A stretch of 64,000 nucleotides of DNA from an uncultured Actinomycetes bacterium (lineage in GTDB: Bacteria; Actinomycetota; UBA4738; HRBIN12). The stretch spans positions 650,140 through 714,139 of the forward strand of contig CAVTOC010000006.1 in assembly GCA_963736335.1 (NCBI GenBank). Reading direction: 5' to 3'. A model generated the notes under the pieces. It was given only the letters and a program-made list of their open reading frames with translations, was not told the origin of the DNA and searched no databases. The first letter of the stretch is position 1. Every line of letters begins with the position of its first letter. Shown here one piece after another: positions 1 through 64,000 of the stretch. A program made the translations under genes and the position numbers.

Positions 1-3000
1 GTTCCGTTGGAACCGACGAACACCTTGACGATCGCGCCGTTCGCCGACGTACGCAGCCGGAAGAGATCGATGTTCGTCCCGGCCGTCACGTTCACGCTCA
101 GGCTGGTGCACGCGCTCATGACCGGCGAGGCGAGATCCTTGTACGCCGACGCGCTCTGACTCGTCACCTGGGCCCGGGCACTCGGCGCTGTTGGACTGCC
201 GGTCGCGTTGTCGATCGTGAGGCGCGTGTTCGACGTCCAGTTCGAGAAGTTCCCGCTCGAGAAGTCGTCGGCGAAGATCGCCGAAGCGGCGGAGGTCACC
301 AGGATCGGAGCCGAGGTCACGCTCTTCGCGCTCGGATTCGCGACGGAGTCCACCGCATCCACGGTGTAGGTGTGCATCGTGCCCGGTGTGAGTCCGGGGT
401 CGGTGAACGTCGTCGAAGTGGTCGACCCGACCGGCGTGGAGCCGCCGTCACGGTACACGCGGTACGTGATCGGCGGAGACGCATCCGTGGACGCGGACCA
501 TGTGATCTGGATCGTGCCCACCGAGGGGCTGGTCCCGCTCGGTTGGCCAGGGACCGTCGGCGGGGTGGTGTCGGGCGCCTGGTTCTCACCCGGCGCCGTA
601 TCCACTCGCACGTTGTCGTAGTTGACGGTGAAGGTCTTCGCCGCCGTATCGCCGATCTGGACCCGCCCGATCCCCGTCGTACCCGTGTTCGTCGCCCAGG
701 CGTTCACGATCTTGACGCCGTCGCGATAGAGGTCCCACGTGGTGTTCGATCCGACCGTGCCGCAGAGTTCCACGCTGTGGAACCCCGTGCCCATCTGGAC
801 GCCCGAGCTGAACGACGTCGCCGCGAAGTCCGAACGGATCTGCAGCGTGCCGTTCGTTGCCACGAACACCTTGATGATCGCGCCGTTCGTGGCCGTGCGC
901 AGGCGGAACAGGTCGATGTTGCTCCCTGAGATCACATTGACGTTCAGGCTCGTGCATGCGGTCATGACAGGCGACGCCAGGTCCTTATAGGCGGACGCGC
1001 TCTGATTCGTCACCTGGGCCCGCGCGCTCGGCGCGACCGGAGACCCGGTCGAGTTGTCGATCGTGAGCCGCGTGTTGGACGTCCAATTCAAGAAGTCGCC
1101 GGCGGAGAAGTCGTCGGCGAAGATCGGCGGCGCAGCGCCGCTGCTCACCGTCGCCGTATCCGAGACGGGCGAGCCGGCCTCTGAGCCGTCGTTCGGCGTC
1201 ACCGTGACGACGATCACGTCGCCCGGATCGCCGTTGCCGGCGGCCGACAGGTCGAGCGAGTCGGTCGAGGCCGACGTCGTCGTGGTCCGCTTGAGCGTCC
1301 CGTTGACGGTCCACGCGTACGTGAACGACACCGCGTCGGTGTCGGCGTCGGTGCCGACGGCGGTCGCCTGGAGCACCGCGTTCGTCCCGGGCGTGTGACT
1401 GTCCAATGCGACGGTGGCGCTCGGAGCCGTGTTACCCACCGTCACGGGCGCCGACGTCACCGGCGAGGAGTTCGCGGTTCCATCGTTCGCGGTGACCCGA
1501 AGGCGGATCAGATCTCCCTTGTCGCCCCGGCCCGCGATGGACATGTCGAGGACGGCTGCCGTTGCACCGGCGATGTCTGTGCCGTTCCGCGTCCACTGGT
1601 AGCCCAGCGTGAGAGGGTTGCCGTCCGCGTCGTGGGCGGCGACCGTCGCGCTCAGCGTTGCGTTCGTCCCGGGCGATGACTGATCGATCACCACGGAATC
1701 GACGACGGGCGGGGTGTTCGCCGGCGGCGCACCGCTGAAGACCGCATAGCGCTGCTGGTTGACGCCCGTCACGATCGTGAAGCCGCCGCCGACGTAGAGC
1801 CGGTTCCCCTGGGCGATCATCGCCACGACCGCGATGTTGGTGTTGACGGTCGGCGTCCAGTCGGCCCGGAGCGCACCCGTGTTGGGGTTGAAGGCGGCGA
1901 GCCGGCCACGCGGTTGTCCCGACATGTTGTCGAAGTGGCCACCGGCGTAGACGACGCCTCCCATGTAGGCGACGTCGGTGACGTCACCGTCACCCTGGGC
2001 AAGCCAGAGCTGGGCACCGGTGTTGATATCGAACGCGACCACCTGGTTGCCGCCCGCGCCGGTTCCGACTCCCACGAACACCCGTCCGGGGCCCTGCGCG
2101 ATGCCCTGCGATGCGTCGCTCGGATGGCCGCTCCACGGGAGCATCGTGCCCGTCGTGGCGTCGAGCGCTGCGATGAAGTTGCTCGGAGCACCGCCGACCG
2201 TTGTGAAGTCCCCGACCACGATGATCCGGCCGTCCGGAGTGACAAGCATGTCGCGAGGCGACTGGTCGACGCTCGGATCCCACGTCGTGAGCGATCCGTT
2301 CGTCGCGTCGAAGGCCGCGAGTCGAAGGCGGGCCGTGTTCGATCCACCCTGACCTGCAACTGAGGTGAACTGACCCCCGACGTAGACGCGGTTTCCCAGC
2401 GTCACGATCGTGCGGACCAACGAACTCACCGTCGGGCTCCAGGAACGGACGGCGCCCGTGGTTGCGTCGATCGCCGCGATCCTGGTTCGGGTGAGCGTCG
2501 CGACGTGCTTGAACTGCCCACCCGCGTAGATCGTGGTTCCGTCGGGAGACGCGGCCAAGGCCTGGACGACACCGTCGGCGCCCGGGTCCCACGCCATCGG
2601 CTGGCCCGTGGTGGCATCGATCGCAGCAAGGTATTGGCGCGGGACGATCTCGCCGTTGTGTCCGAGGAGCTGCGTGAAATCGCCACCGATATAGACGACG
2701 TTTCCGACGCGGACCAATGCGTTGACCCGGCCATTGACCTGGAACGTGCTGTCGGGGACGGCCGACACGACGGCCGCGGAGACCACCGTTGCCGCGGAAA
2801 CCAGCGTGCCCGAGACGGTGCCGTCGTTCGGAGTGACCTCGACCGAGATCGCGTCGCCATCGTCGCCGTTCCCGGCGACGCTGAGGTCGAGGCTATCGGT
2901 CAGGGACGCCGTCGCAGCCGTGGTCTTCACGACGACGCCATTCACCTTCCACACGTACGTCGATGTCACCCCGTCCCCGTCCGCGTCGACAAGGGTGGCC

Positions 3001-6000
3001 GTCGCCGTAACCGTTTGATTGGTGCTCGGCGGCGCCGGACTGAGCACCACGGTCGCGATCGGCACGGAGTTCTGCACCGTGACAGCCGAAGACGTCACCG
3101 GCGTCGAATCGTTCACACCGTCGCTCGCCGTCACCCGCACACTGAGCTGGTCGCCCCGATCGCCATTGCCGACGGTCCCGAGGTTGAGCGTCGAGCCAGT
3201 GGCACCGCCGATCGGCGAGCCGTTCTTGAGCCATTGGTACGAGAGCGTGACCGCCTGGCCCTCCGGGTCGTGGCTGGTCACGGTGGCCGTGATCGTCTGG
3301 TTCGTGGTGGGGGCCGCGGGGTTCACCACGACGGAATCCACGACCGGTGGCGTGTTCGGCGGCGCACCGTGCACGGACGCCGTGCCGGAGTCGGTGAACG
3401 TCGCTCCCGGGATCGGGATGAACTGCCAGTCGTAGCTGGAAGGATGGAGCGTCAACTTCATCACGCCGAACGACACATTGTCCCTGACCTCGGTGTTCGG
3501 CTGGTTCTGCGTGAACGCCTGGTGGCTCTCGCCGCCGGTCCCGACCACGAACTCCTTGATGCCGTACGTCGAGTTGGCCACACCGGTCGCCGTCTGAGGG
3601 GCGAACCGCTCATACCCGTGCGCGTGCCCGTTCAGGACGATGTCGGCGCCGAAATCGTACAGAGCCTGCCAGATGTCCTGCATGAATGTGTTGTTGGCGT
3701 TGCTGCTGAACAGGGGCTTGTGCCACATCGCGATCACGTTCTTGTCAGCGTTGGCGGCAAGATCGGCTCGGAGCCACTGTTCTTGTGGAGAGCCAGCCTG
3801 GCATCCTCCGACCTGCGCACACTCGCTGTTCAACACGACGACGTGCCAGTGCGAGTCCACGTCATAGCTGTAGTAGCCGGTCGATGGGCTCCCCGCTGCC
3901 GCGCCGAAGTATCCGAAGTACCCTGCGGCGTTCGCCGTGTTGTACTCGTGGTTCCCGCTCACCGGACGCGTGCGAGCTAGGAACTGACCCCATGAGGCGC
4001 CGTAGCAGTTCTGGAACTCCGTGAGCGTTCCGTTCGGATACACGTTGTCCCCCAGCGTGAAGACCTGACCGGGGATCTGATCGACGAGCGCGGCGGTTGC
4101 CTCATCGGTGACGTTGGCGCAATCGGCGATGTCACCTGCGCCGACCAGGACGGGGTCGCCGGCGGTCGGCGTCGCGATGACTTCGTTCGACGCCGTCGAG
4201 GCGTTCGACGATTGATCGATGGCCGTGACAACGTAGTAGTAGTCCGTCCCGCCGGTGACGCCAGTGTCGGTGAAAGACGTTCCGCTCACGAGGGTTCCGC
4301 CGTTCACGGGGGTCCCGTTGACCGACACGCCGGGCGACGTCGCCCGATACACGTTATACCCGGCGAGGTCGGGCTCGGAGTTCGGGTTCCACGTCAAGGA
4401 CACCTGGCCCCCGCCCGCCATCGCGACCAGGCCTTGCGGCGGCGTGGGCGGTGAGGAGTCGGGGTTGAACGGCGCGCCGTTCACCCACGCCGGGGCGTTG
4501 ACGGCCGTGCCGTTGATGCCGGAGCCGGACGAGTCGGTGACGATCGAACCCGTGCCCTCGTTCATCCCCCACCGACCGATCAGCCCTTGGGCCGATGGGA
4601 TCTCGAGGTTGCGGCCTGCCTGGATCTGCGACTGCGTGCGTGCCACGTTCCAGATCCGAGCCTCATCGACCACGCCGGCGAAGAAGCCGTCGGCGACTCC
4701 TGTCGAATTCATCGCGGTGCCGATAGCGGCATGCTGGATCGAGTCGGAGCGGGGGAAGTTCCCGACGGCCAGGACGCCGTCGGCGTTCCCGTCCAGGTAG
4801 AGGTGCCATGCCGAGCCGTCGTAGGTCGCGGCGGCATGGTGCCACACGTTGGACGTGACGACCGTGTTGCCGAATATCGGGTGGTTCAAGCCGGGGGTCG
4901 GCTGACCCGCGCCCTCCTCGAAGTCGGCGACGAGCTTGCCCGTGGCGGAGTCGATACCCAGGAAGTAGTTCATATCGACGTTGGAGCCGTCGTTCTCGGA
5001 GCGCCCCTTCGTGAGCAGTGGGATCGCGCTCGGGACGCCGCCGCTCCCGGTGCTCGTTCCGACGCCCGCGCCGGTCCGCTTGAACCAGAGCTCGAGCGTG
5101 AACGTGGACGAATCGAGGCCGGGGGCCGCCCCGAACGTCACGTACTGGTTCGTCCCATTCAGTTGCAGGCCGGAGCTCGGCGCGGTAGGCGTCGCGCTCG
5201 CTTCGTTCGACGCGCCTGACGCGTTGTTCGACGTGTCGACGGCCGTGACGATGTAGTAGTAGGTCGTGCCGCCGATGACGCTACTGTCGGTCAGCGACGT
5301 GCCGGTCAGGAGGATCCCGCCGTTCAGGGGGAGGCCGGCAACCGGAACTCCTGGCGTCGTCGACCGATAGACGTTGTAGCCGGCGAGGTCGACCTCGCTG
5401 TTCGCGCTCCACGAGAGCCCCACGTTCCCGGCCCCAGGTGTCGCGACCAGGTTCTGCGGCGCGGCGGGAGCGGTGGTGTCGGAGCTGATGGGGAAGCCCG
5501 CGACCCAGGTGGGCCCGGCGGTAAGCGTGCCGGTGTTGCCGCCGCCGGATGCGTCGGCGGTGGTGGTACCGGATCCTTCGTTCATGTGCCAGAGACCGGC
5601 AAGGCCCGCCGTCGCGCCGATCTCGGTGTTCATCGTCGACTGGATCTGTCCCTGCGAGCGCGCGGTGCTCCAGATCCGCGCCTCGTCGATCTGGCCCTGG
5701 AAGAAGCCCGCGGCCACACCTGCGGTGGTGAGGGCCGAGCCGATGGCGGTCGCGGACGTCACCGCGGTGTTGGCCGGCGCGTTGATCGCGAGCGTCTTGT
5801 CGAGGTTGCCGTCGAGGTAGAGGTTCCACGTCGTGCCGTCGTAGGTGGCTGCGGCGTGGTGCCACACGTTCGAGGTGACGACCGTCGTGCCCGTCACGGG
5901 ATGGTTGAGACTCGGTGAAGCGCCGCTCTGGGCCTCCTCGAAGTCCGCGACCAACTGACCGGTCGTGGCGTCGATGCCGAAGAAGTAGTTGATGTCGGCC

Positions 6001-7322
6001 GCAGCGGTCTCGGCCTCGGCACGGCCTTTCGTGATGAGGGGGATCGCCGACGCGATGCCGCCCGTGCCGGTACTCGTCCCGACACCGGCTCCGGTCCGCT
6101 TGAACCAGAGCTCGACGGTGAACTGGGAGGATCGAAGCCCCGGAGAAGCTCCCATCGTGACGTACTGGCTGCTGCCGTTCAGCTGGATGGCTGAGTTGGT
6201 GACGACCTGCGGCGTCGCGGTGACCTCGTTCGAGGAAGCAGAACTGTTCCCGGAGGTGTCCACCGCGGTGACGACGTAGAAGTACGGGGTCCCGGGAGTC
6301 CCGGTCAGATCGGTATAGGTGGTCCCGACCTGCGGCGTCGCACCGTTCAGCGGCGTACCGCTCGTCGGCACGCCGGCGGACGTCGCCCGATACACGTTGT
6401 AGCCCGCCAGGTCCGCCTCGGTGTTCGCGCTCCACGACATGTTCACCGCGCCGGGCGACCCTCCTGCGGTCAGGTTCAGCGGAGCCGCTGGGGGCGTCGT
6501 GTCGAACGGAGCGCCGGCGACCCAGGTGGGCCCGGCGGTAAGCGTGCCGGTGTTGCCGCCGCCGGATGCGTCGGCGGTGGTGGTACCGGATCCTTCGTTC
6601 ATGTGCCAGAGACCGGCAAGGCCCGCCGTCGCGCCGATCTCGGTGTTCATCGTCGACTGGATCTGTCCCTGCGAGCGCGCGGTGCTCCAGATCCGCGCCT
6701 CGTCGATCTGGCCCTGGAAGAAGCCCGCGGCCACACCTGCGGTGGTGAGGGCCGAGCCGATGGCGGTCGCGGACGTCACCGCGGTGTTGGCCGGCGCGTT
6801 GATCGCGAGCGTCTTGTCGAGGTTGCCGTCGAGGTAGAGGTTCCACGTCGTGCCGTCGTAGGTGGCTGCGGCGTGGTGCCACACGTTCGAGGTGACGACC
6901 GTCGTGCCCGTCACGGGATGGTTGAGACTCGGTGAAGCGCCGCTCTGGGCCTCCTCGAAGTCCGCGACCAACTGACCGGTCGTGGCGTCGATGCCGAAGA
7001 AGTAGTTGATGTCGGCCGCAGCGGTCTCGGCCTCGGCACGGCCTTTCGTGATGAGGGGGATCGCCGACGCGATGCCGCCCGTGCCGGTACTCGTCCCGAC
7101 ACCGGCTCCGGTCCGCTTGAACCAGAGCTCGACGGTGAACTGGGAGGATCGAAGCCCCGGAGAAGCTCCCATCGTGACGTACTGGCTGCTGCCGTTCAGC
7201 TGGATGGCCTGGTTCCCCGCGGCGGATGCCGGCGATGAAGGCAGGATCACTGCCAGCAGTGCGGTGGACAGGAAGAAGGCGAGCAACCGAGCTCTCAAGG
7301 TTGTGGCAGACCGGGTCTTCAA
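1..7322 (-). CDS. Giant secreted multidomain protein; C-terminal end lies beyond the window (>2,440 aa). Order: signal peptide; 3 x (LamG-like + FN3); calcineurin-like metallophosphoesterase; Ig-like modules; beta-propeller; further LamG-like/FN3 modules
   Basis: Not in the supplied ORF track because it has no in-window stop. Manual minus-strand translation from TTG at 7322 (AAAGGGA 7 nt upstream) gives MKTRSATTLRARLLAFFLSTALLAVILPSSPASAAGNQAIQLNGSSQYVTMG... The same frame (first codon base = 2 mod 3) was spot-checked at 7322, 4565, 3728, 2051 and 371 and reads sensible, Arg-poor protein each time. I did not scan every codon for stops. Confidence 0.85.
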   Translation of the reverse strand, partial: MKTRSATTLRARLLAFFLSTALLAVILPSSPASAAGNQAIQLNGSSQYVTMGASPGLRSSQFTVELWFKRTGAGVGTSTGTGGIASAIPLITKGRAEAETAAADINYFFGIDATTGQLVADFEEAQSGASPSLNHPVTGTTVVTSNVWHHAAATYDGTTWNLYLDGNLDKTLAINAPANTAVTSATAIGSALTTAGVAAGFFQGQIDEARIWSTARSQGQIQSTMNTEIGATAGLAGLWHMNEGSGTTTADASGGGNTGTLTAGPTWVAGAPFDTTPPAAPLNLTAGGSPGAVNMSWSANTEADLAGYNVYRATSAGVPTSGTPLNGATPQVGTTYTDLTGTPGTPYFYVVTAVDTSGNSSASSNEVTATPQVVTNSAIQLNGSSQYVTMGASPGLRSSQFTVELWFKRTGAGVGTSTGTGGIASAIPLITKGRAEAETAAADINYFFGIDATTGQLVADFEEAQSGASPSLNHPVTGTTVVTSNVWHHAAATYDGTTWNLYLDGNLDKTLAINAPANTAVTSATAIGSALTTAGVAAGFFQGQIDEARIWSTARSQGQIQSTMNTEIGATAGLAGLWHMNEGSGTTTADASGGGNTGTLTAGPTWVAGFPISSDTTAPAAPQNLVATPGAGNVGLSWSANSEVDLAGYNVYRSTTPGVPVAGLPLNGGILLTGTSLTDSSVIGGTTYYYIVTAVDTSNNASGASNEASATPTAPSSGLQLNGTNQYVTFGAAPGLDSSTFTLELWFKRTGAGVGTSTGSGGVPSAIPLLTKGRSENDGSNVDMNYFLGIDSATGKLVADFEEGAGQPTPGLNHPIFGNTVVTSNVWHHAAATYDGSAWHLYLDGNADGVLAVGNFPRSDSIQHAAIGTAMNSTGVADGFFAGVVDEARIWNVARTQSQIQAGRNLEIPSAQGLIGRWGMNEGTGSIVTDSSGSGINGTAVNAPAWVNGAPFNPDSSPPTPPQGLVAMAGGGQVSLTWNPNSEPDLAGYNVYRATSPGVSVNGTPVNGGTLVSGTSFTDTGVTGGTDYYYVVTAIDQSSNASTASNEVIATPTAGDPVLVGAGDIADCANVTDEATAALVDQIPGQVFTLGDNVYPNGTLTEFQNCYGASWGQFLARTRPVSGNHEYNTANAAGYFGYFGAAAGSPSTGYYSYDVDSHWHVVVLNSECAQVGGCQAGSPQEQWLRADLAANADKNVIAMWHKPLFSSNANNTFMQDIWQALYDFGADIVLNGHAHGYERFAPQTATGVANSTYGIKEFVVGTGGESHQAFTQNQPNTEVRDNVSFGVMKLTLHPSSYDWQFIPIPGATFTDSGTASVHGAPPNTPPVVDSVVVNPAAPTTNQTITATVTSHDPEGQAVTLSYQWLKNGSPIGGATGSTLNLGTVGNGDRGDQLSVRVTASDGVNDSTPVTSSAVTVQNSVPIATVVLSPAPPSTNQTVTATATLVDADGDGVTSTYVWKVNGVVVKTTAATASLTDSLDLSVAGNGDDGDAISVEVTPNDGTVSGTLVSAATVVSAAVVSAVPDSTFQVNGRVNALVRVGNVVYIGGDFTQLLGHNGEIVPRQYLAAIDATTGQPMAWDPGADGVVQALAASPDGTTIYAGGQFKHVATLTRTRIAAIDATTGAVRSWSPTVSSLVRTIVTLGNRVYVGGQFTSVAGQGGSNTARLRLAAFDATNGSLTTWDPSVDQSPRDMLVTPDGRIIVVGDFTTVGGAPSNFIAALDATTGTMLPWSGHPSDASQGIAQGPGRVFVGVGTGAGGNQVVAFDINTGAQLWLAQGDGDVTDVAYMGGVVYAGGHFDNMSGQPRGRLAAFNPNTGALRADWTPTVNTNIAVVAMIAQGNRLYVGGGFTIVTGVNQQRYAVFSGAPPANTPPVVDSVVIDQSSPGTNATLSATVAAHDADGNPLTLGYQWTRNGTDIAGATAAVLDMSIAGRGDKGDLIRLRVTANDGTANSSPVTSAPVTVGNTAPSATVALDSHTPGTNAVLQATAVGTDADTDAVSFTYAWTVNGTLKRTTTTSASTDSLDLSAAGNGDPGDVIVVTVTPNDGSEAGSPVSDTATVSSGAAPPIFADDFSAGDFLNWTSNTRLTIDNSTGSPVAPSARAQVTNQSASAYKDLASPVMTACTSLNVNVISGSNIDLFRLRTATNGAIIKVFVATNGTLQIRSDFAATSFSSGVQMGTGFHSVELCGTVGSNTTWDLYRDGVKIVNAWATNTGTTGIGRVQIGDTAAKTFTVNYDNVRVDTAPGENQAPDTTPPTVPGQPSGTSPSVGTIQITWSASTDASPPITYRVYRDGGSTPVGSTTSTTFTDPGLTPGTMHTYTVDAVDSVANPSAKSVTSAPILVTSAASAIFADDFSSGNFSNWTSNTRLTIDNATGSPTAPSARAQVTSQSASAYKDLASPVMSACTSLSVNVTAGTNIDLFRLRTSANGAIVKVFVGSNG
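848..1137 (-). repeat. Diverged module repeat (about 847-bp period) shared with 1-290
   Basis: Bases 1-24 (gttccgttggaaccgacgaacacc) align with 848-871 (gtgccgttcgttgccacgaacacc), and similarity continues for about 290 bp. Both encode FADDFSxGxFxNWTSNTRLTIDNxTGSPxAPSARAQVTxQSASAYKDLASPVMxACTSL.VNV..G.NIDLFRLRT..NGAI.KVFV..NG. Confidence 0.7.
1730..2760 (-). other. Beta-propeller-like repeat region inside the giant protein
   Basis: About 8 reiterations of a roughly 45-aa unit of the form V(Y/F)xGGxFt...r..lAA(I/F)DAtTG....W.P (for example VYIGGDFTQLLGHNGEIVPRQYLAAIDATTGQPMAWDP; VYVGGQFTSVAG...LRLAAFDATNGSLTTWDP). Confidence 0.6.
3400..4160 (-). other. Calcineurin-like metallophosphoesterase domain inside the giant protein
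   Basis: Ordered motifs in the manual translation: GDIADC, GDNVYPNG, GNHEYN, MWHKPLFSS, NGHAHGYERF. Confidence 0.8.
4480..5180 (-). repeat. Diverged third LamG-like module of the same gene
   Basis: Translation ...GLQLNGTNQYVTFGAAPGLDSSTFTLELWFKRTGAGVGTSTGSGG...VWHHAAATYDGSAWHLYLDG...FFAGVVDEARIWNVARTQSQIQ... parallels modules 1 and 2 but carries many substitutions at DNA level. Confidence 0.7.
5500..6191 (-). repeat. Exact intragenic repeat, copy A (LamG-like module 2)
   Basis: See copy B. The 692 bp appear 100% identical, while the flanking FN3-coding segments (6192-6516 versus 5230-5499) are clearly diverged. Confidence 0.85.
6517..7208 (-). repeat. Exact intragenic repeat, copy B (LamG-like module 1 of the giant protein)
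   Basis: Offset of exactly 1017 bp to copy A. ORF-track peptides in several frames are identical between copies (5549-5731 = 6566-6748; 5586-5918 = 6603-6935; 5894-6085 = 6911-7102). Boundaries were found by base comparison: identity starts at 5500/6517 and ends at 6191/7208. Confidence 0.85.
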
Positions 7323-7566
7323 GGTCGATCCCTTTCGTCGGGGCCCCTCAGGGTCTTGTGCTCGTGCGCATGTGGAGGTCGAGCGGGGTGGACGAGCCCA
7401 TGCTTCTTTGCCGTTGACACGCGTCGGAGAGATGCCGAACGATCGGACATGTGGGTGGATCCTCCCGGGGGGAAGTCGTACGGGCTGGAGCCGTCCGAGC
7501 GGAGCCCCTTCGTCTTCGTCGTCGATGGCCACCGCGGGTGACGTAGTCCACCCGAGTGGTCATCCG

Positions 7567-7589
7567 TAGTTAGGAAGGTTGAGTTTCCA
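7567..7589. promoter_or_regulatory. Possible spacer-variant of the ROK-locus operator, in the leader of the giant gene
   Basis: The minus strand reads TGGAAACTCAACCTTCCTAACTAC. It shares GGAAAC and TTCCTAACTA with the 21639-21654 site (AGGAAACTTTCCTAACTA), but the half-sites are 7 nt apart rather than 1 nt. Confidence 0.25.
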
Positions 7590-7656
7590 TCACCCGGGAC
7601 GACGACGCATCGGGCTTTGGTCGTAGGCCACAGGTCGGTGCCGAGGTGGACGCCGA

Positions 7657-7686
7657 GAAGCTCGGGGCATCGGAGCCCCGAGCTTC
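7657..7686 (-). terminator. Stem-loop downstream of the 84-aa ORF
   Basis: GAAGCTCGGGG (7657-7667) pairs perfectly with CCCCGAGCTTC (7676-7686). It lies 28 nt past the stop at 7714. There is no U-tract. Confidence 0.45.
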
Positions 7687-7713
7687 GTGGTTCGACGTCT
7701 GGTGGTTGAGCGG

Positions 7714-7968
7714 CTAGATGCGCGCCCGCCCCACGCACGTCTCACCGGTCGACGGGTTCGTCGCCTTCGCCACGAACTTGTCCACACCGGTCGAATCGCT
7801 GGGACGGCGGCGGACCGTGAACGAACCGCTCGCCCCCTGCGTCACGCGCGTGCCGGTGAAGATCCGCGAGCTGTTCTGCCTGATCTGGACGTACCAGGAC
7901 TGACCGCTCACGTTCGAGTCGACCTCGAACTCCAGCTCCAGGCTGCTGTTGTCCGGCTCGAGCTTCAT
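7714..7968 (-). CDS. Small hypothetical protein, possibly an N-terminally truncated fragment
   Basis: The 84-aa ORF MKLEPDNSSLELEFEVDSNVSGQSWYVQIRQNSSRIFTGTRVTQGASGSFTVRRRPSDSTGVDKFVAKATNPSTGETCVGRARI has a non-shadow composition. The in-frame upstream peptide ...RAQSEWK continues to a TGA with no alternative start and no signal peptide. Confidence 0.5.
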   Translation of the reverse strand: MKLEPDNSSLELEFEVDSNVSGQSWYVQIRQNSSRIFTGTRVTQGASGSFTVRRRPSDSTGVDKFVAKATNPSTGETCVGRARI

Positions 7969-8113
7969 CTTCCACTCGCTCTGCGCCCGCAGCTGCCTCC
8001 GGCGTCGAGCATGTCGGGGACGCTCTCAGCATGCGGCCAAGACTGGGAAAAGGGACCGATAACCCCCTCGGCGTTCTCGGCCGCGTTCATGAGCAACCGG
8101 TACGCTGCTCGGC

Positions 8114-8208
8114 GGAGGCGTCAGGGTTCCTGGTGGGCCCCGCGGTCTTCAACACCGTTGTGGGGGCGCAAGCTCCCAGGCGGGTTCGATTCCCGTCCGC
8201 CTCCGCCA
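8114..8208 (+). tRNA. selC: tRNA-Sec (anticodon UCA)
   Basis: Folded by hand; 95 nt including the encoded CCA. Acceptor GGAGGCG/CGCCTCC (7 bp plus U.C at the 8th position). 6-bp D stem GGGTTC/GGGCCC. Anticodon stem GCGGT/ACCGT with loop CTTCAAC (U33, UCA, A37). 7-bp variable arm TGGGGGC/GCTCCCA closed by GCAA. T arm GCGGG-TTCGATT-CCCGT. Discriminator G. Confidence 0.85.
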
Positions 8209-8344
8209 ACGTTCAGTCATACCCGGGTTGACCTGCGCGGGGCTCTTCTCGGCTTGGCCTTGCCATCAGCGGTGTCGTAGAGCTCGAGGACGCCTCCTCA
8301 TCCAACGACGCCTTGTGAACAGCACACTCCATGCTGACTCCGGC

Positions 8345-9214
8345 TCAGGCGAACGGCACGGCGAAGTCGCAGTAGGGGGCGCTCGTCTCAGTGACCGGCT
8401 CGCTCGCGAGGTAGGTGATCCGCACGCCGAGATCCTCGGGCTTGAGGACCAGACGTTCAGGGTCGATGCCGTGCTCGGCCGCCCACGCGTGCAATGCCTC
8501 CGACGCGAGCTGCCACTGCACTGCAGGGTTCCCTCCCGGTCCAGCTGGTAGCGCGTCGTTCGGTATCGCGACGTACGCCTCGCGATGTGCGGGTTCGGTC
8601 CGCAAACTCAACTCCGGGTAATGCGATGCCAGCGCCTTCGCGTCCGACTCCGGGACCGGCTTGCACATCTCAACGGGGCCGTCGCTGTCGGCGCTTACCT
8701 CACCCCAGTAGATGGTGAACATCGCGCCTTCTCGCCCGTTCATCTTCGGTAGCGGTCGCTCGCGCAGGATCGCGATGAATTCCTTGCCGAGCGCCCATGC
8801 GCCCTGTTCGTCGACACTGCGCTTCAGGCAGAGCAAGCTCCGCTCGGGCATCTCTCGCGTAGCGACCTCGTACATGACAGACCTCTTTCCGCTCAGTCGG
8901 TTGACGAGGTAGTCGGCGAGCGCGCGGCGCGCGTCGTGGGCGGACTCGACCTCCCGCCAATGCGCCGCTATCCGCTCTGCGACAACAGCCGGATCGCATA
9001 CGAGCAGTTCCTTGATCGCCGCAAGCGGCAACCCAAGCTGACGCAACATCGCGACGAGGCGCGCTGTTTCGAGCTGCGCGGCGTCGTAGTAGCGATAGCC
9101 GGAGGCTTCATCGACACGCGCGGGAACCAGCACCCCAAGTTCGTCGTAGAGACGCAGCGCCTTAACCGACAGACGTGAGCGCCTTGCGAACTCGCCGATG
9201 CTGACTTCTTCCAC
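8345..9214 (-). CDS. MerR-family transcriptional regulator with a GyrI-like effector-binding C-terminal domain
   Basis: N-terminus MEEVSIGEFARRSRLSVKALRLYDELGVLVPARVDEASGYRYYDAAQLETARLVAMLRQLGLPLAAIKELL is a MerR HTH. It is followed by a roughly 160-aa effector-type domain. Confidence 0.85.
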   Translation of the reverse strand: MEEVSIGEFARRSRLSVKALRLYDELGVLVPARVDEASGYRYYDAAQLETARLVAMLRQLGLPLAAIKELLVCDPAVVAERIAAHWREVESAHDARRALADYLVNRLSGKRSVMYEVATREMPERSLLCLKRSVDEQGAWALGKEFIAILRERPLPKMNGREGAMFTIYWGEVSADSDGPVEMCKPVPESDAKALASHYPELSLRTEPAHREAYVAIPNDALPAGPGGNPAVQWQLASEALHAWAAEHGIDPERLVLKPEDLGVRITYLASEPVTETSAPYCDFAVPFA

Positions 9215-9259
9215 GCGTCATACTCCCCCGTCATCGAGCCGAACGGCTCGACACATCGA

Positions 9260-9565
9260 GTGTGCGGCCTCCCCAAGGGGGAGAGTCAAGTTCACATCCC
9301 CGTCCGCCTCCGATGGGATGAGATCGTGGCGCAGAGCGTCGCGTGGGAGCTCGGGGGCGACGCCGGCGAGGCGGTGCGCGAGCACGAGAGGGCCGTGCTC
9401 GAGGCGGGCGGCGTGGCGCTTCGCTACGGCCAGTTCTACGGACCGGGGACCTACTTCGAGGACGAGGAGCCATCCCCGCCGCGCATCCACGTGGATGAGG
9501 CGGCCCGCCGAACCGCGCCGGCGCTCGGTGCCGCGCCGAGGGTGATCATCATCGCCGAAGCGTGA
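9260..9565 (+). pseudogene. C-terminal remnant of an NAD(P)-binding SDR/NmrA-like epimerase-type protein
   Basis: Only the tail is present: ...GVALRYGQFYGPGTYFEDEEPSPPRIHVDEAARRTAPALGAAPRVIIIAEA. There is no Rossmann GxxGxxG part. Recognisable sequence begins right at the tRNA-like repeat. Confidence 0.45.
9289..9312 (+). repeat. Degenerate copy of the tRNA-Sec 3' half (att-like direct repeat)
   Basis: GTTCACATCCCCGTCCGCCTCCG here versus GTTCGATTCCCGTCCGCCTCCG at 8186-8205. There is a 14-nt exact core CCCGTCCGCCTCCG, in the same orientation. Confidence 0.55.
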
Positions 9566-9900
9566 TCGACGCGACGGTGGGTAGGCTGGAGACCATGCAA
9601 TCGCAGCTCCAGGAGATCGCCGACCGGATCGACTCGACCGTCGAGGAGCTGCTGGCGTTCCTCGACTCCCCCTCCGGCCGAAGGCTGCGCAAGCGCCTGG
9701 CCACCGGGCTGATCATCTCCGTGCCGCTGATCATGCGGATCCCCTGGCTCCGCCGAACACCGCTCGGCAGGCTGATCGAGGTGGGAGGCGGAGCGGCACT
9801 CGTGATGAAACTCGCCGAGCTGATCCGCGACTGGGAACGCGACCACCCAGACGGCGCGCAACCCCAGGTGATCGACGTTCCCCCCGTGCCTCCCGCCTGA
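9562..9900 (+). CDS. Hypothetical protein (start possibly ATG at 9595)
   Basis: 112-aa ORF with a plausible composition (MQSQLQEIADRIDSTVEELLAFLDSPSGRRLRKRLATGLIISVPLIM...). It has one hydrophobic segment. No family recognised. Confidence 0.5.
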   Translation: MIDATVGRLETMQSQLQEIADRIDSTVEELLAFLDSPSGRRLRKRLATGLIISVPLIMRIPWLRRTPLGRLIEVGGGAALVMKLAELIRDWERDHPDGAQPQVIDVPPVPPA

Positions 9901-9906
9901 GCTCGC

Positions 9907-11490
9907 TCAGGTCGACGAGCGCGCTCGCCGTCCCGTCGCGTGGATCACCTCTCGGGCCGCGCGCAGCCCCGTCTCGACGCCGCCGTTGAGATAGCCCTGG
10001 CTGTACGTGGACGTGTGCTCACCTGCGAAGTGCACGTTGCCCTGCGGGAGCCCCATGTAGCCGAAGAAGCTCGTCCACTGCCCGGGCAGGAACGCCGCGT
10101 AGGAGCCCTTCACCCACGGGTCGTCCACCCATGAGTCCAGCCACGAGCGCCCGTTGTACGAGTCGCGTATCCCGGGGAGGTACGTGTCGAGGAACGCCAG
10201 CGCATCGTCGACCACCCCCGGGGGTGCCGACGCGTGGGGCTCGTCGACCGGATAGCCGGCCCCGGTCTTCCCGCCCGAGAAGATGGTCAACAGCCCGCCG
10301 GGCCCCGGCTCCGCCAGGGCGCTGTCCCAGCTGTCGGTCTTGGGAACGTCCAGGTCGAACAGGCCGTTCCACCCGAACGTCGGGAACCGGTCCTCGAACT
10401 GCAGGAGCACCTTCGCGTTCGTGCCCATCCCGAGCTCGTCGATCGCTCGCATCCGATCGTGGTCGAACCCCGCTCCCGTCAGGTCGACGTCGCGGAGCGT
10501 GGTGAACGGCAGGCAGAGGACGACGTGGTCGGCGACCACGGGTGACGCCACGCCTCCGAAGTCGAGCTCGTACGTTCCGTCGGAGCGTTGCCGCATCGCC
10601 TCGAGCGGCGACTCGAGGTGAAGCGCGCCTGAAGGCAGCAGGTCGGCCAGCATGTTCGGGACCTGATCGTTCCCACCCCGGATGTGGTAGCGCTCGTCGG
10701 CGGGTCCACCCGGGTACGGCGTGATGTACGTGTCGAGCAGCGTGATCGCCGACGTGTCCTCGGGGTCGATGCCCCAGAACCCGGTGAGACCGATATCCAT
10801 CGACAGGCCGAGCAGCGACCCGCTCCCGCCCGGAACGTTGTCGTCCATCCACTCGCGCATCGTCATCTGGTCGAACGCTTTCGCCGCCGGTCCCGCTTGC
10901 CCCCAGCGATAGGGGCCGACCTTCTTCGCGTCACGCATGAGCCGCCGGATCACCACGTCGAAGTGCGCGTGCACCGCGTGACGATCCCGCTGTTCGCCCT
11001 CGAGCACCAGGAGACCGGTCACGTCGCTTTCGTCCGAGTAGGCCGGGAACAGGTCGTCCAGCTGGAGACCGAGCGCGGCGACGAGCCGGCGGAGCTGCAC
11101 GTGCCGCGTATCGACGAACTCCCCTCCGTGCTCGGCCACCTGGCCGTCAGCGAACGACCGAGCGGACCAGCACCGGCCCCCGACGCGGTCGCGGGACTCG
11201 TAGAGGTCGGCCGGGATGCCGTGCTGCTGCAGTTTGTAGGCACAGGACACCCCGGCGAGCCCGGCGCCCACCACGACGACGCGCGGATCGTGGGCCCCGC
11301 GGCGACGCGGACGCGCCAGCGCGGCGAGCGGCCGTGCAACGGCCAGCCCCGCTCCCAGGACGCCGGCACCCTGCAGCACCTGACGCCGGCTGAGCTGCAG
11401 GCGCTGGAGCTGGATCGCCTCGTCCAACGACAGGGGCCGATCCTCCGGAAGCGACGCGTAAACGTCGGCCAGCTCGCGCATCGCCCGCAT
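9907..11490 (-). CDS. Tat-exported flavin-containing amine oxidase family protein
   Basis: Twin-arginine signal LSRRQVLQGAGVLGAGLAVARPLAALA, followed by the dinucleotide fold VVVVGAGLAGVSCAYKLQQHGIPADLYESRDRVGGR. The Arg-rich 104-aa upstream extension in the track (to 11802) overlaps the neighbouring gene and was discarded in favour of ATG at 11490. Confidence 0.85.
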   Translation of the reverse strand: MRAMRELADVYASLPEDRPLSLDEAIQLQRLQLSRRQVLQGAGVLGAGLAVARPLAALARPRRRGAHDPRVVVVGAGLAGVSCAYKLQQHGIPADLYESRDRVGGRCWSARSFADGQVAEHGGEFVDTRHVQLRRLVAALGLQLDDLFPAYSDESDVTGLLVLEGEQRDRHAVHAHFDVVIRRLMRDAKKVGPYRWGQAGPAAKAFDQMTMREWMDDNVPGGSGSLLGLSMDIGLTGFWGIDPEDTSAITLLDTYITPYPGGPADERYHIRGGNDQVPNMLADLLPSGALHLESPLEAMRQRSDGTYELDFGGVASPVVADHVVLCLPFTTLRDVDLTGAGFDHDRMRAIDELGMGTNAKVLLQFEDRFPTFGWNGLFDLDVPKTDSWDSALAEPGPGGLLTIFSGGKTGAGYPVDEPHASAPPGVVDDALAFLDTYLPGIRDSYNGRSWLDSWVDDPWVKGSYAAFLPGQWTSFFGYMGLPQGNVHFAGEHTSTYSQGYLNGGVETGLRAAREVIHATGRRARSST

Positions 11491-11536
11491 CAAGGGTGTC
11501 CGTCGTCCCACTCTGCCGCCTCCCGATGTCCGGCCC

Positions 11537-12529
11537 TCAGACCGGCTCGTCCTCGAGCTCGAGCACGGGATCCATCTCGTCCGGTTCGAGCGTGCCCACC
11601 GTTTCCTTGTGGATGGCGCGACGGTACAGCAGGAGCGTCGGAAGCTGTAGCGCGGCCGACGCGACGAGCGCGAGGGGGACCCCGATGCCCCCCGCGATCG
11701 CGCCGAGCACCGGCCCCCCCGCCGTCTGCCCCACCGCCGTCTGCCCCACCGCGTCGGCCTGACCGCCGACCGAGTTGATCGTCGCGCGGGTCTTCGGATC
11801 AAGCCCCTGGTTGATCCATACCCGGAACACCGGATCGCGCACGCTCCGGAGCGCGCCGACCACCCACATCGCCGCGAGCGCCACCCAGAACTGCCCCGTC
11901 AGCGCGAACGCGATGACACTAAGGACCAGGAAGACGTCGATCGCGGCCAGGATCCGCGCGACGGGGACGTGACCTTCCCTCCTCGGGCATCACGATCCAG
12001 AGCGCTGCAGCCAGCAGCAGCTGACCGGCGCCCGCCACGAGGATCGGCAACGCGAGGTTCACGGTCGCGAGCGCCACGCCCGCGACGATCCCCGCCAACG
12101 CGGCCGCATGCCAGAACTGATCGTCCCGGAGGTACAGCGGTCGAGCGGCAGTCTCCCCGACCTCGTCCGTGAGCCACGCGACGTCGGCGCCGCTCTCGAA
12201 CGTCGCGAAGCTCCCCCAGATCAGTTGCGAGGCAGCTGCCATCCCGAAGCTGTGCGAGAACCCGAGGAGCAGGAACCCGATGCCCCCCCGCCCAGGCCGA
12301 TGACGATGGACGTGCGCCGACTGATGGTGTCGGCCACGATACCGGTAGGCGTTTCGAACAAGAGGTACGAGCCCTCCAAGACCGTCCCCAACAGCACCAG
12401 CTGGAACGGACCGAGGCCCAATCGCAGGATGAGGAACACGCTGAAGATCACGCCCATCATCCGCGAGAAGAACCCGTTGATCGCCATATACGCGAGGAAC
12501 ACGGGGACGGCGCGCATCCGTCGGTTCAT
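11537..12529 (-). pseudogene. MFS transporter split over three frames (two 1-nt indels)
   Basis: Piece 1 (12529 to about 12295): MNRRMRAVPVFLAYMAINGFFSRMMGVIFSVFLILRLGLGPFQLVLLGTVLEGSYLLFETPTGIVADTISRRTSIVIGLG. Piece 2: GIGFLLLGFSHSFGMAAASQLIWGSFATFESG...LWIVMPEEG. Piece 3 (to 11537): HVPVARILAAIDVFLVLSVIAFALTGQFWVALAAMWVVGA...LELEDEPV. The junctions fall at a run of 7 C (about 12291-12297) and at about 11972. Confidence 0.75.
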
Positions 12530-12760
12530 CCTTCGTCCTTCCGACGCCGGCCAAGCCGGCGCTGATAGGGCGCCGAGAACGGGGGCGTTCGTGGACCTTC
12601 GGATGCGACGAACGGTCCAGCCCAGCCGTCACGCGACGCGAACAGCCGAACACAGAGGTCCGGCAAAGGTCGGTGAGGTCGTTGGCTATACCGCTGTCAT
12701 GCTCGAGCGAGTTTCCCGGACGTCCCGGGGCGTGTCAACCGCGACCGACGGCGGGGCCGG

Positions 12761-13006
12761 CTACATGTTGTCGGTGATGCGGAAGAACGCTTCGTCCTCG
12801 TCGCGTCGCTTCCCTCGCATATCGGCGAGCGCGGCCAGCGCACCCGCCCACAGGACGAAGAACCCCACGGTGAGGCTGACCAGTCCGCCGATCTCATAGA
12901 TGCCGAGCACCATCAGGACGAACCCGGCGATGAGGAGTGCGTCGGCGATCAGCTCGCGGAGCCGGATCGACCGTTTTCGGATCTCGGGGCGGCGAAGGGT
13001 ATCCAC
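12761..13006 (-). CDS. Small two-TM membrane protein, hypothetical
   Basis: 81 aa with two hydrophobic spans (ALLIAGFVLMVLGIY, LVSLTVGFFVLWAGALAAL). Codon third positions are GC-rich, as in the neighbouring genes. Confidence 0.55.
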   Translation of the reverse strand: MDTLRRPEIRKRSIRLRELIADALLIAGFVLMVLGIYEIGGLVSLTVGFFVLWAGALAALADMRGKRRDEDEAFFRITDNM

Positions 13007-13028
13007 GATGCTCCGATCTACTCGGTTC

Positions 13029-13045
13029 CTACCCTAAGAGGGTAG
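13029..13045. promoter_or_regulatory. Perfect 7-3-7 palindrome in the divergent promoter region
   Basis: CTACCCT-AAG-AGGGTAG lies between the small membrane gene (ATG at 13006) and ppx (GTG at 13103). Confidence 0.25.
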
Positions 13046-13102
13046 GCCTCCGCGTCGCCGACCCGCAACCGCACCCACGTCGCGATATGCGAGCATCGAT
13101 CC

Positions 13103-14626
13103 GTGCCCGACGCGACCGTATCCGCCGCACACGACGAACGACCGTTCGCCGTTCTCGATGTCGGGTCGAACTCGGCCCGGATGATCGTCTTCCGGCTGCG
13201 GGAGGGCGAGCACCTCGACGTGATCGAGGACGCGCGCGCCCCGCTCAGGCTGGCGCGCGAGCTCCATACCGGAGCCGAGCTCGGTCCGGAGGCGATCGAA
13301 CGAACCCTTGAGGCGCTCAGGGATTTCCGCGCGGTCGCGGAAGGGGCAGGTGCCGATCGGATCCTCGCGGTCGCGACCTCGGCCGTCCGCGACGCGCTCG
13401 ACGGACATATCCTGCTCGAGCGTGCACGGGAGCTCGGGGTTCCGCTCGAGATCATCGACGGCGACACGGAGGCCCACCTCGGTTTCATCGGCGCCGTCCA
13501 CGACCTTCCGGTCGCGAGCGGCGCGACGCTCGACGTCGGTGGGGGAAGCGCCGAGATCTCGCGGTTCCGCGAGCGCCGTCTGAACCGCTCGTGGATGTTC
13601 GAGCTCGGGTCGCTCAGGGTGAGCGACCGGTTCCTCGAGGACGACCCCCCGTCGGCCGCACAGCTGAAACGTATGCGGAAGCACGTGAGCGAAACGCTCC
13701 GCGCTGCCGACATCGAGGACTTGACGAGCGGCGAGGTCCTCGTCGGGATCGGGGGAACGGTTCGGAACCTGGCGAAGGTCGACATGCATCGGACCGAGCA
13801 TCCACTCGGCTTGCTGCACGGCTACGAGCTCGGGGCCGATCGGCTGGAGACCATCCTCGTCGACCTGGCGGGCAAGTCCATGAAGCGCCGCGCGCAGGTC
13901 GCCGGCTTGAACCCCGACCGCGCCGACTCGGTGATCGGTGGCGCGGTCGTCTTGCTGGAGGTCATGTCCGCGCTCGGAGGCGATCGGATCGTCGTGTCCA
14001 GCCGCGGGGTACGCGAAGGGCTCGCGCTCGGCGGACCCGACGCCACCCTGCCGCCTCCGCGCTGGGTGCGCACGATCTCGATCGCCACGCTCTCCGCGCG
14101 GTTCGCCAGCTGGGACGTTCGAGCCGCGGAGCGCCGAACGATGATCGCCACGCGCTTGCACGACACGCTCGACCCCGAAGCGCGCGACGCGGTCCGCGAG
14201 ATGCTGGTCCACGCGTCCACGGTCCTCGACGTTGGGCGAGCGATCGATTACTACGACCGCTTCGAGCACGCGGCCATGATCGTCACGTCGGCGGACCTGG
14301 GCGGGTTCACGCATGAGCACCTCGGCATCCTGTCGGCGATCCTGCGACAGGCGGACGACGACATCCGGCTCGGTCCGTACCGGCGGTTGATCGGCGTGGA
14401 GGACCGATCCGCGGTGCTCCGCGCCGCGACGGTCCTGGCGCTCGCAGACGAGCTGAAGCGTCGCATCCCACCCGAGCTGCGTGCCGTGATCGGATGCACC
14501 TGGCATCCCGCGGCCTTCGTCGTCGAAGGGCCGTTCCCGCCGGGCTGGCGGCCACGCGGCGTGGCCGATCGTTTCCGGCAGGTGTTCAAGCGACCGCTCC
14601 ACGTGCTGTCCCGCCGACCGGCCTAG
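13103..14626 (+). CDS. ppx: Ppx/GppA-family exopolyphosphatase / guanosine pentaphosphate phosphohydrolase
   Basis: FAVLDVGSNSARMIVFRL, ATSAVRDA and LDVGGGSAEI are ASKHA-fold motifs. A C-terminal HD-like region is present. Confidence 0.85.
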   Translation: MPDATVSAAHDERPFAVLDVGSNSARMIVFRLREGEHLDVIEDARAPLRLARELHTGAELGPEAIERTLEALRDFRAVAEGAGADRILAVATSAVRDALDGHILLERARELGVPLEIIDGDTEAHLGFIGAVHDLPVASGATLDVGGGSAEISRFRERRLNRSWMFELGSLRVSDRFLEDDPPSAAQLKRMRKHVSETLRAADIEDLTSGEVLVGIGGTVRNLAKVDMHRTEHPLGLLHGYELGADRLETILVDLAGKSMKRRAQVAGLNPDRADSVIGGAVVLLEVMSALGGDRIVVSSRGVREGLALGGPDATLPPPRWVRTISIATLSARFASWDVRAAERRTMIATRLHDTLDPEARDAVREMLVHASTVLDVGRAIDYYDRFEHAAMIVTSADLGGFTHEHLGILSAILRQADDDIRLGPYRRLIGVEDRSAVLRAATVLALADELKRRIPPELRAVIGCTWHPAAFVVEGPFPPGWRPRGVADRFRQVFKRPLHVLSRRPA

Positions 14627-14627
14627 G

Positions 14628-16049
14628 ATGACGTCGGCTGCGAACGAGGTGGACATGCGGATCCTGACGATCGACCTGGGTACCAGCGCGACGAAGGCCG
14701 CCCTGTGGTCGGAGGACGGCCCGAGCGCGACCGGACGGGCCCCCGTGGACGTCGAGCACCCGCGACCGGGATGGGCGGAGCAGGATCCCGAATCATGGTG
14801 GACGTCGACCATCGCTGCCTGTCGGCAACTCCCTCCGGAGGAGCTGTCGCAGGTCGACGCCGTCGGTTTCTCCACCCAACGCGACACCTTCGTCCCCGTG
14901 ACGACGTCCGGGGAGCCCATCGGCCGGGCGATCGCCGCGGCAGATCGACGGGCGACGGAGGAAGTGGAAACCCTTGGCAAGGACTTCCACGTGCTCACCG
15001 GCGTGGTGCCGGACGCGGGTACCGTCGCGGCCAAGGTCGCGTGGGTACGCCGGCACGAGCCGGATCGATTGAGTGGTGGTCATCGCTGGATCCTGGGAGC
15101 CAGAGACCTGATGGTGTTCCGGCTGACCGGTCGCGCGATCACCGACGCCTCCGTCGCGTCGCGGACCGGCTTGATCGCCCTCGACGGAGCCGGCCTCGAG
15201 GGGGCGGATCTCCTCCCGGAGATCGTCGGATCGACCACGATCGTCGGCAAGGTTCTCCCTGAGGCGTCGGCGGCCATCGGCCTGAAGGCGGGAACGCCCG
15301 TCGTCGCGGGCGCGGGCGATCGAGCGTGCGAGGTGCTCGGCGTCGCGGCCACGACGGCCCGGCCCATGGTGTCCTGGGGATCAGTCGCCGGCGTGTCGGT
15401 TCCCGTGGGCCATGTGCCGGCTCCGGACCCGGGGATCTTCGTTTCCCGTGGAGCGCTCGGTGGCTACGTGATGGAGGCCGACCTTCCCTTGGCCGGCTCG
15501 GCGCTCGCGTGGCTGGGCCGGCTCACGGGTCTCAGTCCCGATCAGCTCACGCAGCAAGCGGACGACATCGACGCGGGCGCCGGGGGGCTCCTCGCGCTCG
15601 CCTGGCTCGGCGGGGCTCGGGCGCCGTGGTGGGAAGCTCGCACCGGTCTCACGTTCGTCGGGCTGACGTCTGTGCACACGGCCGCGCACCTGGCACGCGC
15701 GCTGGTCGAGGGGATCGCGTTCGATGCGGTCCGCTGTCTCGATCGTGCCGCACCCGATGCGGTCGAGCTCTCACTCGCCGGACGCGGGGCGGCGATGCCG
15801 CTGTGGCGTCGGGTGCTCTCCGGCGTGGCGAATCGGCCCGTCGTCGCGCGCTCGCACGGCGAGGCAGCCTCCACGGGCGCCGCGATCGTCACGGGGAGCG
15901 CGTTGGGGGTGCATCTGGACGCCGACCGGCTCGACCCGGTGTCGACGCGCGAGCGTCCGTTCGACTCCGACGTCGTGGCGTACGGCGATCTGCGGATGCG
16001 ACACGAGATGGTGGCGCGCGCCACGGTCAGCGCGTTGATCGGCCGGTAG
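14628..16049 (+). CDS. FGGY-family carbohydrate kinase (xylulokinase-like)
   Basis: ILTIDLGTSATKAALW, GWAEQDPESWW and a GAGDRACE-type motif. Start is coupled to the ppx stop (TAGGATG). Confidence 0.85.
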   Translation: MTSAANEVDMRILTIDLGTSATKAALWSEDGPSATGRAPVDVEHPRPGWAEQDPESWWTSTIAACRQLPPEELSQVDAVGFSTQRDTFVPVTTSGEPIGRAIAAADRRATEEVETLGKDFHVLTGVVPDAGTVAAKVAWVRRHEPDRLSGGHRWILGARDLMVFRLTGRAITDASVASRTGLIALDGAGLEGADLLPEIVGSTTIVGKVLPEASAAIGLKAGTPVVAGAGDRACEVLGVAATTARPMVSWGSVAGVSVPVGHVPAPDPGIFVSRGALGGYVMEADLPLAGSALAWLGRLTGLSPDQLTQQADDIDAGAGGLLALAWLGGARAPWWEARTGLTFVGLTSVHTAAHLARALVEGIAFDAVRCLDRAAPDAVELSLAGRGAAMPLWRRVLSGVANRPVVARSHGEAASTGAAIVTGSALGVHLDADRLDPVSTRERPFDSDVVAYGDLRMRHEMVARATVSALIGR

Positions 16050-16067
16050 TCCCGACCTCGCCGGAGC

Positions 16068-17015
16068 TCACGGGATGAGACCGGCGGAGCGGTACGCGTC
16101 CTCGACGACCCGCATCACCACGCGGCCGTCCTCGCCGGACGGGCGCGGCTGGCGTCCCTCGCCGATCGCGTCCAGGAACTCCGCCACCTGCGCGCTGTAC
16201 ATCGGCTGCGTGCAGTGCTCGTAGTCGGCCGACGGAGCCTCCGCCGGCCAGATCCTCGCGTACCCCTTCGTCCCGTAGACCTCGGTGTCGGCCTCCAGTC
16301 CGCCCAGGTGAGGGTGCCACCATCCGGACTCCACGACGCTGTTCGTTCCGTTGTCCCACGCGATCATGACGACGCCGTCGTCGTCGACGGTGTAGCGGCC
16401 TTCCGCGTACCGCGTGCCGATGGTCGCGCAGACGCGGCCGGGCGCAGGATCGCCGAGCAGGTACCGGGCGGTGTCGATCGCGTGCACGCCCATGTCGACC
16501 AGCGCTCCTCCACCGGCGAGCTCCGGGTCGGTGAACCATCCGCTCGGGCCCCAGCCGGCGTGCACGCCGTAACCGTGGGTCTTCACGATCTCGCCGAGCT
16601 CTCCGGCCGCGATGCGCGCGCGCATCGCACGGACCTCGTCGCGGAACCGCCAGCAGTGCGCGACCATCAGGAACGCGCCACCCTCGTGCGATGCGGCGAT
16701 CATCTCGTCGCATCCGGCCACCGACGTCGCCATGGGCTTCTCGACCATCACGTGCTTCCCGTTGCGCAGCAACGCGGCTGATTGCGGAGCGTGGAGCGCG
16801 TTGGGCGTCGACACGACGGCCGCCTCGACCTCGGGATCGGCGGCCAGCGCCTCCCAGTCGGTGGTCACGCGCGGGATCCCGTACCGCTCGGCGAACGCTC
16901 GGGCCGTCTCCTCACGATGGTTCGCGACGGCGACGATCACGTCACCGTGCTCGAGCACGCCGCGGGCGTGGAAGTCCTGGATCCACCCGCAGCCGAACAG
17001 CGCGACGCGGGTCAT
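16068..17015 (-). CDS. Gfo/Idh/MocA-family NAD(P)-dependent oxidoreductase
   Basis: MTRVALFGCGWIQDFHARGV...VVSTPNALHAPQSAALLRNGKHVMVEKPMA. Confidence 0.85.
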   Translation of the reverse strand: MTRVALFGCGWIQDFHARGVLEHGDVIVAVANHREETARAFAERYGIPRVTTDWEALAADPEVEAAVVSTPNALHAPQSAALLRNGKHVMVEKPMATSVAGCDEMIAASHEGGAFLMVAHCWRFRDEVRAMRARIAAGELGEIVKTHGYGVHAGWGPSGWFTDPELAGGGALVDMGVHAIDTARYLLGDPAPGRVCATIGTRYAEGRYTVDDDGVVMIAWDNGTNSVVESGWWHPHLGGLEADTEVYGTKGYARIWPAEAPSADYEHCTQPMYSAQVAEFLDAIGEGRQPRPSGEDGRVVMRVVEDAYRSAGLIP

Positions 17016-17021
17016 GCGGCG

Positions 17022-17954
17022 CTAGCCCTTGACGCCGGTGAGCGTCACACCCTCGACGAACGCCCGCTGGGCGAGGAAGAACAGGATGATCAGCGGGAGC
17101 ATGAACATGATCGACATCGCCATGGTGAGGTTCCACTCGGTGCCGTGCCGCTGTTGGAACTCCGTGAGGCCGAGCGTCAGCGTCCAGAGGTGCTGGTTGT
17201 TCCCGACGAAGAGCAGCGGCGAGAACAGGTCGTTCCAGTTGTAGAGGAAGTTGAACAGCGCCACCGCGGCGATCGCGGGCTTGGCGAGTGGCACGATCAC
17301 GCGCGTCATGATCTGGAACTCGCTCGCGCCGTCCACGCGGGCGGCGTCGGAAAGCTCCTCGGGGATCGTCATGAAGAACTGTCGCAGCAGGAAGATCGAG
17401 AACGCGTCGCCCAGGAAGCTCGGGAGGATCAGCGGGGTCAGGTGGTCGATCTGGCCCAACCGCACCCACAGGACGTACAGCGGGACGATCGTCACCTGAA
17501 CGGGAAGCATCAACGTCGAGAGCACCAGGAGGAACGCCACCTGGCGACCCTTCCAGCGCATCCGTCGCGAGTGCATAGGCGACGGGGATGCACGACAGGA
17601 TGATCCCGACCGTCGACAGGAGCGCGATCTGCAGCGTGTTCCACGTGTACAGGAAGAACGGCACCCGATGGAAGACCTTCGCGAAGTTGCTCCACACGAA
17701 CGGGTGAGGGATGAACGAGGGCGTGACGGCCTGTTCGCTTGGTCATCAGCGCCGTCATGACGATGAAGAAGAACGGTGCCAGGAACATCGCGGCGAACGC
17801 GATCAGGATGGCGTGTTGCCCGACGGAGCTGAGGAAGCGGTGTCGCTTCACGTGCGGGGGGATCGGACGGGAGTCGATCGCCGGGGATCGCGCCGAGATC
17901 GAACGCCTCGCCGACCTCTTCGAGCCTGGTTCCCTGACCACCGATGGTCGTCAT
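17022..17954 (-). pseudogene. Carbohydrate ABC transporter permease (MalG/AraQ-like) with about 3 frameshifts
   Basis: The protein must be read across three frames: MTTIGGQGTRLEEVGEAFDLGAI | SPAIDSRPIPPHVKRHRFLSSVGQHAILIAFAAMFLAPFFFIVMTALMTK | ..PHPFVWSNFAKVFHRVPFFLYTWNTLQIALLSTVGIILSCIPVAYALA | RMRWKGRQVAFLLVLSTLMLP...DAARVDGASEFQIMTRVIVPLAKPA...GVKG. The 474-aa track ORF 17022-18446 is a chimera of in-frame and out-of-frame pieces. Confidence 0.8.
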
Positions 17955-18901
17955 CGGAACCCGCCTCCCTGGTAGTGGACCCATCGTCGCGACCCCTTCA
18001 CGATGGCGAGCGTGCAGATCATGGTGATGATGAACAGCACCCACGCCATGGCCGACGCGTAGCCCATGCGGAAGTCCTGGAATCCCTGTTGGTACAGGTA
18101 GATCGCAGTAGAAGAGCATCGAACCTTGGGGCGCGCCCAGGTTGGCGGCCGCCTCCGTCACCGAGCTCCCCGTCGCCGCCAGGCTCGCCACGTACGCCTG
18201 CGTGAAGAGCTGGAACCCGTAGATCACGCCGATGACGAGGGAGAAGAAGATCACCGGCGAGATCATGGGCAGCGTGACGAACCGGAACTTCTGCCGGCCG
18301 TTCGCGCCTTCGATCTCCGCCGCCTCATAGAGCTGCCGGGGAACGTCCAGCAGGCCGGCGAGGAAGATGATCATCGCGTCGCCGACACCCCACAGCCCGA
18401 GCATGACGAGACCCCACTTGGACGAGTTGGGACCGTAGAACCACAACGGAGGCTTGGCGACGCCCAGAGTGCATCAGGATCTGGTTGACGGGCCCGAACG
18501 ACGGGTTGAAGACGAGCACGAAGGCAAGCGCCGCCGCGGCGGGCGGGGCCATCGACGGCAGGAAGTACAGCGTGCGATACGTCCGCGACCCCGACCGAGG
18601 CAGCGTCAGCAGCCAGGCCGTGAAGATCGCGAACGCGATCCGCAGCGGGACCCCGACGATGATGATCCAGATCGTGTTGCGGAACGCCAGCCAGAAGAAC
18701 GGGTCCTTCGTGAACATGAACGTGTAGTTCTGCGGTGCCGATCCACACGGGCTGTTCGAGCAGGCTGTACTTCGTGAACGAGAAGTACAGGCTCGACACC
18801 ATCGGATACAGGATCAGCAGCAGGAACCCGAGGATCCACGGCGACATGAACAGCAGCACCGTCAGGCCGCGCTTGACGTTGCGCTTCCGGGGCCGACGCA
18901 C
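17951..18901 (-). pseudogene. Carbohydrate ABC transporter permease (MalF/AraP-like) with about 3 frameshifts
   Basis: Pieces: (GTG at 18901) RRPRKRNVKRGLTVLLFMSPWILGFLLLILYPMVSSLYFSFTKYSLLEQPVWIG | FTKDPFFWLAFRNTIWIIIVGVPLRIAFAIFTAWLLTL...GPVNQILMHSG | WFYGPNSSKWGLVMLGLWGVGDAMIIFLAGLLDVPRQLYEAAEIEGANGRQKFRFVTLPMISP...GSMLFY | AIYLYQQGFQDFRMGYASAMAWVLFIITMICTLAIVKGSRRWVHYQGGGFR. The stop overlaps the next ATG (ATGA). Confidence 0.8.
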
Positions 18902-18971
18902 GATGGCGTCGGCCCCGGAGGCGATCCCCGATCCCTGCTAATCCGGTCGTGCTCGTCGCACGTTCCTCTCG

Positions 18972-20337
18972 CTAGATCGCCGCTTGCGCGAGTAGATCGT
19001 TGATCTGCTTCGCGACGCTCGTGAGGCCAGCGTCGAGGTCCGTTTCCTTCCCTGCCTGCCAGTTCGCGGCGAACGCCCCAGGATGTCCTGATCCGCCGCG
19101 CCGATGGCCGACGGCTCCTTGTAGTGGGAGTTCGGGGTTCTCGAAGATGTCCAGGAACGTCTGGAACTGCGGGGTCACATCCAGGTCCGGCGAGCTGAGC
19201 GAGTCGAGCGTCGTCGGCACGTTCCGGACGTTGTTGGCCATGTACACCAGCGTCGGCGGTGTCCGTCGCCATGTAGTCGACGAGCAGCCATGCCTCGTCG
19301 GGGTGCGGCGAACCCTTCGGGATGCCGATGATCGTGCCGCCGACCGGCCCGCGCCCGTAGGTGGTCCACCTGATCGTCGGGCAACGGAACGGAGCCGTCG
19401 CGTATTGCAGATCAGGCGCCTCGTCAGCGATGAACGCCGTCCGCCACTCGCCGTCGAAGTTCATCGCCACCCGGCCGGTCTGCGAAGTCCTGTGCGCGTC
19501 GAGAACTCGTCTCCCGCATCCAGCCACGAACCGCTGCAACTGGTCGGACCCCGTCTGGAAGTCGCCGCCTCCGTATACGTTTGCGATGAAGTCGTGCTGC
19601 CATTGGAACATGGCTTTCCACGCGGGGTCGGTGTCCACCACCGATCTTCGTGCCGTCGTCGTTGTACCACTTCGCGCCGAAGAGGTTCCCCAGGTTGCGG
19701 CGTGCTGAACTCGTAGTGGCCGAACCACGGGACGAAGCCGGCGACCTTGATCGATCCGTCGGAGTTGAAGACCGTGAGCTTCTTCGCGTCGGCCTCGAGC
19801 TCGGTGAGCGTCTTCGGGCGCGTCCGCGATACCCGCCTTCTTGAACATATCCGTGTTGTAGTACAGGCCCGTAGGCGTCCGTGAGGAACGGGAACGCGCA
19901 GCGGCTCCCGCGAAGCTCGTGTAGGCCTCGACCGACGGCGGGAACTGGCTGACGTCGAACCCGCTCTGCTCGATGTACGGGTTCAGGTCCTGCCACGCGC
20001 CGGAGGCGCAGAACTGTCCCACGCTGTCCAGCGTGAACGAGAGGACGGCGTCGGGCGGGTTGCCGCGTTGATCGAGGCGATGATCTTCTGGTCGTTCACG
20101 CCACCCACGCTGTTGACCGTGATCCAGGGGTACTTCTCCGTGAAACCGTTGAAGATCTGGTTGAACTGCTGGAGCTCGCGACCGGTCCAGGCGCCCCAGA
20201 TCGTGCAACGTCACCGGTGCGTGCGAGGTACCGCTGCCCGTGTCGATCGCGGACGGCGCATCGCTGCTGCCGCCGCCGGCGGTGCACGCCGCGGTCACCA
20301 GCGCGAACGTCGTCATGGCGATGAGCCATCGCTTCAT
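18972..20337 (-). pseudogene. ABC sugar-binding lipoprotein with at least 12 frameshifts
   Basis: ATG at 20337 with GGAGGGA upstream. Lipoprotein signal MKRWLIAMTTFALVTAACTAGG. Sensible sequence hops between frames: ...HAPVTL | IWGAWTGRELQQFNQIFNGFTEKYPWITVNSVGGVNDQKIIASINA | GNPPDAVLSFTLDSVGQFCASGAWQDLNPYIEQSGFDVSQFPPSVEAYTSFAG | GSRCAFPFLTDAYG | LYYNTDMFKKAGIADAP | KTLTELEADAKKLTVFNSDGSIKVAGFVPWFGHYEFSTPQ | NLGNLFGAKWYNDDGTKI | VVDTDPAWKAMFQWQHDFIANVYGGGDFQTGSDQLQRFVAG | ... | ANNVRNVPTTLDSLSSPDLDVTPQFQTFLDIFENP | NSHYKEPSAIGAADQDILG | AFAANWQAGKETDLDAGLTSVAKQINDLLAQAAI. Confidence 0.8.
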
Positions 20338-20355
20338 GTCTCGTCTCCCTCCTCT

Positions 20356-20383
20356 GGGATCGGGACCAGGGTCCCTGATCCCC
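20356..20383. promoter_or_regulatory. Imperfect 12-13-bp inverted repeat between rok and the binding-protein gene (terminator, attenuator or operator)
   Basis: GGGATCGGGACC-A-GGGTCCCTGATCCC. It lies 40 nt after the rok stop and about 20 nt before the SBP ribosome-binding site. Confidence 0.3.
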
Positions 20384-20423
20384 TCGCTCTTCATCCAAGT
20401 ACGATCCCGCGCGACGTCCGGGA

Positions 20424-21638
20424 TCATGCGGACGCCTCTCCTCGTGCGAACAGCTGATCCTGCGCGGCCTGCAGCGCCATCGACACCGAGCCGTAGAGCG
20501 TCGCCTCCTGCTGCAGGGTCGAGCACTCCACCCGAGGGCGGAACGGCGACAGCTCACGCAGCTCGCGGGCGACAGGATCCAACAGGAGGTCACCGTTGGA
20601 GCCGATGCCGCCACCCAGGATCACCAGCTCCGGATCGACCACCGACGCCACCGCGACGATCGCGAGCGCGATCCGATGCGCCTCGGCAGCGACCACCCGG
20701 CGAGCCTTGCGATCGCCTCGCCGAGCCTCCTCGAACACCTTCTTCGCGGTCAGCGGCGGCGGCATCCCCAGCCGGCGCGCGTCGGCGACGACCCCGGTCG
20801 CGCTCGCCGCGGCATCGAGGGCTCCACGACGTCGGCTCGACGGGTCTCGGAGATCGGTCTCGGCCAGCGGCATGTATCCGACCTCGCCGGCCGCGCCGGC
20901 GCTCCCCCGGTACAGCTCGCCGTTCAGAACCATTCCCATCCCGACGCCGGTGCCCAGATGCAGATACACGAAGTCGTCGACGCCCTTGCCGAGTCCCTGC
21001 CACTGCTCGCCGATCGCGGCGAGGTTCACATCGTTCTCGAACGCGATGTTCGTCCCGAGCTCGTGTTGAACGAGCTCGACCAGCCCCTGCCGTCCCCATC
21101 CCGGCAGCGCGTATGCGAGTGAGACCTGACCGCGCTCCGGCTCGAACACGCCGGGGCTCCCGACGACCGCGAACGTCACCTGCCCCCACTTGATGCCGGC
21201 ATCGGCGGCAAGAGCGTGCGCGATGGCGCCGATCTGCGTGATGAGGGTCTTCGCGCTCTTCACCTGGGCGCGCTCGTCCCGGCGGGCGACGAACTGACCG
21301 GTGACGTCGGCGATCGCGGCACGAACCCAATCCCTGCCGACGTCGATCCCGACGACCCATCCTGCCTGGGGGTTCAACTCGTAGAGCAGGGCGGTCGGGC
21401 CCTTCCCGCCGCTGGTGCGGCCGGCCTCCCGAACCAGGCCGGCGTCGAGCAACGTCAAGAGTGCCTGCGACACCGTGGGTTTCGACAGCGCGGTCTCGCG
21501 GGCGATCTGCGCACGCGAGACGGGGCCAACCCGCCGGACGCTCTCGAGGACCGTCCGCTCGTTGATCGCCCGAAGCAGGCTTGGGGTGCCACCGACGGAC
21601 GTGCGCTCGACGCTCGTTTCGCCCTCCCCCCAGCGCAA
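20424..21638 (-). CDS. ROK-family transcriptional regulator (NagC/XylR-like)
   Basis: N-terminal wHTH LLRAINERTVLESVRRVGPVSRAQIARETALSKPTVSQALLTLLDAGLV, followed by a ROK sugar-kinase-like fold (VGIDVGRDWV..., GAAGEVGYMPL). The only in-frame start is TTG at 21638. Confidence 0.85.
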   Translation of the reverse strand: MRWGEGETSVERTSVGGTPSLLRAINERTVLESVRRVGPVSRAQIARETALSKPTVSQALLTLLDAGLVREAGRTSGGKGPTALLYELNPQAGWVVGIDVGRDWVRAAIADVTGQFVARRDERAQVKSAKTLITQIGAIAHALAADAGIKWGQVTFAVVGSPGVFEPERGQVSLAYALPGWGRQGLVELVQHELGTNIAFENDVNLAAIGEQWQGLGKGVDDFVYLHLGTGVGMGMVLNGELYRGSAGAAGEVGYMPLAETDLRDPSSRRRGALDAAASATGVVADARRLGMPPPLTAKKVFEEARRGDRKARRVVAAEAHRIALAIVAVASVVDPELVILGGGIGSNGDLLLDPVARELRELSPFRPRVECSTLQQEATLYGSVSMALQAAQDQLFARGEASA

Positions 21639-21654
21639 AGGAAACTTTCCTAAC
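21639..21654. promoter_or_regulatory. Palindromic operator candidate AGGAAACTTTCCTAAC (rok / degT divergent region)
   Basis: 6-1-6 palindrome AGGAAA-C-TTTCCT abutting the rok start. An identical 16-mer recurs (reverse complement) at 24347-24362. Confidence 0.6.
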
Positions 21655-21787
21655 TATTGCGGCGGATGCTACGCTGCGCCATTCGCCGGAGTCAAGACAG
21701 GTCCGTGCGGCGCCGGTGGCGTGCAAGATGCGTATGCACAGAAGGCACCCGGCACGTGAGCCGATACGTCAGGAGGGACACGAACCC

Positions 21788-23024
21788 ATGAAGGAACTGG
21801 CGATCAGTGGCGGCACGCCGGTCCGCTCGAGCGCCTACCCGGCATGGCCGAGCGGCGACGATCGAGAGATCGAGGCGGTCACCGACGTCATCCGCAACGG
21901 CGAGTGGGGTGGATTCCCCGAACCCGGGCGCTACGGCGGGCGGTTCGAAGAGGCGTTCGCCGCCTACCAGGGAGCGACCCACGGCATCCTGATGTCGAAC
22001 GGCACCATCACGATGGAGGTGGCGCTGAAGGCGCTGGGGATCGGATGGGGTGACGAGGTCATCATCCCTGCGCTCACGTTCGCGGCGACCGCGTACGCGC
22101 CGATCGCCGCGGGAGCGCTTCCCGTCATCGTCGACGTCTCCCCGGACACGTGGTGCATCGATCCCGATCTGGTGGAGGCGGCCATCACGCCCGCGCACCA
22201 AGGCCATCATGCCCGTCCATCTGGGGCATCAGATGGCCGACATGGACCGGATCATGGCGATCGCGGCGAAGCACGGCCTGGCCGTCGTCGAGGACTGCGC
22301 GCACGCGCACGGACAGCAGTGGCAGGGCAAGGGTGCGGGCTGCATCGGCGACTTCGGTTCGTTCAGCCACCAATCCTCGAAGATCCTGACCGCCGGCGAA
22401 GGTGGGTCGCTCCTCACGAGCGACGACGACCTCGCCCGCCGGGCCCACTCGCTGATCGACTGCGGCCGCGCGAAGGACCCGGATGAGAAGGAGTACACGT
22501 TCGGCGCCAACTACCGGCTCGGCGAACTCCACGCGGCGCTCCTGGTCGTCGCGATGGAGCGGTTCCCCGAACAGCAGGCCCAGCGCGCGGATGCGGGCAG
22601 GCTGTTCGAAGGGTTGGTGGCGCAGGTGCCCGGCGTCCGCGTGATGCCGGTGGACGCGAGGGTCACGCGCTGGTCCTTCTACAACTACATCCTCGCGATC
22701 GACCCCGACGCGTTCGCGGGCCGCACGAACGAGATCGTCTGTGCCGCTTTGGAGGCCGAGGGCATCCCGGCCGAGGTGCAGTACCCGTCGATGAACCGCT
22801 ACGAGCTCTTCCAGCCGTCGCTCTCTCGCCTACCGGTCTGCGTGGAGTTCGCCGACCGGTTGGACCCGCAACGGATGTCGTTCCCGGTGGCCGAGGCAGC
22901 CGGTCAACGGGAGTCCGTGTACTTCATGGAGAACGTCTTCCGCGACGGGACGAAGGGCGTCGAGGACGCCGTCGAGGCGGTCGCGAAGGTCCAGCGGCAC
23001 GCCGACGAGCTGCCCAAGGGGTAG
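21788..23024 (+). pseudogene. DegT/DnrJ/EryC1/StrS-family PLP aminotransferase with one frameshift near 22190
   Basis: ATG at 21788 with AGGAGGG upstream. MKELAISGGTPVRSSAYPAWP...IIPALTFAATAYAPIAAGALPVIVDVSPDTWCIDPDLVEAAITP continues in another frame as RTKAIMPVHLGHQMADMDRIMAIAAKHGLAVVEDCAHAHG...SFSHQSSKILTAGEGG (PLP lysine). The junction ACGCCCGCGCACC would be restored by removing one C. Confidence 0.75.
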
Positions 23025-23037
23025 CAAGCCCCGGTCG

Positions 23038-24312
23038 TCAGCTCCCGGGGAAGAACCGGGGCAGATGGTCCCGGTTGGCGTCCAAGAGCGCGCCGAGCAG
23101 CGGCTTCGCCGTGTCGTAGTCACCGATGAGCGGGTTCGTCATCAGCGCCTTCAACGCGTCCCCGCGGTCGCCGGACATCGCGGCCTTCGCCGTGAGGAGC
23201 TCGTAGGCCTTCGCGTGCTCGACCAGCCCGAGCATCTCGGGCGGCAGAGGATCCACGGCGAGTGGGTGCGCACCATCGCGATCGACGCGGGCCGCGACCT
23301 CGACCACGGCATCGTCCGGCAGGTTCGGCACGGCGCCGGCGTTCCGCATGTTCACCACCTGGATGTCGTTCGTGCCCGCGTGGAGCGACGCGACCAGCGC
23401 CGCGGCCGCGTCGCTATAGAACGCGCCGCCCCGCTCCTCGAGCAGCTTTGGCTTGGTGTCGAGCGCCGGGTCCTTGTAGAGCTCGAGCAGCCCGGCTTCG
23501 ATCTCCATCACCTCTTCCGCGCGCGTCTTTCCCGTCCGTTGCTGCTCGAGGACGCGATCGGTCAGGTAGTAGTAATGCAGGTAATACGACGGGATCGCAC
23601 CGATCTCACGGATGAGCTCTGCCGGCATGCTGGTCTCGTCGGCGACGAGGTCGATCGCGAGATCCAGGATCTCCGGCAACCGGTCGATGCCGTCAACCAG
23701 GACCTTGCGCTCCCACGTGAGGTGGTTGAGCCCGACGTGCTCCAGCTGCACCTGCTCTGGCCCCACGTCGAAGTGAGCCGCGAACCGCCGCTGGAACCCG
23801 ATCGCCACGTTGCAGAGGCCGAGCGCGCGATGACCTTCGTCCAGCAACGCTTGGGTCACCAACCCCGTCGGATTCGTGAAATCCACGAACCACGCTCCGG
23901 GGTTGCCGCGACGAGCGGTTTCCTCCGCAAGCTCCAGCACCATCGGAACCGTGCGCAGCGCCTTGGCGAACCCGCCGGCGCCGGTGGTCTCCTGGCCGAT
24001 GCATCCGAACCGGAGCGGGATCGTTTCGTCCTGGAACCGGGCGGCCTGGCCCCCCACGCGCAGTTGGACGATCACGAAGTCGGCGCCCTCGAGTGCCTCG
24101 TCTCGGTCGCTCGTCAGCGTCAGGTTCCCCGCCCAGCCGACCCGGCGCAGCATCCGCTCCGCGAGCGCGCCGACGATGGAGAGCCGCTCCGGGTCGATGT
24201 CCAGGAGCACCAGATCGTCGACCGGGAGCCGATCGCCACGGGTCACGAACCCCTCGACGAGCTCGGGCGTGTACGTGCTCCCGCCGCCGACGACCGTCAC
24301 CTTCACACCCAT
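23038..24312 (-). CDS. Glycoside hydrolase family 4 (6-phospho-beta-glucosidase, ChbF/CelF-like)
   Basis: MGVKVTVVGGGSTYTPELVEG (NAD fold), IVQLRVGG, CIGQETTGAGGFAKALRT, FTNPTG. The start was moved to ATG at 24312 (the track begins at 24369). Confidence 0.85.
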   Translation of the reverse strand: MGVKVTVVGGGSTYTPELVEGFVTRGDRLPVDDLVLLDIDPERLSIVGALAERMLRRVGWAGNLTLTSDRDEALEGADFVIVQLRVGGQAARFQDETIPLRFGCIGQETTGAGGFAKALRTVPMVLELAEETARRGNPGAWFVDFTNPTGLVTQALLDEGHRALGLCNVAIGFQRRFAAHFDVGPEQVQLEHVGLNHLTWERKVLVDGIDRLPEILDLAIDLVADETSMPAELIREIGAIPSYYLHYYYLTDRVLEQQRTGKTRAEEVMEIEAGLLELYKDPALDTKPKLLEERGGAFYSDAAAALVASLHAGTNDIQVVNMRNAGAVPNLPDDAVVEVAARVDRDGAHPLAVDPLPPEMLGLVEHAKAYELLTAKAAMSGDRGDALKALMTNPLIGDYDTAKPLLGALLDANRDHLPRFFPGS

Positions 24313-24338
24313 AGCGCGGGCATCGTACACTCCCGTCG

Positions 24339-25409
24339 ATGAAATCGTTAGGAAAGTTTCCTGACCCATTCATCGCGGAGATCTCGGGCCAGCCCGACGC
24401 GATCAGGCGGTCGGCGGACGGCCTCGCCGACCAACGGCCTGCGCTCGAGCGAGCGGCGGACGCCGGGAACGAACGGACGATCGTCTTCACCGGGATGGGG
24501 AGCTCGTACGACGCGTGCTACCCGGCGGTGACGGCGCTCGCAGTGGCGGGTGTGCCGGCCCTGCACATCGACGCGTCCGAGCTGCTGCACTTCCGCAGGA
24601 ACCTGCTCCCGCACGCCGGGCTCCTCGTCACGGTGAGCCAATCGGGTGAGAGCGCCGAGGTCGTTCGTCTGATCGAGGGGCTCGCGCGAGCCGACACCGC
24701 GCCGCTCGTCGTCGCGGTCACCAACGGGTCGAGCAACACGCTCACCGGACTGGCCGACGTCGTCCTCGACACGCGAGCGGGATTCGAGGTCGGGCCCTCG
24801 ACCATGACGTTCGCGGCCGCCCTCGTCGCGCTGGCGGCCGTGGGCAGGGTGCTGCGAGGCCAGGTGGCGGCGACGGCGATCGGCGAGGTCGATCGAGCGG
24901 CACGTTCGGCCGCCGACGCGCTCGAGGGCTTGCTCGGCGAGCCGGAACTCGCCGACGACCTCGCGACATGGCTCGGCGGCCGCACCAGCTCGGTCATCCT
25001 CGGCCGCGGCCCTGCCCGCGCCGCGGCCGAGATGGGCGCGCTCACGCTGAAGGAGGCCGTGGGGATGCCGATCGAGTCCCTCCAGACCGCCCAGTTCCGC
25101 CACGGACCCCTCGAGCTCGCGGGACCTGATCTCGCGGCGATGGTCATCGCCACCGAACCGGAGACGCGCGACCTCGACGTCGGTCTGTCGGGCGAGCTGG
25201 TCGCGCTGGGTGCGAACGCCGCGGTCGTCGTAGAGGGCGGAGGTACGCCCGACGGTGTCTTGCGGATCGACATCGGCCCCCAGGACCGCATGCTCGCTCC
25301 CGCCGTGTCCGTCCTCCCCGCGCAGCTCCTGGCATGGAAGCTCGCCGTCGACCGGGGCCGCCCGCCCGGTTCGTACGTCCGCGCGTCGAAGGTCACGACC
25401 CGTGAATGA
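24339..25409 (+). CDS. Double-SIS-domain sugar-phosphate isomerase/deaminase (GlmS C-terminal / AgaS / FrlB-like)
   Basis: IVFTGMGSSYDACYPAV and LVTVSQSGESAEVVRL motifs. A second SIS half is present. Confidence 0.8.
   Translation: MKSLGKFPDPFIAEISGQPDAIRRSADGLADQRPALERAADAGNERTIVFTGMGSSYDACYPAVTALAVAGVPALHIDASELLHFRRNLLPHAGLLVTVSQSGESAEVVRLIEGLARADTAPLVVAVTNGSSNTLTGLADVVLDTRAGFEVGPSTMTFAAALVALAAVGRVLRGQVAATAIGEVDRAARSAADALEGLLGEPELADDLATWLGGRTSSVILGRGPARAAAEMGALTLKEAVGMPIESLQTAQFRHGPLELAGPDLAAMVIATEPETRDLDVGLSGELVALGANAAVVVEGGGTPDGVLRIDIGPQDRMLAPAVSVLPAQLLAWKLAVDRGRPPGSYVRASKVTTRE
24347..24362. promoter_or_regulatory. Second copy of the palindromic operator (GH4 / SIS divergent region)
   Basis: GTTAGGAAAGTTTCCT is the reverse complement of AGGAAACTTTCCTAAC. 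It lies 35 nt from the GH4 ATG and overlaps codons 3-8 of the SIS ORF. Confidence 0.6.
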
Positions 25410-26022
25410 CGGTGCGCTCCTGCGCGTCGCGTTGACGTTCGACGCGGAACATCCGGACCGCCCCTGGTGTCCACCGGGCAACGTCGACCACATCCTCGAC
25501 ACGCTCGGGAACACGGGTGTGCGAGCCACGTTCTTCGTGCAAGGTCGCTGGGCACAGTCGCAGCCTTCGACCGCCAGGCGGATCGCTGACGAGGGACACT
25601 TGGTGGGACACCACTCGCACTACCACGCACGGATGCCGCTCCTGCACGACGACGGGTTGCGGAGCGATGTCCTTGATGCGCAAGCGGCGATCGAGGCGGC
25701 CACCGGCAGGGACCCTCGGCCGTGGTTCCGTTGTCCGTTCGGCGCCGGGTCGGACGACGATCGCGTCTTGGCCGTGCTGGAGACGCTCGGGTACCGCGAT
25801 GTCCACTGGCACGTCGAGCTCGAGGATTGGGAGGCGTTCCGAACCGGCTCGATGATCGCGCACGATGCGATCGAAGGCGTCCGCGCGCACGGTGACGGGG
25901 CGGTGGTCCTCCTGCACACGTGGCCGGGAGGCACCGGTGAGAGCATCGGGCCCATGATCGCGGGGCTCCGGGGCATCGGTGCATCGTTCGTGTCGATCGA
26001 CGAGCTGGACGACCTGCCGTGA
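25402..26022 (+). CDS. Polysaccharide/chito-oligosaccharide deacetylase (NodB homology domain)
   Basis: GTG at 25402 overlaps the SIS stop (GTGAATGA). LTFDAEHPD..., ATFFVQGRW, GHLVGHHSHYH, FRCPFG. Confidence 0.8.
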   Translation: MNDGALLRVALTFDAEHPDRPWCPPGNVDHILDTLGNTGVRATFFVQGRWAQSQPSTARRIADEGHLVGHHSHYHARMPLLHDDGLRSDVLDAQAAIEAATGRDPRPWFRCPFGAGSDDDRVLAVLETLGYRDVHWHVELEDWEAFRTGSMIAHDAIEGVRAHGDGAVVLLHTWPGGTGESIGPMIAGLRGIGASFVSIDELDDLP

Positions 26023-27068
26023 GCAAGCGCCCTGCCATCCTGGCCGTCGACGCCGGCGGTTCCAAGACCGACGTCGCCTTGCTGCGACGTGACGGCACGC
26101 TCCTCGGAGCCGCTCGGGTACACAGCCACGAGATCGACGGCCGAACGTGGCTCATACAGCCGCAGATCGAAGAACGCCATCTGGTGCCCGTCGGGGTCGC
26201 GATCGAGGAGGCCGCGCGTCAGGCGGGGGTCGACGCCGACCGCCTCCCCATCGCCGATCTCGGCGTGTTCTGTCTGGCAGGTGCGGACCTTCCTGCGGAC
26301 GATCGCCGGCTGCTTCGATGGATCCGCTCCAATGGGTGGACCGAAACGGACGTGCTCCGCAATGACACGTTCGCGGTGCTCCGTGCCGGAACCGACCGGC
26401 CGTGGGGAGTCGGTGTGGTGTGCGGCTACGGGACGAACTGCTCGGCGGTGGCGCCGGATGGGCGGATCACGCGGTTCCCCGCGATCGGTCCGATCTCGGG
26501 CGACTGGGGCGGTGGCGGCGACCTCGGCGGGCTCGCCGCATGGCACGCCGTGCGTTCGGAGGACGGCCGCGGCAGGAAGACGGCGCTGGAACGCGCCGTG
26601 CCGGCACATTTCGGTTTGAAACGACCGAGGCAGCTGATGGAGGCCATCTACTTCGGGCGCATCGACGAGCAGCGACTGGCGGAGGTGGCGCCCGTCTTGT
26701 TCAGGGTGGCGAGCCAGGGCGACGCCGTCGCGCGTGAGGTGGTCGAACGCCAGGCCGACGAGGTCGTGACGATGGCGGGAACCGCCATCCGACGGCTGCG
26801 CATGCAACGGCTCGATGTCCACGTGGTGCTCGGCGGCGGCGTCTTCCGCACGGATGATCACGCGTTCTTCGACCGGATCGACTCGGGTCTCCGCGAGATC
26901 GCTCCTGCCGCGGAGGTGCGCGTGCTGGACGCCCCGCCCGTCGCCGGGGCGGCGATGATGGGATTGGACCGACTCGAGGCGCCGAAGGGGGCGCAGGCTC
27001 GTCTGCGGCGTTCCTTGACCCACGAGCGTCTCGGAACGCAGACTCTGGCCCGACGGAAGGAGCGGTAA
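26019..27068 (+). CDS. BadF/BadG/BcrA/BcrD-type ATPase (N-acetylglucosamine kinase-like)
   Basis: ILAVDAGGSKTDVALL, GVVCGYGTNC, VVLGGGVF. There is a 4-bp start/stop overlap with the deacetylase gene. Confidence 0.8.
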   Translation: MSKRPAILAVDAGGSKTDVALLRRDGTLLGAARVHSHEIDGRTWLIQPQIEERHLVPVGVAIEEAARQAGVDADRLPIADLGVFCLAGADLPADDRRLLRWIRSNGWTETDVLRNDTFAVLRAGTDRPWGVGVVCGYGTNCSAVAPDGRITRFPAIGPISGDWGGGGDLGGLAAWHAVRSEDGRGRKTALERAVPAHFGLKRPRQLMEAIYFGRIDEQRLAEVAPVLFRVASQGDAVAREVVERQADEVVTMAGTAIRRLRMQRLDVHVVLGGGVFRTDDHAFFDRIDSGLREIAPAAEVRVLDAPPVAGAAMMGLDRLEAPKGAQARLRRSLTHERLGTQTLARRKER

Positions 27069-27071
27069 GCC

Positions 27072-28271
27072 ATGGCCAAGATCGTCCTCGACCGCGTGAG
27101 CAAGGTGTTCGGCAGCGACGTGATAGCCGTGAACAACGTCTCGCTCGAGATCGGCGACGGCGAGTTCATGGTGTTGGTGGGTCCTTCCGGTTGCGGGAAG
27201 TCGACGATCCTCCGCATCCTCGCGGGGCTCGAAGAGGTGACGGCGGGCGAGGTCTTCATCGGCGACACGCAGGTGACCGACCTCCCACCGAAGGAACGAG
27301 ACGTCGCGATGGTCTTCCAGAACTACGCGCTCTACCCCCACATGACCGTCGAGCAGAACCTCGGATTCGGCCTGCGACTCCGCAAGACGCCGAAGGACGA
27401 GCTGAAGCGGCGCGTGCAGGACGTCGCGAACATCTTGGGCTTGGACCCGTTGATGGAGCGCAAGCCGGGCGAGCTTTCGGGCGGACAGCGTCAACGCGTC
27501 GCCATGGGTCGCGCCATGGTGCGTGAGCCGCGCGCGTTCCTGATGGACGAGCCGTTGTCGAACCTGGACGCCAAGCTCCGCGTGCAGATGCGCGCACAGC
27601 TCTCGCTCCTCCACGAGCGCCTGGCCACCACGACCGTCTACGTCACGCACGACCAGGTCGAGGCCATGACCTTGGGGCAGCGCGTCGCCGTGCTGAAGGA
27701 CGGCATCCTGCAACAGGTGGACACGCCGCAGAACCTGTACATGCATCCCGCGAACCTGTTCGTCGCGGCGTTCATCGGTTCGCCACCCATGAACCTGGTC
27801 GAGGCGACGGTCTCAGCGGGTCGCATCTCGTTCGCGGGGTACGACATCGCGCTGCCGGAGGGACACGACCTGCCCGAGTATCAAGGCAGGACCGTGATCC
27901 TCGGCATCCGGCCCTCCGACCTGGAGGACCTCGCCGTCTGGCACAGCGAGACCCTGCCGACGATCACCGCGACGGCCGAGGTGACCGAGGAGCTGGGTTC
28001 CGAGGTCAACGTGATCTTCACCATCGACGCACCACCGGTGCTCACCGAGGACACGATCAAGGCCTCGTCGGACGAGGGCGGCGCGGACAACATGTCGCTG
28101 ATAGCGGATGCGAAGCCGCGGGCCCGATTCTGCGCTCGCGTGGACGCCCGGACGCACTGCAAACCAGGGCACGAGATCACCCTGTCGATCGATCCCGCTC
28201 GCTTCCACTTCTTCGACCCGGCGACCGGTGCATCGATCGAAGTGGATCGGGCGGTCACGGCCGGCGTCTGA
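27072..28271 (+). CDS. ABC sugar-transport ATP-binding protein (MsiK/UgpC/MalK-like)
   Basis: Walker [11 protein letters not shown]-loop, signature [10 protein letters not shown], Walker [13 protein letters not shown] MalK-type C-terminal regulatory domain is present. Confidence 0.9.
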
Positions 28272-28307
28272 CGCGGGCCTCGGCCCGGAAGCAGGACTGC
28301 CTCGACG

Positions 28308-29153
28308 ATGACGGCCATCCTCGGCGGGTTCGGCGCCGCCCTGTGCTGGACCGTCGCGATGCTCTGCTCTTCACGAGCGAGCCGAGAGCTGCGCGCGGTG
28401 CCGACACTCGCATGGGTGATGGCCGTCGGGTTCGTCGTCGTTCTGCCGTTCGTCATCCTCGCGGGCTCCCTCCCGACCGGCACGCAGACGCGTTGGCTCC
28501 TGTTCGCGGGAGTGGGCAACGTCGTCGGCCTGGGATGCGAGTACACGGCGGTCCGCACCGGCAAGGTCGGCATCGTGGCCGCGATCGCATCCACGGAAGG
28601 TGCCATCGCCGCCGTGCTCTCCGCGATCGCCGGCGAGCCGCTCTCGGCTGCGGTGGCAGCGGTCCTGGCGTTGATCGCCACCGGGATCGTGCTGGCCTCG
28701 CTCGAACAGAGCCCGGAGATCGGCGAACGCGACCGTTGGGCGACGAAGGCGGTCGTCCTGGCGTTCGGGGCCGCGTTGTCGTTCGGGGTCAGCCTCTACG
28801 CGATCGGTCACGTGAGCGGCGACGTCGAGTTCGCGTGGTTGGTCCTTCCCGCACGGTTGGTGGGAGTGGCGGCGATCACGCTCCCGCTCGCCGTCCGCGG
28901 CGGGCTCCGGATCCCGAAACGTACCGCTCCCTTCGTGCTCGCGGCGGGCGTCGCCGAGGTGATCGGTGTCGCGTCGTTCGCCTGGGGAGCCCGGGACTCG
29001 ATCAGCATCGCGTCGGTGCTGGGATCCCAGTTCGCGGCGATCTCGGCGGTCGGTGCGTACTTCTTCTTCGGCGAACACCTGCGGCGGATACAGATCGTGG
29101 GGATCGTGGGGATCGTCGTGGGCGTGGGGATGCTCGCCGTGCTCCGCACGTAG
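28308..29153 (+). CDS. EamA/DMT-superfamily transporter
   Basis: 281 aa with about 10 hydrophobic helices and an internal two-fold repeat typical of EamA proteins. Confidence 0.75.
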   Translation: MTAILGGFGAALCWTVAMLCSSRASRELRAVPTLAWVMAVGFVVVLPFVILAGSLPTGTQTRWLLFAGVGNVVGLGCEYTAVRTGKVGIVAAIASTEGAIAAVLSAIAGEPLSAAVAAVLALIATGIVLASLEQSPEIGERDRWATKAVVLAFGAALSFGVSLYAIGHVSGDVEFAWLVLPARLVGVAAITLPLAVRGGLRIPKRTAPFVLAAGVAEVIGVASFAWGARDSISIASVLGSQFAAISAVGAYFFFGEHLRRIQIVGIVGIVVGVGMLAVLRT

Positions 29154-29174
29154 GGGACGATCAGCGGGGCGTTC

Positions 29175-30338
29175 TCAGACGCGCGAGATCAACCCGGCGA
29201 GCAGCGCCACCCGGGGCACGACGCTCGTGAGGTCCAGCCATTCCGCCGGCGCGTGGTCGTCGCCTCCCACCGGTCCGAGGCCATCGATCGTCGGTGTACC
29301 GGCAGCGGACGTGGTGTTCGCGTCGGAGGCGCCGCCGGTCGCCGCGTCCTGGAGCTCGAAGCCGAGCTCGCCGGCGACGCCCACGGCGATGTCCACCAAG
29401 CGCGCGGCGCCTTCCTTCTTCTCCATCGGCCGATGCCAGCCGTTCCCGACCACGTGGGTCGTCACGTCCGGGACGACGTGCGCCGCGCAGATACGTTCGA
29501 TCTCGGCCTCCGCCGCCTGGAGGGTCTCAAGTTCCGGAGAGCGGAGGTCCACCTGGAGCTCGCACCGCTCAGCGACGACGTTGGTCCGCGTCCCGCCGTG
29601 AACGACGCCGACGTTCACCGTGACCCCGGGCCAACGGCCGTTGAGTCCCTGCAGCGCGATGATCGCGTGGGCGGCCTCGAGGACCGCGTTGCGGCCCTTC
29701 TCGGGCTCGACCCCGGCGTGCGCCGCGCGGCCCGCGATCGTGATCCGGTAGTCGGTGATCCCCTTCCGCGCGGAGACGATGTCGCCGTTGGCGCGAGCAC
29801 CTTCGAGCACGAACGCCGCATCGTGCTGCGGTGCCAGTTCGCGGATGATGGGGCCGGAGTACGGCGAGCCGATCTCCTCATCGGGGTTGCAGACGTACGT
29901 GATGGTGCCGAAGGCATCGAACCCCGCCTCTTGCAGCACCTCGCTCGCGACGAACCCCGTCAGCAACCCGCCTTTCATGTCCGAGACCCCGGGACCCCGG
30001 GCGATATCGCCGTCGATCCGGAACGGCCGTTCGGCCACCGTTCCCTCATCGAACACGGTGTCCATGTGGCCGACCAGCAGCACGTTGGGACCGCCGGCCC
30101 CGCGGAGGCGGCCGATCACGAGGTCGCCCAACTGCGACGCATCTCCGTCGCCCGCCCGGTGAGGCCGACGCTCGACGTCCCAGCCGCTCGCGCGGAACCG
30201 CGCTTCGCACATGTCGGCGATCGCGTTGACGCCCGCCGGCGTGTAGGAGCCACAGTCGACGTTCACCATCGCTTCCAGCGCAGACACGAACTCGCCGAAG
30301 CGGCGCGCCGCGATGTCGCGTAGGGTCCCTGCGTCCAC
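29175..30338 (-). CDS. M20-family metallopeptidase (carboxypeptidase G2-like)
   Basis: LLVGHMDTVFDEGT, NPDEEIGSP, GRAAHAG. The start was set at GTG 30338 (VDAGTLRDIAARRFGEFVSALEAMVNVDCGSY) because the longer track ORF overlaps the divergent ADH gene. Confidence 0.8.
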   Translation of the reverse strand: MDAGTLRDIAARRFGEFVSALEAMVNVDCGSYTPAGVNAIADMCEARFRASGWDVERRPHRAGDGDASQLGDLVIGRLRGAGGPNVLLVGHMDTVFDEGTVAERPFRIDGDIARGPGVSDMKGGLLTGFVASEVLQEAGFDAFGTITYVCNPDEEIGSPYSGPIIRELAPQHDAAFVLEGARANGDIVSARKGITDYRITIAGRAAHAGVEPEKGRNAVLEAAHAIIALQGLNGRWPGVTVNVGVVHGGTRTNVVAERCELQVDLRSPELETLQAAEAEIERICAAHVVPDVTTHVVGNGWHRPMEKKEGAARLVDIAVGVAGELGFELQDAATGGASDANTTSAAGTPTIDGLGPVGGDDHAPAEWLDLTSVVPRVALLAGLISRV

Positions 30339-30345
30339 GCGGGGC

Positions 30346-30351
30346 AGTATA
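30346..30351 (-). promoter_or_regulatory. TATACT -10-like box 7 nt upstream of the M20 GTG (leaderless-type arrangement)
   Basis: The minus strand reads CCCTATACTGCCCCGCGTG. No SD-like sequence lies between the box and the start. Confidence 0.3.
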
Positions 30352-30383
30352 GGGAGCCCCACCGCATCGGCCGAGGGAGCAAC

Positions 30384-31514
30384 ATGGTCACGGAAGCGTT
30401 GGGAGCGATCGTCGACGAGGCGGGAGGCCGGATCATCGTCGAACCCATCGAGGTCGACGACCCGCACGCCGGCGAGGTTCAGGTACGGATCGTGGCGAGC
30501 GGCGTGTGTCACAGCGACCTCTGGGCGAGGGACAACGGGAACTGGGGCATGCCGTTCCCCATGCTGCTCGGCCACGAGGGCGCGGGGATCGTGGAACGGA
30601 CCGGCGCCGGCGTCGATGGGTTGCGGGTCGGAGACCGCGTCGTCCTGTCGTGGGCCGTCCCCTGCGGAACGTGCCGGTCATGCATCCGCGGGGAGCCCAG
30701 GCGATGTTCGCACGCGTGGACCCAGCCGCCGCGGCTCCGGCGAAGGAGCGACGGAGCTCCGCTTTCGGGCGTCCTCGCGTGCGGCACGCTCGCGACCAGG
30801 ACCGTTGTCCACGCCGCGCTCGCCATCCCGCTCCCCGACGGCATCCCGCTCGACAAAGCGTGCCTCCTCGGATGCGGCGTCTCTACCGGCGTCGGGGCGG
30901 CGATCCAGACGGCAAAGGTCTGGCCGGGGGCGACCGTCGCCGTGATCGGGCTCGGAGGCATCGGGCTCGCCGCGATGCAGGGAGCGAGGATCGCGGGCGC
31001 GGAGCGTCTGATCGCGATCGACATCGCGTCCGCCAAGCTCGGGTGGGCCGCCACGTTCGGCGCGACGGACGTCGTCGATGCCTCGTCGGTCGACCCGGTC
31101 GAAGCGGTGCTCGACCTGACAGGCCGGGCAGGGGTCGACTTCGCATTCGAGGCGACCGGGATCCCGGCGTGCGTCGGTCAGGCCGTGGAGATGCTCGCGT
31201 ACGCCGGAACGGCGGTCGCGATCGGCGTTCCCCCCGTCCCGAGCGAGGTCGTCCTGCCGTGGGGCGGCTCCGAACGCGCGGCGTATCCCCACAAGGCCAG
31301 CCTGCTCATCACGGACGGCGGGGACCCGATCCCCGCCGTGGACTTCCCGCAGATGGCCGATTGGTACCTGGACGGACGACTCGATCTCGACGACATGGTG
31401 ACCCGAACGCTCGGTCTCGACGAGCTCGACGAGGCGTTCCGGGCCATGCTCGCCGGCGAGGTCATCCGATCCGTCGTGCGGTTCGACGCCGAAGGAACCC
31501 GCGGCGGCGAGTAG
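30384..31514 (+). CDS. Zinc-dependent alcohol dehydrogenase (class III / formaldehyde-dehydrogenase-like)
   Basis: GVCHSDLW, GHEGAGIVE, structural-zinc motif CGTCRSCIRGEPRRC, GLGGIGLAA. GAGGGA lies upstream of the ATG. Confidence 0.85.
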   Translation: MVTEALGAIVDEAGGRIIVEPIEVDDPHAGEVQVRIVASGVCHSDLWARDNGNWGMPFPMLLGHEGAGIVERTGAGVDGLRVGDRVVLSWAVPCGTCRSCIRGEPRRCSHAWTQPPRLRRRSDGAPLSGVLACGTLATRTVVHAALAIPLPDGIPLDKACLLGCGVSTGVGAAIQTAKVWPGATVAVIGLGGIGLAAMQGARIAGAERLIAIDIASAKLGWAATFGATDVVDASSVDPVEAVLDLTGRAGVDFAFEATGIPACVGQAVEMLAYAGTAVAIGVPPVPSEVVLPWGGSERAAYPHKASLLITDGGDPIPAVDFPQMADWYLDGRLDLDDMVTRTLGLDELDEAFRAMLAGEVIRSVVRFDAEGTRGGE

Positions 31515-31525
31515 CATCCGCCGAC

Positions 31526-32197
31526 ATGCACACCTCGGAGCTGAACGGCTGGTGGAAGATCGTTTCGGCCGTCTCGAACTTCTTCATGCGTGTGACCTTC
31601 CGGGTCCACGTCGAGGGAGCCTGGCATGTGCCTTCGCAGGGACCCGCGATCGTCGCGTTCAACCATGTGAGCGTCATCGACGGACCGGCCGTCGCGATCG
31701 TCGTCGCCAGGAAGCGGCGTCGCGAATCGCGATTCCTTGTCGCCGCGGAGGTGTTCCACCAGCGCGTGGCAGGCTGGATCCTCCGGTCGTTCGATCAGAT
31801 CCCGATCCGGCGTGGGCAGGGCGACTCCGGCGCCCTCGACGAGGCGGTCCGAACGATCGCAGCCGGTGCTATCGCCGCGATCGCGCCCGAGGGACGCGTC
31901 AACGACGACGGGGCCACAGAGATGCTGCGGTTCCACCGCGGGGTCGCGCGTCTGGCGCTCGCGACGAAGGCTCCGGTGATCCCGGTGGGGATCTGGGGCT
32001 CACAGGTGCGGTGGCCGAAGAGCGGCCGCCGCTACGGCCCGCCGTGGCGCCCGCGGCTCGCGTTCGTCTTCGGCGACGTCGTCGCCCCCGAAGGCGATCC
32101 GTCGGATGCCGATGACCTCGCGGCGTTCACCCAACGCGTCCGCGAGGCGATCGAGGTGCACGTCACCGAGGCACGCATCATCACGCAGAGGCGATGA
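31526..32197 (+). CDS. plsC: 1-acyl-sn-glycerol-3-phosphate acyltransferase family protein
   Basis: HxxxxD motif NHVSVIDG; FDQIPIRRG; APEGRV. This is the last 223 codons of track ORF 30506-32197. Confidence 0.8.
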   Translation: MHTSELNGWWKIVSAVSNFFMRVTFRVHVEGAWHVPSQGPAIVAFNHVSVIDGPAVAIVVARKRRRESRFLVAAEVFHQRVAGWILRSFDQIPIRRGQGDSGALDEAVRTIAAGAIAAIAPEGRVNDDGATEMLRFHRGVARLALATKAPVIPVGIWGSQVRWPKSGRRYGPPWRPRLAFVFGDVVAPEGDPSDADDLAAFTQRVREAIEVHVTEARIITQRR

Positions 32198-32228
32198 GGC
32201 GGTCCGAGCATCCTGACGTGGAACGCAC

Positions 32229-32257
32229 GAAGGGCCGGCCCTGCGGGCCGGCCCTTC
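32229..32257. terminator. Bidirectional terminator-like hairpin between convergent plsC and the sigma gene
   Basis: GAAGGGCCGGCCC-TGC-GGGCCGGCCCTTC, a 13-bp perfect stem. No U-tract. Confidence 0.6.
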
Positions 32258-32278
32258 GAGGTTCTCGAAGCCGGGGAT

Positions 32279-33211
32279 TCAGCCCAGCGCCACCGCGCTG
32301 ATCAGGTTGGAGTCGCGGAGCTTTCGCAGCGCTTCTCGCTCGATCAGCCGGACGCGCTCCCCGGACAGCCCGAGCACCTTCCCGGTCTCGCGGAGCGACA
32401 GCGGCTGCCCGTTCTCCAGCCCGTAGCGCAGGGCCACCACGTGGCGCTCGCGCTCGTCCAGCACGCGGTCGACCGCATCGCCGATCTCCTCGCGGAGCAG
32501 TGCGTCCTCGACCTCGTTGAAGGCGGCGTCGGAGTCGACCTCCTCGATCAGGTCGCCGAGCTCGGTGTCCTCGCCCACGGGCGATTGCAGGGACAGCGGC
32601 TCGCGGCGGCCCATCTCGGTGAGGTCGTCGATCTCCTCGACCGTGGTATCGAGCGCCTTGGCCAGCTCCTCGCGGCTCGGCTCGCGACCCATCGACTGGG
32701 CGAACTGGAACCGTGTGCGGTTCAGCTTGCGCAGCCGGTCGTGGATGTGGACCGGAAGGCGGATCGAACGCGAGCGATCGGCGATCGCACGCGTGATGCC
32801 CTGGCGGATCCACCACGTGGCGTAGGTCGAGAACTTGAACCCACGGCGCCAGTCGAACAGCTCGACCGCGCGCATCAGTCCGATGTTGCCTTCCTGGATC
32901 AGGTCGAGCAGCGGCAGCCCCTGGCCCTGGTACTTGCGGGCCACGGACACCACGAGTCGAAGGTTGGCCATGATGAATCGCTGGCGGGCCGCCTCGGCAT
33001 CTCGGACGTCGCGGCGGGCCTTCGCGATGCTCTTCTCGGAACGCAGTCGACCGGCCCGGAGGCGATCCTCGGCCTCCTTGCCCGCTTCGATGGTCATGGC
33101 GAGCTCGACCTCTTCCTCCTTGGTCAGCAGCGGCTCGCGGGCCGCCGCCTCGAGGTACAGGCGAAGATCGTCTGCGTCGTCGGTCCCTAGGGGACGCGCT
33201 GGTTCCGGCAC
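32279..33211 (-). CDS. Sigma-70-family RNA polymerase sigma factor, principal-like (group 2 type)
   Basis: Region 2 [65 protein letters not shown]. Region 4 [29 protein letters not shown]. No long region 1.1. GTG at 33211 with GGAGGAG upstream. Confidence 0.9.
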
Positions 33212-33345
33212 TTCGTATCACGCTCCTCCTCGAGGCCGGGTTGTCGCTGGAAGCAACCGAACCGGTCCTCGGGAACTCGGTAACTCAGGGGGGCCACCGG
33301 AAGGCAGGCGCGCGGAAAAAGACGCCTTGGCAGCCGCTCGAAGGT

Positions 33346-33374
33346 ATGGTAATGCGTCTTGGTGGCATATGTAA
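33346..33374 (-). promoter_or_regulatory. Candidate sigma-70-type promoter for the sigma gene
   Basis: The minus strand reads TTACAT-N17-TACCAT inside the only AT-rich patch of the 365-bp intergenic region. Confidence 0.3.
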
Positions 33375-33576
33375 AGCCAGCGGGGTGTGAACGTATTGTG
33401 ATAACCGTTGGGAAGCGGCTCCGTTGACCCCTGAAGGTCCCCCACCGCTACCGCCACCTCCTGGGTCGCCCGCCTGGGCGTCCTTCCCGTGAAACGCTCT
33501 TGAGTGTGCAGATGTTCCACGTCCAGCCTCTCCTCCCGACGCAAGGTGAACGAGCGTCCCGGGTAGGCTCTCGACC

Positions 33577-34467
33577 GTGAGCCTCGACCTTCCCGAGCTC
33601 GCGACCATCGACCTGGAGGGACCGGTGCGGTACCGGGCGTGGGATGGTCCGGGCGACACGACGTTCGTGTTGATCCACGGTCTCGGTGGTTCGCACCTCA
33701 ACTGGCTCCAGGTCGCCCCGGGACTCGCCGGGCTCGGCCGGGTCCTGGCGCTCGACCTGCCGGGGTTCGGCTCGTCGCTCCGACTCGGTCGCGGATCCGG
33801 CGTGATGGACGAACGGCGGATCGTCTCGCGGTTCATCTCGGAGCTCGGGACCGGGAGCGTGGTGCTCTCAGGACACTCCATGGGGGGCGTGATCGCCATC
33901 CTGCAAGCGGCCGTCGAGCCTGCCTCGACCGCCGGACTGGTGCTGACCTCGTCCGCACTGCCGTGGTCCAGAGGCGGCCTCCCCCATCCCGCCGTCATCG
34001 GGGCATTCGCGCTGTACGACACGCCGGGTGTCGGGGACCGGTTCGCGCGGATCCGTATGAGCCGGATGGATCCGGAACAGGTCGTGCGATTCGGATACCG
34101 GATGGTTGCAACCGATCCGTCATCGATCCCGGACGAGATCGTGCGGATGAGCGTGGACCTGGTCCGGGAACGCCAGCGCGATCCCGACGCACCCGACGCC
34201 TTCCTCGACGCCGCGCGGTCGATGCTCCGGTTGGGGAAGCGACCCGACGTGTCGGCGCGAGCCCTGGACGCCATCGCCTGCCCCGTCCTCGTGCTTCACG
34301 GCCGGCGCGATCGATTCGTGCCGGCTGCCTTCGCCGAAGCAGTGCTGGCCGCTCACCCGTCCTGGCGCGGACGCATCTTCCCGGGCATCGGTCACGCGCC
34401 GCAGATGGAAGCCCCCGGTCGCTGGCTGGCCGAGGTCGCCGACTGGTATGCCGAGGCGGTGCGTTAG
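33577..34467 (+). CDS. Alpha/beta-fold hydrolase
   Basis: FVLIHGLGGSHLNW, nucleophile elbow GHSMGG, and a C-terminal GHAPQME. Confidence 0.85.
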   Translation: MSLDLPELATIDLEGPVRYRAWDGPGDTTFVLIHGLGGSHLNWLQVAPGLAGLGRVLALDLPGFGSSLRLGRGSGVMDERRIVSRFISELGTGSVVLSGHSMGGVIAILQAAVEPASTAGLVLTSSALPWSRGGLPHPAVIGAFALYDTPGVGDRFARIRMSRMDPEQVVRFGYRMVATDPSSIPDEIVRMSVDLVRERQRDPDAPDAFLDAARSMLRLGKRPDVSARALDAIACPVLVLHGRRDRFVPAAFAEAVLAAHPSWRGRIFPGIGHAPQMEAPGRWLAEVADWYAEAVR

Positions 34468-35861
34468 GTCGACGGCCTGGTCGTCGACCGGGCGTCGGAC
34501 AGCTCGTTCAGGGATCGTTCGATGCCTCGAGCGAGCACGTCGATGTCCGGCAGCGCGTCCCAATCGGCGGTCAGTCCGAACGCCATGGTTCCGCCGAGGC
34601 TGGTGCACGCGATGGACAAGGCGCAGTTCTCGCCGAGCGGCATCGCTGGGTAGCTCGCCACCAACCGGGCACCTGCCAGGTACATGGGCACCTGCGGCGC
34701 GGGGATATTGGACACGACGAGGTTGAACCACCGGTTGCGCGACGCGAGTCGGGCGGCCATGGCGTGCAGAGCCGGCGGCGCATAGGCGCCGAGCCCGATG
34801 ATCGAGTCCGCGCTCACCGCCATCGCCGAGCTCTTCAACGCCGCGGTGGCGGCGCGCACCCGCTTCAGCCGGGTCGCCGGCTTCATCATGCCCACCGGGA
34901 TGTCCACGAACGCGGGGGCGACGCGGTTCCCCACGTCACCCTGTTCGGCCTTCGAACGAACGGACACCGGCACCATCACGCGGAGCACACGGCCGCGGGT
35001 CGACTCGCCGCGCGCATCCAGCAGGTCGTGAAGCCCGCCGCCGACCGCTGCGAGCACGATGTCGTTGATGGTCCCGCTGAGCGCACGCTTGACGCCGTGC
35101 ACGAGCTCGAACGGCGCTTCGGCCGTGGCGAATCGCCGATTGGGGCCTACCCGGACGTCGAACGGCCCCTGCGGCGGGTTGCCCATCCCGACGATGGAGC
35201 GGAGTCCGTCGAGCGTTTGACCGACAACGGCTGCGGCGTGCGCAGGCGCCTGCGCGACGCGGACCAGCGCCTCCATCGGGTGCAGCACGAGGTCCTGCAC
35301 CGCCTCGGCTGCGAGCTCCGCCGTGCTGGGGATGGGTTCGGGAACCCACGGCTCCTTGGGCGGCGGACCGAGGTCCGAGTCGGGCGACAGATCGAACAAC
35401 GCCGATGCGATCAACATCCCTGAGATCCCGTCCGCCAACGCATGATGCATCTTGAGGAGGACCGCGCTTCGACCGTGCTCGAGCCCTTCGAAGACGTAGA
35501 GCTCCCACAGCGGCTTGCTGCGATCCAGTGGGCGAGACAGGACCCGACCCACCACACGCTCCAGTTGGAGCCGGCCTCCCGGCTGGGGGATCGCCGCTCG
35601 CCGGAGGTGGAAGTCCAGGTCGAACCGATCGTCGTCGACCCAGAGCGGCCGGGTGAGACCGGCGGGCAGGCTGAGGACGCGCTGTCGCAGGCGCGGTGCG
35701 AGGTGCAGGCGCGCCGTCGCGACACGGGCGACATCCTCGTACGTGAGGGGACCGTCCTCCCGAGGCGCGAACACGGACACGCCCGCGACGTGCATGTGCA
35801 TGGCGGGGCGCTCGAGATACAGGAAGCTCGCATCGAGGCTGGAGAGGCGTTCGGGTGGCAT
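34464..35861 (-). CDS. Wax ester synthase / diacylglycerol acyltransferase (WS/DGAT)
   Basis: LSSLDASFLYLE and the catalytic motif HHALADGISG. 465 aa. Confidence 0.9.
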   Translation of the reverse strand: MPPERLSSLDASFLYLERPAMHMHVAGVSVFAPREDGPLTYEDVARVATARLHLAPRLRQRVLSLPAGLTRPLWVDDDRFDLDFHLRRAAIPQPGGRLQLERVVGRVLSRPLDRSKPLWELYVFEGLEHGRSAVLLKMHHALADGISGMLIASALFDLSPDSDLGPPPKEPWVPEPIPSTAELAAEAVQDLVLHPMEALVRVAQAPAHAAAVVGQTLDGLRSIVGMGNPPQGPFDVRVGPNRRFATAEAPFELVHGVKRALSGTINDIVLAAVGGGLHDLLDARGESTRGRVLRVMVPVSVRSKAEQGDVGNRVAPAFVDIPVGMMKPATRLKRVRAATAALKSSAMAVSADSIIGLGAYAPPALHAMAARLASRNRWFNLVVSNIPAPQVPMYLAGARLVASYPAMPLGENCALSIACTSLGGTMAFGLTADWDALPDIDVLARGIERSLNELSDARSTTRPST

Positions 35862-35899
35862 CAGAACCCCACGGTACCGAAGTGCTAGGGTCCCGGCCG

Positions 35900-37834
35900 A
35901 TGATCCGCCGACTGGCAGTGCGCCGACTGGCAGCCGTCGCGTTCCTGGTGCTGCTCATGCTCGGCCCGGCGCTCGCCGCTCGTGCCGACGACTACGACGC
36001 GGAGATCAGCGCGATCGACAACGCGTTCGACGCGGGGATCGTGCGTATCCAGCCGGGCGGATCGGTCAGTTGGTCGAACGACGGGAACAGCCCCCACACC
36101 GTCACGGCGGACGACGGTTCCTACGATTCCGGCAACCTGGATCCCGGGGCGACGTACACGAAGGAGTTCGATCAGCCGGGCGTGTACTCGTATTTCTGCA
36201 AGTACCACGGAGCGCCGGGCGTGGGCATGACCGGGATCGTTGTCGTGGGCGACGTCCAGATCCCGAGTGCGACCGGTGGTGGAGTGGGCCCGGGCCGCGA
36301 ACCGTTGCCGGGCGGGTTCGCGGCGACGGTGCGGGTGCCGGCGGACTATCCGACCGTGCAGGAAGCGGTGGATCACGCCGAACCCGGCGGCATGGTCCTG
36401 ATCGCGCCCGGCGTCTATCACGAGTCGGTGGTCGTCACGACGCCCTACCTCACGATCAGAGGTGAGGACCGAAACCGAACGATCCTCGACGGGAAGGACC
36501 GGCTCCCGAACGGCCTCCACGTGATCGAAGCCGATGGCGTGTCCATCGAGAACCTGACTGCGCGGCACTTCGTGCTGAACGGGGTGCAGTGGTCGAGTGT
36601 CTTCGGCTTCCGCGCGTCGTACGTGACCGCGTACGACAACGGCGACTACGGCATCTACGCGTTCGACTCGCAGTACGGGCAGTTCGACCACTCGTACGCC
36701 GGCGGATCGCCGGACTCCGGCTTCTACATCGGGCAGTGCGATCCCTGCCACGCGCTGATCACGGATTCGCTCGCGGAGCACAACGCCATGGGGTACTCGG
36801 GGACGAACGCCGGGGGCGACCTGGCCATCGTGAACAGCGAGTGGCGCGACAACATGGCCGGTATCGTGCCGAACACGCTCGATTCCGAGGCGAACCCTCC
36901 GCAGCGCGACGTGCTGATCGCCGGGAATTACGTGCACGACAACAACTCGACGACGGCGGACACGAAGGATCTGGAATACCCCACGTACGGCGTGGGGATC
37001 CTGATCGCCGGTGGTGTCGAGGACACGATCACGCAGAACCTGGTCGAGGACCAGGCGACGTACGGCATCGCGATCGTCCCGAACCTCGACGCGAACCTCT
37101 GGCCGACGCGCGACAACGAGGTGCGGGACAACGTGGTTCGCCGGAGCGGCCGGGCGGATCTGGCGCTCGGCGCGCCGTCGGCCGGAGGGGACTGCTTCTC
37201 GGGGAACCACCCGGCCACGAGCGTGCCGCCGCATATCGAGACGTTGTACGGATGCGAAGGGCCGTCCCTGAGCATGTTCGGAGGCGGCGACCTCGCTCCC
37301 ACGGTGAACACCGGCATCCGGTTCCTCGATGCGTTGGACGGCCGGTTCCCGCACGGGGACTGGAGGGAACAGCCGACCCCCCGGCCGCAGACGCAGATGA
37401 AGGATGCGACGACCGCGCCCCCGTTCCCCGCGGATCCATCGGGACTGCCACAGAGCTATCGGATCCGCGACCTCGCCGGTATCAGGCCGGCGCCCGGGCC
37501 GCGGGTGAGCGAGCAGGTGCTCGTGTTCGGGATCCCGCTCGCCACGTCGTGGTGGAGCCTCATCCTCGGCCTGTACGCGTACGTGCTCCCCGGGTTCCTC
37601 TACGCCGCATGGCTGACGATCGCGCTTTGGGACCTGATCCGGCAGGAGTCGGTACCGGTTTCGTTCCGAGCAAGATGGATGGCGGTGGTGATCCTGGTGC
37701 CGTTGTTGGGACCGATCCTGTACTACGTCTGGGGGCGCTCGCCGATACCGAGGCAGCTTCGGCTGATGCTCGTCGCCGGCGGCGCCCTGGTCTACGTGTT
37801 CATCGCGGTGCTGGCTGCCGTGCTCGGCGGCTGA
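35900..37834 (+). CDS. Membrane-anchored cupredoxin / right-handed beta-helix (NosD-like) protein with a C-terminal PLDc_N-type small membrane domain
   Basis: Signal MIRRLAVRRLAAVAFLVLLMLGPALAARA. Type-1 copper ligand pattern SPHTV ... YFCKYHGAPGVGM (36191-36229). Beta-helix repeats follow (GVSIENLTARH, GIYAFDSQY, GNYVHDNN, GIAIVPN). The C-terminus has WWSLILGLYAYVLPGFLYAAWLTIALWDL and RWMAVVILVPLLGPILYYVWGR. Confidence 0.75.
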   Translation: MIRRLAVRRLAAVAFLVLLMLGPALAARADDYDAEISAIDNAFDAGIVRIQPGGSVSWSNDGNSPHTVTADDGSYDSGNLDPGATYTKEFDQPGVYSYFCKYHGAPGVGMTGIVVVGDVQIPSATGGGVGPGREPLPGGFAATVRVPADYPTVQEAVDHAEPGGMVLIAPGVYHESVVVTTPYLTIRGEDRNRTILDGKDRLPNGLHVIEADGVSIENLTARHFVLNGVQWSSVFGFRASYVTAYDNGDYGIYAFDSQYGQFDHSYAGGSPDSGFYIGQCDPCHALITDSLAEHNAMGYSGTNAGGDLAIVNSEWRDNMAGIVPNTLDSEANPPQRDVLIAGNYVHDNNSTTADTKDLEYPTYGVGILIAGGVEDTITQNLVEDQATYGIAIVPNLDANLWPTRDNEVRDNVVRRSGRADLALGAPSAGGDCFSGNHPATSVPPHIETLYGCEGPSLSMFGGGDLAPTVNTGIRFLDALDGRFPHGDWREQPTPRPQTQMKDATTAPPFPADPSGLPQSYRIRDLAGIRPAPGPRVSEQVLVFGIPLATSWWSLILGLYAYVLPGFLYAAWLTIALWDLIRQESVPVSFRARWMAVVILVPLLGPILYYVWGRSPIPRQLRLMLVAGGALVYVFIAVLAAVLGG

Positions 37835-37850
37835 GCAACTCCAGAGCGCG

Positions 37851-39335
37851 CTAGATAGAGATGTCGTCCCTGATCGCGGACAGCTCGTCGGCAAGGGCCG
37901 GATCTGCGGGCATGTCCTCCGCGAAGTACCACCAGAAGACGCCACCGACGGACCAGCTGTACCCGAGGGAGGCCCGATAGATCTGGTCGAGCACGATCCG
38001 GCGAGCCCGTTCGGGGTCGTGGGCATCGCCGTACCACCACGCCCTCGACGTTGCCGGACCCCAGTAACCGAGCTCGCCGATCCCCACGCGCGCGCCGGGA
38101 AGGGCGTAGTGGAACGCTCGGAGGATCCGGTCGTACGCCAGCCCGAGGGGGGCGTCCTCGACCCAGGTCGAGAGCAGGAAGACATCGGTGTCTTGGATCG
38201 TCGACGGCTTGAGCTCATCCCGGATCCAATCGAACGTCGACCACTGCGGCGCGTCGGTGCCCATCTGCCAGTACAGCGTCACGACGACGATCTTCTCGGG
38301 ATGGCTTCCGTGCAGCCAGGTGGCGGCCTGATCGATGCGGTCGCCCATCCCGGGACCGAGCCAGCCCCCGTTGACCTCGTTACCGATCTCCCACGCGTCC
38401 ACCGCCGGCAGGGCTCTGACCGCGCGTTGGATCCGCTGAAGGTACGTCGATCCCGGGAAGGCCTTCGCGTAGAAGGAGTCGATCGGCTGCCCTAGGACCT
38501 TCAACCCCTGGCGGTGCGCCCGATGCACCGCCGGTGCGTACGCGGAGAAGTCGGTCCCGGGATCCATGACGACGCGCACCCAGCCGTATGGATCGGTCAG
38601 TCGGCCGGCAAGATCCAGGTTGGAGACGGAGTGGTCGGTCGTGTCCATGGTGACGCCGAGCCACGGTGTCATCGACGCGGGCGACTTCGCGAACTGCGTA
38701 CCGTAGTCGGCGAGCAACACGTCGTTCGCGAGGGCGAGGTGATCGAGCGCGAGGGCGCCGTACCGGCCTCTGGCCGAAGGTACCGAAGAGGCGTTCGCCG
38801 TATCGATATCCGTCGCGGCCGCGTCGTATGCCCCGTTGAACGCCGCAGACCGCACGAACGAGGGCCTGATCGCGAGCTCCTGATCGAGCATGCGCTTGGC
38901 GTCGATCGCAGCTCGATACGTGAAGTTGACGACCCCACCGCGCCTGAACCCTGCTCCGCCGTTGTCCAGGATCAGCAAGGAATAGCCCCGGGTCGTCGGC
39001 CAGTTGACCGCCAGCGCGACGGGCCGGTCGGGCAGGGTGAAGGAGAGATGACCGGAGCCGTCGGTGTAGAGAGGGTGAGCCTGGACGTCGTACAGGAAGG
39101 TGGGATCGATGAGCGCGTCGTTGCGCCAGCCGGCGTTCCCGTTCGACATCCGCGACCTCGCGCCCGCGGCCGAGATCTCGTGCCCCCGGCGATCGAAGAA
39201 TCGCATCTGCACCGTTCCACCGGACCGGGCCGGTGCGGCACCGATGTGAGGACCTGCGACCGCCCCCAGGAAGACGCTGATGATGACCATGTTGCAGCCC
39301 ACCGCCGCGATCCCGGGCATGAACCTCCGACGCAT
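37851..39335 (-). CDS. Secreted glycoside-hydrolase-like (clan GH-A TIM-barrel type) protein, family unassigned
   Basis: Start at ATG 39335 gives MRRRFMPGIAAVGCNMVIISVFLGAVAGPHIGAA. WEIGNEVNGGW (about 38368-38392) and VGIGELGYW (about 38061-38085) resemble the acid/base and nucleophile strands of clan GH-A enzymes. The Arg-rich 192-aa track extension was rejected. Confidence 0.6.
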   Translation of the reverse strand: MRRRFMPGIAAVGCNMVIISVFLGAVAGPHIGAAPARSGGTVQMRFFDRRGHEISAAGARSRMSNGNAGWRNDALIDPTFLYDVQAHPLYTDGSGHLSFTLPDRPVALAVNWPTTRGYSLLILDNGGAGFRRGGVVNFTYRAAIDAKRMLDQELAIRPSFVRSAAFNGAYDAAATDIDTANASSVPSARGRYGALALDHLALANDVLLADYGTQFAKSPASMTPWLGVTMDTTDHSVSNLDLAGRLTDPYGWVRVVMDPGTDFSAYAPAVHRAHRQGLKVLGQPIDSFYAKAFPGSTYLQRIQRAVRALPAVDAWEIGNEVNGGWLGPGMGDRIDQAATWLHGSHPEKIVVVTLYWQMGTDAPQWSTFDWIRDELKPSTIQDTDVFLLSTWVEDAPLGLAYDRILRAFHYALPGARVGIGELGYWGPATSRAWWYGDAHDPERARRIVLDQIYRASLGYSWSVGGVFWWYFAEDMPADPALADELSAIRDDISI

Positions 39336-39379
39336 GTGACCCTCGCGCACCTGTGCGAGACCGTCGAGAGCGGAACGCC

Positions 39380-40405
39380 TCACGGCCGGATAGGATCGAG
39401 TGTCGTGCCGACCGGGATCTGCTGGGTGATGCAGTGCGGACCGCCGCCGCCCTCCAGGATGATCGCGCCGGGGACCGAGACGATCTCGCGACCGGGGTAC
39501 GCCCGTCTCATCTGCGCGAGCACGGCCTCGTCGTTCGGCTCTCCATCGGCGGGAACGATCACGCCGCCGTTCACGAGGTAATGGTTCATGTATGCCGTGA
39601 CGGCAGGCGTCCCCGCGTCGAACTCCACGACCTCGATCGGTCTTCCCGCCGCGTCGTGAGCCGCGCGGAGCCGAGCCAGATTGTCCTGGCCCGAGACGTG
39701 GTACGGGTCGGCGGGATCGCCGGGCACGTCGAGCAGGATCGTCGCGGGGCTGAGGTACTGCGCGATCGCATCGATGTGACCGTCGGTGTCTCGGTCCAGC
39801 GGATGCCCCAGTCCGAGCCAGATCACATGGTCGACCCCCAGGTACTCGCCCAACGTCTGCTCGATCTGCTCGCGGGTCATGTCCGGGTTCCGGTTGGGAT
39901 GCAGGAGACACTGCTCGGTGGTGAGGAGCGTGCCCTCGCCGTCCACGAAGAACGACCCGCCTTCCAGGACCATCGGCGCCTCGTAGCGGCGCATCCCCAG
40001 ATGGGAGGCGATGTGCCTCGGGACCTCGGCGTCACGGTCGAACGGGAGGAATTTGTGGCCCCATGAGTTGAAGCGGAAGTGCACGAGGGCGACGCCGCCG
40101 TTCGCGTCCGTCACGAAGATCGGTCCGTTGTCCCGCATCCACGAGTCGTCGATGGGGAGCGGCAGGATCTCGACACCGGCGCCGCACATCGAACGCGCCT
40201 CGGCTGCCTGCTCGGGGTCGACGACCATCACGACCGGCTCGAACGCCGCCACCGCGTTCGCCATGGTGGCCCAATCCGCCTTGGCCCGGTCGAAGAGCGC
40301 GCCCCAGAAGTCGGTCCGGGTGATCGTCGGCCATTCCATGAGCGTGGCCTGGTGCGGCGCCCATTCGGCGGGCATCCGGAGCCCGTCCTGCCGCGGGGTG
40401 TTCAT
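39380..40405 (-). CDS. aguA: Agmatine deiminase
   Basis: MPAEWAPHQATLMEWP and the C-terminal catalytic GGGGPHCITQQIP. Confidence 0.85.
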   Translation of the reverse strand: MNTPRQDGLRMPAEWAPHQATLMEWPTITRTDFWGALFDRAKADWATMANAVAAFEPVVMVVDPEQAAEARSMCGAGVEILPLPIDDSWMRDNGPIFVTDANGGVALVHFRFNSWGHKFLPFDRDAEVPRHIASHLGMRRYEAPMVLEGGSFFVDGEGTLLTTEQCLLHPNRNPDMTREQIEQTLGEYLGVDHVIWLGLGHPLDRDTDGHIDAIAQYLSPATILLDVPGDPADPYHVSGQDNLARLRAAHDAAGRPIEVVEFDAGTPAVTAYMNHYLVNGGVIVPADGEPNDEAVLAQMRRAYPGREIVSVPGAIILEGGGGPHCITQQIPVGTTLDPIRP

Positions 40406-41121
40406 CGGTCGATCAGCTCGATACGCATCCGCTTGTTGGCCTTGCCCTTCGACTCGGTCTTGACGACACGGACCGTGCCGACCTCCGCGGTCGATCGGAC
40501 GTGCGTCCCGCCGTCCGCCTGCTTGTCCAACCCTTCGATGTCGATCACCCGGATCGGGTCGACGGTTTCGGGGATCAAGCTCACCTTCGTGCGGATCAGA
40601 TCGGGGTCGGACAGGGCCTCGGCGCGGGCGAGGAAACTGACGCGGACGGGGTGATCCTGCTGGAGCGCGGTGTTCAGCTTGGCCTCCACCTCCCGCCCGA
40701 ACTCCTGGCTGATCCCGTCGAGCTCGAAGTCCATCCGGGCGACGCCGGGTTCCATGTTGCCGCCGGTGACCTTCGCGCCGTAGTCGGTGAAGACGATCCC
40801 GGAAAGAGCGTGCAGCGCGGTGTGCGTCCGCATCAACGTGTGACGGCGTGCCCAGTCGATCTCGGCGGTGACGGGCGTGCCGACCGGCGGAGGGGCGGTG
40901 CCTCCGTCGAGCACGTGGAGGATCTCGCCACCGGACTTCACGGTGTCGACGACCGTGACCTGGCCCCCGTCCCAGCGGATCGTCCCCGTGTCGCCGGGTT
41001 GGCCCCCGCCGCGCGCGTAGAAGACGGTTCGATCCAGCACGATCCCGTCGTCCCGGACCTCGGCGACGATCGCCTCGGTCGTGGGCTGGTATGCGTCGCG
41101 CGAGGCGATCTCGTCGGTCAT
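40402..41121 (-). CDS. Alanyl-tRNA editing protein (AlaX-type, tRNA_SAD domain)
   Basis: TVFYARGGGQPGDTG, HTALHAL and GGTHV zinc/editing motifs. Confidence 0.8.
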   Translation of the reverse strand: MTDEIASRDAYQPTTEAIVAEVRDDGIVLDRTVFYARGGGQPGDTGTIRWDGGQVTVVDTVKSGGEILHVLDGGTAPPPVGTPVTAEIDWARRHTLMRTHTALHALSGIVFTDYGAKVTGGNMEPGVARMDFELDGISQEFGREVEAKLNTALQQDHPVRVSFLARAEALSDPDLIRTKVSLIPETVDPIRVIDIEGLDKQADGGTHVRSTAEVGTVRVVKTESKGKANKRMRIELIDR

Positions 41122-41146
41122 GAACAGGACGCTATCGCAGAACGCC

Positions 41147-42070
41147 TCAGACGGGAGGTTCGGCGGTCGTCGTGGTGCGGATCAACATCGCGAGCACGGC
41201 CCCGCCCAGGATGAGGACGCCGCCGAAGATCACCGCCGCGGTCACGGGCTCGTCCAGGAAGAAGTATGCGAGGACGGCAACGGTGAGCGGCTCAAGGACG
41301 CCGATGATCGCGTTGCGCACCGCCCCCACCAACTGCAGACCTGCGAGCATCGCGACGAACGCGCCGGCCGAGAAGACGATCATGCCGAGCAGTCGCCACC
41401 AATCGCTCGCCGCCGGGAACACGACCGCGTCGAACGCGATCGAGTAGACGACGTTGGCGAGACAGGCGCCCATCCCGAGCCACGCCGCGGCGGTCAGCGG
41501 GTCGGTCGTCCTGACGTTGCGATCGGTTCCGACCAGATAGGCGGTGTACGTGAACGCCGTGCAGAGCGCCAGGACGATCCCGATGGTCTCGATCTCGGCG
41601 CTCCCGCCGCCCAGAACGACGAAACCGCTGCCGACCAATGCGAGCGCCAGCGCCACGAAGAGCGCCCGCGGCGGGGCTTTGCGGTCGAGCCCGATCGTCA
41701 GGAGCATCACCCAGACCGGGTACGTGTAGAAGAGCAGCGTGATCGCGGCGGTGTTCCCGTGGTTCAGCGCGCTGAAGTAGAACGCCGCCTCGGAGCCGTA
41801 CCCGATCGTGCCGGCGAGCGCGAGCGGCAGCCGTTCCCCCTTGTCCGGCAACAGCGGCCGGCGGAACACGAGCAGCGCGCAGAGGAGCAACAGGGATTGC
41901 CCGCCGAACCGGATCGCGAGCATGACGAACGGCAGGTTCCCCGCTTCGACCTGCTTGCCGAAGATCACGACCGCCGCGAAAAGCACCGCCATCGCGACGC
42001 TCGAGAGCGAGCCGACGAGCTCGCCGCGCGGATCCGTGGCGCGTCGGGAGGAGAGGGCTTCGTCGGTCAC
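41147..42070 (-). CDS. EamA/DMT-superfamily transporter
   Basis: 307 aa with 10 predicted helices and a duplicated EamA pattern. Confidence 0.75.
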   Translation of the reverse strand: MTDEALSSRRATDPRGELVGSLSSVAMAVLFAAVVIFGKQVEAGNLPFVMLAIRFGGQSLLLLCALLVFRRPLLPDKGERLPLALAGTIGYGSEAAFYFSALNHGNTAAITLLFYTYPVWVMLLTIGLDRKAPPRALFVALALALVGSGFVVLGGGSAEIETIGIVLALCTAFTYTAYLVGTDRNVRTTDPLTAAAWLGMGACLANVVYSIAFDAVVFPAASDWWRLLGMIVFSAGAFVAMLAGLQLVGAVRNAIIGVLEPLTVAVLAYFFLDEPVTAAVIFGGVLILGGAVLAMLIRTTTTAEPPV

Positions 42071-42855
42071 GCGTCGGCGCCTTCCAGGAACGCCTTCACG
42101 CGGCCGACCAGCACGGGGATCGACGCCATCAGCTCCTCCTCACCGGACATGACGATCAGCTCGGCGTTCGGCATGAGCTGGGCCAGCACCCTGGCCAGCT
42201 CGGCCGGATGCACCCGGTCGCCTTCCCGGCCGATGATCATGGTCGGCGCGGTGACGCGGCGGAGCAGTTCGCGGTCTTCGACCGCGACGTCGCGCACCAC
42301 CTCGCGGATGGCCCGGGCGATCCCCTGGGGGTTCATGTCCTGCCACATGAGCATGTCGAACTCGCGAAGCCATGGGGCGCGCTCGTAGACCTCGACCCGA
42401 TCGGGCGAGGACAAGATGGCGTCGATGGCCTGGTCCTTGGACAAGCTCTCCAGGTACTCGGCGGTACGGTCGAAATCGCGATGGTCGCCGAGCGGCACAT
42501 CCAGGGCCGCGGGAAGCAGGAAGACGATCCGTTCGAACCGGCCGGGGTCCCGCGAGATCAGATTGGTGATCGCCCCTGCCCCGAGGGACGTTCCGACCGC
42601 CCGGGTCGCTCCGTACGCGGTGGCCACCGCATCGAGGTCGCGTGCGAAGTCGACGAACCGGTACCCGGTCTCGGGGACGCTCGACAGCCCGTGGCCGCGG
42701 AAGTCGAACCGCACCTTGGTGCCGGCGAGGAACGGCGTGAACGCCGCCAGCTCGTTCCGGGAGTTGGTCAGGCCGTGCGCGAACACGGTGACGGGCGGGC
42801 CGTCACCCTCCACCTCGACGTGGAGCGTCGCGTCCTGGGTCGTGATGTCGGGCAT
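42067..42855 (-). CDS. Alpha/beta-fold hydrolase
   Basis: VFAHGLTNS, GTSLGAG nucleophile elbow. Its stop is 4-bp coupled to the next start. Confidence 0.8.
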   Translation of the reverse strand: MPDITTQDATLHVEVEGDGPPVTVFAHGLTNSRNELAAFTPFLAGTKVRFDFRGHGLSSVPETGYRFVDFARDLDAVATAYGATRAVGTSLGAGAITNLISRDPGRFERIVFLLPAALDVPLGDHRDFDRTAEYLESLSKDQAIDAILSSPDRVEVYERAPWLREFDMLMWQDMNPQGIARAIREVVRDVAVEDRELLRRVTAPTMIIGREGDRVHPAELARVLAQLMPNAELIVMSGEEELMASIPVLVGRVKAFLEGADA

Positions 42856-43009
42856 GCGTCTGATCGGTCCCTCTGCCGTTCGGCAGAGCCTACGATGTCG
42901 AGCGCGGCGCGATACCGCGCGAGCGATAGTCGATCGACCGAGGACGACGGCACGACCTACTTCCCCGAGTTCGCCGGAAGAGGTCGGTCGTTGACGGACC
43001 GGCGCGTCG

Positions 43010-46000
43010 CTACTCCGCGCCGACCAGGTCCTCGACCAGGTCGTCCTGAGGAGCGAACTGGTCGCGGATGCGGCGCGACCACCGATAGATCACGAGCGTC
43101 AGCAGCAGGAAGATCACACCGGACACGACCAGGATCGCGCGCGTCCGCGTGGGGTCGTCCTCGATCCACACGAACGACAGGATCAACGCGGGGATGATGA
43201 AGCCCAGGTTGTAGGCGATGTCGAACAACGCGAACGCGCGGCCGCGGAAGTCATCGGGCATCGACTGCTGCATGATCGTGTCGGCGGAGATCTTGCCGAG
43301 GAAGAACGTGAAGAACCCCACGAACAGCAGGGCCGCGAATCCCGGGAGCGAGACCTGCGAGCCGAACACGACCGTCGCGATACCGAGCGCCAACATCGCT
43401 CCCATCAGTAGGCGGATCGGCGGGACGCGGTCCTTCCATTTCTGGGCGAGGACCAATCCGATCGCGCCGCCCAAGAACCCGCCCCCGCCGACGAGCGCCA
43501 GCCCCAGGTTGTCGGCGCCGCTCTGCACCAGGTTCTTCGCGTACAGCCCGAACGTGAAGAGGCAGAACCCCCAGAACTGGTAACGCAACATCTGGAACGA
43601 GGACAACCCGAGCGCCGCGGGGGGACGTGAGGCGACCTCCTTGAGCCCGGCGACGATGCTGGAGACGACCCGCTTCGCCTCCTGGGCGAACGTCGAATCG
43701 TGTGGCTGCATCTCCATGCGCTCGAGGCGGTTCGCGACCAGCGCCGCGACGACGAGCACACCGGCGCCCATGACCACGACCATCCACGACGGGAGCGCCG
43801 CGGCGGCACCGAACGCGAAACCGATGCCGATCACCTGGAAGAGCGCCCCGCCCGCCTGGGAGAGACCGTTGCCTTGTAGCAGGTCCTTGCCCGACAGCAC
43901 GTCGGGGATCGCCGCCGACTTAACGGCGAGCGCGACCCGCGTGCATCCCTGGATGAACAACAGCCCGACGATCAGGGCGACGGTCGCGCCGACGTTCCCC
44001 TCGGACGTGTCCTTTCCGAGCGGCAACATCACGGCGACCGCGACGATGGAGACCACGACCGCGGTGATGATGTTGGACAGGCTGAGGATCCGCCGGCGTT
44101 CGAACCGGTCGATGCCGACGCCGATGAACGGACTCACGAGCGTGTAGGGGACGTAGAGGGCCAGCACGACCTTCAACAGGTACTGCGCCGACGGCACGAC
44201 CGTGACGTCGAACCCCTTCTCGCCGCCGAACGCGATCGATTTCGCGAACGCGCCCTGGATGACCCCTTGGCCCGCCTGGACCAGGAACTGCACCCCGACC
44301 AACGTGGCGTACGCGCGGTTGGAGAACACCGAGAACATCGTGTTGAAGAAGCCACCGAACGACCCCAACACACGGTTCAAGCGTGTGTTGCCGAACCGCA
44401 GACCCAGGGCGAAGAGGGTGGCGAGGGCGACCGCGGCCCAGCCCTTGACGGTCGTGAGCGGCCCGCGCCAGACCGTGAGCAGCACGATGCCCGACAGCAA
44501 GGTGAGGGCGATCGACATCGCCGGGATGAGGCCCATCTTGCTGGGCGTGTCGTTCAGCTCGAACCAGTCCGAGGCGATCAGCCCCGGGAGGACGGCGAGG
44601 AAGAACAGACCGACGATCACGCGGAGCGTGTGCAGCGGATCGCCGAGCGGGCCGGGATGGTCGTCCAGATGCGCCTTCTCGGCGGCGGCGGCTGCGTTCG
44701 CGGCGGCCACGGTCTCGGACGACGGCGTGTACAGCCCGTCGCCGGTGATCACGCTGACATCGGGGCCGATCGACACGCCCTGCGCGAGCGCGGCTTCTTG
44801 ATCGAGACCACCACCGTAGAACTGGCCGACCAGGATCACGATCGGGTCTGCGTCGACGGCGCGCTCCCTCGCCTGGACCTCCTTGAAGTAGTCGCTCGAC
44901 GTCTGGGTGTATCCGGCGTCTTTGCCCACGGTCGGCTGCCCCGCGAGGTAGTTCTCGAGCGTCCCGAAATACGTGGCCGAGTACTGCGCGTCCTCGCCCG
45001 GCAACCCGGTGCGCATGATGTTCGTGTACGTCTTGGCCCACCCGTACGCCGTGGCGGTGTCGCCGAAGTTGGCGATCAAGATGTTCGGACGCACGCCCGC
45101 ATCGGCGACGGCCTCGTGGACGGCCGCCAGCGAGACGCGAGCGTCCTCGTTGATCCACTGTGCCTTCTCGCTGGCCCACCGATGGGCCAACCCGTCGTAG
45201 AAGACCCACCCGAGCGCTCCGACCACGGCGACGCTCGCGAGCACACCGGCGGCGCGCTTGGTCCCGTCCAACCGGAGGAACCAGCGGATCGCGACGAACG
45301 CTCCCAGCGCCGTGAGCGGCATGACGGCCGCCGTCGCGTTCATGAACCGGTAGTAGGGAACGACGGCGGACGTCAGGAACGTGAACGAACCGAGGAACGG
45401 GAGCATCCACCAGATCGAGACCATGTCGAACGTGTTGGCCGGCTTGCGCTCGCGCCGGGCGAGCAGGATCGTCGAGACGATCGCGACGACGATCAACGGT
45501 CCGATCACGAGCGGTTGCAGCGACCCGACCCACTGCCCCAGCCGGGCCAGGAAGAACGCCTTCGTGTACGGAGGCGGGAGCGCGGCGTCGGAAAGGCTGG
45601 CCGAGGGCCCCCAGATCCCGACCACCCACATCGCCAGGCCGGCGATCATGCCGAACCCGCAGGACATCAGCATCGGCCCGTCGGAGCGGAGCGCGGCGCC
45701 GAACGAGAACCGGCTGGTCAGGAAGTGGAATCCGAACACGGCGAGCAGGACGACGCCGAAGATGACGCAGGTGGTGGGGTGCGTGAACGCCGCCGCCACC
45801 GAGATCAGGAACACGGCGGATCGCGCGCCCCACGACGTTCGAGATGCCCCGAGGAAGGGGAGCAACGCGCAGAGCAGGAACAGCATCAGGGTGTTGTCCA
45901 GGTAACCGACGTACGGGATGGTCAGGAACAGCGCGGCCGCCACCAGCATGCAGAGCAGCACGATCAGCGGATCCCTCCGGCTTCGGTACGCCCCCGCGCC

Positions 46001-46381
46001 GAGCGCCAGGCCGGCGAGCACGGGGATGCCGATCATCAGGAACGCGCTGAAGCTGTACTGGTCGATGCCCGCGACCCGCTGGAGCAGCGCGCCCGCGAGG
46101 GGCGTGGTGATCCGGTATCCCCCGCTGAACGTGGAACCGGGACCCCACTCGCGCACGACCGATCCCGGAGACGACTCCAGGATGACGTTCGCGCGCCAGG
46201 TGTACCAGGCTGGGTCCCGCGTCGGCGCCGTGATGGTCGGGTGGAGCAGGAACTGCCAGCCAAGTGCGAGCAGGAGCAGGAGGGCCACCAGCGCGATGAC
46301 CCACCAATGACCGAGGCGGCTCTCGGTCGGTGGCGGAGTATCGGTGGGGGCCTGAGCTCGCTCGGTATCGGTCAGCGCCAT
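43010..46381 (-). CDS. 1,123-aa polytopic membrane fusion: N-terminal GT-C-like multi-TM module with a roughly 180-aa extracytoplasmic domain, plus a C-terminal MFS transporter
   Basis: N-terminal half: about 11 hydrophobic helices, first loop TRDPAWYTWRA, soluble segment YDGLAHRWASEKAQWINEDARV...AEKAHLDDHPG. C-terminal half: about 12 helices with MFS motif A PFIGVGIDRFERRRIL (about 44088-44130). It is one uninterrupted frame. Confidence 0.8.
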   Translation of the reverse strand: MALTDTERAQAPTDTPPPTESRLGHWWVIALVALLLLLALGWQFLLHPTITAPTRDPAWYTWRANVILESSPGSVVREWGPGSTFSGGYRITTPLAGALLQRVAGIDQYSFSAFLMIGIPVLAGLALGAGAYRSRRDPLIVLLCMLVAAALFLTIPYVGYLDNTLMLFLLCALLPFLGASRTSWGARSAVFLISVAAAFTHPTTCVIFGVVLLAVFGFHFLTSRFSFGAALRSDGPMLMSCGFGMIAGLAMWVVGIWGPSASLSDAALPPPYTKAFFLARLGQWVGSLQPLVIGPLIVVAIVSTILLARRERKPANTFDMVSIWWMLPFLGSFTFLTSAVVPYYRFMNATAAVMPLTALGAFVAIRWFLRLDGTKRAAGVLASVAVVGALGWVFYDGLAHRWASEKAQWINEDARVSLAAVHEAVADAGVRPNILIANFGDTATAYGWAKTYTNIMRTGLPGEDAQYSATYFGTLENYLAGQPTVGKDAGYTQTSSDYFKEVQARERAVDADPIVILVGQFYGGGLDQEAALAQGVSIGPDVSVITGDGLYTPSSETVAAANAAAAAEKAHLDDHPGPLGDPLHTLRVIVGLFFLAVLPGLIASDWFELNDTPSKMGLIPAMSIALTLLSGIVLLTVWRGPLTTVKGWAAVALATLFALGLRFGNTRLNRVLGSFGGFFNTMFSVFSNRAYATLVGVQFLVQAGQGVIQGAFAKSIAFGGEKGFDVTVVPSAQYLLKVVLALYVPYTLVSPFIGVGIDRFERRRILSLSNIITAVVVSIVAVAVMLPLGKDTSEGNVGATVALIVGLLFIQGCTRVALAVKSAAIPDVLSGKDLLQGNGLSQAGGALFQVIGIGFAFGAAAALPSWMVVVMGAGVLVVAALVANRLERMEMQPHDSTFAQEAKRVVSSIVAGLKEVASRPPAALGLSSFQMLRYQFWGFCLFTFGLYAKNLVQSGADNLGLALVGGGGFLGGAIGLVLAQKWKDRVPPIRLLMGAMLALGIATVVFGSQVSLPGFAALLFVGFFTFFLGKISADTIMQQSMPDDFRGRAFALFDIAYNLGFIIPALILSFVWIEDDPTRTRAILVVSGVIFLLLTLVIYRWSRRIRDQFAPQDDLVEDLVGAE

Positions 46382-46406
46382 GCGGGCGACATCCTACCGG
46401 GAGGGT

Positions 46407-48062
46407 CTAACCGGCGGCTTGAGCTTCCGGAAGACACGGAAGGTGCTGCATCAGGTCCGACGGGAACGCGGCCTCGAACACCGGATCGTTCGCGGTCGCG
46501 GGGTCGACGGTTTGTGTGGGCGATGCCGTCTGCGCCTGGGTGAGCGTCATGACGTAGCGCGCGACGTCGGCCACCGTGAAGCCGTTCTGCTCGAGCTCCG
46601 GAACGTTCAGGAACACCTGCGACGGCTGCACGAGCTCCACGACCGGGGTGTTGTCGCCGTCCTTGTCGAAGTGCGCGTTGATGCCCGCCTGGATCGGGGG
46701 CGTCTGGATCTGGAACCCCCCGCTGACGGCCGGATCGGGCATCGCGCCGTGGTCCGCGGTGAGCACCATCGCCCAGTTGCCCTTCCCGACCTGCTTGTTG
46801 AGGAAGCCGACGAACCGCTTGAGCGCGAGGTCCTGCGCCACGACGGCGTCGCGCATCTCGAGCGAGTTCATCGTCCAGACGTGGCTGACGTAGTCGATCT
46901 CCTTGAAGTTGAGGTACAGGAGGTCGGGCATGTCGTCCTTGCCGAACCCTTCGTGCTGGATCACCGTCTCGACCACACGCTCCTGGTACGGCGTGCGCGC
47001 CGGCGTATCGAACCCCTTCAGCAGCTGATCGATGGAGTTGCCGCGCCACAGGCCGTCGAGCTTGCCGTCGGCCTGATCGACACGGCGGACGTCTTGCGCG
47101 AACCCCGGCACGTCGTTCGCGTAGCTCGCGAGCTTGTAGTACGCGGCGTCCCTCGGGGGGAGGTTCCAGGTGAACCCCTCGTCCGTGAGCGTCGTCCCGC
47201 CGACCACAGAACGGGTCAACGCGATGTCGCGGTCGCCTCCGGTGAAGAACGAGCCGTGCCCGAGCATGCCGAAGTGGATGTCGACGGTGCCGACGATGCC
47301 GACGACCGGCTTGTTGTGCATCGCACGGTCGTAGATGTCGGCGAGCGTCGGCTCGATCAGGAACGCCGGCCCCTCGTTCCACGGGCTGGTCAGGCGATCG
47401 CCGACGATCAGGTGGTGCCCGGTGATCCCGTTGTGGTCGGGGAAGTCGCCGGTGCCGATGATGGCGTGATCCTGCGCGGTGCTGGTCGGCGACGAACCGA
47501 CGCTCGCGTCCGAGAACCATGTGCCCTTGGGGATCAGGGAGTCCAGGTACGGATGCGCATCCGGCCATGCGTTGAGCACGTTCATGCCGCCCGCGTCCCA
47601 CACCAGGGTGACCAACAGCTTCGGAGGGTTGGCGGTGGGCAGGACCGCCTCGTTCATCGGCTGGCCGTCGATCGGGTGGAACCCGTCGAAGTGCAGGATC
47701 TTCGCAGCGGTGGGCGCGATGCCCGCCAGGGTCACGGGGCGCTTCACGGTCTTGCCGGCGGGCACGAACCCCGGCCCGTACCAGAGCATCGGCACGTCCT
47801 CCACGTAGTCCCAGGGACCCACGTGCGGGAATCCCGAGCCGACGAAGTTCGGTTCCTGTGGGATGTACGAGAGTTGCGCGCCGCGATCGGGCCGCCAGCC
47901 ACGCCACGTCCGCAGCAGGAACTCGTGCGGGACCGAGCACGCCAGGTTCACCAGGTCCTGGTCGCCCGTCTGGGCACGAGCAGACAGGCGCGGCACCGTA
48001 ACGGCGGACGTCACGAGCAGGGCGAAGACGAGCGTGAGCAGGACGAAACGCCTCGGAGTCAT
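46407..48062 (-). CDS. Alkaline-phosphatase-superfamily enzyme (nucleotide pyrophosphatase/phosphodiesterase-like), N-terminally anchored or secreted
   Basis: ATG at 48062 gives MTPRRFVLLTLVFALLVTSAVTV. Motifs: LVWDAGG, SSPTSTAQDHAIIGTGDFPDHNGITGH, EIDYVSH, LTADHG. Its stop lies 25 nt before the fusion-gene ATG. Confidence 0.8.
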   Translation of the reverse strand: MTPRRFVLLTLVFALLVTSAVTVPRLSARAQTGDQDLVNLACSVPHEFLLRTWRGWRPDRGAQLSYIPQEPNFVGSGFPHVGPWDYVEDVPMLWYGPGFVPAGKTVKRPVTLAGIAPTAAKILHFDGFHPIDGQPMNEAVLPTANPPKLLVTLVWDAGGMNVLNAWPDAHPYLDSLIPKGTWFSDASVGSSPTSTAQDHAIIGTGDFPDHNGITGHHLIVGDRLTSPWNEGPAFLIEPTLADIYDRAMHNKPVVGIVGTVDIHFGMLGHGSFFTGGDRDIALTRSVVGGTTLTDEGFTWNLPPRDAAYYKLASYANDVPGFAQDVRRVDQADGKLDGLWRGNSIDQLLKGFDTPARTPYQERVVETVIQHEGFGKDDMPDLLYLNFKEIDYVSHVWTMNSLEMRDAVVAQDLALKRFVGFLNKQVGKGNWAMVLTADHGAMPDPAVSGGFQIQTPPIQAGINAHFDKDGDNTPVVELVQPSQVFLNVPELEQNGFTVADVARYVMTLTQAQTASPTQTVDPATANDPVFEAAFPSDLMQHLPCLPEAQAAG

Positions 48063-48122
48063 TGGCCGACTAGCGTCCCCGACAGCGCACCGAACGACAA
48101 CCCAGGCGGTAGCCTCGACGAC

Positions 48123-49431
48123 GTGGGATCCGGGCGGCGCCTCACCGTGCTGGTCGTCGCGTTGGCGCTGGTCGGCGCGCCTGCGGTCGCCCTCACGGCG
48201 TTCTGCGTGGGCAAGAGCTGTGCCGACGAGGACCAGGCGTCGGCGGCGGTTCCCTTCTGCGCCCTTCCCGGCGACCTGCGGGCGCAGATCGAGGCCGGGT
48301 TCCGGCAGGGTCATTCACCGGACGTCATGGCGGCGACGAGCGGGGCCGACATCGTGGGGGGCACGACCGGGAGCTCGGACGCCGCTTGGCCCCGTGCACC
48401 GCTCACGGCGCTGCAGAACAGCGTCCCCATCGTGTGGTTCGGTCACGGCGTCAAGGCAAGCGAGATCCCGCCCGGCACGGGCCTGGACAGCATCGCCCCG
48501 ACCGTCGCCCGCCTGATCGGATACGACCGGCCGCATCCGGAGATCCGCAGCAGGGGCACCATCGGCGACGGCCGTCCGTCCGAACGCCGATCCTCGGCTC
48601 GTGGTCGAGATCGTCTGGAAGGGTGTCGGGAGCGAGGCGTTCTCGCATGGCTTCTCGGCGTGGACGGAACGACTGGCGTCGGGAGGCGACGTCGCGAGCA
48701 CCCTGCGGGCAACGACCGGCTCGCTGCCGGTCGAACCGGCGACGACGCTCACCACGATCGGCACCGGCGGCCTGCCGTTCCAGCACGGCATCACGGGCAG
48801 CCTCATCCGTGACAGGGATGGCGCCGCGATGCCGGCATGGAGCGCCTCCGTACCGACCTCCATCATCGCGACGCTGCCCGACGATTGGGATCACGCTCAG
48901 AACCAGCGGCCTCGGATCGGACTGATCGCACCGGATCCGACCGACCGAGGTCTCATCGGCGGCACGTGGTACCTGGATCACGATCGCGACGACCTCGTGT
49001 TCGGACGGCACGATCCCGTGCGCGCCGTCGGCCGGTTGCTCCGGTCCGGATACGGCGTCGACGGCACGACCGACATCCTTGGCGTCGTGCTCGCCGGGTC
49101 GGACGCGGACGCCCAGACGCGCGCGATCGTCGGAGCCGTTCGCAACGCCGTGCCCGACGCGACGTTCGTCGTCACCGCCTCCGGCCGGACCGGTCGGTCC
49201 GATGGAAGCGGAGCGGCGGTCGGTCGCAGGGTCGACGGAGCGATCGGATCGCCGGTCGTCGCCGCGGTCGTGCCCGGAGGTCTCTTCCTGGATCAGGCCG
49301 TGATGGCGGCGAACGACATCACGTCCGACGACGTGGTCCGCGCGATGGACGCGATGACCGCGCCCGACGGAACGCCGCTGTTCGCCGATGCGTATCCCGG
49401 ATTCGCGATCTCGTTCTCGAGGTACTGCTGA
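48123..49431 (+). pseudogene. Degenerate NPP/AlkP-family paralogue with one frameshift near 48552
   Basis: GTG at 48123 gives VGSGRRLTVLVVALALVGAPAVA. ...GYDRPHPEIRS continues in another frame as GAPSATAVRPNADPRLVVEIVWKGVGSEAF...TTLTTIGTGGLPFQHGITGS...VVTASGRTG. Removing one A from AGCAGGGGC restores the frame. Metal-ligand motifs are replaced (VWDAGG to VWKGVG; TADHG to TASGR). Confidence 0.65.
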
Positions 49432-50450
49432 TGGCCGTCGACGTCGCGCGCCCGGACGTCTCTCCGCCGCAGACGGGGTCGTCGCGCCGAACCGCGCTGG
49501 CGGTGCTCGGGGGACTCGCCCTGATCGCGGTGGCCGTTCGCGTGGCCGACCCGGAGCGGATCGCGTGGCTGCAGAACTTCCTGATCGTCTTCGGGTCGCT
49601 GCTCGTCGAGGCGACGCCGTTCATCCTGTTGGGCGCGTTCGTGTCCGCGGCGATCGAGGTCTTCGTGCCGACGTCGACGTTCGCGCATCTGGCCCGTTTG
49701 CCGCGTCCACTGCAGCTCCCCGCAGCGGCGCTCGCGGGGATCGCGTTCCCCGTGTGCGAATGCGGGTCCGTCCCGGTCGCGCGCCGGCTGGCCAGCAAGG
49801 GCCTGGCGCCGTCGGCCGCCATCACGTTCATGCTGGCCGCGCCCATCCTCAATCCGGTCGTCGTGGCCTCCACGTTCGTCGCCTATCGCGGGCGCGACTC
49901 GCTCTGGGTCATGGTGCTCGGCCGGATGGCCCTCGGGTTCCTGGTCGCCGTGGCCGTGGGGTGGGTGATCGGGGCGACCCGGAAGGAAGACATCTTGAAG
50001 GCGCGGCCCGGTGACGAGGACGTCGATGTCGAGGCCGGTCCGGACGAATCGCGATGGGCGCGGTTCACCTCGCACCTGAGCGGGGACTTCTTCTTCATGG
50101 GCCGCTTCCTCGTCATGGGAGCGGCCATCGCGGCCGCCGTGCAGACGTTCGTCCCGCAGACGATCGTGACGAGGCTGGCGAACCTGCCGGTCCTGTCGCT
50201 GCTCGCGATGATGGCGCTGGCGTTCTTGATGTCGCTCTGCTCGGAGTCGGACGCGTTCGTGGCGGCGTCGTTCACGTCGTTCGGGCCGGCGGCGCAGCTC
50301 GCGTTCCTGGTCTCGGGTCCGATGATCGACCTCAAGCTCGCCGCGCTCTACGCGGGCACGTACAGCAAGGGCTTCGTTCGCACCGTGATCGTGACCGTCG
50401 TGGCCGTCACGTTGGTCGGCACGCTCTGGATCCAGGTGGTGTTCGGATGA
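49431..50450 (+). CDS. COG0701/DUF318-type permease
   Basis: The ATG overlaps the upstream stop (TGATG). 339 aa, about 8 helices, FPVCECGSVPVARRL motif. Confidence 0.8.
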   Translation: MAVDVARPDVSPPQTGSSRRTALAVLGGLALIAVAVRVADPERIAWLQNFLIVFGSLLVEATPFILLGAFVSAAIEVFVPTSTFAHLARLPRPLQLPAAALAGIAFPVCECGSVPVARRLASKGLAPSAAITFMLAAPILNPVVVASTFVAYRGRDSLWVMVLGRMALGFLVAVAVGWVIGATRKEDILKARPGDEDVDVEAGPDESRWARFTSHLSGDFFFMGRFLVMGAAIAAAVQTFVPQTIVTRLANLPVLSLLAMMALAFLMSLCSESDAFVAASFTSFGPAAQLAFLVSGPMIDLKLAALYAGTYSKGFVRTVIVTVVAVTLVGTLWIQVVFG

Positions 50451-51154
50451 AGCTGCGCTGGAGCCCTTCGCGGGTCGCGACCGGCACCGTGCTGGCCGCG
50501 TGGGCTGCGTTCTTCTGGTTCCTGCTCGTGAGCGGGCGCTGGTCGCTCTACCTGTCGACGCGAACGTTCTGGGTGGTGCCGACCGGAGCCGTGCTGATGA
50601 CGATCGCGGCCGTGGGCCGGCTCGCGACGGCTCGCGTCATCCGACCGGAGCCGCTCCCGAGCGCCACGTCGTGGACGCTCGGCGTGGTCGCCCTCCCCGT
50701 GGTGCTGCTCATGGTCCTGCCTCCGGCCACCCTCTCCGGCTACGCGCTGGGGCGCCGAAGCTCGTTCGTCGGATCGGGCGTCGTGGTGTCGACGTCGGAC
50801 ATCGCTTCGGGAACGATCTCGTTCATCGACGTGGCGGCGGCGCAATCATCCAAGACCGGCATGGCGGCGCTGCGCTCACGGGCGGGAGAGCAGGTCACCC
50901 TGGAGGGGTTCGTGTGGCATGAGGACGGGGCCTCGGCCGACGAGATCCTGCTGACGCGGTACGTCGTCACGTGTTGTGTGGCGGACGCGACGAGCGCCCA
51001 GGTCCGCGTCGTGAACGTCCCTCCCGGCCGGTTCAAGCCGGACGACTGGGTGAGCGTCACCGGACGCATCTATCCCCTCGGGAGCGAGATCCTGGTCGAT
51101 GCGAGCGACGTCCACTCGATCGCCCAGCCGGAGCGGCCCTACCTCACGCCGTAG
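50447..51154 (+). CDS. TIGR03943/DUF1980-family membrane protein (usual partner of COG0701 permeases)
   Basis: ATGA start/stop coupling. Two N-terminal TM segments. The C-terminal domain carries LTRYVVTCCVADA. Confidence 0.75.
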   Translation: MKLRWSPSRVATGTVLAAWAAFFWFLLVSGRWSLYLSTRTFWVVPTGAVLMTIAAVGRLATARVIRPEPLPSATSWTLGVVALPVVLLMVLPPATLSGYALGRRSSFVGSGVVVSTSDIASGTISFIDVAAAQSSKTGMAALRSRAGEQVTLEGFVWHEDGASADEILLTRYVVTCCVADATSAQVRVVNVPPGRFKPDDWVSVTGRIYPLGSEILVDASDVHSIAQPERPYLTP

Positions 51155-51160
51155 CGCGCT

Positions 51161-51616
51161 TCACCGTCGGCGGGCGCAGTCCCCGCACGTGCCGATCAGG
51201 TCTAGCCGGTGGTCCACATCCGCGAAGCCCGCGCGCCTGGCCAGCCGGTCGAGCGTCTTGTCGAGCGTTCCCTCCAGGTCGGACGGCACGGTGACGTCCT
51301 CGACCCGGCCGCAGCGCGAGCAGATCAGGTGGTGATGGTGTTCGGTGAGCTCCTCGGTCAGCTCGAACCGAGCGAACTCACCCTCGGTGATCACGCGCCG
51401 AACCACCCCGGCCTGCTCCAGGACCGCCAGGTTCCGGTACGCCGAGCTCTGAGGAGGTGCCGACCGTCCCGACACGACGTCGGTCATGGAGACCGGCTTG
51501 CCCGCCCGCCGCAACATGTCCACCAGCGCGCGACGTTTCGGCGTGTAGCGCTGTCCCACCTCGTGCAGCCGCGTCTCGATCGTCGCGTGGAGGTCGCTCG
51601 CCACGGTGCGCATCAT
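51161..51616 (-). CDS. zur: Fur-family metalloregulator, zinc uptake regulator type
   Basis: MMRTVASDL...YTPKRRALVDMLRRAGKPVSMTDV..., HHHHLICSRCGRVEDV, CGDC. ATGA-coupled to the znuB stop. Confidence 0.8.
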   Translation of the reverse strand: MMRTVASDLHATIETRLHEVGQRYTPKRRALVDMLRRAGKPVSMTDVVSGRSAPPQSSAYRNLAVLEQAGVVRRVITEGEFARFELTEELTEHHHHLICSRCGRVEDVTVPSDLEGTLDKTLDRLARRAGFADVDHRLDLIGTCGDCARRR

Positions 51617-52470
51617 AGTTCGACCTCCTCGGTCGCGGGCAGCCGCGGCGCGACACCGCGCTTGGCCACCGCCACCACCACGAACACCGCGGCCGCGATG
51701 AGCACGATCGTGCCGCCGGGGGCCGTTCCCCAGATCCGGGATGCGGCAAGCCCGGCAACGACCGAGCTCACGCTGACCGCGACGGACCACCGAAGCGTGG
51801 AGCCGAACGACCGGGCGAGCACCTGACCGCTCGCCACCGGCAAGACCATCATCGCGGCGATCAGCAAGATGCCGACGATCCGCATCGCGGCGACGACGGC
51901 CACGGCCGTCAGCACGGCAAGCACGTTGTTCACGAAGCCGACCGGGAGACCCGAGACGCGCGACCAGTCCTCATCGGTCACGACCGCGAACAGCACGCGG
52001 CGCAGCAGGAGCATCGCCACGACGATCACCGCACCCAGGATCAGGATCACGACGAGCTCGCTGTCGTTCACCGTCAGCGGCTGACCGAACAGATACGTCA
52101 GCAGGCTCGCGTTCAGTCCGCCTCCGAGGCTCACCAAGACCACGCCGAGGGCGATGCCCGAATAGAAGAAGAGCGCGAGCGCGAGATCGCCGGATGCCCG
52201 GCGGCGCGATCGCAACCACTCGACCCCGAGCGCCCCGCCGACGGCGAACACCAACGCGGTCCACACCGGCCAGATGCCGGCGATCAACCCGGCGCCCACC
52301 CCCGCGAACGCGACGTGACCGATCCCGTCGCCGATCAGCGACATCCGCTTCTGCACCAGGAACGTCCCGATCATCGGCGCGAACACACCCACCGCGATGC
52401 CGGCCACCAGCGCGCGCTGCATGAACCCGAGCTCGAACGGATACGGGAGCGCGGACACGGGCCACGGCAT
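51613..52470 (-). CDS. znuB: Metal ABC transporter permease (ABC-3 / ZnuB family)
   Basis: FMQRALVAGIAVGVFAPMIGTFLVQKRMSLIGDGIGHVAFAGVGAG. 285 aa. Confidence 0.85.
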   Translation of the reverse strand: MPWPVSALPYPFELGFMQRALVAGIAVGVFAPMIGTFLVQKRMSLIGDGIGHVAFAGVGAGLIAGIWPVWTALVFAVGGALGVEWLRSRRRASGDLALALFFYSGIALGVVLVSLGGGLNASLLTYLFGQPLTVNDSELVVILILGAVIVVAMLLLRRVLFAVVTDEDWSRVSGLPVGFVNNVLAVLTAVAVVAAMRIVGILLIAAMMVLPVASGQVLARSFGSTLRWSVAVSVSSVVAGLAASRIWGTAPGGTIVLIAAAVFVVVAVAKRGVAPRLPATEEVEL

Positions 52471-53234
52471 CAGCGCAGCCCCTCGAGCCAGAGCGGGAGG
52501 TCCTCGCGGTGGACCCCCAGGCTCACGCCCTCGTCGACGAGCCTCGCCGGAGGACCATCGAACAACACCGTGCCCTTCAACACGACGACCCGATCCAGAT
52601 CGTTCGCGACGGCCGAGAGCTCATGGGAGACGAGCAGCACCCCGGCGCCGTGGTCCTGCATCAGGTGGACGAGCGAGTCGCGGAAGCGACGCTGCGACTC
52701 TGCGTCGACGCCGGCGATGGGTTCGTCCAACACCAGGAGCTGGGGCTCGCTCGCGAACGCCCGGGCGATGAAAGCTCGCTGCTGCTGTCCACCCGACAGC
52801 TCATTCACGGGTTTCTGCGCGAACTCCGCGAGCCCCACTGACTCCAACGCGTGTCGCGAGAATCCTCTGTCCTCCTTGCGGAGGGGACGCCACCAGCCCC
52901 GCTTCGCGAGGCGGCCCGTGGCCACGATCTCCTCGACCGTCGCGGGAACCTCGGATCCCAACACCGGGCGCTGCGGCACGTATCCGAGTCGCCATCGATC
53001 CTGCACGCGTGATGGGGAGAGACCGAAGAGACGCACCTCGCCCTCCGTCGGTGCGAGCGAGCCGAGCAGCAGCTTCACGAGCGTCGACTTGCCGGAGCCG
53101 TTGGGGCCGACGAGAGCCACGAACTCCCCCGGGCTCACGCGGAGGTCGACGTGATCGAGGACGGGCGTCCGCCCGTACGCGAACGATACGTCGATCGCCT
53201 CCAGCAGCGGAAGGCCGGCCGGAGCCTGCGCCAA
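52470..53234 (-). CDS. znuC: Metal ABC transporter ATP-binding protein (ZnuC family); start uncertain (TTG 53234 or ATG 53300)
   Basis: GPNGSGKSTL, LSGGQQQRAFIARA, LLVLDEP. Confidence 0.85.
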   Translation of the reverse strand: MAQAPAGLPLLEAIDVSFAYGRTPVLDHVDLRVSPGEFVALVGPNGSGKSTLVKLLLGSLAPTEGEVRLFGLSPSRVQDRWRLGYVPQRPVLGSEVPATVEEIVATGRLAKRGWWRPLRKEDRGFSRHALESVGLAEFAQKPVNELSGGQQQRAFIARAFASEPQLLVLDEPIAGVDAESQRRFRDSLVHLMQDHGAGVLLVSHELSAVANDLDRVVVLKGTVLFDGPPARLVDEGVSLGVHREDLPLWLEGLR

Positions 53235-53241
53235 GGTGCTG

Positions 53242-54210
53242 TCAGGAGCAGCCAAGCGCCGTCCGGAGGGTCGAGAGGTTCTCCTGCATCTGAGAACCAT
53301 AATCGTCTCCGGCAGCGACCTCCTCCTCCGTGAGCCCTTCGAGTGTGTGCAACACGGCGGTCTTCACGCCTGCTTCATCCGCGAGCGTCTGAGCCACTTT
53401 GGGAGACACCAGGTCCTCGGTGAAGATCGTCGTGATCCCTCGCTGCTGCACCAGGTCCTTCAATTGAGCAAGCCGCTGCGCGCTCGGTTCCTCGTCGGGC
53501 GCCAATCCGCTGATCGCCACCTGCGTGAGCCCGTATTCGGTAGCGAGGTATCCGAAGGCGGCGTGATTCGTGACGATAAGCGTTCGTTCGCACGACGCGA
53601 GGCCGGTCCGGTAGTCGTCGGCGAGCTGAGAGATGTCATGCTCGAACGCGTCAGCGTTCGTCTTGAACGTCGTGGCATCACCCGGCGACGCCTTCGTGAG
53701 CGCTCCACGCACCTCGTCAACCATCTTCGCGTAGAGGACCGGATCGAGCCACACATGCGGATCGACCGTGAGACCCGCCTCGCTTCCGCTGGGAGGTTCC
53801 ACCGTCGGCATCCCCGCCAGAAGATCGACAGCCACCCCTTCTGCGTCGCCCACCGCGTCCTGGACCGCAGGCTGGAAGCCGTTGCCGAGGTACAGGACCA
53901 CGTCTGCCGTCGTGATCGCTTCAACCTGATCAGGGCTGAGCTCGAGGTCATGCGGCTCGACCCCCGGCGCGGTGAGGTTGGTGACGTCGACGAGAGCGCC
54001 GCCGACCTTCTCCGCCGCCTCCTGCACGGGATAGAACGCCGCGACGACCGAGAGCTTGCCGGACGCGCCCTGATCCGATCCGCCGGCGCGTCCGCACGCG
54101 GTTCCGACGAGGGCGAGGACGGCGACGAGGACAACCCCGACCGAACGCACGGGACGACTGGCGAACGGGTCTGGCTCGCTGAACGTTGTCGGAATAAGAA
54201 TCGCTCTCAT
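53242..54210 (-). CDS. znuA: Metal ABC transporter substrate-binding lipoprotein (ZnuA/TroA cluster); alternative start at GTG 54150
   Basis: VVLVAVLALVGTACG signal, LSVVAAFYP, GVEPHDLELSP, DPHVWLDP, HAAFGYL. Confidence 0.85.
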   Translation of the reverse strand: MRAILIPTTFSEPDPFASRPVRSVGVVLVAVLALVGTACGRAGGSDQGASGKLSVVAAFYPVQEAAEKVGGALVDVTNLTAPGVEPHDLELSPDQVEAITTADVVLYLGNGFQPAVQDAVGDAEGVAVDLLAGMPTVEPPSGSEAGLTVDPHVWLDPVLYAKMVDEVRGALTKASPGDATTFKTNADAFEHDISQLADDYRTGLASCERTLIVTNHAAFGYLATEYGLTQVAISGLAPDEEPSAQRLAQLKDLVQQRGITTIFTEDLVSPKVAQTLADEAGVKTAVLHTLEGLTEEEVAAGDDYGSQMQENLSTLRTALGCS

Positions 54211-54211
54211 T
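54193..54211. promoter_or_regulatory. Candidate Zur box at the znuA 5' end
   Basis: The minus strand reads AATGAGA-GCGAT-TCTTATT, an imperfect inverted repeat and the only AT-rich patch locally. The core TGAGAGCGATTCTTA matches 9 of 15 positions of my recollection of actinobacterial Zur boxes (TGAAAATCATTTTCA). Confidence 0.35.
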
Positions 54212-54285
54212 ACCGTCGGAGGCTAGCAGTCCGTGTGCGCGACGGTCAACCCCGCGCCTCAGGGTTGCTGGGGGTCCCCGGGAGG

Positions 54286-55170
54286 TCAGCGGGCCAGGCG
54301 GATACGGCCCGAGCCGGTCCGCTCCACCAGACCGTCTCGCTCGAGCGCGTCGACCGCCAGGTCGACGCGCGGAAACCCATAGCCGAGCGCCGCGGCGATC
54401 GCATGGATCGTCGCGGCGCGGTCGCGACGACGGAGCTCGCGCAACACTCCCCCGCGCGCCTGGCGCAGGGAACCTTCGAACGCCGGCTGGCGGCGACCGC
54501 TCCGCCGGCCCGCTCGGCCGTTCGCCCGGAACCGGCACGCCGCGGCGAGCGGACAGGCGTCGCAGCGCGGAACGGGGAGGCACACCGCGCGCCCCAGATC
54601 CATCACCGCCTGGTTCCAGTCGCCCGGAGCCTCCCGAGGGAGCCACCGTGCCGCCGCGGCGGCAACCTCGGCCGCCGGGACCTCGTCGGGTTCGCGGCCG
54701 AACGCGAGCCTCGCCATCACCTTGCGGACGTTGGTATCGACGGCGGCGACCGGTACGCCGAACGCGATCGACGCCACGGCGGATGCCGTGTACGGACCGA
54801 CGCCGGGGAGCGCGAGCAGGGTGGGGAGGTCGGACGGAACCTCGCCGCGCAGGTCGCGGACGATGAAGCGGGCCGCGTCCTGCAAGGACGCGGCCCGGCG
54901 CGCGTAGCCCAGGCCTCCCCACGCACGGAGGACGTCGGCACGCGACGCCGCCGCCAGGGCTCGCACGTCAGGGAATCGGCTCATGAACCCCGGGAAGGCC
55001 TCGGCCACCCGGGACGCCTGGGTCTGCTGGAGCATGATCTCCGAGACGAGCACCGCGAAGGGATCGTGCCTCTGCCGCCAGGGATACCCGGGGTCGTTCG
55101 CCCGGAACCAGGCCAGGAGCGCTTCCCGGGCGCGATCGCGGCGGCTAGGCTCGTTCGACGAGGGGGCCAT
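54286..55170 (-). CDS. mutY: A/G-specific adenine DNA glycosylase
   Basis: VLVSEIMLQQTQ, LPGVGPYTASAV, VDTNVRKV, and the 4Fe-4S cysteine cluster CLPVPRCDACPLAAAC. The start was set at ATG 55170. Confidence 0.85.
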   Translation of the reverse strand: MAPSSNEPSRRDRAREALLAWFRANDPGYPWRQRHDPFAVLVSEIMLQQTQASRVAEAFPGFMSRFPDVRALAAASRADVLRAWGGLGYARRAASLQDAARFIVRDLRGEVPSDLPTLLALPGVGPYTASAVASIAFGVPVAAVDTNVRKVMARLAFGREPDEVPAAEVAAAAARWLPREAPGDWNQAVMDLGRAVCLPVPRCDACPLAAACRFRANGRAGRRSGRRQPAFEGSLRQARGGVLRELRRRDRAATIHAIAAALGYGFPRVDLAVDALERDGLVERTGSGRIRLAR

Positions 55171-55534
55171 GGCCGAGATCCGAGATGTGATGAGCACGGA
55201 GCTGGTCGCCGTCTCCCCGCGCGCGACGATCGCCGAGGCGGCCACGGTGATGGGGACCGGTCACGTCGGGGCCGCGCTCGTGATGGACGGCGACACCCTG
55301 GTGGGCATCTTCACGGAGCGAGACATCCTGCGCGCCTTGGCGTCGGACTTCGACGCGGCCGGGCACCTGGTCTCCCATTGGATGACGGAACGTCCGACGA
55401 CGCTTCATCCCGGCGCGGACACCGGCGAGGCACTCGGCCTGATGCTGGAGAACGGTTTCCGCCACGTGCCGGTCGTGGAGGGCGATCTCGTTGTGGGCAT
55501 CGTCTCCATGCGCGACGTGGCCCCGCTCGGTTGA
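55169..55534 (+). CDS. CBS-domain pair protein
   Basis: MAEIRDVMSTELVAVSPRATIAEAATVM...GIFTERDILRAL...HWMTERPTTLHPGADTGEALGLMLENGFRHVPVVEGDLVGIVSMRDV. Confidence 0.8.
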   Translation: MAEIRDVMSTELVAVSPRATIAEAATVMGTGHVGAALVMDGDTLVGIFTERDILRALASDFDAAGHLVSHWMTERPTTLHPGADTGEALGLMLENGFRHVPVVEGDLVVGIVSMRDVAPLG

Positions 55535-55548
55535 CGCCGGCACGCCGA

Positions 55549-55746
55549 CTAGAAGCCGGCCTTCGACTCCTTGGGAGGCATGGCCTCGGCCGCATCCTTG
55601 AGCGCCTTGTGGATCTCGCGGAACACGTCGCCGACGTATGACGCCGGCTGACTTCCGCCCGCCGTGCCGCGCACCGCCGACGCCGTCACCTCCACGGCCT
55701 TCTCGAACACCATCCAATCCGTTTCGCGAGACATGAAGACCTCCAT
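55549..55746 (-). CDS. Small hypothetical protein (start possibly at 55734)
   Basis: MSRETDWMVFEKAVEVTASAVRGTAGGSQPASYVGDVFREIHKALKDAAEAMPPKESKAGF. Third codon positions are GC-rich and the composition is not Arg-rich. Confidence 0.5.
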   Translation of the reverse strand: MEVFMSRETDWMVFEKAVEVTASAVRGTAGGSQPASYVGDVFREIHKALKDAAEAMPPKESKAGF

Positions 55747-55795
55747 CGGACCCCTCGGGTACTAGGCTTCGCGTCCGAAAGGCTACTCGACAGCC

Positions 55796-56437
55796 ATGGC
55801 ATCCTCACGATCGGAACCCGACACCTTCGGAGCGGCCGCCGCGCTCGAGCGGATGGTCTTCTTCTCCGATGCCGTCTTCGCGATCGCGATGACGCTTCTG
55901 GTGCTGAACATCCCCCATCCGGCTCCCCGGCAGAACGTGGCGGCGTTCCTCACGACGCAGGACGGCAAGTTCGTCGCGTTCTTCATCAGCTTCTGGGTGA
56001 TCGCGTTGTTCTGGATGGGCCATCACCGGCTCTTCCGGTTCGTCCGGGGGTACGACCATGGCTTGATCATGCTGAACCTGGCTCTGCTGTTCTGCATCGC
56101 GTTCCTGCCGTACCCGAGCGCCATCCTCGGCGACCATCCGACGGACGTCGGCGCGACGGTGTTCTATGCAGCGGCGATCTCGGTCACCGGGTTCGCGTCG
56201 GCCTCACTCACGTGGTACACGGTGATCCACCGTCATTTCACCGGACCGCTGCATCCGGCCATGGCGCGCTACTACGTGTTCAGGGGACTCGCCGCCCCGC
56301 TCGTGTTCCTGCTCTCGATCCCGCTGGCGTTCGTGAACACGACTGCCGCGCAAGCGAGCTGGTACCTGCTCTTCGCCCTGCAGTTCGTCGGACGACGGAT
56401 CGCTGAGCGCCGGGCCGGCGTCGATCGTTCGCGCTAG
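55796..56437 (+). CDS. TMEM175/DUF1211-family potassium channel
   Basis: Signature RMVFFSDAVFAIAMTLLVLNI, and six hydrophobic helices. Confidence 0.8.
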   Translation: MASSRSEPDTFGAAAALERMVFFSDAVFAIAMTLLVLNIPHPAPRQNVAAFLTTQDGKFVAFFISFWVIALFWMGHHRLFRFVRGYDHGLIMLNLALLFCIAFLPYPSAILGDHPTDVGATVFYAAAISVTGFASASLTWYTVIHRHFTGPLHPAMARYYVFRGLAAPLVFLLSIPLAFVNTTAAQASWYLLFALQFVGRRIAERRAGVDRSR

Positions 56438-57597
56438 TCGAACGCGCGCTCGCCGGAGAGCGCCTGACCGAGGATCAGCGTGTGGATCTCGCTGGTGCCC
56501 TCGTACGTGAGGACCGACTCGAGGTTGTTCGCGTGACGGATCACCGGGTACTCCAGCGTGATCCCGGACGCGCCCAGGATCGTTCGCGCGGTCCTGGCGA
56601 TCTGCAGCGCCTCGCGCACGTTGTTGAGCTTGCCCATGCTCACGTGCTCCGGTCGCAGCCGCCCCTCGTCCTTCATGCGCCCGAGATGGAGCGCCAGCAA
56701 CGTCCCCTTGTTCAGCTCCGTCGCCATGTTCGCCAGCTTCTCCTGCGTGAGCTGGAACCCTGCGATCGGCCGGCCCCACTGCACGCGCGTCTTCGAATAC
56801 TCGAGCGCGCATGCGAAGCACGCGCGCGCGGCGCCCATGGCCCCCCACACGATCCCGAAGCGGGCTTCGGACAGGCACGAGAGCGGGCCCTTCATCCCCG
56901 TGACGCCGAGCGCCGCGTCCTCTGGGACGCGCACGCCGTCGAGCACCAGCTCCGACGTCACGCTCGCGCGGAGCGAGAGCTTGCGATGGATATCACTGGC
57001 GGAGAATCCCGGAGTGTCCGTCGGTACCAGGAACCCTCGGATGCCGTCATCGGTCTGGGCCCAGACCACGGCGATGTCGGCGATCGAGCCGTTCGTGATC
57101 CACATCTTCGAGCCGTTCAGCACCCAGCCGTCGCCGTCGCGTTTGGCCGACGTGCGCATGTGGTTCGGGTCGCTGCCGAAGTCCGCCTCGGTCAGGCCGA
57201 AGCACCCGATCACCTCACCGGTCGCCATCTTCGGGAGCCAACGCTGCTTCTGCTCCTCGCTGCCGTACTTCCGGATCGGGAACATGCAGAGCGACCCCTG
57301 GACGCTCACGAACGATCGGAACCCCGAATCGCCCGCCTCGAGCTCCAGGCACGCGAGGCCGTACGCGACGGCGTTGGCGCCGAGACACCCATATCCCTCC
57401 AGGTGCATGCCCAGCAGTCCGAGCCGGCCGAGCTCCAGGGCGACGTCCTTGGGGAACGTGCCGGCTTCGAACCACCCGTCGATGCCCGGGAGGACGTTGT
57501 CTGCCACCCATCCGCGCACCAGATCGCGCACCTGCCGTTCCTCGGTGGAGAGCAGATGGTCGACGTCGAGGAAATCGAGCGGATCGGGGGTTGTCAT
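56434..57597 (-). CDS. Acyl-CoA dehydrogenase (glutaryl-CoA dehydrogenase-like)
   Basis: 387 aa. CFGLTEADFGSDP, KMWITNGSIADIAVVWA, YEGTSEIHTLILG. Confidence 0.85.
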   Translation of the reverse strand: MTTPDPLDFLDVDHLLSTEERQVRDLVRGWVADNVLPGIDGWFEAGTFPKDVALELGRLGLLGMHLEGYGCLGANAVAYGLACLELEAGDSGFRSFVSVQGSLCMFPIRKYGSEEQKQRWLPKMATGEVIGCFGLTEADFGSDPNHMRTSAKRDGDGWVLNGSKMWITNGSIADIAVVWAQTDDGIRGFLVPTDTPGFSASDIHRKLSLRASVTSELVLDGVRVPEDAALGVTGMKGPLSCLSEARFGIVWGAMGAARACFACALEYSKTRVQWGRPIAGFQLTQEKLANMATELNKGTLLALHLGRMKDEGRLRPEHVSMGKLNNVREALQIARTARTILGASGITLEYPVIRHANNLESVLTYEGTSEIHTLILGQALSGERAFD

Positions 57598-57640
57598 GGG
57601 CGGGTAGCCTAGCGCGCCGCCCGGACGTCAAGCGTCGGCC

Positions 57641-58777
57641 GTGGCCGGCCGATGGGGGAACGTGGGGGAGAAGACAGACATCAGGTGGAACGGACCGGCC
57701 CGGCGCATCGCGGCTGCGCTGCTGACGTTGTCGATGCTCGCCGCCGCCACCTCCGTCGCCGGAGCCACCCCGCCGATCGACTCGGCGCGCCGGCGGGTGA
57801 ACCACCTCGGCAGCCAGGTCGTGGATGCGCGTGCCTCGGCGGCGGAGCTCCAGCGCCGGATCCTCTCGCTGGCGTCGGACGTGGCCGGCGCCCGTCGCGC
57901 CCTCGGGCGCCTCCAGGGACGGCTCGTGGAGTCCCAGCACGAACTGGCCGACGCGCAGGTGCAGGTGGAAGCCGTGCAGGCCCGGCTGAACGATCGTGCA
58001 CGTCAGGCATTCATGATGTCGGGGCCGGGCGCGTACGCCGCGTACCTGCTGGGAGCCGACTCTTTCTCCGACCTCATGGACCGCACGATCTTGCTCGACA
58101 GCGTCCAACAGGCGGACGCCGCCCTCGGCGCGGAGGCGCAAGCCGAAGCGACCCTGCTGGCGTCGGCACAGGCAACGCTCGAGCGAGCGACAAGCGAACG
58201 AACCCGATTGGTCGCGCGCATCCAGTCCCGGCAGACCGACCTGCTGACGGCGTTCGCCGCGCAGCAGGCCGCGCTGGCGCAGCTCGCCGGTCAACGGCGA
58301 GACGCGGTGCGACACGTGCGGACGCTCGAACGGCGGATCGCCCGGCAAGCCGGTGCGCTCCCCTTCGGCGATTGGGCCCGCCGCTTCCTGGAACACATCA
58401 GCGCCCCGACGTGCCGCCACAACGTCGTCGTGGTCGTGGCATGGCAGGCCAACGAGTTCACGCAAGCACGATGGAACCCGCTCGCCACCACGCACCGCAT
58501 GGCCGGATCGACGAGCTTCAACGACGTCGGGGTGCAGAACTACGTCTCGCTGACGCAGGGGTTGCGCGCGTCCGCACAGACGCTCACGGGCGGTGCGGCC
58601 TCGTTCGGGTACCAGGCGATCCTGGACTCGTTGGGTCGCTGCGACGACGCGATGACGACCGCAGAGGCGATCCGCGCGTCGGCATGGTGCCGGGGATGTT
58701 CGAACGGGGGCTACGTGACCGGGCTCGTCCCGATGGTGCAGGCATACTTCGGGCGCTTCGTCACCCGCCACGCCTGA
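57641..58777 (+). CDS. Secreted coiled-coil protein with an unrecognised Cys-containing C-terminal domain
   Basis: Signal RRIAAALLTLSMLAAATSVAGA. About 200 aa of heptad-like Ala/Gln/Leu/Arg-rich sequence. C-terminal roughly 140 aa: FGDWARRFLEHISAPTCRHNVVVVVAWQANEFTQARWNPLATTHRM...CDDAMTTAEAIRASAWCRGCSNGGY. Confidence 0.7.
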   Translation: MAGRWGNVGEKTDIRWNGPARRIAAALLTLSMLAAATSVAGATPPIDSARRRVNHLGSQVVDARASAAELQRRILSLASDVAGARRALGRLQGRLVESQHELADAQVQVEAVQARLNDRARQAFMMSGPGAYAAYLLGADSFSDLMDRTILLDSVQQADAALGAEAQAEATLLASAQATLERATSERTRLVARIQSRQTDLLTAFAAQQAALAQLAGQRRDAVRHVRTLERRIARQAGALPFGDWARRFLEHISAPTCRHNVVVVVAWQANEFTQARWNPLATTHRMAGSTSFNDVGVQNYVSLTQGLRASAQTLTGGAASFGYQAILDSLGRCDDAMTTAEAIRASAWCRGCSNGGYVTGLVPMVQAYFGRFVTRHA

Positions 58778-58884
58778 ACGGTTCCCAGCCTACGACGGAG
58801 CGATCGTGTCGATATCGTTCCTCCCCGCTCGTCGATAAGGTGGACGGGGCCGACGGCGGCCGCGATGATCCGAAGGAGGGCAGC

Positions 58885-59235
58885 GTGCGCTACCTGCTGT
58901 TGATCTACAGCGACGAGACCGCGTTCGCCGGCATGTCGCCGGAACAGGCGGAGGCGACGCTCGGGGAGTTCGAGAAGTACTCCGCCTGGCTCGTCGAGAA
59001 GGGGTGGATGCGCGCCGGCGACCAGCTCGCCGACACGGCCCAGGCGACGACCGTGCGGCAGACGGACGGGGCGGTGCTCGCGACCGACGGGCCGTTCGCC
59101 GAAACCAAGGAGCAGCTCGGCGGCTACTACATCGTCGAGTGCGCGAACCTCGACGATGCGATCGAGGCGGCCGGGAGGATCCCGTCGCTCGCCGCCGGCG
59201 GATCGGTCGAGGTCAGGCCCCTCATCGACATGTGA
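58885..59235 (+). CDS. YciI/DGPF-domain protein
   Basis: GTG at 58885 with GAAGGAGGG upstream. [11 protein letters not shown]...[19 protein letters not shown]. Confidence 0.8.
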
Positions 59236-60449
59236 GCGAGGCAGCGGAGGTCGTCGACCGCCTGTTCCGGCGCGAATCGGGGCGTGCGGTGGCGACGCTC
59301 ATCCGCGTGCTCGGCGACTTCGACCTGGCCGAGGAGGCCGTGCAGGAGGCGTTCGCGATCGCATTGGATCGCTGGCCCGTGGACGGGATCCCCGACAACC
59401 CTGGAGCCTGGATCACGTCGACGGCCCGCAACCGCGCGATCGACCGCATCCGGCGCGAGCAGCAGCGGCCCGGGAAGACCGAAGCGGCGCAGCGGATACG
59501 CGACCTCGAATCACTGGGTGACGACATGCATGACATCGCCGACGACAGGCTCCGATTGATCTTCACCTGCTGTCACCCGGCGCTCCCGCTGGAATCGCGG
59601 GTGGCGCTCACGCTCCGGACGGTCGGCGGCCTGTCGACACGGGAGATCGCGCGCGCGTTCATCTCCACCGAGACGACGATCCAGCAACGCCTGGTCCGCG
59701 CGAAGAAGAAGATCCGCGACGCCGCGATCCCCTACAGGGTCCCGCCGCGTGAGCTGCTGCCCGAACGGTTCGACGGCGTGCTCGCCGTGTTGTACCTGAT
59801 CTTCAACGAGGGCTACAGCGCGACCGAAGGCCCCCTCGTCCGCGTGGAGCTGTGCGACGAGGCGATCTGGCTGGCGCGCGTCCTGTCGACCCTCATGCCC
59901 GACGAACCGGAGGCGCTCGGCCTCCTCGCGCTCATGCTGCTGCAGCACTCCCGGCACCGCGCCCGCGCGGACGCGGTAGGCGCGCTCGTCCTGCTTGAGG
60001 ACCAGGATCGCTCCCTCTGGGACCGCGATCTCATCGGGGAGGGTCTGGAGACGCTGGATCGCGCGATGGCGTTCGGCGCGCCCGGCCCGTACCAGGTGCA
60101 AGCGGCGATCGCGGCCCTCCATGCCCGCGCACCACGCGCAGAGGACACCGACTGGCCGCAGATCGCCACGCTCTACCGGGCGCTCGACGAGCGGGCTCCC
60201 TCGCCCGTCGTATCGCTCAACCGAGCCGTCGCGGTCGCGATGGCCGACGGGCCGGACGCTGGACTCGCGCTCACGGACGACTTGGCGGACGAGTTGGACG
60301 CCTACTACCTGTTCCATTCGGCGCGCGCCGACCTGCTCCGGCGACTCGGTCGCCGCCAGGAAGCGTTAGCCGCGTACGAACGTGCCCTCGCGCTGACGAC
60401 GAATCCCCAGGAGCATGCGTTCCTAGAGCGTCGTCTCCGCGAAGTCTGA
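59232..60449 (+). CDS. Sigma-70-family (ECF-like) sigma factor with an extended C-terminal domain (COG4941 type)
   Basis: The GTG overlaps the yciI stop (ATGTGA). Region 2 [46 protein letters not shown]. Region 4 [35 protein letters not shown] roughly 200-aa helical tail follows. Confidence 0.8.
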
Positions 60450-60478
60450 GCAGGTCCGGAACGACACGCTGGACCGAC

Positions 60479-60512
60479 GGCTGCGGCCCACGCATCCGCG
60501 TGGGCCGCAGCC
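60479..60512. terminator. Strong bidirectional terminator-like hairpin
   Basis: GGCTGCGGCCCACGC-ATCC-GCGTGGGCCGCAGCC, a 15-bp perfect stem between the convergent sigma and PKD genes. Confidence 0.65.
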
Positions 60513-60537
60513 TCGTCAGCGTTCCAACGTCAGGGCC

Positions 60538-63500
60538 TCAAACGGTGACGACCCGCGTCGTGCTCGCCGCCTTACCCCACCCGTCGGTGACCGTGAGGGT
60601 CACGGTGTACGTCCCGGCCACCGCGTAGGTGTGTGTCGGGTTGGCCGTGGTGCTCGTGGCCGTCCCGTCCCCGAAGTTCCACAGGTACGTGAAGGGATCG
60701 CCATCGGGGTCGGCGGTGCCGGCCGACGAGAACGCGCACGTCCGCACCGAGCACGAGGGCGTGCCGATCACCGGGACCGGCGCGGCGTTGCCGACCGGCT
60801 GGGCGATCGTGATCGTCCTCGTGATAGTGGCCGCGTCACCCCACGCGTCGGTCAGCGTGAGGGTCACGGTGTAGGTCCCATCGGCCACGTAGGTGTGCGC
60901 CGGCGAGACCGCCGTGCTGGTCGCGGTCCCGTCCCCGAAGTTCCACAGGTACGTGAACGCGTCCCCGTTCGGGTCGTAGGAGCTGACGCCGTAGATCGTG
61001 CACGCGCGATCCGCACACACGACGGGGTTGATCACCGGGACCGGGGCGGCGTTGCCGACCGGCTTGGCGATCGTGATGGTCTGCGTCGTGCTCGCGAACT
61101 TGCCCCACACGTCCGTGACCGTGAGCGTCACCGTGTAGGTGCCGTCGACGGCGTAGGTGTGCGTCGGCTCCGCCACCGTGCTGGTGGCCGTCGCGTCCCC
61201 GAAGTTCCACAGGTACGTGAACGTGTCGCCGTCCGGATCGGACGAGCCGATGCCCGAGAGCGTGCACGTCCGCGCCGTGCAGATCGGCGTGCCGATCACC
61301 GGGACCGGCGCGACGTTCGTGGGCGGCTCCGTGAAGGAGACGACCCGCGTGGTGCTCGCCGCGTCGCCCCACGCATCCGTGAGGGTGAGCGTCACCGTGT
61401 AGGTGCTGTTCGCGGGGAACGTGTGGGACGGGGCCGACGCCGTGCTGGTGGCCGTCCCGTCGCCGAAGTTCCACAGGTACGTGAACGCGTCGCCGTTCGG
61501 GTCGGACGAGCCTGCGCTCGACAGACTGCACGTCCGGGCGACGCACGACGGCGTGCCGATCACCGGGACCGGCGGCAGGTTACCGCCGGGCTTGGTGACG
61601 GTGACCGTCCGCGTGGCGCTGGCGAACAGGCCCCACGCGTCGGTGACGGTGAGCGTGACCGTGTAGGTCCCGTCGGCCACGAACGCGTGCGACGGCGTCG
61701 AGGCCGTGCTGGTCGCCGTCGCGTCGCCGAAGTTCCACAGGTACGTGATCGCGTCGCCGTTCGGATCGGACGAGCCGAGCCCCGAGAAGCTGCACGTCCT
61801 CGCGGTGCAGTTCGGCGTGCCGATCACCGGGATCGGCGCCACGTTCGTGACAGGCTGGGCGACCGTGACGATGCGCGTCGACGCTCGCCGAAGCGCCCCA
61901 CCCGTCGGTGGTGGTCAACGTCACCGTGTAGCTGCCGTCGACCGCGAACGTGTGCGACGGCTCCGACGACGTGCTGGCGGCCGTCCCGTCTCCGAAGTTC
62001 CACAGGTAGCCGAACGTGTCTCCGGTGTTCGGGTCGGCGGATCCCACGCCGGAGAAGTTGCACGTCCTCGCGACGCACACCGGCGGGTTGTTGACGGGGA
62101 CCGGCGGCAGGTTGCCCGCCGGCGTCACGATCGTGAGCGTCTTCGAGGTCACCCCCGACAGGCCGTTCTCGTCACGCACGGTCAGGGTCACGGTGAACGT
62201 GCCCGGGCCGGTGTACGTGCGGGTCGGGACCGGTCCGGTGCCCGATCCGTTGCCGAAGTTCCACGAGTACGTCAGCGTCGAGGGGTTCTCGTCGGTCGAG
62301 GAGCGCCCATCGAACGAACAGACGTTCTGCGCGCAGCTGAACGTGAAGTTCGCCACCGGTGGCAGGCTGGTCCCGGTTCCGGTCACGGTGACGCTGCGCT
62401 GGCTGGGCACGGGCGTTGTGAATCCGTGCTGGTCGACGCCGCGCACCAGGATCGTGTACGCGCCCGACGGGATCACCGGAGTCGTGTAGGAGAAGTTCGA
62501 TCCGGGTGATCCAGGGCTCGTCAGGAACGCCGTCCGATAGCTGACGCTCGTGCTGGTGAACGTGCCGGTCGAGCTCATGTACTGCCCGAGGCCGTTGCGG
62601 ATCGCAACCTGGGCCTGAGCGATCTGCTGGTCGTCCTCCAAGCGCCCGCTGACCAAGATGTGGCCGTCGGTGAACGCCGTGCCGTTGGTCGGTTGCAACA
62701 GCGCCTCGGTCACCGTGGGGGGTAGGTCGCCCGGATAGATCGGGTATCGGGACGTTGCCCCCGAGGACGACGGATCCTGCTGGCCGGACGTGTCGAACGC
62801 GATCGCCGTGATCGAGTAGTTCCCTTGGGAGGGCAGGTTCACCGACTTCGACCACGCCGTGTTGACGGCGCCCGGGTTCGCCAGCGTCGTAGTGAGCAGC
62901 GCGTAGGCCCCGCCCAGGCTGCCGTTCGGCTGCAGGTACAGGGAGGTGTCCTGGTCGACGATCGTCAAGCCGACCGATGAGACACCGATGTCATCGCTGG
63001 CCGTCCCCGCCAGATCCAGGTGGAGGACCTGGACCCCGTTGACGGTGCCGGTCGGGTTGATCGTCGTGTCCGGGAACGCATCGCCGGGGACCTGGACGTT
63101 GATCGTCAGCGACGCCCGCAGGCTGGACGAGGTCGTCAAGCCGAGGTTGTCCGTCGCCTGGACCGAGAACGTGTACGTCCCCGGCCTGAGGTTGAACGGC
63201 GTCGTCCAGGTCCAGTTGTACGTGGAGGCATTGATGTGCTGCGGTGAGATCCGGCAGTTGCCGGCGGTCACCGTGGTACCCCAGGAGCAGTCCGACGCCA
63301 GGTTCTCGCGCGTCGTGCTGTTGCGCAAGGAGATCAACACCTGGTCGAGGGTATCGTCGTCGGCCGCCGTCCCCGAGAAGGTCAGCGGGCTCCCGGGGGC
63401 CAGCGTGATCGGCAGGGGGTTCGTGGGCGGGATCACCGACACGGGCGCCGTGATCGTCACGGTCGGTGGGACCGCGGTGGAGCTCACGAGCCAGGTCGCG

Positions 63501-64000
63501 GTGGCGGCCCGGAGGTCGGACTGTCCCGCCGTGTCGACCGCGGTCGCCCAGATGGTCCACTGGTCCTCGTACGGGAGCGTCACGTTGTACGACCAGGTCG
63601 CGTTCGTCGCGCCGACCACGTCCGGGAGGACGCGGAACGAGTTGTAGACGGCGCTCACGGTCCCATCGTCCTGGAGGTAACGGTTCGCCTGGTCGAGGAC
63701 CTGGATCGAGATGGAGTTCACGCCGACGTCGTCCTGCGCCGTCCCAGTCACCGTGAAGGCGAGCGTCGGGATCACGCGAACCGGACGGGCCGGTGATCGA
63801 TGTGGTCGGCGTCTGATCGGTCAGTCCGAACGTCTCGATCTTCTTCGTCGCCTTGGAGGCGTCGCTGCTGCCGTTGACCCCGAAGGTCTTGGCGAAGAGC
63901 TGGAGCTGGCGGTTGCCCGTGAGCGTGAGGGGCAGCGACCAGGTGGTGGACGTCGCGTTGGGCGACGCCAGGTTGACGTTGATCGTGTTCGATCCGCCCC
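60538..64000 (-). pseudogene. Large secreted Ig-like / PKD-repeat protein; N-terminal end lies beyond the window; interrupted by two 1-nt insertions (about 63776 and about 61882)
   Basis: Three frames must be joined: (64000 onward) ...GSNTINVNLASPNATSTTWSLPLTLTGNRQLQLFAKTFGVNGSSDASKATKKIETFGLTDQTPTTSITGPSGS | VIPTLAFTVTGTAQDDVGVNSISIQVLDQ...TTTDGWGASAS | STRIVTVAQPVTNVAPIPVIGTPNCTARTC...TTRVVTV stop. Track ORFs 61580-63775 and 60538-61842 are the two larger pieces. Confidence 0.75.
60541..62390 (-). repeat. Seven tandem PKD-domain coding modules (about 264 bp each)
   Basis: Each module follows the pattern PVPVIGTPxCxARTCxxSxxGSSDPNGDxFTYLWNFGDGTATSTxxxPxHTYxxDGTYTVTLTxTDxWG, including the PKD WxFGDG core and a conserved Cys pair. 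Confidence 0.85.

Follow-up and report, generated by a model that had tools for sequence, protein, structure and literature searches.

A probable insertion scar with a displaced 3′ end at the selC locus of an uncultured actinobacterial lineage

Results

The selC locus of the window (the whole 64,000-nt stretch of DNA analysed here) is, as judged from its sequence and from related loci, very probably an insertion scar with a displaced selC 3′ end. What remains of the insert spans ~1.1 kb (8206-9298) and comprises a short flank, a scrap of an IS630-family transposase gene, and a merR gene with its promoter (Table 1). The foreign DNA starts right behind the discriminator base of the tRNA gene, and selC stays intact. 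A preliminary description of this DNA had suggested a decayed island scar at selC; the scar is supported, and for its origin we infer the involvement of an integrase, with integrase-mediated site-specific integration followed by decay having a slightly better than even chance of being the route.

Table 1. Coordinates of features at the selC locus (positions in the window).
Feature	Position	Strand	Remarks
p84, 5′-truncated small gene	7714-8005	−	Deletion junction at ~8003-8005
selC, intact tRNA-Sec gene with encoded CCA	8114-8208	+	ARAGORN: tRNA-SeC (anticodon TCA)
Proximal 14-nt core copy (attL-like)	8192-8205	+	
Putative incoming flank	8206-8249	+	Shared with L001
IS630-family transposase gene scrap, VLELYDTADGKAKP	8250-8291	−	Identified by translation
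3′ untranslated tail of merR unit	8298-8344	−	
merR-family regulator gene, putative cargo of the insertion	8345-9214	−	289 aa
merR leader and promoter	9215-9295	−	Invariant across merR copies in nine contexts
Distal 14-nt core copy (attR-like)	9299-9312	+	Exact match
14 nt of presumed former selC downstream flank, ATGGGATGAGATCG	9313-9326	+	Homology to CGAGGAGAGATCG
SDR / NAD(P)H-binding gene remnant	9324-9565	+	Residues 114-193
p112, conserved small gene, right-hand anchor of the variable site	9595-9900	+	
Amine oxidase gene after p112	9907-11802	−	Pfam Amino_oxidase, 1e-48

The tRNA gene itself is confirmed by a score of 74.8 bits against Rfam tRNA-Sec RF01852 (gathering score 47) and identity at 95/95 nt to selC of L001, L032 and L050. 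Its core 14-mer CCCGTCCGCCTCCG occurs in two exact copies in the window, each on the + strand; in 100 dinucleotide shuffles the mean was 0.02 copies per window, and none contained two or more. The exact direct repeat reported earlier is thus real, and the 14-mer is not a common repeat. The proximal core covers the 3′ strands of the T and acceptor stems plus the discriminator base, and repeat identity breaks off precisely at the discriminator G; the same holds for an integrase-bearing provirus (L070/L071). A fuzzy search for more displaced cores returned L013 and L025, plus a chance match within merR.

The repeat had been described as extending over 22/23 nt, which calls for a correction. The hexamer GTTCAC at 9290-9295, which accounted for the longer match, belongs to the merR promoter unit, for GTGAAC lies beside the −35 box TTGACT also in merR copies without a nearby tRNA (L074-L076, L154, L155), so that the tRNA-derived part comprises 14 nt and at most 17 nt. 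The maximum corresponds to ATC plus the core, with one mismatch, and the tRNA-derived stretch may accordingly begin at 9296.

Comparison with relatives indicates where the distal copy came from. The distal copy aligns with the genuine selC 3′ end of L056 and L034, and L001, the close relative that shares the insert, has the same distal fragment minus 2 nt. The bases behind it, ATGGGATGAGATCG, are homologous to CGAGGAGAGATCG, which lies directly 3′ of intact selC in L056, L034, L014 and L025, as well as to the flank behind the distal copy in L001 and L013; the old-type flank CGWGGAGAGAWCGG adjoins intact selC in the same four. In particular, the distal fragment, flank and DinB gene of L001 are collinear with the selC 3′ end, flank and DinB gene of L056 (L056 4985-5053 and 5121-5832 versus L001 8951-9727, 82-88% identity). 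Because the distal copy of L001 is followed by the flank and DinB gene that adjoin intact selC in L056, the distal copy is, on this comparison, the displaced original 3′ end of selC.

Among the recovered syntenic selC loci, to which this comparison extends, selC is directly followed by the p112-amine oxidase pair in four relatives (L050, L062, L038 and L035), which are therefore relatives without the insertion. L018 has an intact SDR gene 34 nt after selC, and L056 has the order selC-DinB-intact SDR; the insert is absent from these two relatives as well as from the former four. Unoccupied sites thus exist, including the arrangement of selC followed by an intact SDR gene that had been proposed as a check. 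The order selC-p112-amine oxidase is kept in all six and in L014 and L001. Conserved ancestral synteny, raised as a possible objection, does not hold, since merR and the distal copy are common to the window and L001 only. Upstream of selC, the sequence is a patchwork of alleles, some L050-like and others L056-like, which indicates that homologous exchange is active at the locus.

The only intact gene of the insert encodes a regulator with Pfam matches to MerR_1 (PF13411, 1.4e-16), MerR (PF00376, 5e-12) and, weakly, PF09278; its predicted N-terminal helix-turn-helix and dimerisation helix place it in the MerR family. Among solved structures, EcmrR, BrlR and BmrR match best, over residues 4-133 only; these matches and the length of 289 aa would fit a GyrI-like effector domain of the BmrR/EcmrR type, and the C-terminal part has no Pfam domain match. 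An exact look-up of the protein in an assembly index returned no record. The −35 box TTGACT corresponds to 9284-9289 read on the opposite strand, and a dyad, CTCCCC-AAG-GGGGAG, lies at 9269-9283 (both read from the sequence); the functions of box and dyad are presumed from the MerR paradigm.

The distribution of merR marks it as foreign to the selC site, because 88 other copies lie in at least 44 other genomic contexts and none adjoins selC outside the lineage of the window and L001. Copies elsewhere lack the 14-nt repeat, and homology to them stops at 8298-8301 (L003, L065, L073-L075, L115). In four relatives (L003, L065, L101 and L118), merR resides in a ~1.13 kb unit with 22-32-nt terminal inverted repeats and TA flanks, features typical of the IS630 family. 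The inverted-repeat consensus is not present in the window at up to 3 mismatches, and the window merR lacks either repeat. IS630-type insertion duplicates TA, not a tRNA end. For these two reasons, the TA duplication and the missing inverted repeats, transposition of a merR cassette was rejected as the source of the duplication.

The interval had been said to hold only a MerR/GyrI-like regulator; a MerR-family regulator is there, and beside it lies the IS630 transposase scrap. An NCBIfam search of the scrap gave no match, and its identity comes through a plasmid-borne Rhodococcus transposase that carries HTH_32 and DDE_3 domains: the L001 version, longer than that of the window, matches residues 67-84 (E = 1e-6) and 176-203 (7e-10) of this protein. 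The first 28 nt of the incoming flank are ~79% identical, by hand count, to the flank of L050, a relative without merR, and the proximal flank could hence be chromosomal rather than element-derived. Composition, which was to be compared with that of the flanks, is slightly lower in GC and weakly informative: the insert has a GC content of 0.644 versus 0.684 in the window, a small difference, and merR has a GC3 of 0.78 versus 0.87-0.93 in neighbour genes.

The genes on either side of the scar are eroded. Specifically, L056 encodes an intact NAD(P)H-binding protein of 193 aa, to residues 114-192 of which 9324-9565 aligns at 84% identity, and the intact 193-aa SDR gene is found in two relatives, L056 and L018. 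The SDR/NmrA-like remnant noted earlier is thus a fragment of a 193-aa gene and not a complete small family. In the window, the N-terminal Rossmann part and the upstream DinB gene are deleted, amounting to ~1.2 kb of L056 (~5017-6232), and the junction reads with a TCG microhomology. The distal repeat had been placed at the 5′ breakpoint of the remnant; the two do not coincide, as 14 nt of old flank intervene.

On the other side of selC, the small ORF suspected of truncation indeed is truncated: p84 corresponds to residues 48-137 of a 137-aa homologue in L001 (89% identity, BLASTP), with 47 codons lost. The window lacks 170-185 bp found in L001, L056 and L050, and the 5′ end of p84 is removed. 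The GC3 of p84 is 0.89-0.93, and the 137-aa protein of relatives looks secreted. The deletions in L001 differ: there, 2 nt of the core are gone, and so is the SDR gene. Pfam searches of the SDR remnant, p112 and p84 gave no matches, and an Rfam ar35 match at 7525-7692 (24.8 bits versus a gathering score of 45) was taken as chance.

The absence of an integrase was confirmed by tblastn with three tyrosine integrases, which found none in the window (best E = 0.48); nor was an integrase found in the 8-kb selC blocks of relatives. The selC end is the attachment site of an integrase-bearing provirus of IMG/VR (L070/L071), in which a PF00589 integrase adjoins selC and the selC end is repeated over 25 nt at a distance of 37.8 kb. 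In L072, the same selC-end sequence lies beside an integrase related at 35% identity. In addition, the 8-mer TGACCTGC is present at 8229-8236 in the proximal flank of the window, 24 nt after selC. L013 and L071 have the same 8-mer 10-17 nt past selC, and in L013, L025 and L070 it precedes the distal copy by 34-51 nt. At its background frequency of 3.9e-5 per nt, ~0.0015 copies would be expected in 40 nt; the whole window contains only 3. TGACCTGC is therefore a candidate arm-type integrase site.

L013 holds a second, independent integrase-less insert at selC, which carries a hydrolase and a methyltransferase. Its displaced fragment starts within 1-2 nt of the same T-loop position, with the same old flank behind. 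A 17-mer inverted repeat of L013 has 10 matches in viral contigs, plausibly by chance given one ambiguous base and the large collection.

The predicted excised or circular junction (attP) is GTTCACATC-CCCGTCCGCCTCCG-CCAACGTTCAG, and the restored attB is selC-core-ATGGGATGAG. The reconstructed attP CATCCCCGTCCGCCTCCGCCAACG and the core plus CCAACG had 0 matches in viral contigs, and the attL junction CCGCCTCCGCCAACGTTCAGTCA had 0 matches in JGI metagenomes.

Discussion

Our reading of the locus is that the 3′ end of selC received foreign DNA in an ancestor shared by the window genome and MAG L001. Very probably, the incoming DNA carried a replacement 3′ end of selC and, behind it, a flank of its own, which kept the tRNA gene intact, and the old 3′ end (14-17 nt) with the old flank shifted to the far side of the insert. 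In the favoured version, a tyrosine integrase would have integrated a larger element with an attachment site mimicking the 3′ end of selC, an element of the same kind as the integrase-bearing selC provirus of IMG/VR, and internal deletions would then have removed the integrase and most of the cargo, leaving a non-mobile CIME-like islet. Later lineage-specific deletions ate into the surroundings: in the window, one runs from 14 nt past the displaced tRNA end across DinB into SDR codon 113, and another took the 5′ end of p84. Site-specific integration is favoured because the provirus uses the same selC end and because TGACCTGC is shared with the proximal flank; the independent L013 insert, with its junction at nearly the same T-loop position, also speaks for an integrase. 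Against an integrase stand its absence from the window and from the 8-kb selC blocks of relatives, the L050-like proximal flank, the allelic mosaic upstream of selC, the lack of matches to the attP and attL junctions in viral contigs and JGI metagenomes, respectively, and two features of the distal end: the merR promoter unit stops 6 nt past its −35 box and only 3 nt from the core, and no promoter-side arm of the putative attachment site is left. Since the merR promoter abuts the core, integration by an integrase needs a later deletion that ended exactly at the core.

An insertion without any integrase is possible, although less probable. DNA from a related, L050-like donor with the order selC, proximal flank, IS630 copy and transposed merR unit would have entered by homology-facilitated illegitimate recombination, one end being homologous in or upstream of selC and the other joined in the T loop near a GTTC microhomology; the last 14-17 nt and the flank of the recipient would be left downstream of the import. 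A single event would account for the truncated merR promoter unit abutting the core, and both the L050-like proximal flank and the allelic mosaic upstream speak for it, as does the absence of an integrase. The cargo, too, looks transposon-derived rather than island-like, with an IS630-type cassette bearing terminal inverted repeats in relatives and an IS630 scrap adjoining. Random joints, however, would not be expected to recur as in L013, whose junction falls within 1-2 nt of the same T-loop position; TGACCTGC sits at an arm-like position common to integrase-bearing selC elements; and neither parent gives a clean match to the bases between GTTC and the core. We rank integration and decay above such homology-anchored recombination on account of TGACCTGC and the selC attachment site of the provirus. 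The mirror image of the exchange, in which selC-flank-IS630-merR was resident and DinB-SDR with a donor selC end and flank came from an L056-like lineage, by homologous crossing-over within p112 or the amine oxidase gene at one end and illegitimate joining beside the merR promoter at the other, appears improbable. It would give the same structure, inter-lineage homologous exchange is seen at the locus, and the L050 flank resembles the proximal flank of the window; yet the window and L001 are the only cases of merR at selC, against at least 44 contexts elsewhere, the order DinB/SDR-p112 beside selC is more widespread (L056, L018, L034), and an illegitimate joint exactly in the T loop, recurring in L013, is still needed.

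That nothing was inserted, the repeat being chance, merR regulatory sequence or ancestral synteny, we regard as having next to no probability. GTTCAC beside the repeat is indeed merR promoter sequence, and when up to 2 mismatches are allowed, GC-rich sequences resembling the core turn up often. The exact 14-mer, by contrast, is expected far less than once per window, the bases past the distal copy are homologous to the true selC flank of relatives, merR copies elsewhere lack the repeat, and insertion-free sites exist; the shuffles, the flank homology and the relatives together rule out a chance repeat, ancestral synteny and a regulatory role of the distal copy. A further reading, to which we give little credence, takes the selC 3′ flank in this clade as a cassette-accretion platform that stacks integrase-less units of 1-2 kb in trans. 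A selC-specific integrase encoded elsewhere, from the provirus family sharing the TGACCTGC arm motif, would act on units that carry one or two cargo genes (merR here; hydrolase and methyltransferase in L013). If so, the units would be satellite-like, att-only cassettes and not random wreckage of larger islands.

Read as an insertion scar, the locus is an unremarkable remnant of gene transfer into a tRNA hotspot, produced by a process already known. It is a clean, well-resolved case: unoccupied and occupied sites can be compared, the displaced tRNA end is seen together with its old flank, and independent deletions followed later. It extends selC as an insertion hotspot to an uncultured soil actinobacterial lineage and, through a shared flank motif, ties the scar to an integrase-bearing selC provirus family. 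For annotation, the SDR remnant and the 84-aa ORF (p84) should be entered as pseudogenes, and merR should be treated as recently acquired mobile cargo. The sole unusual aspects are the small size and the recurrence of integrase-less inserts, and no new question is opened.

Several known systems bear comparison with the scar. Mobile insertion cassettes (MICs) are passenger-carrying, IS-derived non-autonomous elements, and the merR units of relatives (L003, L065, L101, L118) resemble them in being bounded by terminal inverted repeats; the window merR copy, however, lacks these repeats, and transposition leaves the duplicated tRNA end unexplained. Homology-facilitated illegitimate recombination is a concept from natural-transformation studies, and a homologous anchor with a microhomology joint would yield the structure seen, although it predicts neither the recurrent T-loop joint nor the shared TGACCTGC.

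Among tRNA-associated islands, direct repeats of 16-20 bp are typical, and integrase or mobility genes are listed as a frequent, not an obligatory, feature (PMC2704930). The locus resembles such islands in the insertion at the tRNA 3′ end, the intact tRNA, the distal repeat of the tRNA end with the former flank behind it, the absence from close relatives and the selC target shared with enterobacteria; it differs in measuring only 1.1 kb with one intact gene, which makes it an islet (<10 kb), and in having no integrase, only non-functional IS630 scrap, a regulator as cargo and a repeat of 14 nt. In enterobacteria, selC is a classic insertion hotspot, occupied for example by AGI-3 in E. coli, whereas the host here belongs to an uncultured soil actinobacterial lineage (Acidimicrobiales in some sources).

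The scar is also like a CIME, a decayed att-flanked element, with two copies of the attachment core and no recombinase or transfer genes, at a site that has gathered further decayed inserts (the DinB/SDR segment, L013, L034); unlike in a CIME, the arm beside the distal core is gone, the merR promoter takes its place, and the candidate arm motif lies on the selC side only. Temperate phages and integrative elements of actinobacteria use tyrosine integrases that target tRNA 3′ ends. The provirus IMGVR_UViG_3300033168_000020 extends over 37.8 kb with an integrase beside selC, whereas the window has no phage or integrase genes; the two nevertheless share the same selC 3′ attachment core, identity up to the discriminator base, and TGACCTGC in the flank.

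The 3′ end of selC is repeated downstream

The sole tRNA gene in the window is selC, identified by ARAGORN as tRNA-SeC with anticodon TCA and matched by the Rfam tRNA-Sec model at 74.8 bits (gathering score 47). The 14 nt that precede the CCA of selC, CCCGTCCGCCTCCG, have exactly one other copy in the 64 kb, likewise on the forward strand; in 100 dinucleotide-preserving shuffles, the mean was 0.02 copies and none contained two or more. The direct repeat noted in the preliminary description is thereby confirmed, but not its length of 22 or 23 nt. Only 14 nt, at most 17 nt, are tRNA-derived, because GTTCAC is merR promoter sequence: it is the reverse complement of GTGAAC adjoining the merR −35 box TTGACT, an arrangement also seen in merR copies of other genomes without a nearby tRNA. 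Many Actinomycetota share the selC 3′ end, GGTTCGATTCCCGTCCGCCTCCG; the sequence of the tRNA itself is therefore not unusual. In the window and the actinobacterial selC loci L004–L064, the base of the acceptor stem has non-standard pairs, with U8 opposite C marked as such by the Rfam alignment; among those loci, an encoded CCA occurs in some lineages only.

Features of the selC locus
Feature	Coordinates	Strand	Remarks
Giant ORF, >2,519 codons	1–7559	−	Extends beyond the window edge
Small ORF p84	7714–8025	−	Divergent from selC
selC	8114–8208	+	ARAGORN and Rfam
Proximal copy of selC 3′ end	8192–8205	+	
Proximal flank	8206–8249		
Transposase scrap	8250–8291	−	Encodes VLELYDTADGKAKP; IS630 family, between selC and merR
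merR-family gene, 289 aa	8345–9214	−	Pfam MerR_1, 1.4e-16
ORF covering SDR remnant	9260–9565		After merR gene
merR promoter dyad and −35 box	9269–9289		
GTTCAC	9290–9295		
Distal repeat	9299–9312	+	Exact 14-mer match
Retained old flank	9313–9326		
p112, 112-aa ORF			Between the 9260–9565 ORF and the amine oxidase gene
Tat-signal amine oxidase gene	9907–11802	−	After p112

The giant ORF carries near-identical tandem repeats of ~1,017 bp each, with Laminin_G_3 and fibronectin type III domains towards the N-terminus, and probably encodes a large surface protein.

The distal copy is followed by the old flank of selC

We searched for selC loci with a 23-nt stretch of the selC 5′ half, one genome per species, and obtained 61 stretches, in ~20 of which selC matches that of the window at 91 or more of 95 nt. 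Near relatives share the order p84 (−), selC, p112 and amine oxidase gene, while the content between selC and p112 varies. Four loci (L050, L062, L038 and L035) have nothing there, p112 starting 29–104 nt past selC; L018 has an intact SDR gene starting 34 nt past selC, the empty site anticipated earlier; L056 has a DinB-family gene and an intact 193-aa SDR gene; L014, L007, L034 and L026 have other content; and L001 and the window have a merR gene. The closest relatives are L056 and L001, with flanking genes 93–95% identical to the window's. Conserved ancestral merR synteny was looked for and not seen, merR standing at selC in L001 alone among the syntenic selC loci obtained.

Intact selC in L056, L034, L014 and L025 is followed by CG(A/T)GGAGAGA(T/A)CGG together with a stretch able to form a hairpin. 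The distal fragment of L001, GTTCACATCCCCGT--GCCTCCG, is the window's fragment minus 2 nt; after it come CTGGGGTGAGATCGGAGAGCCCGGTGGGGCACCCCGATCC and next the DinB gene, an order collinear with the selC end, flank and DinB gene of L056 at 82–88% identity. The window retains the first 14 nt of this old flank, ATGGGATGAGATCG, and past 9326 jumps into the SDR gene at the equivalent of codon 114. Because of this collinearity and the retained 14 nt, the pre-insertion state was L056-like (selC, old flank, DinB, SDR, p112). Its flank identifies the distal copy as the former 3′ end of selC, displaced downstream, with ~1.1 kb of new DNA (8206–9298) in between.

The insertion took place before the lineages of the window and L001 diverged; deletions specific to each lineage followed. 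The window lost ~1.2 kb, comprising the remaining old flank, DinB and 113 SDR codons, while L001 lost ~0.6 kb, almost the entire SDR gene. The SDR truncation proposed at the distal repeat is thus real, but 14 nt of old flank sit between repeat and break. Across selC, the suspected N-terminal truncation of p84 is borne out: a deletion of 170–185 bp removed its first 47 codons (MKKR... in relatives, signal-like), ribosome-binding site and upstream region, and the window's p84 is probably a pseudogene.

The insert combines a transposase scrap and a mobile merR unit

Directly 3′ of selC, the window and L001 share a proximal flank of 28–44 nt. In L050, which lacks merR, the 28-nt post-selC flank (6433–6460) is ~79% identical to window 8206–8232 and could be an earlier element's remnant or an ancestral flank. 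The adjoining scrap is a transposase pseudogene, so MerR is not, as first described, the interval's sole content. Its L001 counterpart (7107–7364), longer and internally deleted, joins and matches two distant, collinear parts (residues about 67–84 and 176–203) of a Rhodococcus transposase with the HTH_32 and DDE_3 domains of the IS630 family. Beyond the scrap lies merR with its own 3′ tail and promoter; its GC3 of 0.78 is somewhat below its neighbours' 0.87–0.93.

Close homologues of the window's MerR (85–99% identical) number in the thousands in MAGs and soil metagenomes; some sources assign them to Acidimicrobiales. In 88 other merR loci, homology always ends at 8298–8350 on one side and 9289–9296 on the other; none has merR next to selC. 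The flanks of these loci belong to at least 44 contexts unrelated to one another, in part with IS66, ISL3 or DDE_3 transposases or with integrases alongside; the unit is highly mobile. In L003 (7814–8949), L065 (7815–8949), L101 (1793–2913) and L118 (2495–3589), merR lies in a ~1.13-kb unit, homologous to window 8298–9294, whose 22–32-nt terminal inverted repeats (GTGCCGTGTCAGGCAACGTT...) and TA flanks mark it as an IS630-type non-autonomous passenger cassette, which fits its many contexts. Both terminal inverted repeats are absent from the window's copy.

The merR promoter contains a perfect dyad, CTCCCC-AAG-GGGGAG, directly adjoining the −35 box. The dyad does not vary among copies from nine contexts, and it stands where a MerR-type operator would be expected.

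Origin of the insert

Since selC is intact and does not differ from that of relatives, the incoming DNA must have brought a selC 3′ end, possibly from an integrative element's attachment site or from a donor chromosome's selC. We lean towards the former, in which an integrase would have inserted an element at the selC 3′ end and decay followed. Two IMG/VR proviruses use this end as attachment site. In L070/L071 (IMGVR_UViG_3300033168_000020), selC adjoins a PF00589 integrase, and the selC end recurs as a 25-nt repeat 37.8 kb away, so that both attL and attR are visible; in L072 (IMGVR_UViG_3300028485_000003), a tyrosine integrase with 35% identity to that of L070/L071 stands beside the same selC 3′ sequence. 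The 8-mer TGACCTGC lies 10–17 nt past selC in the L070/L071 provirus and L013, 34–51 nt ahead of the distal copy of each of L070, L013 and L025, and 24 nt past selC in the window (8229–8236; three occurrences in the whole window, background 3.9e-5 per nt). Its arm-like distances on both sides of the selC-derived cores of L013, L025, L070, L071 and L072, in integrase-bearing and decayed elements, make it a candidate integrase arm-binding site. L013 (JALYMB010000398.1) carries a 1.8-kb insert of independent origin that likewise lacks an integrase, with ORFs named from sequence as alpha/beta hydrolase-like and methyltransferase-like and a 17-nt inverted repeat, GGAACAGTGTAAGAACC, near both ends. 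This insert lies between selC and a degenerate displaced selC fragment, which starts at most 1–2 nt from the T-loop position seen in the window and precedes the same old flank.

Against integration, three tyrosine-integrase queries detected no integrase in the window, as previously claimed, and only 3 nt separate the merR promoter unit from the core, a spacing that requires a later deletion halting exactly there. Homology-facilitated illegitimate recombination, anchored in or upstream of selC, accommodates both observations, as well as the similar flank in merR-free L050 and the allelic mosaic upstream of selC; set against the proviruses, the arm-like sites and L013, we regard it as rather doubtful. 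It is improbable that selC, flank, IS630 and merR were resident and that a DinB–SDR segment with a donor selC end was imported from an L056-like lineage; any other origin has a small probability.

Comparison with known systems

The selC locus holds a tRNA-associated genomic islet, and the reading as a decayed island scar is supported by the displaced selC end with its old flank and by insert-free relatives. Like textbook genomic islands (PMC2704930), the insert targets the 3′ end of a tRNA gene, comes with a direct repeat and is missing from relatives, but it lacks their integrase. The merR unit belongs with IS630-type passenger cassettes in relatives but not in the window copy. Only two aspects are unusual: integrase-less inserts at selC are very small in this clade, and they recur; that these were installed in trans seems quite unlikely. 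With the integrase missing and the distal arm gone, the insert is therefore no active element but a relic. Apart from that lost arm, it has decayed as a CIME does, with att sites kept and recombination genes lost (PMC5704250).

Follow-up and report, generated by a model that had tools for sequence, protein, structure and literature searches.

The minus-strand segment 17022-20337 of the window, by which we mean the whole 64-kb stretch of DNA analyzed here, raises the question of whether a sugar importer whose reading frames are broken throughout has decayed in the organism that carries it or has been damaged only in the deposited sequence. An earlier note on this DNA, which proposed that the importer was riddled with about 18 frameshifts, offered two alternatives, namely very recent, indel-driven decay and a stretch that was locally misassembled or poorly polished. 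The first of these would imply that the cell has lost uptake for a pathway whose cytoplasmic part it retains. The orthologous loci, the substitutions that accompany the indels, and the rest of the genome are taken in turn below.

The importer operon and its neighbors

The segment encodes an ordinary three-gene ABC sugar importer of the CUT1 type, consisting of a lipoprotein solute-binding protein (SBP) and two permeases, with a ROK regulator over it. The SBP gene occupies 18972-20337 on the minus strand, from an ATG at 20337-20335 to a TAG at 18974-18972, and both the window's own longest ORF and the intact orthologue of the congener G010 match the Pfam families SBP_bac_1 and SBP_bac_8. Permease 1 lies at 17951-18901 (minus strand; GTG at 18901, TGA at 17953-17951) and permease 2 at 17022-17954 (minus strand; TAG at 17024-17022), the latter starting either from an ATG at 17954 or from a GTG at 17851. 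BPD_transp_1 is matched by both permeases, in the ORF fragments of the window as well as in the intact orthologues of G010. The EAA loops, which the earlier note had described as preserved, are visible in the translations of the window's ORFs; the one belonging to permease 1, EAAEIEGANGRQKFRFVTLPMISP, is found within the ORF at 17022-18446. It is this combination of a family 1/8 SBP, two BPD_transp_1 permeases, and visible EAA motifs that places the system in the CUT1 type.

The surroundings of the operon are largely, if not uniformly, clean. Directly upstream of the transporter lies a ROK-family regulator with an N-terminal HTH (20424-21638, minus strand; Pfam ROK, MarR_2, and HTH), which is intact and shows no frame switch. 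Directly downstream is an intact Gfo/Idh/MocA oxidoreductase (16068-17015, minus strand; Pfam GFO_IDH_MocA), and an FGGY gene on the same downstream side is intact as well. None of these three neighbors carries a single indel unique to this assembly. The assertion that all neighboring genes are intact thus holds for rok, gfo, and FGGY, but it fails for a nearby DegT aminotransferase, which has one frameshift at about 22194.

The six-frame ORF list contains no ATPase gene belonging to the operon. In this, and in the SBP_bac_1/8 lipoprotein, the two EAA-loop BPD_transp_1 permeases, and the ROK neighbor, the system resembles the known actinobacterial CUT1 importers, which combine an SBP and two permeases with a shared MsiK-type ATPase and are often ROK-regulated. 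It differs from them in that this frame-broken copy is readable only by way of its intact orthologues. Elsewhere in the genome, a candidate MsiK-like ATPase was recognized by eye at C5:236-237 kb, inside another patch of frameshifts.

Indels and substitutions at the importer

The earlier note had proposed comparison with orthologous loci as a check. When 40 related genomes were searched at the DNA level, full-length collinear loci were recovered at 69-93% identity, and the nine best of these, all from congeners, were aligned using MAFFT with positions 16901-20500 of the window (minus strand). In the window, the SBP and both permeases are spread over all three minus-strand frames, as seen in the six-frame ORFs. 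By contrast, all three genes have intact ORFs in eight of the nine orthologous loci, the exception being the closest one, G009, in which permease 2 is broken. The alignment reveals 22 indels unique to the window, every one of them of 1 nt (17 insertions and 5 deletions), concentrated in a patch of 2.64 kb (17565-20203) at a density of about 1 per 120 bp. None of the 22 is common to the window and any of the nine relatives. Even under the strictest criterion, the window retains 21 unique indels of a length that is not a multiple of three, whereas each of the nine orthologous loci has between 0 and 6.

In the direction of transcription, the indels fall at 20203, 20066, 19910, 19871, 19815, 19697, 19644, 19519, 19498, 19482, 19389, 19364, 19256, 19132, 19078, 18931, 18732, 18468, 18107, 17880, 17737, and 17565; the five deletions include those at 20066, 19910, 19389, and 19078. 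Fifteen affect the SBP, and one, at 18931, is intergenic, in the spacer between the SBP and permease 1. Permease 1 has three insertions (18732, 18468, and 18107) and permease 2 has two (17737 and 17565), while the remaining one, at 17880, sits at the junction of the two permeases or in the N-terminus of permease 2, of which it becomes a third insertion if the upstream start is taken. These counts of 15, 3, and 2-3 agree with the at least 12 frame changes in the SBP and about 3 per permease that had been read from the sequence beforehand, and the junction coordinates given at that time are also in agreement with the indel positions from the alignment. The final 540 nt of permease 2 have no unique indel at all; hence, the patch stops inside a gene and not at a gene boundary. 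The window's indels are likewise absent from independent metagenome contigs of other projects, which span the operon wholly or in part. These contigs reach at most about 92.5% nucleotide identity to the window, and an intact copy from the same species was not found among those scanned.

The substitutions in the three genes give a different picture from the indels. With an orthologue supplying the intact frames, the substitutions unique to the lineage of the window number 32 (23 synonymous, 9 non-synonymous); 23 of the 32 fall at third codon positions. The corresponding counts for the two nearest sisters are 42 (G009) and 67 (G010), and the branch leading to the window is no longer than theirs. 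The importer branch is therefore short and has kept the signature of purifying selection, and relaxed selection, in the form of excess substitutions distributed evenly over codon positions, is not seen in the three importer genes. As a result, the ratio of indels to substitutions is about 0.7 in the window but about 0.04 for the lineage of G010.

Two readings that admit real mutations in the importer have to be weighed against these observations. One is that errors account for most of the frameshifts but that one or two of them are real and inactivate the genes. Soil actinobacteria commonly lose transporters, and this counts in favor of such a mixture; however, no indel is common to the window and any relative, the retained synonymous bias points to function until very recently, and no prior singles out this operon among the roughly 40 other patches described below. 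We therefore regard it as improbable. We give still less credence to a genuine, very recent pseudogenization of the whole operon, with uptake lost and the cytoplasmic pathway kept. In its favor, the deposited sequence does have broken frames, and the lesions cluster in a single operon between a clean rok and a clean gfo. Yet 22 indels stand against only 32 lineage-specific, mostly synonymous substitutions, and decay is unlikely because drift long enough to yield so many indels should also have left far more substitutions, distributed evenly among the codon positions. The lesions also have the wrong character. In natural bacterial pseudogenes, deletions predominate, indels differ in length, and slippage occurs in homopolymers; this spectrum is not seen in the importer, where the indels are all of 1 nt, biased toward insertion, and mostly outside homopolymers, and where the patch ends within permease 2. 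The genome does share with pseudogene-rich reductive genomes of the Mycobacterium leprae type the presence of many frameshift-interrupted genes. Unlike these, it shows no excess of substitutions, no build-up of stop codons, and no larger deletions, and the genes affected include essential ones: the same lesions occur in dnaA, dnaN, atpA, atpD, and the nuo genes, which cannot all be dead.

Patches across the genome and the character of the insertions

The distribution of frameshifts over the whole genome was followed on all six contigs with a 7-state Viterbi frame tracker, using a codon log-odds model trained on this genome's long ORFs with high third-position GC. This detected 796 candidate same-strand frame switches without a nearby stop codon to explain them, or 0.2-0.28 per kb. 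With the same detector, the control congener G012 (96% complete; 320 kb) has 0.04-0.08 switches per kb, and the congener G010 (85% complete) has 0.34 per kb. The events are heavily clustered: 40 clusters of at least four events hold 253 of them (32%) in about 57 kb, or about 1.7% of the genome, and 41 5-kb bins contain at least five events where a Poisson model predicts 4.8. The importer patch is the second-largest cluster in the genome. Within the 64-kb window, the tracker places 13 switches in the 2.6 kb of the patch and 6 in the other 61 kb, the latter near 11976, 12288, 22194 (the DegT gene), 48567, 61872, and 63774. The rRNA operon was considered as a source of false clusters and rejected, in that the single LSU rRNA gene (C5:970.6-973.7 kb) overlaps no cluster and the lone cluster of G012 is not an Rfam RNA.

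The remaining clusters strike genes of widely differing function. By eye, in the frame-tracked translations, we recognized nuoK-N of complex I; a NiFe hydrogenase with hypF, hypD, and hypE; kdpB and kdpC; an H+-pyrophosphatase; P-type ATPases; aminotransferases; and two other ABC systems, with Pfam confirming the NuoL and NuoN families and the hydrogenase. In the 7.5-kb nuoK-N region, alignment gives 88 unique indels (81 insertions and 7 deletions), where five congeners have 0-2 apiece. There, the unique substitutions are nearly equal in this genome and its nearest relative G010 (90 versus 87), whereas the indels stand at 88 versus 1. Of the 37 unique indels in the hydrogenase region, 33 are insertions and 4 are deletions; in this region G010 has 25 of its own. 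More generally, G010 and G009, which are related metagenome-assembled genomes (MAGs) of the same pipeline kind, have their own independent patches.

The genes that bear most directly on the question are those that a cell cannot dispense with. In the atp operon, alignment identifies eight unique 1-nt insertions in atpA, atpD, atpC, and an adjacent murA-like gene, with no unique insertions there in G010 or G006, and the dnaN/dnaA region has four unique insertions by the same approach. Frame switches lie inside Pfam-named ATP synthase alpha, ATP synthase beta, DnaA, DNA polymerase III beta, and an enzyme of the EPSP-synthase family (MurA-like). The motif scan that had drawn attention to the atp operon and to dnaA found the diagnostic motifs of DnaA, AtpA, and AtpD in one copy each in the genome. 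Since these essential, single-copy genes are affected and the cell cannot have lost them all, the insertions are to be read as errors of the consensus sequence. An alternative that would keep the patches real in the living population is that a tract-wise, insertion-biased mutational process, for example low-fidelity repair synthesis along tracts of 2-8 kb, has very recently shredded the importer and dozens of other operons, the lineage being near extinction or the DNA a relic; we consider this a very remote prospect.

The insertions themselves show no sign of a specific cause. For 129 validated 1-nt insertions pooled for analysis of their context, no flanking 4-mer is enriched after multiple testing, and GATC is present at 17.8% against a background of 13.9%; an error specific to a methylation motif or other k-mer was rejected on these grounds. 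G and C make up 74% of the inserted bases, in a genome of 69% GC. Among the 1-nt insertions of the nuo region, 18 of 68 equal a neighboring base, and only 5 of 68 lengthen a run of at least two identical bases, a result on which homopolymer slippage was rejected. Preference for a codon phase is also absent, with 58 of 82 insertions adjacent to position 3 (71% versus a null expectation of 67%; p = 0.48). Thus, the insertions behave as random, and programmed recoding, homopolymer slippage, and motif-specific miscalls are ruled out. A reading of the frame changes as programmed recoding, whether by ribosomal frameshifting or by slippage during transcription, or as a systematic miscall at a methylation motif has nothing in its favor beyond the existence of these changes, and with 129 sites lacking a common motif, GATC enrichment, a homopolymer or slippery context, and a codon-phase preference, and with orthologues that read in a single frame, its probability is negligible.

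Other sources of the patches were also considered. The "doubling" of strain SNPs is a candidate source of the insertions: their flanks are more variable than expected by chance, though alignment ambiguity may account for this, and the lack of a codon-position preference noted above speaks against it. The lower GC of the importer patch (64% versus 70%) might have indicated foreign or misjoined DNA, but the nine orthologous operons all lie at 63.5-66% GC, so that a GC of 64% is native to the operon. Cross-assembly with a paralogue was likewise rejected, as the genome has no second copy of the operon above 71% identity.

Provenance of the assembly and consequences for annotation

The genome is highly contiguous, with 6 contigs, two of them above 1.4 Mb, and yet its estimated completeness is 87%. 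The textbook Nanopore error profile is one of deletions in homopolymers, which insertion-dominated errors outside homopolymers do not fit. Compared with the Nanopore residuals commonly described, which are homopolymer deletions and more evenly spread, the errors in this genome are strongly patchy, dominated by insertions, and not associated with homopolymers. In the public collection, its congeners are represented by MFD-LR (Microflora Danica long-read) soil MAGs, and judging from these relatives, the present genome is probably of Nanopore provenance too. The MFD-LR catalogue consists of Nanopore-only assemblies that received one round of Medaka to lower indel errors (PMC12313526), and the error rates of long reads are known to give frameshifts that pseudogenize genes (PMC12007338, Kastor). 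The patches resemble the residual indel errors described for long-read assemblies and MAGs (PMC12007338, Kastor; PMC8011154, Homopolish; PMC12313526) in that single-base indels that are unique to one assembly break otherwise conserved genes and lower CheckM-type completeness despite high contiguity.

Taken together, we consider it highly probable that the frameshifts are a local patch of consensus errors over an intact CUT1-type ABC importer, and neither a real feature nor gene decay, because the indels are unique to the assembly, biased toward insertion, 1 nt in length, random in context, unaccompanied by extra substitutions, and recurrent in essential single-copy genes. Of the two alternatives posed at the outset, the misassembled or poorly polished stretch is thus strongly supported by comparative and genome-wide evidence, whereas very recent indel-driven decay is unsupported. 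The 22 frameshifts would then be leftover consensus errors, chiefly spurious single-base insertions, though one or a few of them may be real, and the importer patch would be one of about 40 such low-quality patches in a long-read MAG. Their cause may lie in local low read depth or in mixed-strain read pile-ups, in a Nanopore-only consensus of the Flye/Medaka type.

The finding is chiefly a data-quality warning for annotators of this MAG. The density of frameshifts is strongly patchy, with about one third of the detected events in less than 2% of the sequence, and per-genome quality scores consequently mask local stretches on which no inference about individual genes can be based. Annotation taken at face value would score the ABC importer, complex I, ATP synthase, the hydrogenase, Kdp, and others as lost and would lead to a broken pathway being assumed where the pathway is very probably intact. 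For the organism itself, the loss of sugar uptake suggested in the earlier note is not to be concluded: the frameshifts are most likely consensus errors, the importer is very probably intact, and, as far as can be judged from the sequence comparisons, all three of its genes are most likely whole in the living cell.

Frame-disrupting indels elsewhere in the genome

Alignment confirmed other error patches in the genome that carries the window (G000), with 88 unique indels across nuoK-N (contig C6, 402-409.5 kb), 37 across an NiFe hydrogenase (C6, 852-857.5 kb), 8 across the atp operon and a murA-like gene (C5, 621.5-629.5 kb), and 4 across dnaN/dnaA (C6, 1022-1025.5 kb). Further ABC sugar-transporter loci, one comprising a binding protein and permeases (C1, 21.6-24.5 kb) and another an MsiK-like ATPase and a permease (C5, 236-239.4 kb), lie inside clusters of frame switches, i.e., same-strand changes of frame called by the codon-usage tracker. 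The patches of this genome seem to show an excess of membrane-protein operons, possibly by chance.

Within the window but outside the patch over the ABC operon, the tracker also called isolated switches at window 11976, 12288, 22194, 48567, 61872, and 63774. The genes holding them were named in the earlier note as an MFS transporter, a DegT aminotransferase, an NPP paralogue, and a PKD-repeat protein. Single-nucleotide indels relative to the congener G010 match the switches at 12288, 22196, and about 61880. The isolated switches are probably errors of the same type as those of the patch, occurring at background density.

Independent patches in related genomes

Related MAGs display their own independent insertion patches, sited elsewhere than in G000. 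Contig C4 of G010 has 27 frame switches, concentrated in its final 25 kb (53-78 kb; stretches L018-L021), and the hydrogenase region of the same genome (C6, 424-430 kb; stretch L050) has 25 unique indels. In the congener G009, the ABC locus (stretch L002, contig C25) bears 4 unique 1-nt insertions, and these disrupt permease 2. The otherwise clean control genome, G012, has a single cluster of 9 switches (C5, 242.7-245.7 kb; stretch L033), and no Rfam RNA was found there.

Composition and structure of the window

The GC content of the ABC operon (window 17000-20500) is ~64%, as against 69-71% in its flanks, and this dip is common to all nine of the nine congener orthologues. Window positions 32197 and 32205 adjoin, and the corresponding points in G010 lie ~6.8 kb apart (C4, 37396-44222), a difference reflecting sequence either inserted in G010 or deleted from the window. 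Coding sequences at window 4.1-7.2 kb and 60.5-62.3 kb contain internal repeats, with units of ~1 kb and ~260 bp that match one another at 68-79% (BLAST against G010); these probably encode repeat-domain surface proteins.

Follow-up and report, generated by a model that had tools for sequence, protein, structure and literature searches.

A GT-C-fold module joined in one protein to an MFS transporter and partnered with a secreted NPP-like enzyme: a candidate envelope-modification system in uncultured Actinomycetota

The window analyzed here, a 64,000-nucleotide stretch of DNA from an uncultured Actinomycetes bacterium, raises the question of what is done by a single protein that joins a GT-C-like membrane module to a complete MFS transporter and is encoded beside an NPP-type enzyme of the alkaline phosphatase superfamily. 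An initial annotation proposed that these components form a system for modifying the cell envelope. We draw on homolog alignments, profile searches, structural models and gene neighborhoods to examine this proposal; the features discussed are collected in Table 1.

Table 1. Features of the locus, with positions and residue numbers as in the window and its encoded proteins.
Feature	Position	Strand	Basis or remark
GT-C-fold module and MFS transporter, single 1,123-aa gene	43010..46381	(-)	stop codon 43010-43012
GT-C-fold module, aa 1-663	44393..46381	(-)	AF2 model, Foldseek; 11 TM, alpha/beta domain, 3 TM
First outer-loop motif A52-PTRDPAWYTWR-63, with candidate catalytic D56	46193..46228	(-)	homolog alignment
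D162 (in YVGYLD), second invariant acid, TM4 outer end	45896..45898	(-)	two alignments and topology
Extracytoplasmic alpha/beta domain, aa 403-581 (179 aa)	44639..45175	(-)	AF2 secondary structure
Amphipathic linker helix, aa 664-688, conserved, cytoplasmic side	44318..44392	(-)	model helix 665-687
MFS transporter module, aa 689-1123, 12 TM	43013..44317	(-)	Pfam MFS_1, model, Foldseek
NPP/PafA-like alkaline-phosphatase-superfamily enzyme, exported, 551 aa	46407..48062	(-)	Pfam, PafA structures, conserved motifs
NPP-like gene, divergent, frameshifted in the window near 48540-48590	48204..49431	(+)	tblastn
ArsP_1 permease	49431-50450	(+)	Pfam
DUF1980 protein	50447-51154	(+)	Pfam

The fusion is a real single gene, intact and conserved at full length. 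Its open reading frame starts at the first ATG, four codons past an in-frame stop, and has a GC3 of 0.92. Full-length versions make up more than 400 protein clusters and come from 247 species-level genomes, uncultured Actinomycetota throughout; a search with the N-terminal half returned 474 clusters (1,100–1,200 aa in 111 of the 120 listed), and both halves are colinear at 77 of 80 genomic loci. The AF2 model of the whole protein reaches a pLDDT of 81.8 and a pTM of 0.79, the latter, we infer, higher than expected for independently placed modules. Two adjacent genes might look like one if assembly or annotation had missed a stop codon or introduced a frameshift, and frameshift-like breaks do occur in genes around the fusion, both in the window and in its nearest relative (locus L001, where matches in the neighboring genes are broken). 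Against such an artefact, the reading frame is unbroken and colinear with homologs of 1,100–1,200 aa that come from a wide range of sources and independent assemblies, and the linker helix between the modules is itself conserved. Moreover, the gene order in unfused relatives is MFS–NPP–GT-C, so that stop-codon read-through could not yield the fused architecture. The full-length homologs and colinear loci rule out an artefact, whose probability we regard as negligible.

The modules had been described as normally separate, and sister lineages indeed encode matching GT-C-like and MFS families as separate neighboring genes, which marks the two halves as partners. The stand-alone GT-C homologs (650–740 aa) cover residues ~20–665 of the fusion. 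Of the six stand-alone loci examined, four have an MFS gene on the same strand two genes upstream, separated from the GT-C gene by an NPP gene; a fifth has it on the opposite strand at a distance of 4.8 kb upstream, and at the sixth no MFS gene was found within the 7-kb flanks. The separate MFS proteins tested are 36–41% identical to the fused MFS domain over its full length. The GT-C half of a second fused clade shares 54% identity with a stand-alone protein but just 32% with the GT-C half of the window, and the MFS half of that clade is nearest to unfused MFS proteins; fusion or fission has thus occurred at least twice.

Could the N-terminal half simply be an MFS accessory domain of known function? 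It belongs to no known sequence family: aa 1–663 found no match among Pfam, NCBIfam or PDB sequences, and neither profile searches of PDB sequences nor hhalign against E. coli ArnT gave anything significant. The AF2 model of this half (pLDDT 85.9, pTM 0.87) matches GT-C enzymes alone. The best 12 Foldseek matches in the PDB are all GT-C enzymes (probability 0.94–1.0, other folds ≤0.21), the GT-C matches being PglB, AglB, ArnT, STT3A/B, AftA, DPY19, EmbB and ALG3. The best E-values belong to the oligosaccharyltransferases PglB, AglB and STT3; target-normalised TM-scores against GT-C enzymes range from 0.35 to 0.50, highest for ArnT (0.50), with PglB at 0.39. As modeled, the likeness is one of fold only, and the module is a new sequence-orphan family with a GT-C fold, an undescribed relative of lipid-linked-sugar transferases. 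It has 14 TM helices where roughly 11 were first counted: 11 precede the soluble domain and three follow it (aa 582–663). The extracytoplasmic domain, whose size had been estimated well at about 180 aa, is modeled with five strands and four long helices (pLDDT mostly >80), is acidic (24 D/E against 10 K/R) and contains Y446-G447-W448, invariant in 61 fused homologs; no WWDYG-type motif was seen in it.

Conservation was read from two alignments, one of 61 fused homologs and one of 32 fused and stand-alone sequences that are 27–51% identical. The first-loop RDPAWY motif singled out in the initial annotation is part of a longer segment (Table 1) unchanged across the 61 fused homologs. D56, W62, R90 and D162 are invariant across the 32 sequences, D162 in the larger alignment as well, and for Y60, R63, H201, P202 and R345 conservation in the set of 32 is 90% or more. 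The positive-inside rule places all these conserved residues in outward loops or helix ends, and D56 and D162 are candidate catalytic residues.

Within the linker, F686 never varies among the 61 fused homologs, and F678, F679, F683, S687 and N688 show conservation of 90% or higher; stand-alone GT-C proteins stop just short of it, and the stand-alone MFS alignment starts at about residue 685. The module that follows is, as first described, a 12-TM MFS with motif A: its 12 model helices span aa 689–1104, GVGIDRFERRR lies at aa 754–764 (nt 44090–44122), and Pfam MFS_1 matches at 74.7 bits (cut-off 33.4; E = 8e-21). Over its whole length it matches the exporter-type family TIGR00900 (DHA3; 76 bits, under the cut-off), and the C-terminal half of the fusion protein gives a weak, partial match to TIGR00881 (organophosphate:Pi antiporter; 33 bits, E = 2e-8). 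No match to the sequences of solved MFS proteins was found at E ≤ 0.01. The nearest MFS structures, ferroportin, MdfA, MCT1, AmpG and Spns2, are not discriminated by Foldseek (target-normalised TM-scores of 0.69–0.78 to the first three) and offer no hint of a substrate. The lipid transporters LtaA, LplT, MFSD2A, Spns2 and Rv1410 share the 12-TM fold, and the structural matches do include Spns1 and Spns2, but ferroportin, MdfA and MCT1 resemble the module in structure at least as closely as lipid transporters do. LtaA works alongside LtaS, an enzyme of the alkaline phosphatase superfamily, an arrangement that resembles the coupling of the fused MFS to envelope enzymes.

The NPP gene lies on the same strand, and the ATG of the fusion follows its stop codon by 25 nt, preceded by the ribosome-binding site GGTAGGA. 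The spacing, the export and the intact metal and nucleophile set had all been noted at the outset and hold. The protein begins with a signal-like sequence, MTPRRFVLLTLVFALLVTSAVTVPRLSARA, and the NPP proteins generally have a signal sequence without a membrane domain of their own. Pfam Phosphodiest matches at 73.5 bits (cut-off 23); the closest solved relative is PafA (structures 5tj3 and 5too, E = 7e-15), and the nearest NCBIfam relatives are the phosphate-scavenging phosphatases PafA, PhoK and PhoY. The VWDAGG, PTST, DYVSH and TADHG motifs are all present. Across 58 homologs conservation reaches at least 97% for the implied ligands D156, T195, D390, H394, D437 and H438 and for H80, and H199 is conserved there too. 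As in PafA/NPP enzymes (PF01663; 5tj3), which are likewise exported, there is a Thr nucleophile in P-T-x-T-A-x-x-H, D..H and DH metal motifs and a last His. Unlike PafA, however, the protein falls far under the PafA equivalog cut-off (100.6 vs 650 bits), and its gene stands beside a GT-C-like gene, in every clade examined though not at every locus. The segment carrying the last His is N-terminal here (aa 43–139) and C-terminal in PafA (residues 435–532), so that the sequence order appears circularly permuted relative to PafA.

How firmly is this enzyme linked to the fusion? An NPP gene lies upstream on the same strand at 51 of 70 related loci and, in three other clades (~30–35% identical), directly upstream of the GT-C gene wherever examined, with a gap that ranges from an overlap of 4 nt up to 137 nt and exceeds 24 nt at a single locus, and with two to five NPP copies per locus. 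At 16 loci whose upstream sequence extends for 7 kb or more, no NPP gene is adjacent, so it is not an obligatory neighbor. The linkage first proposed thus stands across distant clades but not for every locus, and from spacing alone we infer co-transcription of the NPP gene with the fusion.

The wider neighborhood differs between clades. In the window, the divergent NPP-like gene occupies two frames (tblastn with 425- and 450-aa homologs from loci L089 and L090); the query gives one unbroken frame in most related loci, and the gene is intact in about 40 of them. The ArsP_1/DUF1980 pair, translationally coupled through overlapping start and stop codons, is close to the NPP, GT-C and MFS genes in seven of eight loci from other clades, and metal-uptake ABC-3 genes lie near the fusion in the window. 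In the window's clade the entire neighborhood is syntenic, AlaX and EamA genes included, so adjacency there is weak evidence by itself. Loci of other clades hold Wzy_C, a Wzx-type Polysacc_synt protein, two GT4 glycosyltransferases, a GDP-mannose-dehydratase-type epimerase and recurrent sulfatases and sulfotransferases; in the unfused clade, Wzy_C and Wzx-type genes directly follow the GT-C gene. No Wzx or Wzy_C gene was found within 8 kb at 80 loci of the window's clade, nor any polyprenyl-phosphate-sugar synthase (GT2/UbiA type) in the window or within 7–8 kb at any related locus.

The fold of the N-terminal module, a TM core with an outer alpha/beta domain, matches that of the lipid-phosphate-dependent GT-C(A) glycosyltransferases ArnT (GT83), PglB/AglB/STT3 (GT66), AftA (GT85), DPY19 and EmbA/B/C (GT53). 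Like them, the module has a long first outer loop after TM1 that contains short helices and an invariant Asp, and its other invariant Asp sits where TM4 ends on the outside. The module differs from them in having no detectable sequence kinship to them or to any Pfam GT-C family, in its soluble domain, which is internal and followed by three TM helices where theirs is C-terminal, and in having an MFS transporter as its fusion partner or companion. Transporters are familiar from three-component systems, in which a polyprenyl-P-sugar synthase and a flippase of varying family serve a GT-C enzyme (PMC11127046), as in GtrA/GtrB/GtrC, CsbB/GtcA/YfhO, ArnC/ArnEF/ArnT and PPPRS/MATE/GT136 (PMC11127046; PMC8035078). 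In E. coli the flippase genes arnE and arnF directly follow arnT. The locus resembles these systems in genetically coupling a GT-C transferase to a transporter thought to deliver a lipid-linked donor; the transporter family varies among them (GtrA, SMR, MATE) and here is MFS, covalently fused. Unlike in those systems, no donor-synthase gene is nearby, and one or more secreted NPP-type enzymes form an extra component.

We consider it somewhat probable that the fusion is a two-module inner-membrane enzyme-transporter for a lipid-linked envelope glycoconjugate, working at the outer face of the cytoplasmic membrane. Characterised GT-C enzymes use polyprenyl-phosphate-linked donors, and by analogy the GT-C module would take a sugar or sugar-like group from such a donor and hand it, by means of the outer-face acids D56 and D162, to an acceptor outside the membrane. 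The MFS module would be its dedicated partner, most likely moving the lipid-linked donor, the spent carrier or the acceptor lipid from one side of the membrane to the other, as GtrA, ArnE/F or MATE proteins do in three-component periplasmic glycosylation. The secreted NPP/PafA-like bimetal enzyme may act on a phosphoester or pyrophosphate of the fusion's substrate, carrier or product. In favor of this reading are the GT-C fold, the outward-facing conserved residues, the recurrent pairing of GT-C and MFS genes, the NPP linkage, the glycan-synthesis genes of other clades and the precedent of three-component systems. Against it weigh the failure to find a polyprenyl-phosphate-sugar synthase within the stretches searched, a likeness to GT-C enzymes that is one of fold, an MFS module whose matches point to no particular substrate, the synteny that weakens adjacency as evidence within the window's clade, and the 16 loci that have no adjacent NPP gene.

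The same parts could be assembled differently. PglB, STT3 and WaaL-type enzymes use polyprenyl-pyrophosphate-linked glycans, and the GT-C module might be a ligase or oligosaccharyltransferase of this kind, with the NPP enzyme, as an extracytoplasmic pyrophosphatase, turning the released polyprenyl-PP into polyprenyl-P and the MFS returning the latter to the cytoplasmic leaflet. The Foldseek E-values, led by PglB, AglB and STT3, favor this, as do the exported NPP with its complete catalytic set (NPP-family, PF01663, enzymes cleave pyrophosphate and phosphodiester bonds) and the Wzy_C and Wzx-type genes directly after the unfused GT-C gene, whose products handle polyprenyl-PP-linked units; the lack of a nearby polyprenyl-P-sugar synthase fits a PP-linked donor made elsewhere. 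Yet the TM-score is best for ArnT, which uses a monophosphate donor, no WWDYG-type motif is evident in the soluble domain, where Y446-G447-W448 are invariant, Wzx and Wzy_C genes are missing within 8 kb at the window-clade loci, and the polyprenyl-PP phosphatases known so far are BacA or PAP2 proteins rather than NPP enzymes. We regard such carrier recycling as unlikely.

Phospho-transfer in place of glycosyl transfer, with NPP-type enzymes attaching, moving or removing phospho-substituents on a surface polymer or lipid, the GT-C module as a lipid-binding platform and the MFS supplying or removing lipid, we hold to be decidedly unlikely. The model would be LtaS, EptA, OpgB and, among eukaryotes, the GPI ethanolamine-phosphate transferases, which work through a phospho-Thr intermediate and have such a platform in a TM domain of their own, and PF01663-type domains joined to polytopic domains are lipid-dependent phosphotransferases (PIG-N/MCD4-type); the NPP proteins here lack a membrane domain, their position directly upstream of the GT-C gene, in two to five copies, is the most constant feature across clades, and sulfatases and sulfotransferases, of related ester chemistry, recur. 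A passive platform, however, would not be expected to keep the outer-face acids D56 and D162 and the basic R90 and R345, we know of no characterised GT-C-fold protein that is a scaffold only, and PafA, the nearest solved NPP relative, is a hydrolase. That kinship, with PhoK and PhoY, also invites a role in nutrient uptake, in which NPPs would free phosphate or organophosphates from polymers in the environment or the wall, the MFS import the products and the GT-C-like domain serve as accessory or sensor and not build envelope; the TIGR00881 match, the name sugar phosphate permease given to the fusion protein in one source, the metal-uptake genes and the several NPP copies and sulfatases, suggestive of an ester-hydrolysis regulon, agree with it. 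It is quite improbable: over its whole length the MFS matches the exporter-type DHA3 family, and the match to TIGR00881 is only partial; it is left unexplained why a GT-C-fold module of 660 aa, in which catalytic-type residues are invariant, has stayed fused to or beside the MFS through ~70% sequence divergence; and the module's neighbors in other clades (Wzx, Wzy_C, GT4, GDP-sugar dehydratase) assemble glycans.

The enzyme-transporter for a lipid-linked glycoconjugate is thus our preferred reading, and the envelope-modifying role first suggested is supported as a candidate. Three objections to it, an N-terminal half that is an MFS accessory of known function, an artefactual fusion and an unlinked NPP gene, were each put to the data and none stood. 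The GT-C fold with its topology pattern and invariant residues holds, as do the fusion and the partnership, conserved across clades, of three families, and the chemistry, carrier, cargo and direction of transport, and NPP substrate would be as outlined above. Overall, the fusion and its NPP partner are a real, conserved candidate machine that would modify the cell envelope from outside.

Our analysis confirms the architecture described by the initial annotation, in which a GT-C-like module is fused to an MFS transporter beside a gene for an exported alkaline-phosphatase-superfamily (NPP) enzyme, and every sequence motif that it quoted lies where it was placed. The fusion gene encodes a GT-C-fold module (aa 1-663), a linker helix (aa 664-688) and an MFS module (aa 689-1123) in a window of ~68% G+C. 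With aa 1-690 as the query, 474 protein clusters were matched; among the 120 clusters listed, 111 are 1,100-1,200 aa long, most of them with an MFS_1 domain. With one genome scanned per GTDB species, 247 genomes contain a relative, and 79 of the best 80 of these are labelled uncultured Actinomycetota, Actinomycetes or bacterium, the single exception being a Planctomycetaceae metagenome-assembled genome (MAG). Both halves are colinear in 77 of the 80 loci from these best 80 genomes, and the joining segment (aa 664-688) is conserved and forms a helix in the structural model. The concern raised in the initial annotation that the fusion might be an artefact of a missed stop or a frameshift is refuted by the long homologs and by this colinearity. 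We give an assembly artefact practically no credence; moreover, unfused clusters are ordered MFS-NPP-GT-C, hence simple stop-codon readthrough cannot give rise to the architecture seen in the window.

Coordinates, strand and reading-frame features of the fusion gene and its neighbours
Feature	Position	Strand	Remarks
Fusion ORF	43010-46381	-	1,123 codons; starts at first ATG, four codons past an in-frame stop; GC3 0.92
NPP gene	46407-48062	-	ends 25 nt upstream of the fusion gene; GGTAGGA in spacer
Divergent NPP-like gene	48204-49431	+	transcribed away from the NPP gene; two reading frames, split near 48540-48590
ArsP_1 permease and DUF1980 protein	49431-51154	+	mutual ATGA overlap at 50447

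Residues 1-690 have no usable match in Pfam, NCBIfam or the PDB sequences, either as a single sequence or as a 32-sequence profile, and Pfam returns nothing in this region even at E ≤ 1. An AlphaFold2 model of the N-terminal module built from 61 sequences (pLDDT 85.9, pTM 0.87) was compared with the PDB by Foldseek. Ranks 1-12 are all GT-C enzymes, which represent eight GT-C families (probability 0.94-1.0, E = 1e-4 to 6e-2, TM-scores 0.35-0.50); the matches include PglB, AglB, ArnT, STT3A/B, AftA, DPY19 and EmbB, with ALG3 at rank 14, and non-GT-C folds have a probability of at most 0.21. The GT-C likeness suggested by the initial annotation is thus borne out by structure comparison, with ArnT and EmbB among ranks 1-12, and the predicted fold places the module in the GT-C superfamily. 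At sequence level the module falls outside all named GT-C families: none of PMT/PMT_2/ArnT, STT3, GT87, Emb/Aft, YfhO and DUF6541 is matched above its curated cut-off, and public records label the family only “MFS transporter” or “hypothetical protein”. A DUF6541 match in two stand-alone homologs was discounted as sub-threshold (20 bits against a cut-off of 29) and covers the last three transmembrane (TM) helices only.

The model of the N-terminal module begins with TM1 and a 64-residue loop with short helices, followed by ten TM helices, an acidic alpha/beta soluble domain of 179 residues (aa 403-581) and three further TM helices (aa 582-663). By the positive-inside rule, the first loop (47-110), the conserved residues and the soluble domain face the cell exterior. 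Asp D56, in the first extracytoplasmic loop, is invariant both in an alignment of 61 fused homologs and in one of 32 fused and stand-alone sequences that are 27-51% identical; in the latter W62, R90 and D162 are likewise invariant, and Y60, R63, H201, P202 and R345 are at least 90% conserved. ArnT and PglB are known for a first-outer-loop Asp accompanied by a second outer acidic residue, a pattern that D56 and D162 appear to share. Aligned by hhalign, the family profile and E. coli ArnT show no significant match (probability 1.4%), and the pairing of GYLD162 with ArnT VLD135 in this alignment serves as a lead only.

Membership of the C-terminal module in the MFS is established by its match to MFS_1, the only Pfam family found in the fusion ORF (aa 731-1063, 74.7 bits against a gathering cut-off of 33.4), together with a 12-TM (6+6) fold. 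In the full-length model (pLDDT 81.8, pTM 0.79) the twelve helices span aa 689-1104, TM6 and TM7 being separated by a cytoplasmic helix, and the pTM of 0.79 for a chain divided 61%/39% suggests that the relative placement of the two modules is confidently predicted. Motif A is present between TM2 and TM3 as G754-VGI-D758-R759-FE-R762-R763-R, with Glu at the usual position of the second Gly (consensus G-x-x-x-D-R/K-x-G-R-R/K), and D758, R759, R762 and R763 are invariant. Foldseek matches of the full-length model are generic MFS proteins that give no hint of substrate, with target-normalised TM-scores of 0.5-0.78 overall, those for Spns2 and AmpG being somewhat lower than those for ferroportin, MdfA, MCT1 and VMAT. 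The nearest NCBIfam model to this half is TIGR00900 of the DHA3 drug:H+ antiporter subfamily, whose cut-off is not reached (76.2 against 319.6 bits), and a search of the PDB sequences with the MFS half returned no match.

The two modules also occur as separate genes. Stand-alone homologs of the N-terminal module, recovered by an exhaustive HMMER search, have lengths of 650-740 aa and 30-37% identity and align with aa ~20-665; without exception, their relatives come from uncultured Actinomycetota and are annotated “hypothetical protein”. In the stand-alone clade, four of five loci examined have the gene order ArsP_1, DUF1980, NPP, MFS (424-440 aa), NPP, GT-C-like, usually continued by Wzy_C, Wzx-type Polysacc_synt and sulfotransferase genes; the fifth has an NPP gene and no MFS gene within its 7-kb flanks. 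Overall, 4/6 stand-alone GT-C loci examined have a same-strand MFS gene two positions upstream. The separate MFS proteins from the two loci tested are 36-41% identical to the fused MFS domain over their full length, a level of divergence that matches that of the GT-C halves (34%) and the NPPs (35%). A second fused clade, comprising P0162 and about 70 clusters, has a GT-C half 54% identical to a complete stand-alone protein and only 32% identical to that of the window, and an MFS half 41-46% identical to unfused MFS proteins as against 37% to the window's. Because the second fused clade is closer to the separate proteins, fusion or fission must have happened at least twice. Together, these findings indicate that the GT-C and MFS halves are partners and that their proximity is not accidental.

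The NPP protein matches the Pfam Phosphodiest family (PF01663) at 73.5 bits against a cut-off of 23, and its N-terminus resembles a signal peptide with an Arg-Arg pair. Eight residues (H80, D156, T195, H199, D390, H394, D437 and H438) are at least 97% conserved among 58 sequences, and T195 aligns with the PafA nucleophile T79; a two-metal ligand set and a Thr nucleophile, as read from these alignments, place the protein in the NPP/alkaline-phosphatase superfamily. The nearest NCBIfam model is that of PafA (NF042991), whose equivalog cut-off is not reached (100.6 against 650 bits). The order of fold segments differs from that of PafA and canonical NPPs: in the alignment, the C-terminal His-ligand segment of PafA (435-532) corresponds to aa 43-139, which include the invariant H80, and PafA 17-89 and 266-437 correspond to aa 146-216 and aa 362-534, respectively. 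The match to the Pfam profile ends at position 283 of 342, and NPP copies from other clades align over the same span. The enzyme hence appears, from alignment, to be circularly permuted relative to PafA and canonical NPPs.

Of the 70 window-clade loci with at least 3 kb of upstream sequence, 51 have a same-strand NPP gene upstream, which in 44 of these 51 is within 300 nt of the fusion gene. This count is weak evidence alone because the whole neighbourhood is syntenic there. Sixteen loci of the clade with at least 7 kb of upstream sequence have neither an NPP gene nor the ArsP_1/DUF1980 block, and several of the nine NPP-less loci inspected have metal-type ABC-3 transporter genes directly upstream. 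Linkage in the other clades is the stronger evidence of association: an NPP gene immediately precedes the GT-C gene in every locus examined, at distances from a 4-nt overlap to 137 nt (≤ 24 nt in all but one locus), and each locus has 2-5 NPP copies.

On the other side of the NPP gene, the divergent NPP-like gene is one intact frame of ~410 aligned residues in about 40 related loci, and its nucleophile region has lost the conserved His. A fragment of it (48553-48990, + strand) was considered as a remnant pseudogene and rejected, being part of this conserved gene, frameshifted in the present assembly; the split of the whole gene may reflect either a pseudogene or an assembly indel error. A TGATG at 49429-49433 couples it translationally to the ArsP_1 gene, as the ATGA overlap does ArsP_1 and DUF1980, and the ArsP_1/DUF1980 pair, or the trio with the NPP-like gene, lies near NPP/GT-C/MFS genes in 7/8 other-clade loci examined. 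A role of the block in providing metal for the exported bimetal enzymes is pure conjecture, and a literature search on DUF1980 found nothing useful. The alpha/beta hydrolase and EamA genes downstream of the fusion gene were rejected as parts of the system: they are kept in 62/80 and 60/80 window-clade loci, respectively, and absent from all other clades, hence we ascribe their presence to synteny by relatedness. Neither scans for promoters and terminators nor folding of the 154-nt spacer that follows the fusion gene yielded a significant signal (z = -0.84).

Neighbours in the other clades include Wzx, Wzy_C, two GT4, a GDP-mannose-dehydratase-type epimerase, sulfotransferases and sulfatases, none of which occurs within 8 kb in the window's clade. 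In two loci of the second fused clade (L089 3303-16715 and L090 3261-16947) five NPP-family genes surround the GT-C::MFS gene, alongside a small DUF6504 gene, two GT4 glycosyltransferases and a GDP-mannose-dehydratase-type epimerase; one NPP-family gene of this clade overlaps the start of the fusion gene by 4 nt. The stand-alone GT-C homolog P0462 (765 aa) itself has a DUF6504 match. In another other-clade locus (L086 9034-12453), the stand-alone GT-C gene is immediately followed by a single predicted product of 1,139 aa that combines Wzy_C (O-antigen ligase/polymerase-like) with a Wzx-type Polysacc_synt flippase and would be a further transferase-flippase fusion in this neighbourhood; the two genes are separate in L084, L085 and L087.

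Several observations concern gene calling and assembly. The nearest relative of the window's locus (L001, CAVSFP010000004.1; 96% identity) has an NPP match only at 6947-7726 and an MFS match only at 10132-10857, a pattern suggestive of frameshift errors in its assembly; similar multi-frame breaks are seen in several other loci from MFD-series MAGs. The 777-aa ORF at 35885-38218 (- strand), which served as a synteny marker, is unlikely to be a gene, since the overlapping ORF at 35747-37831 (+ strand) has Pfam cupredoxin, beta-helix/NosD and PLDc_N matches and the expected codon bias; the former is probably its antisense. At the window's start, 1-7559 (- strand) holds an ORF of more than 2,519 codons (GC3 0.86) that runs off the edge.

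Known GT-C enzymes act at the outer face of the membrane on polyprenyl-phosphate-linked donors, and their genes often accompany a putative donor flippase of varying family, such as GtrA, SMR-type ArnE/F or MATE (PMC11127046). The E. coli arnT-arnE-arnF genes are an annotated example of such a GT-C and flippase set. In the window, by contrast, the transporter is an MFS protein and is fused to the transferase. On the simplest reading, the MFS half would fill the role of donor flippase, or the reverse role of returning the spent carrier, and the NPP enzymes may process a phosphoester or pyrophosphate on donor, carrier or product. We lean slightly towards this general model of an MFS flippase or carrier-returner fused to a GT-C transferase and served by NPPs. 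A more specific version, in which the MFS is a dedicated flippase for the polyprenyl-phosphate-linked donor or the spent polyprenyl phosphate, covalently coupled to the donor-consuming GT-C so that flipping and transfer are channelled in one polypeptide, and in which the circularly permuted NPPs dock to trim or transfer a phospho group on donor or product, is possible but less likely than not; if true, it would be the first natural flippase-transferase fusion.

Other readings assign the parts differently. The N-terminal module could be a PglB/WaaL-like enzyme whose donor is pyrophosphate-linked; the NPP would then serve as pyrophosphatase and the MFS would recycle the carrier, a reading that we consider unlikely. 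Slightly less probable still is phospho-group transfer catalysed by the NPP, for which the GT-C-fold protein would provide a lipid platform, and we would put a phosphate-scavenging or uptake locus on the same low footing. As to the source of a donor, no GT2 or UbiA-type polyprenyl-phosphate-sugar synthase was found among the scanned genes of the 64-kb window or in the 7-8-kb flanks of related loci L081-L091, and it may be encoded elsewhere in the genome; the three-component arrangement of periplasmic glycosylation, a synthase linked to a flippase and a GT-C, does not occur in the scanned regions. Overall, the envelope-modification role proposed by the initial annotation is supported as that of a candidate system.

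Most major envelope glycoconjugates owe their assembly or decoration to GT-C enzymes, with examples in N-glycans, lipid A modifications, arabinogalactan/LAM and teichoic-acid glycosylation. Little is understood of the route by which the lipid-linked donors arrive at the outer leaflet, and most proposed flippases have been assigned by gene context. Our literature search found no described GT-C::MFS fusion, which is not proof of absence. The components each come from known superfamilies; what is new is a sequence-orphan GT-C family, invisible to Pfam and NCBIfam, in uncultured Actinomycetota (with the one Planctomycetaceae-labelled MAG among the best 80 of 247 genomes), the repeated fusion or pairing of this family with a dedicated MFS, its constant association with NPP enzymes of apparently circularly permuted order and, in the model, three TM helices after the soluble domain. 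Fusion of the MFS in two clades and its proximity in 4/6 stand-alone loci constitute Rosetta-stone evidence for a partner transporter, and the seemingly permuted NPP-type enzymes would be an unexpected third partner. Because transferase and transporter are fused, they can be expressed and purified as one protein, making coupled flipping and transfer directly testable. The family also suggests that widespread uncultured Actinomycetota of soil have an uncharacterised surface polymer, which may be sulfated or phosphorylated.
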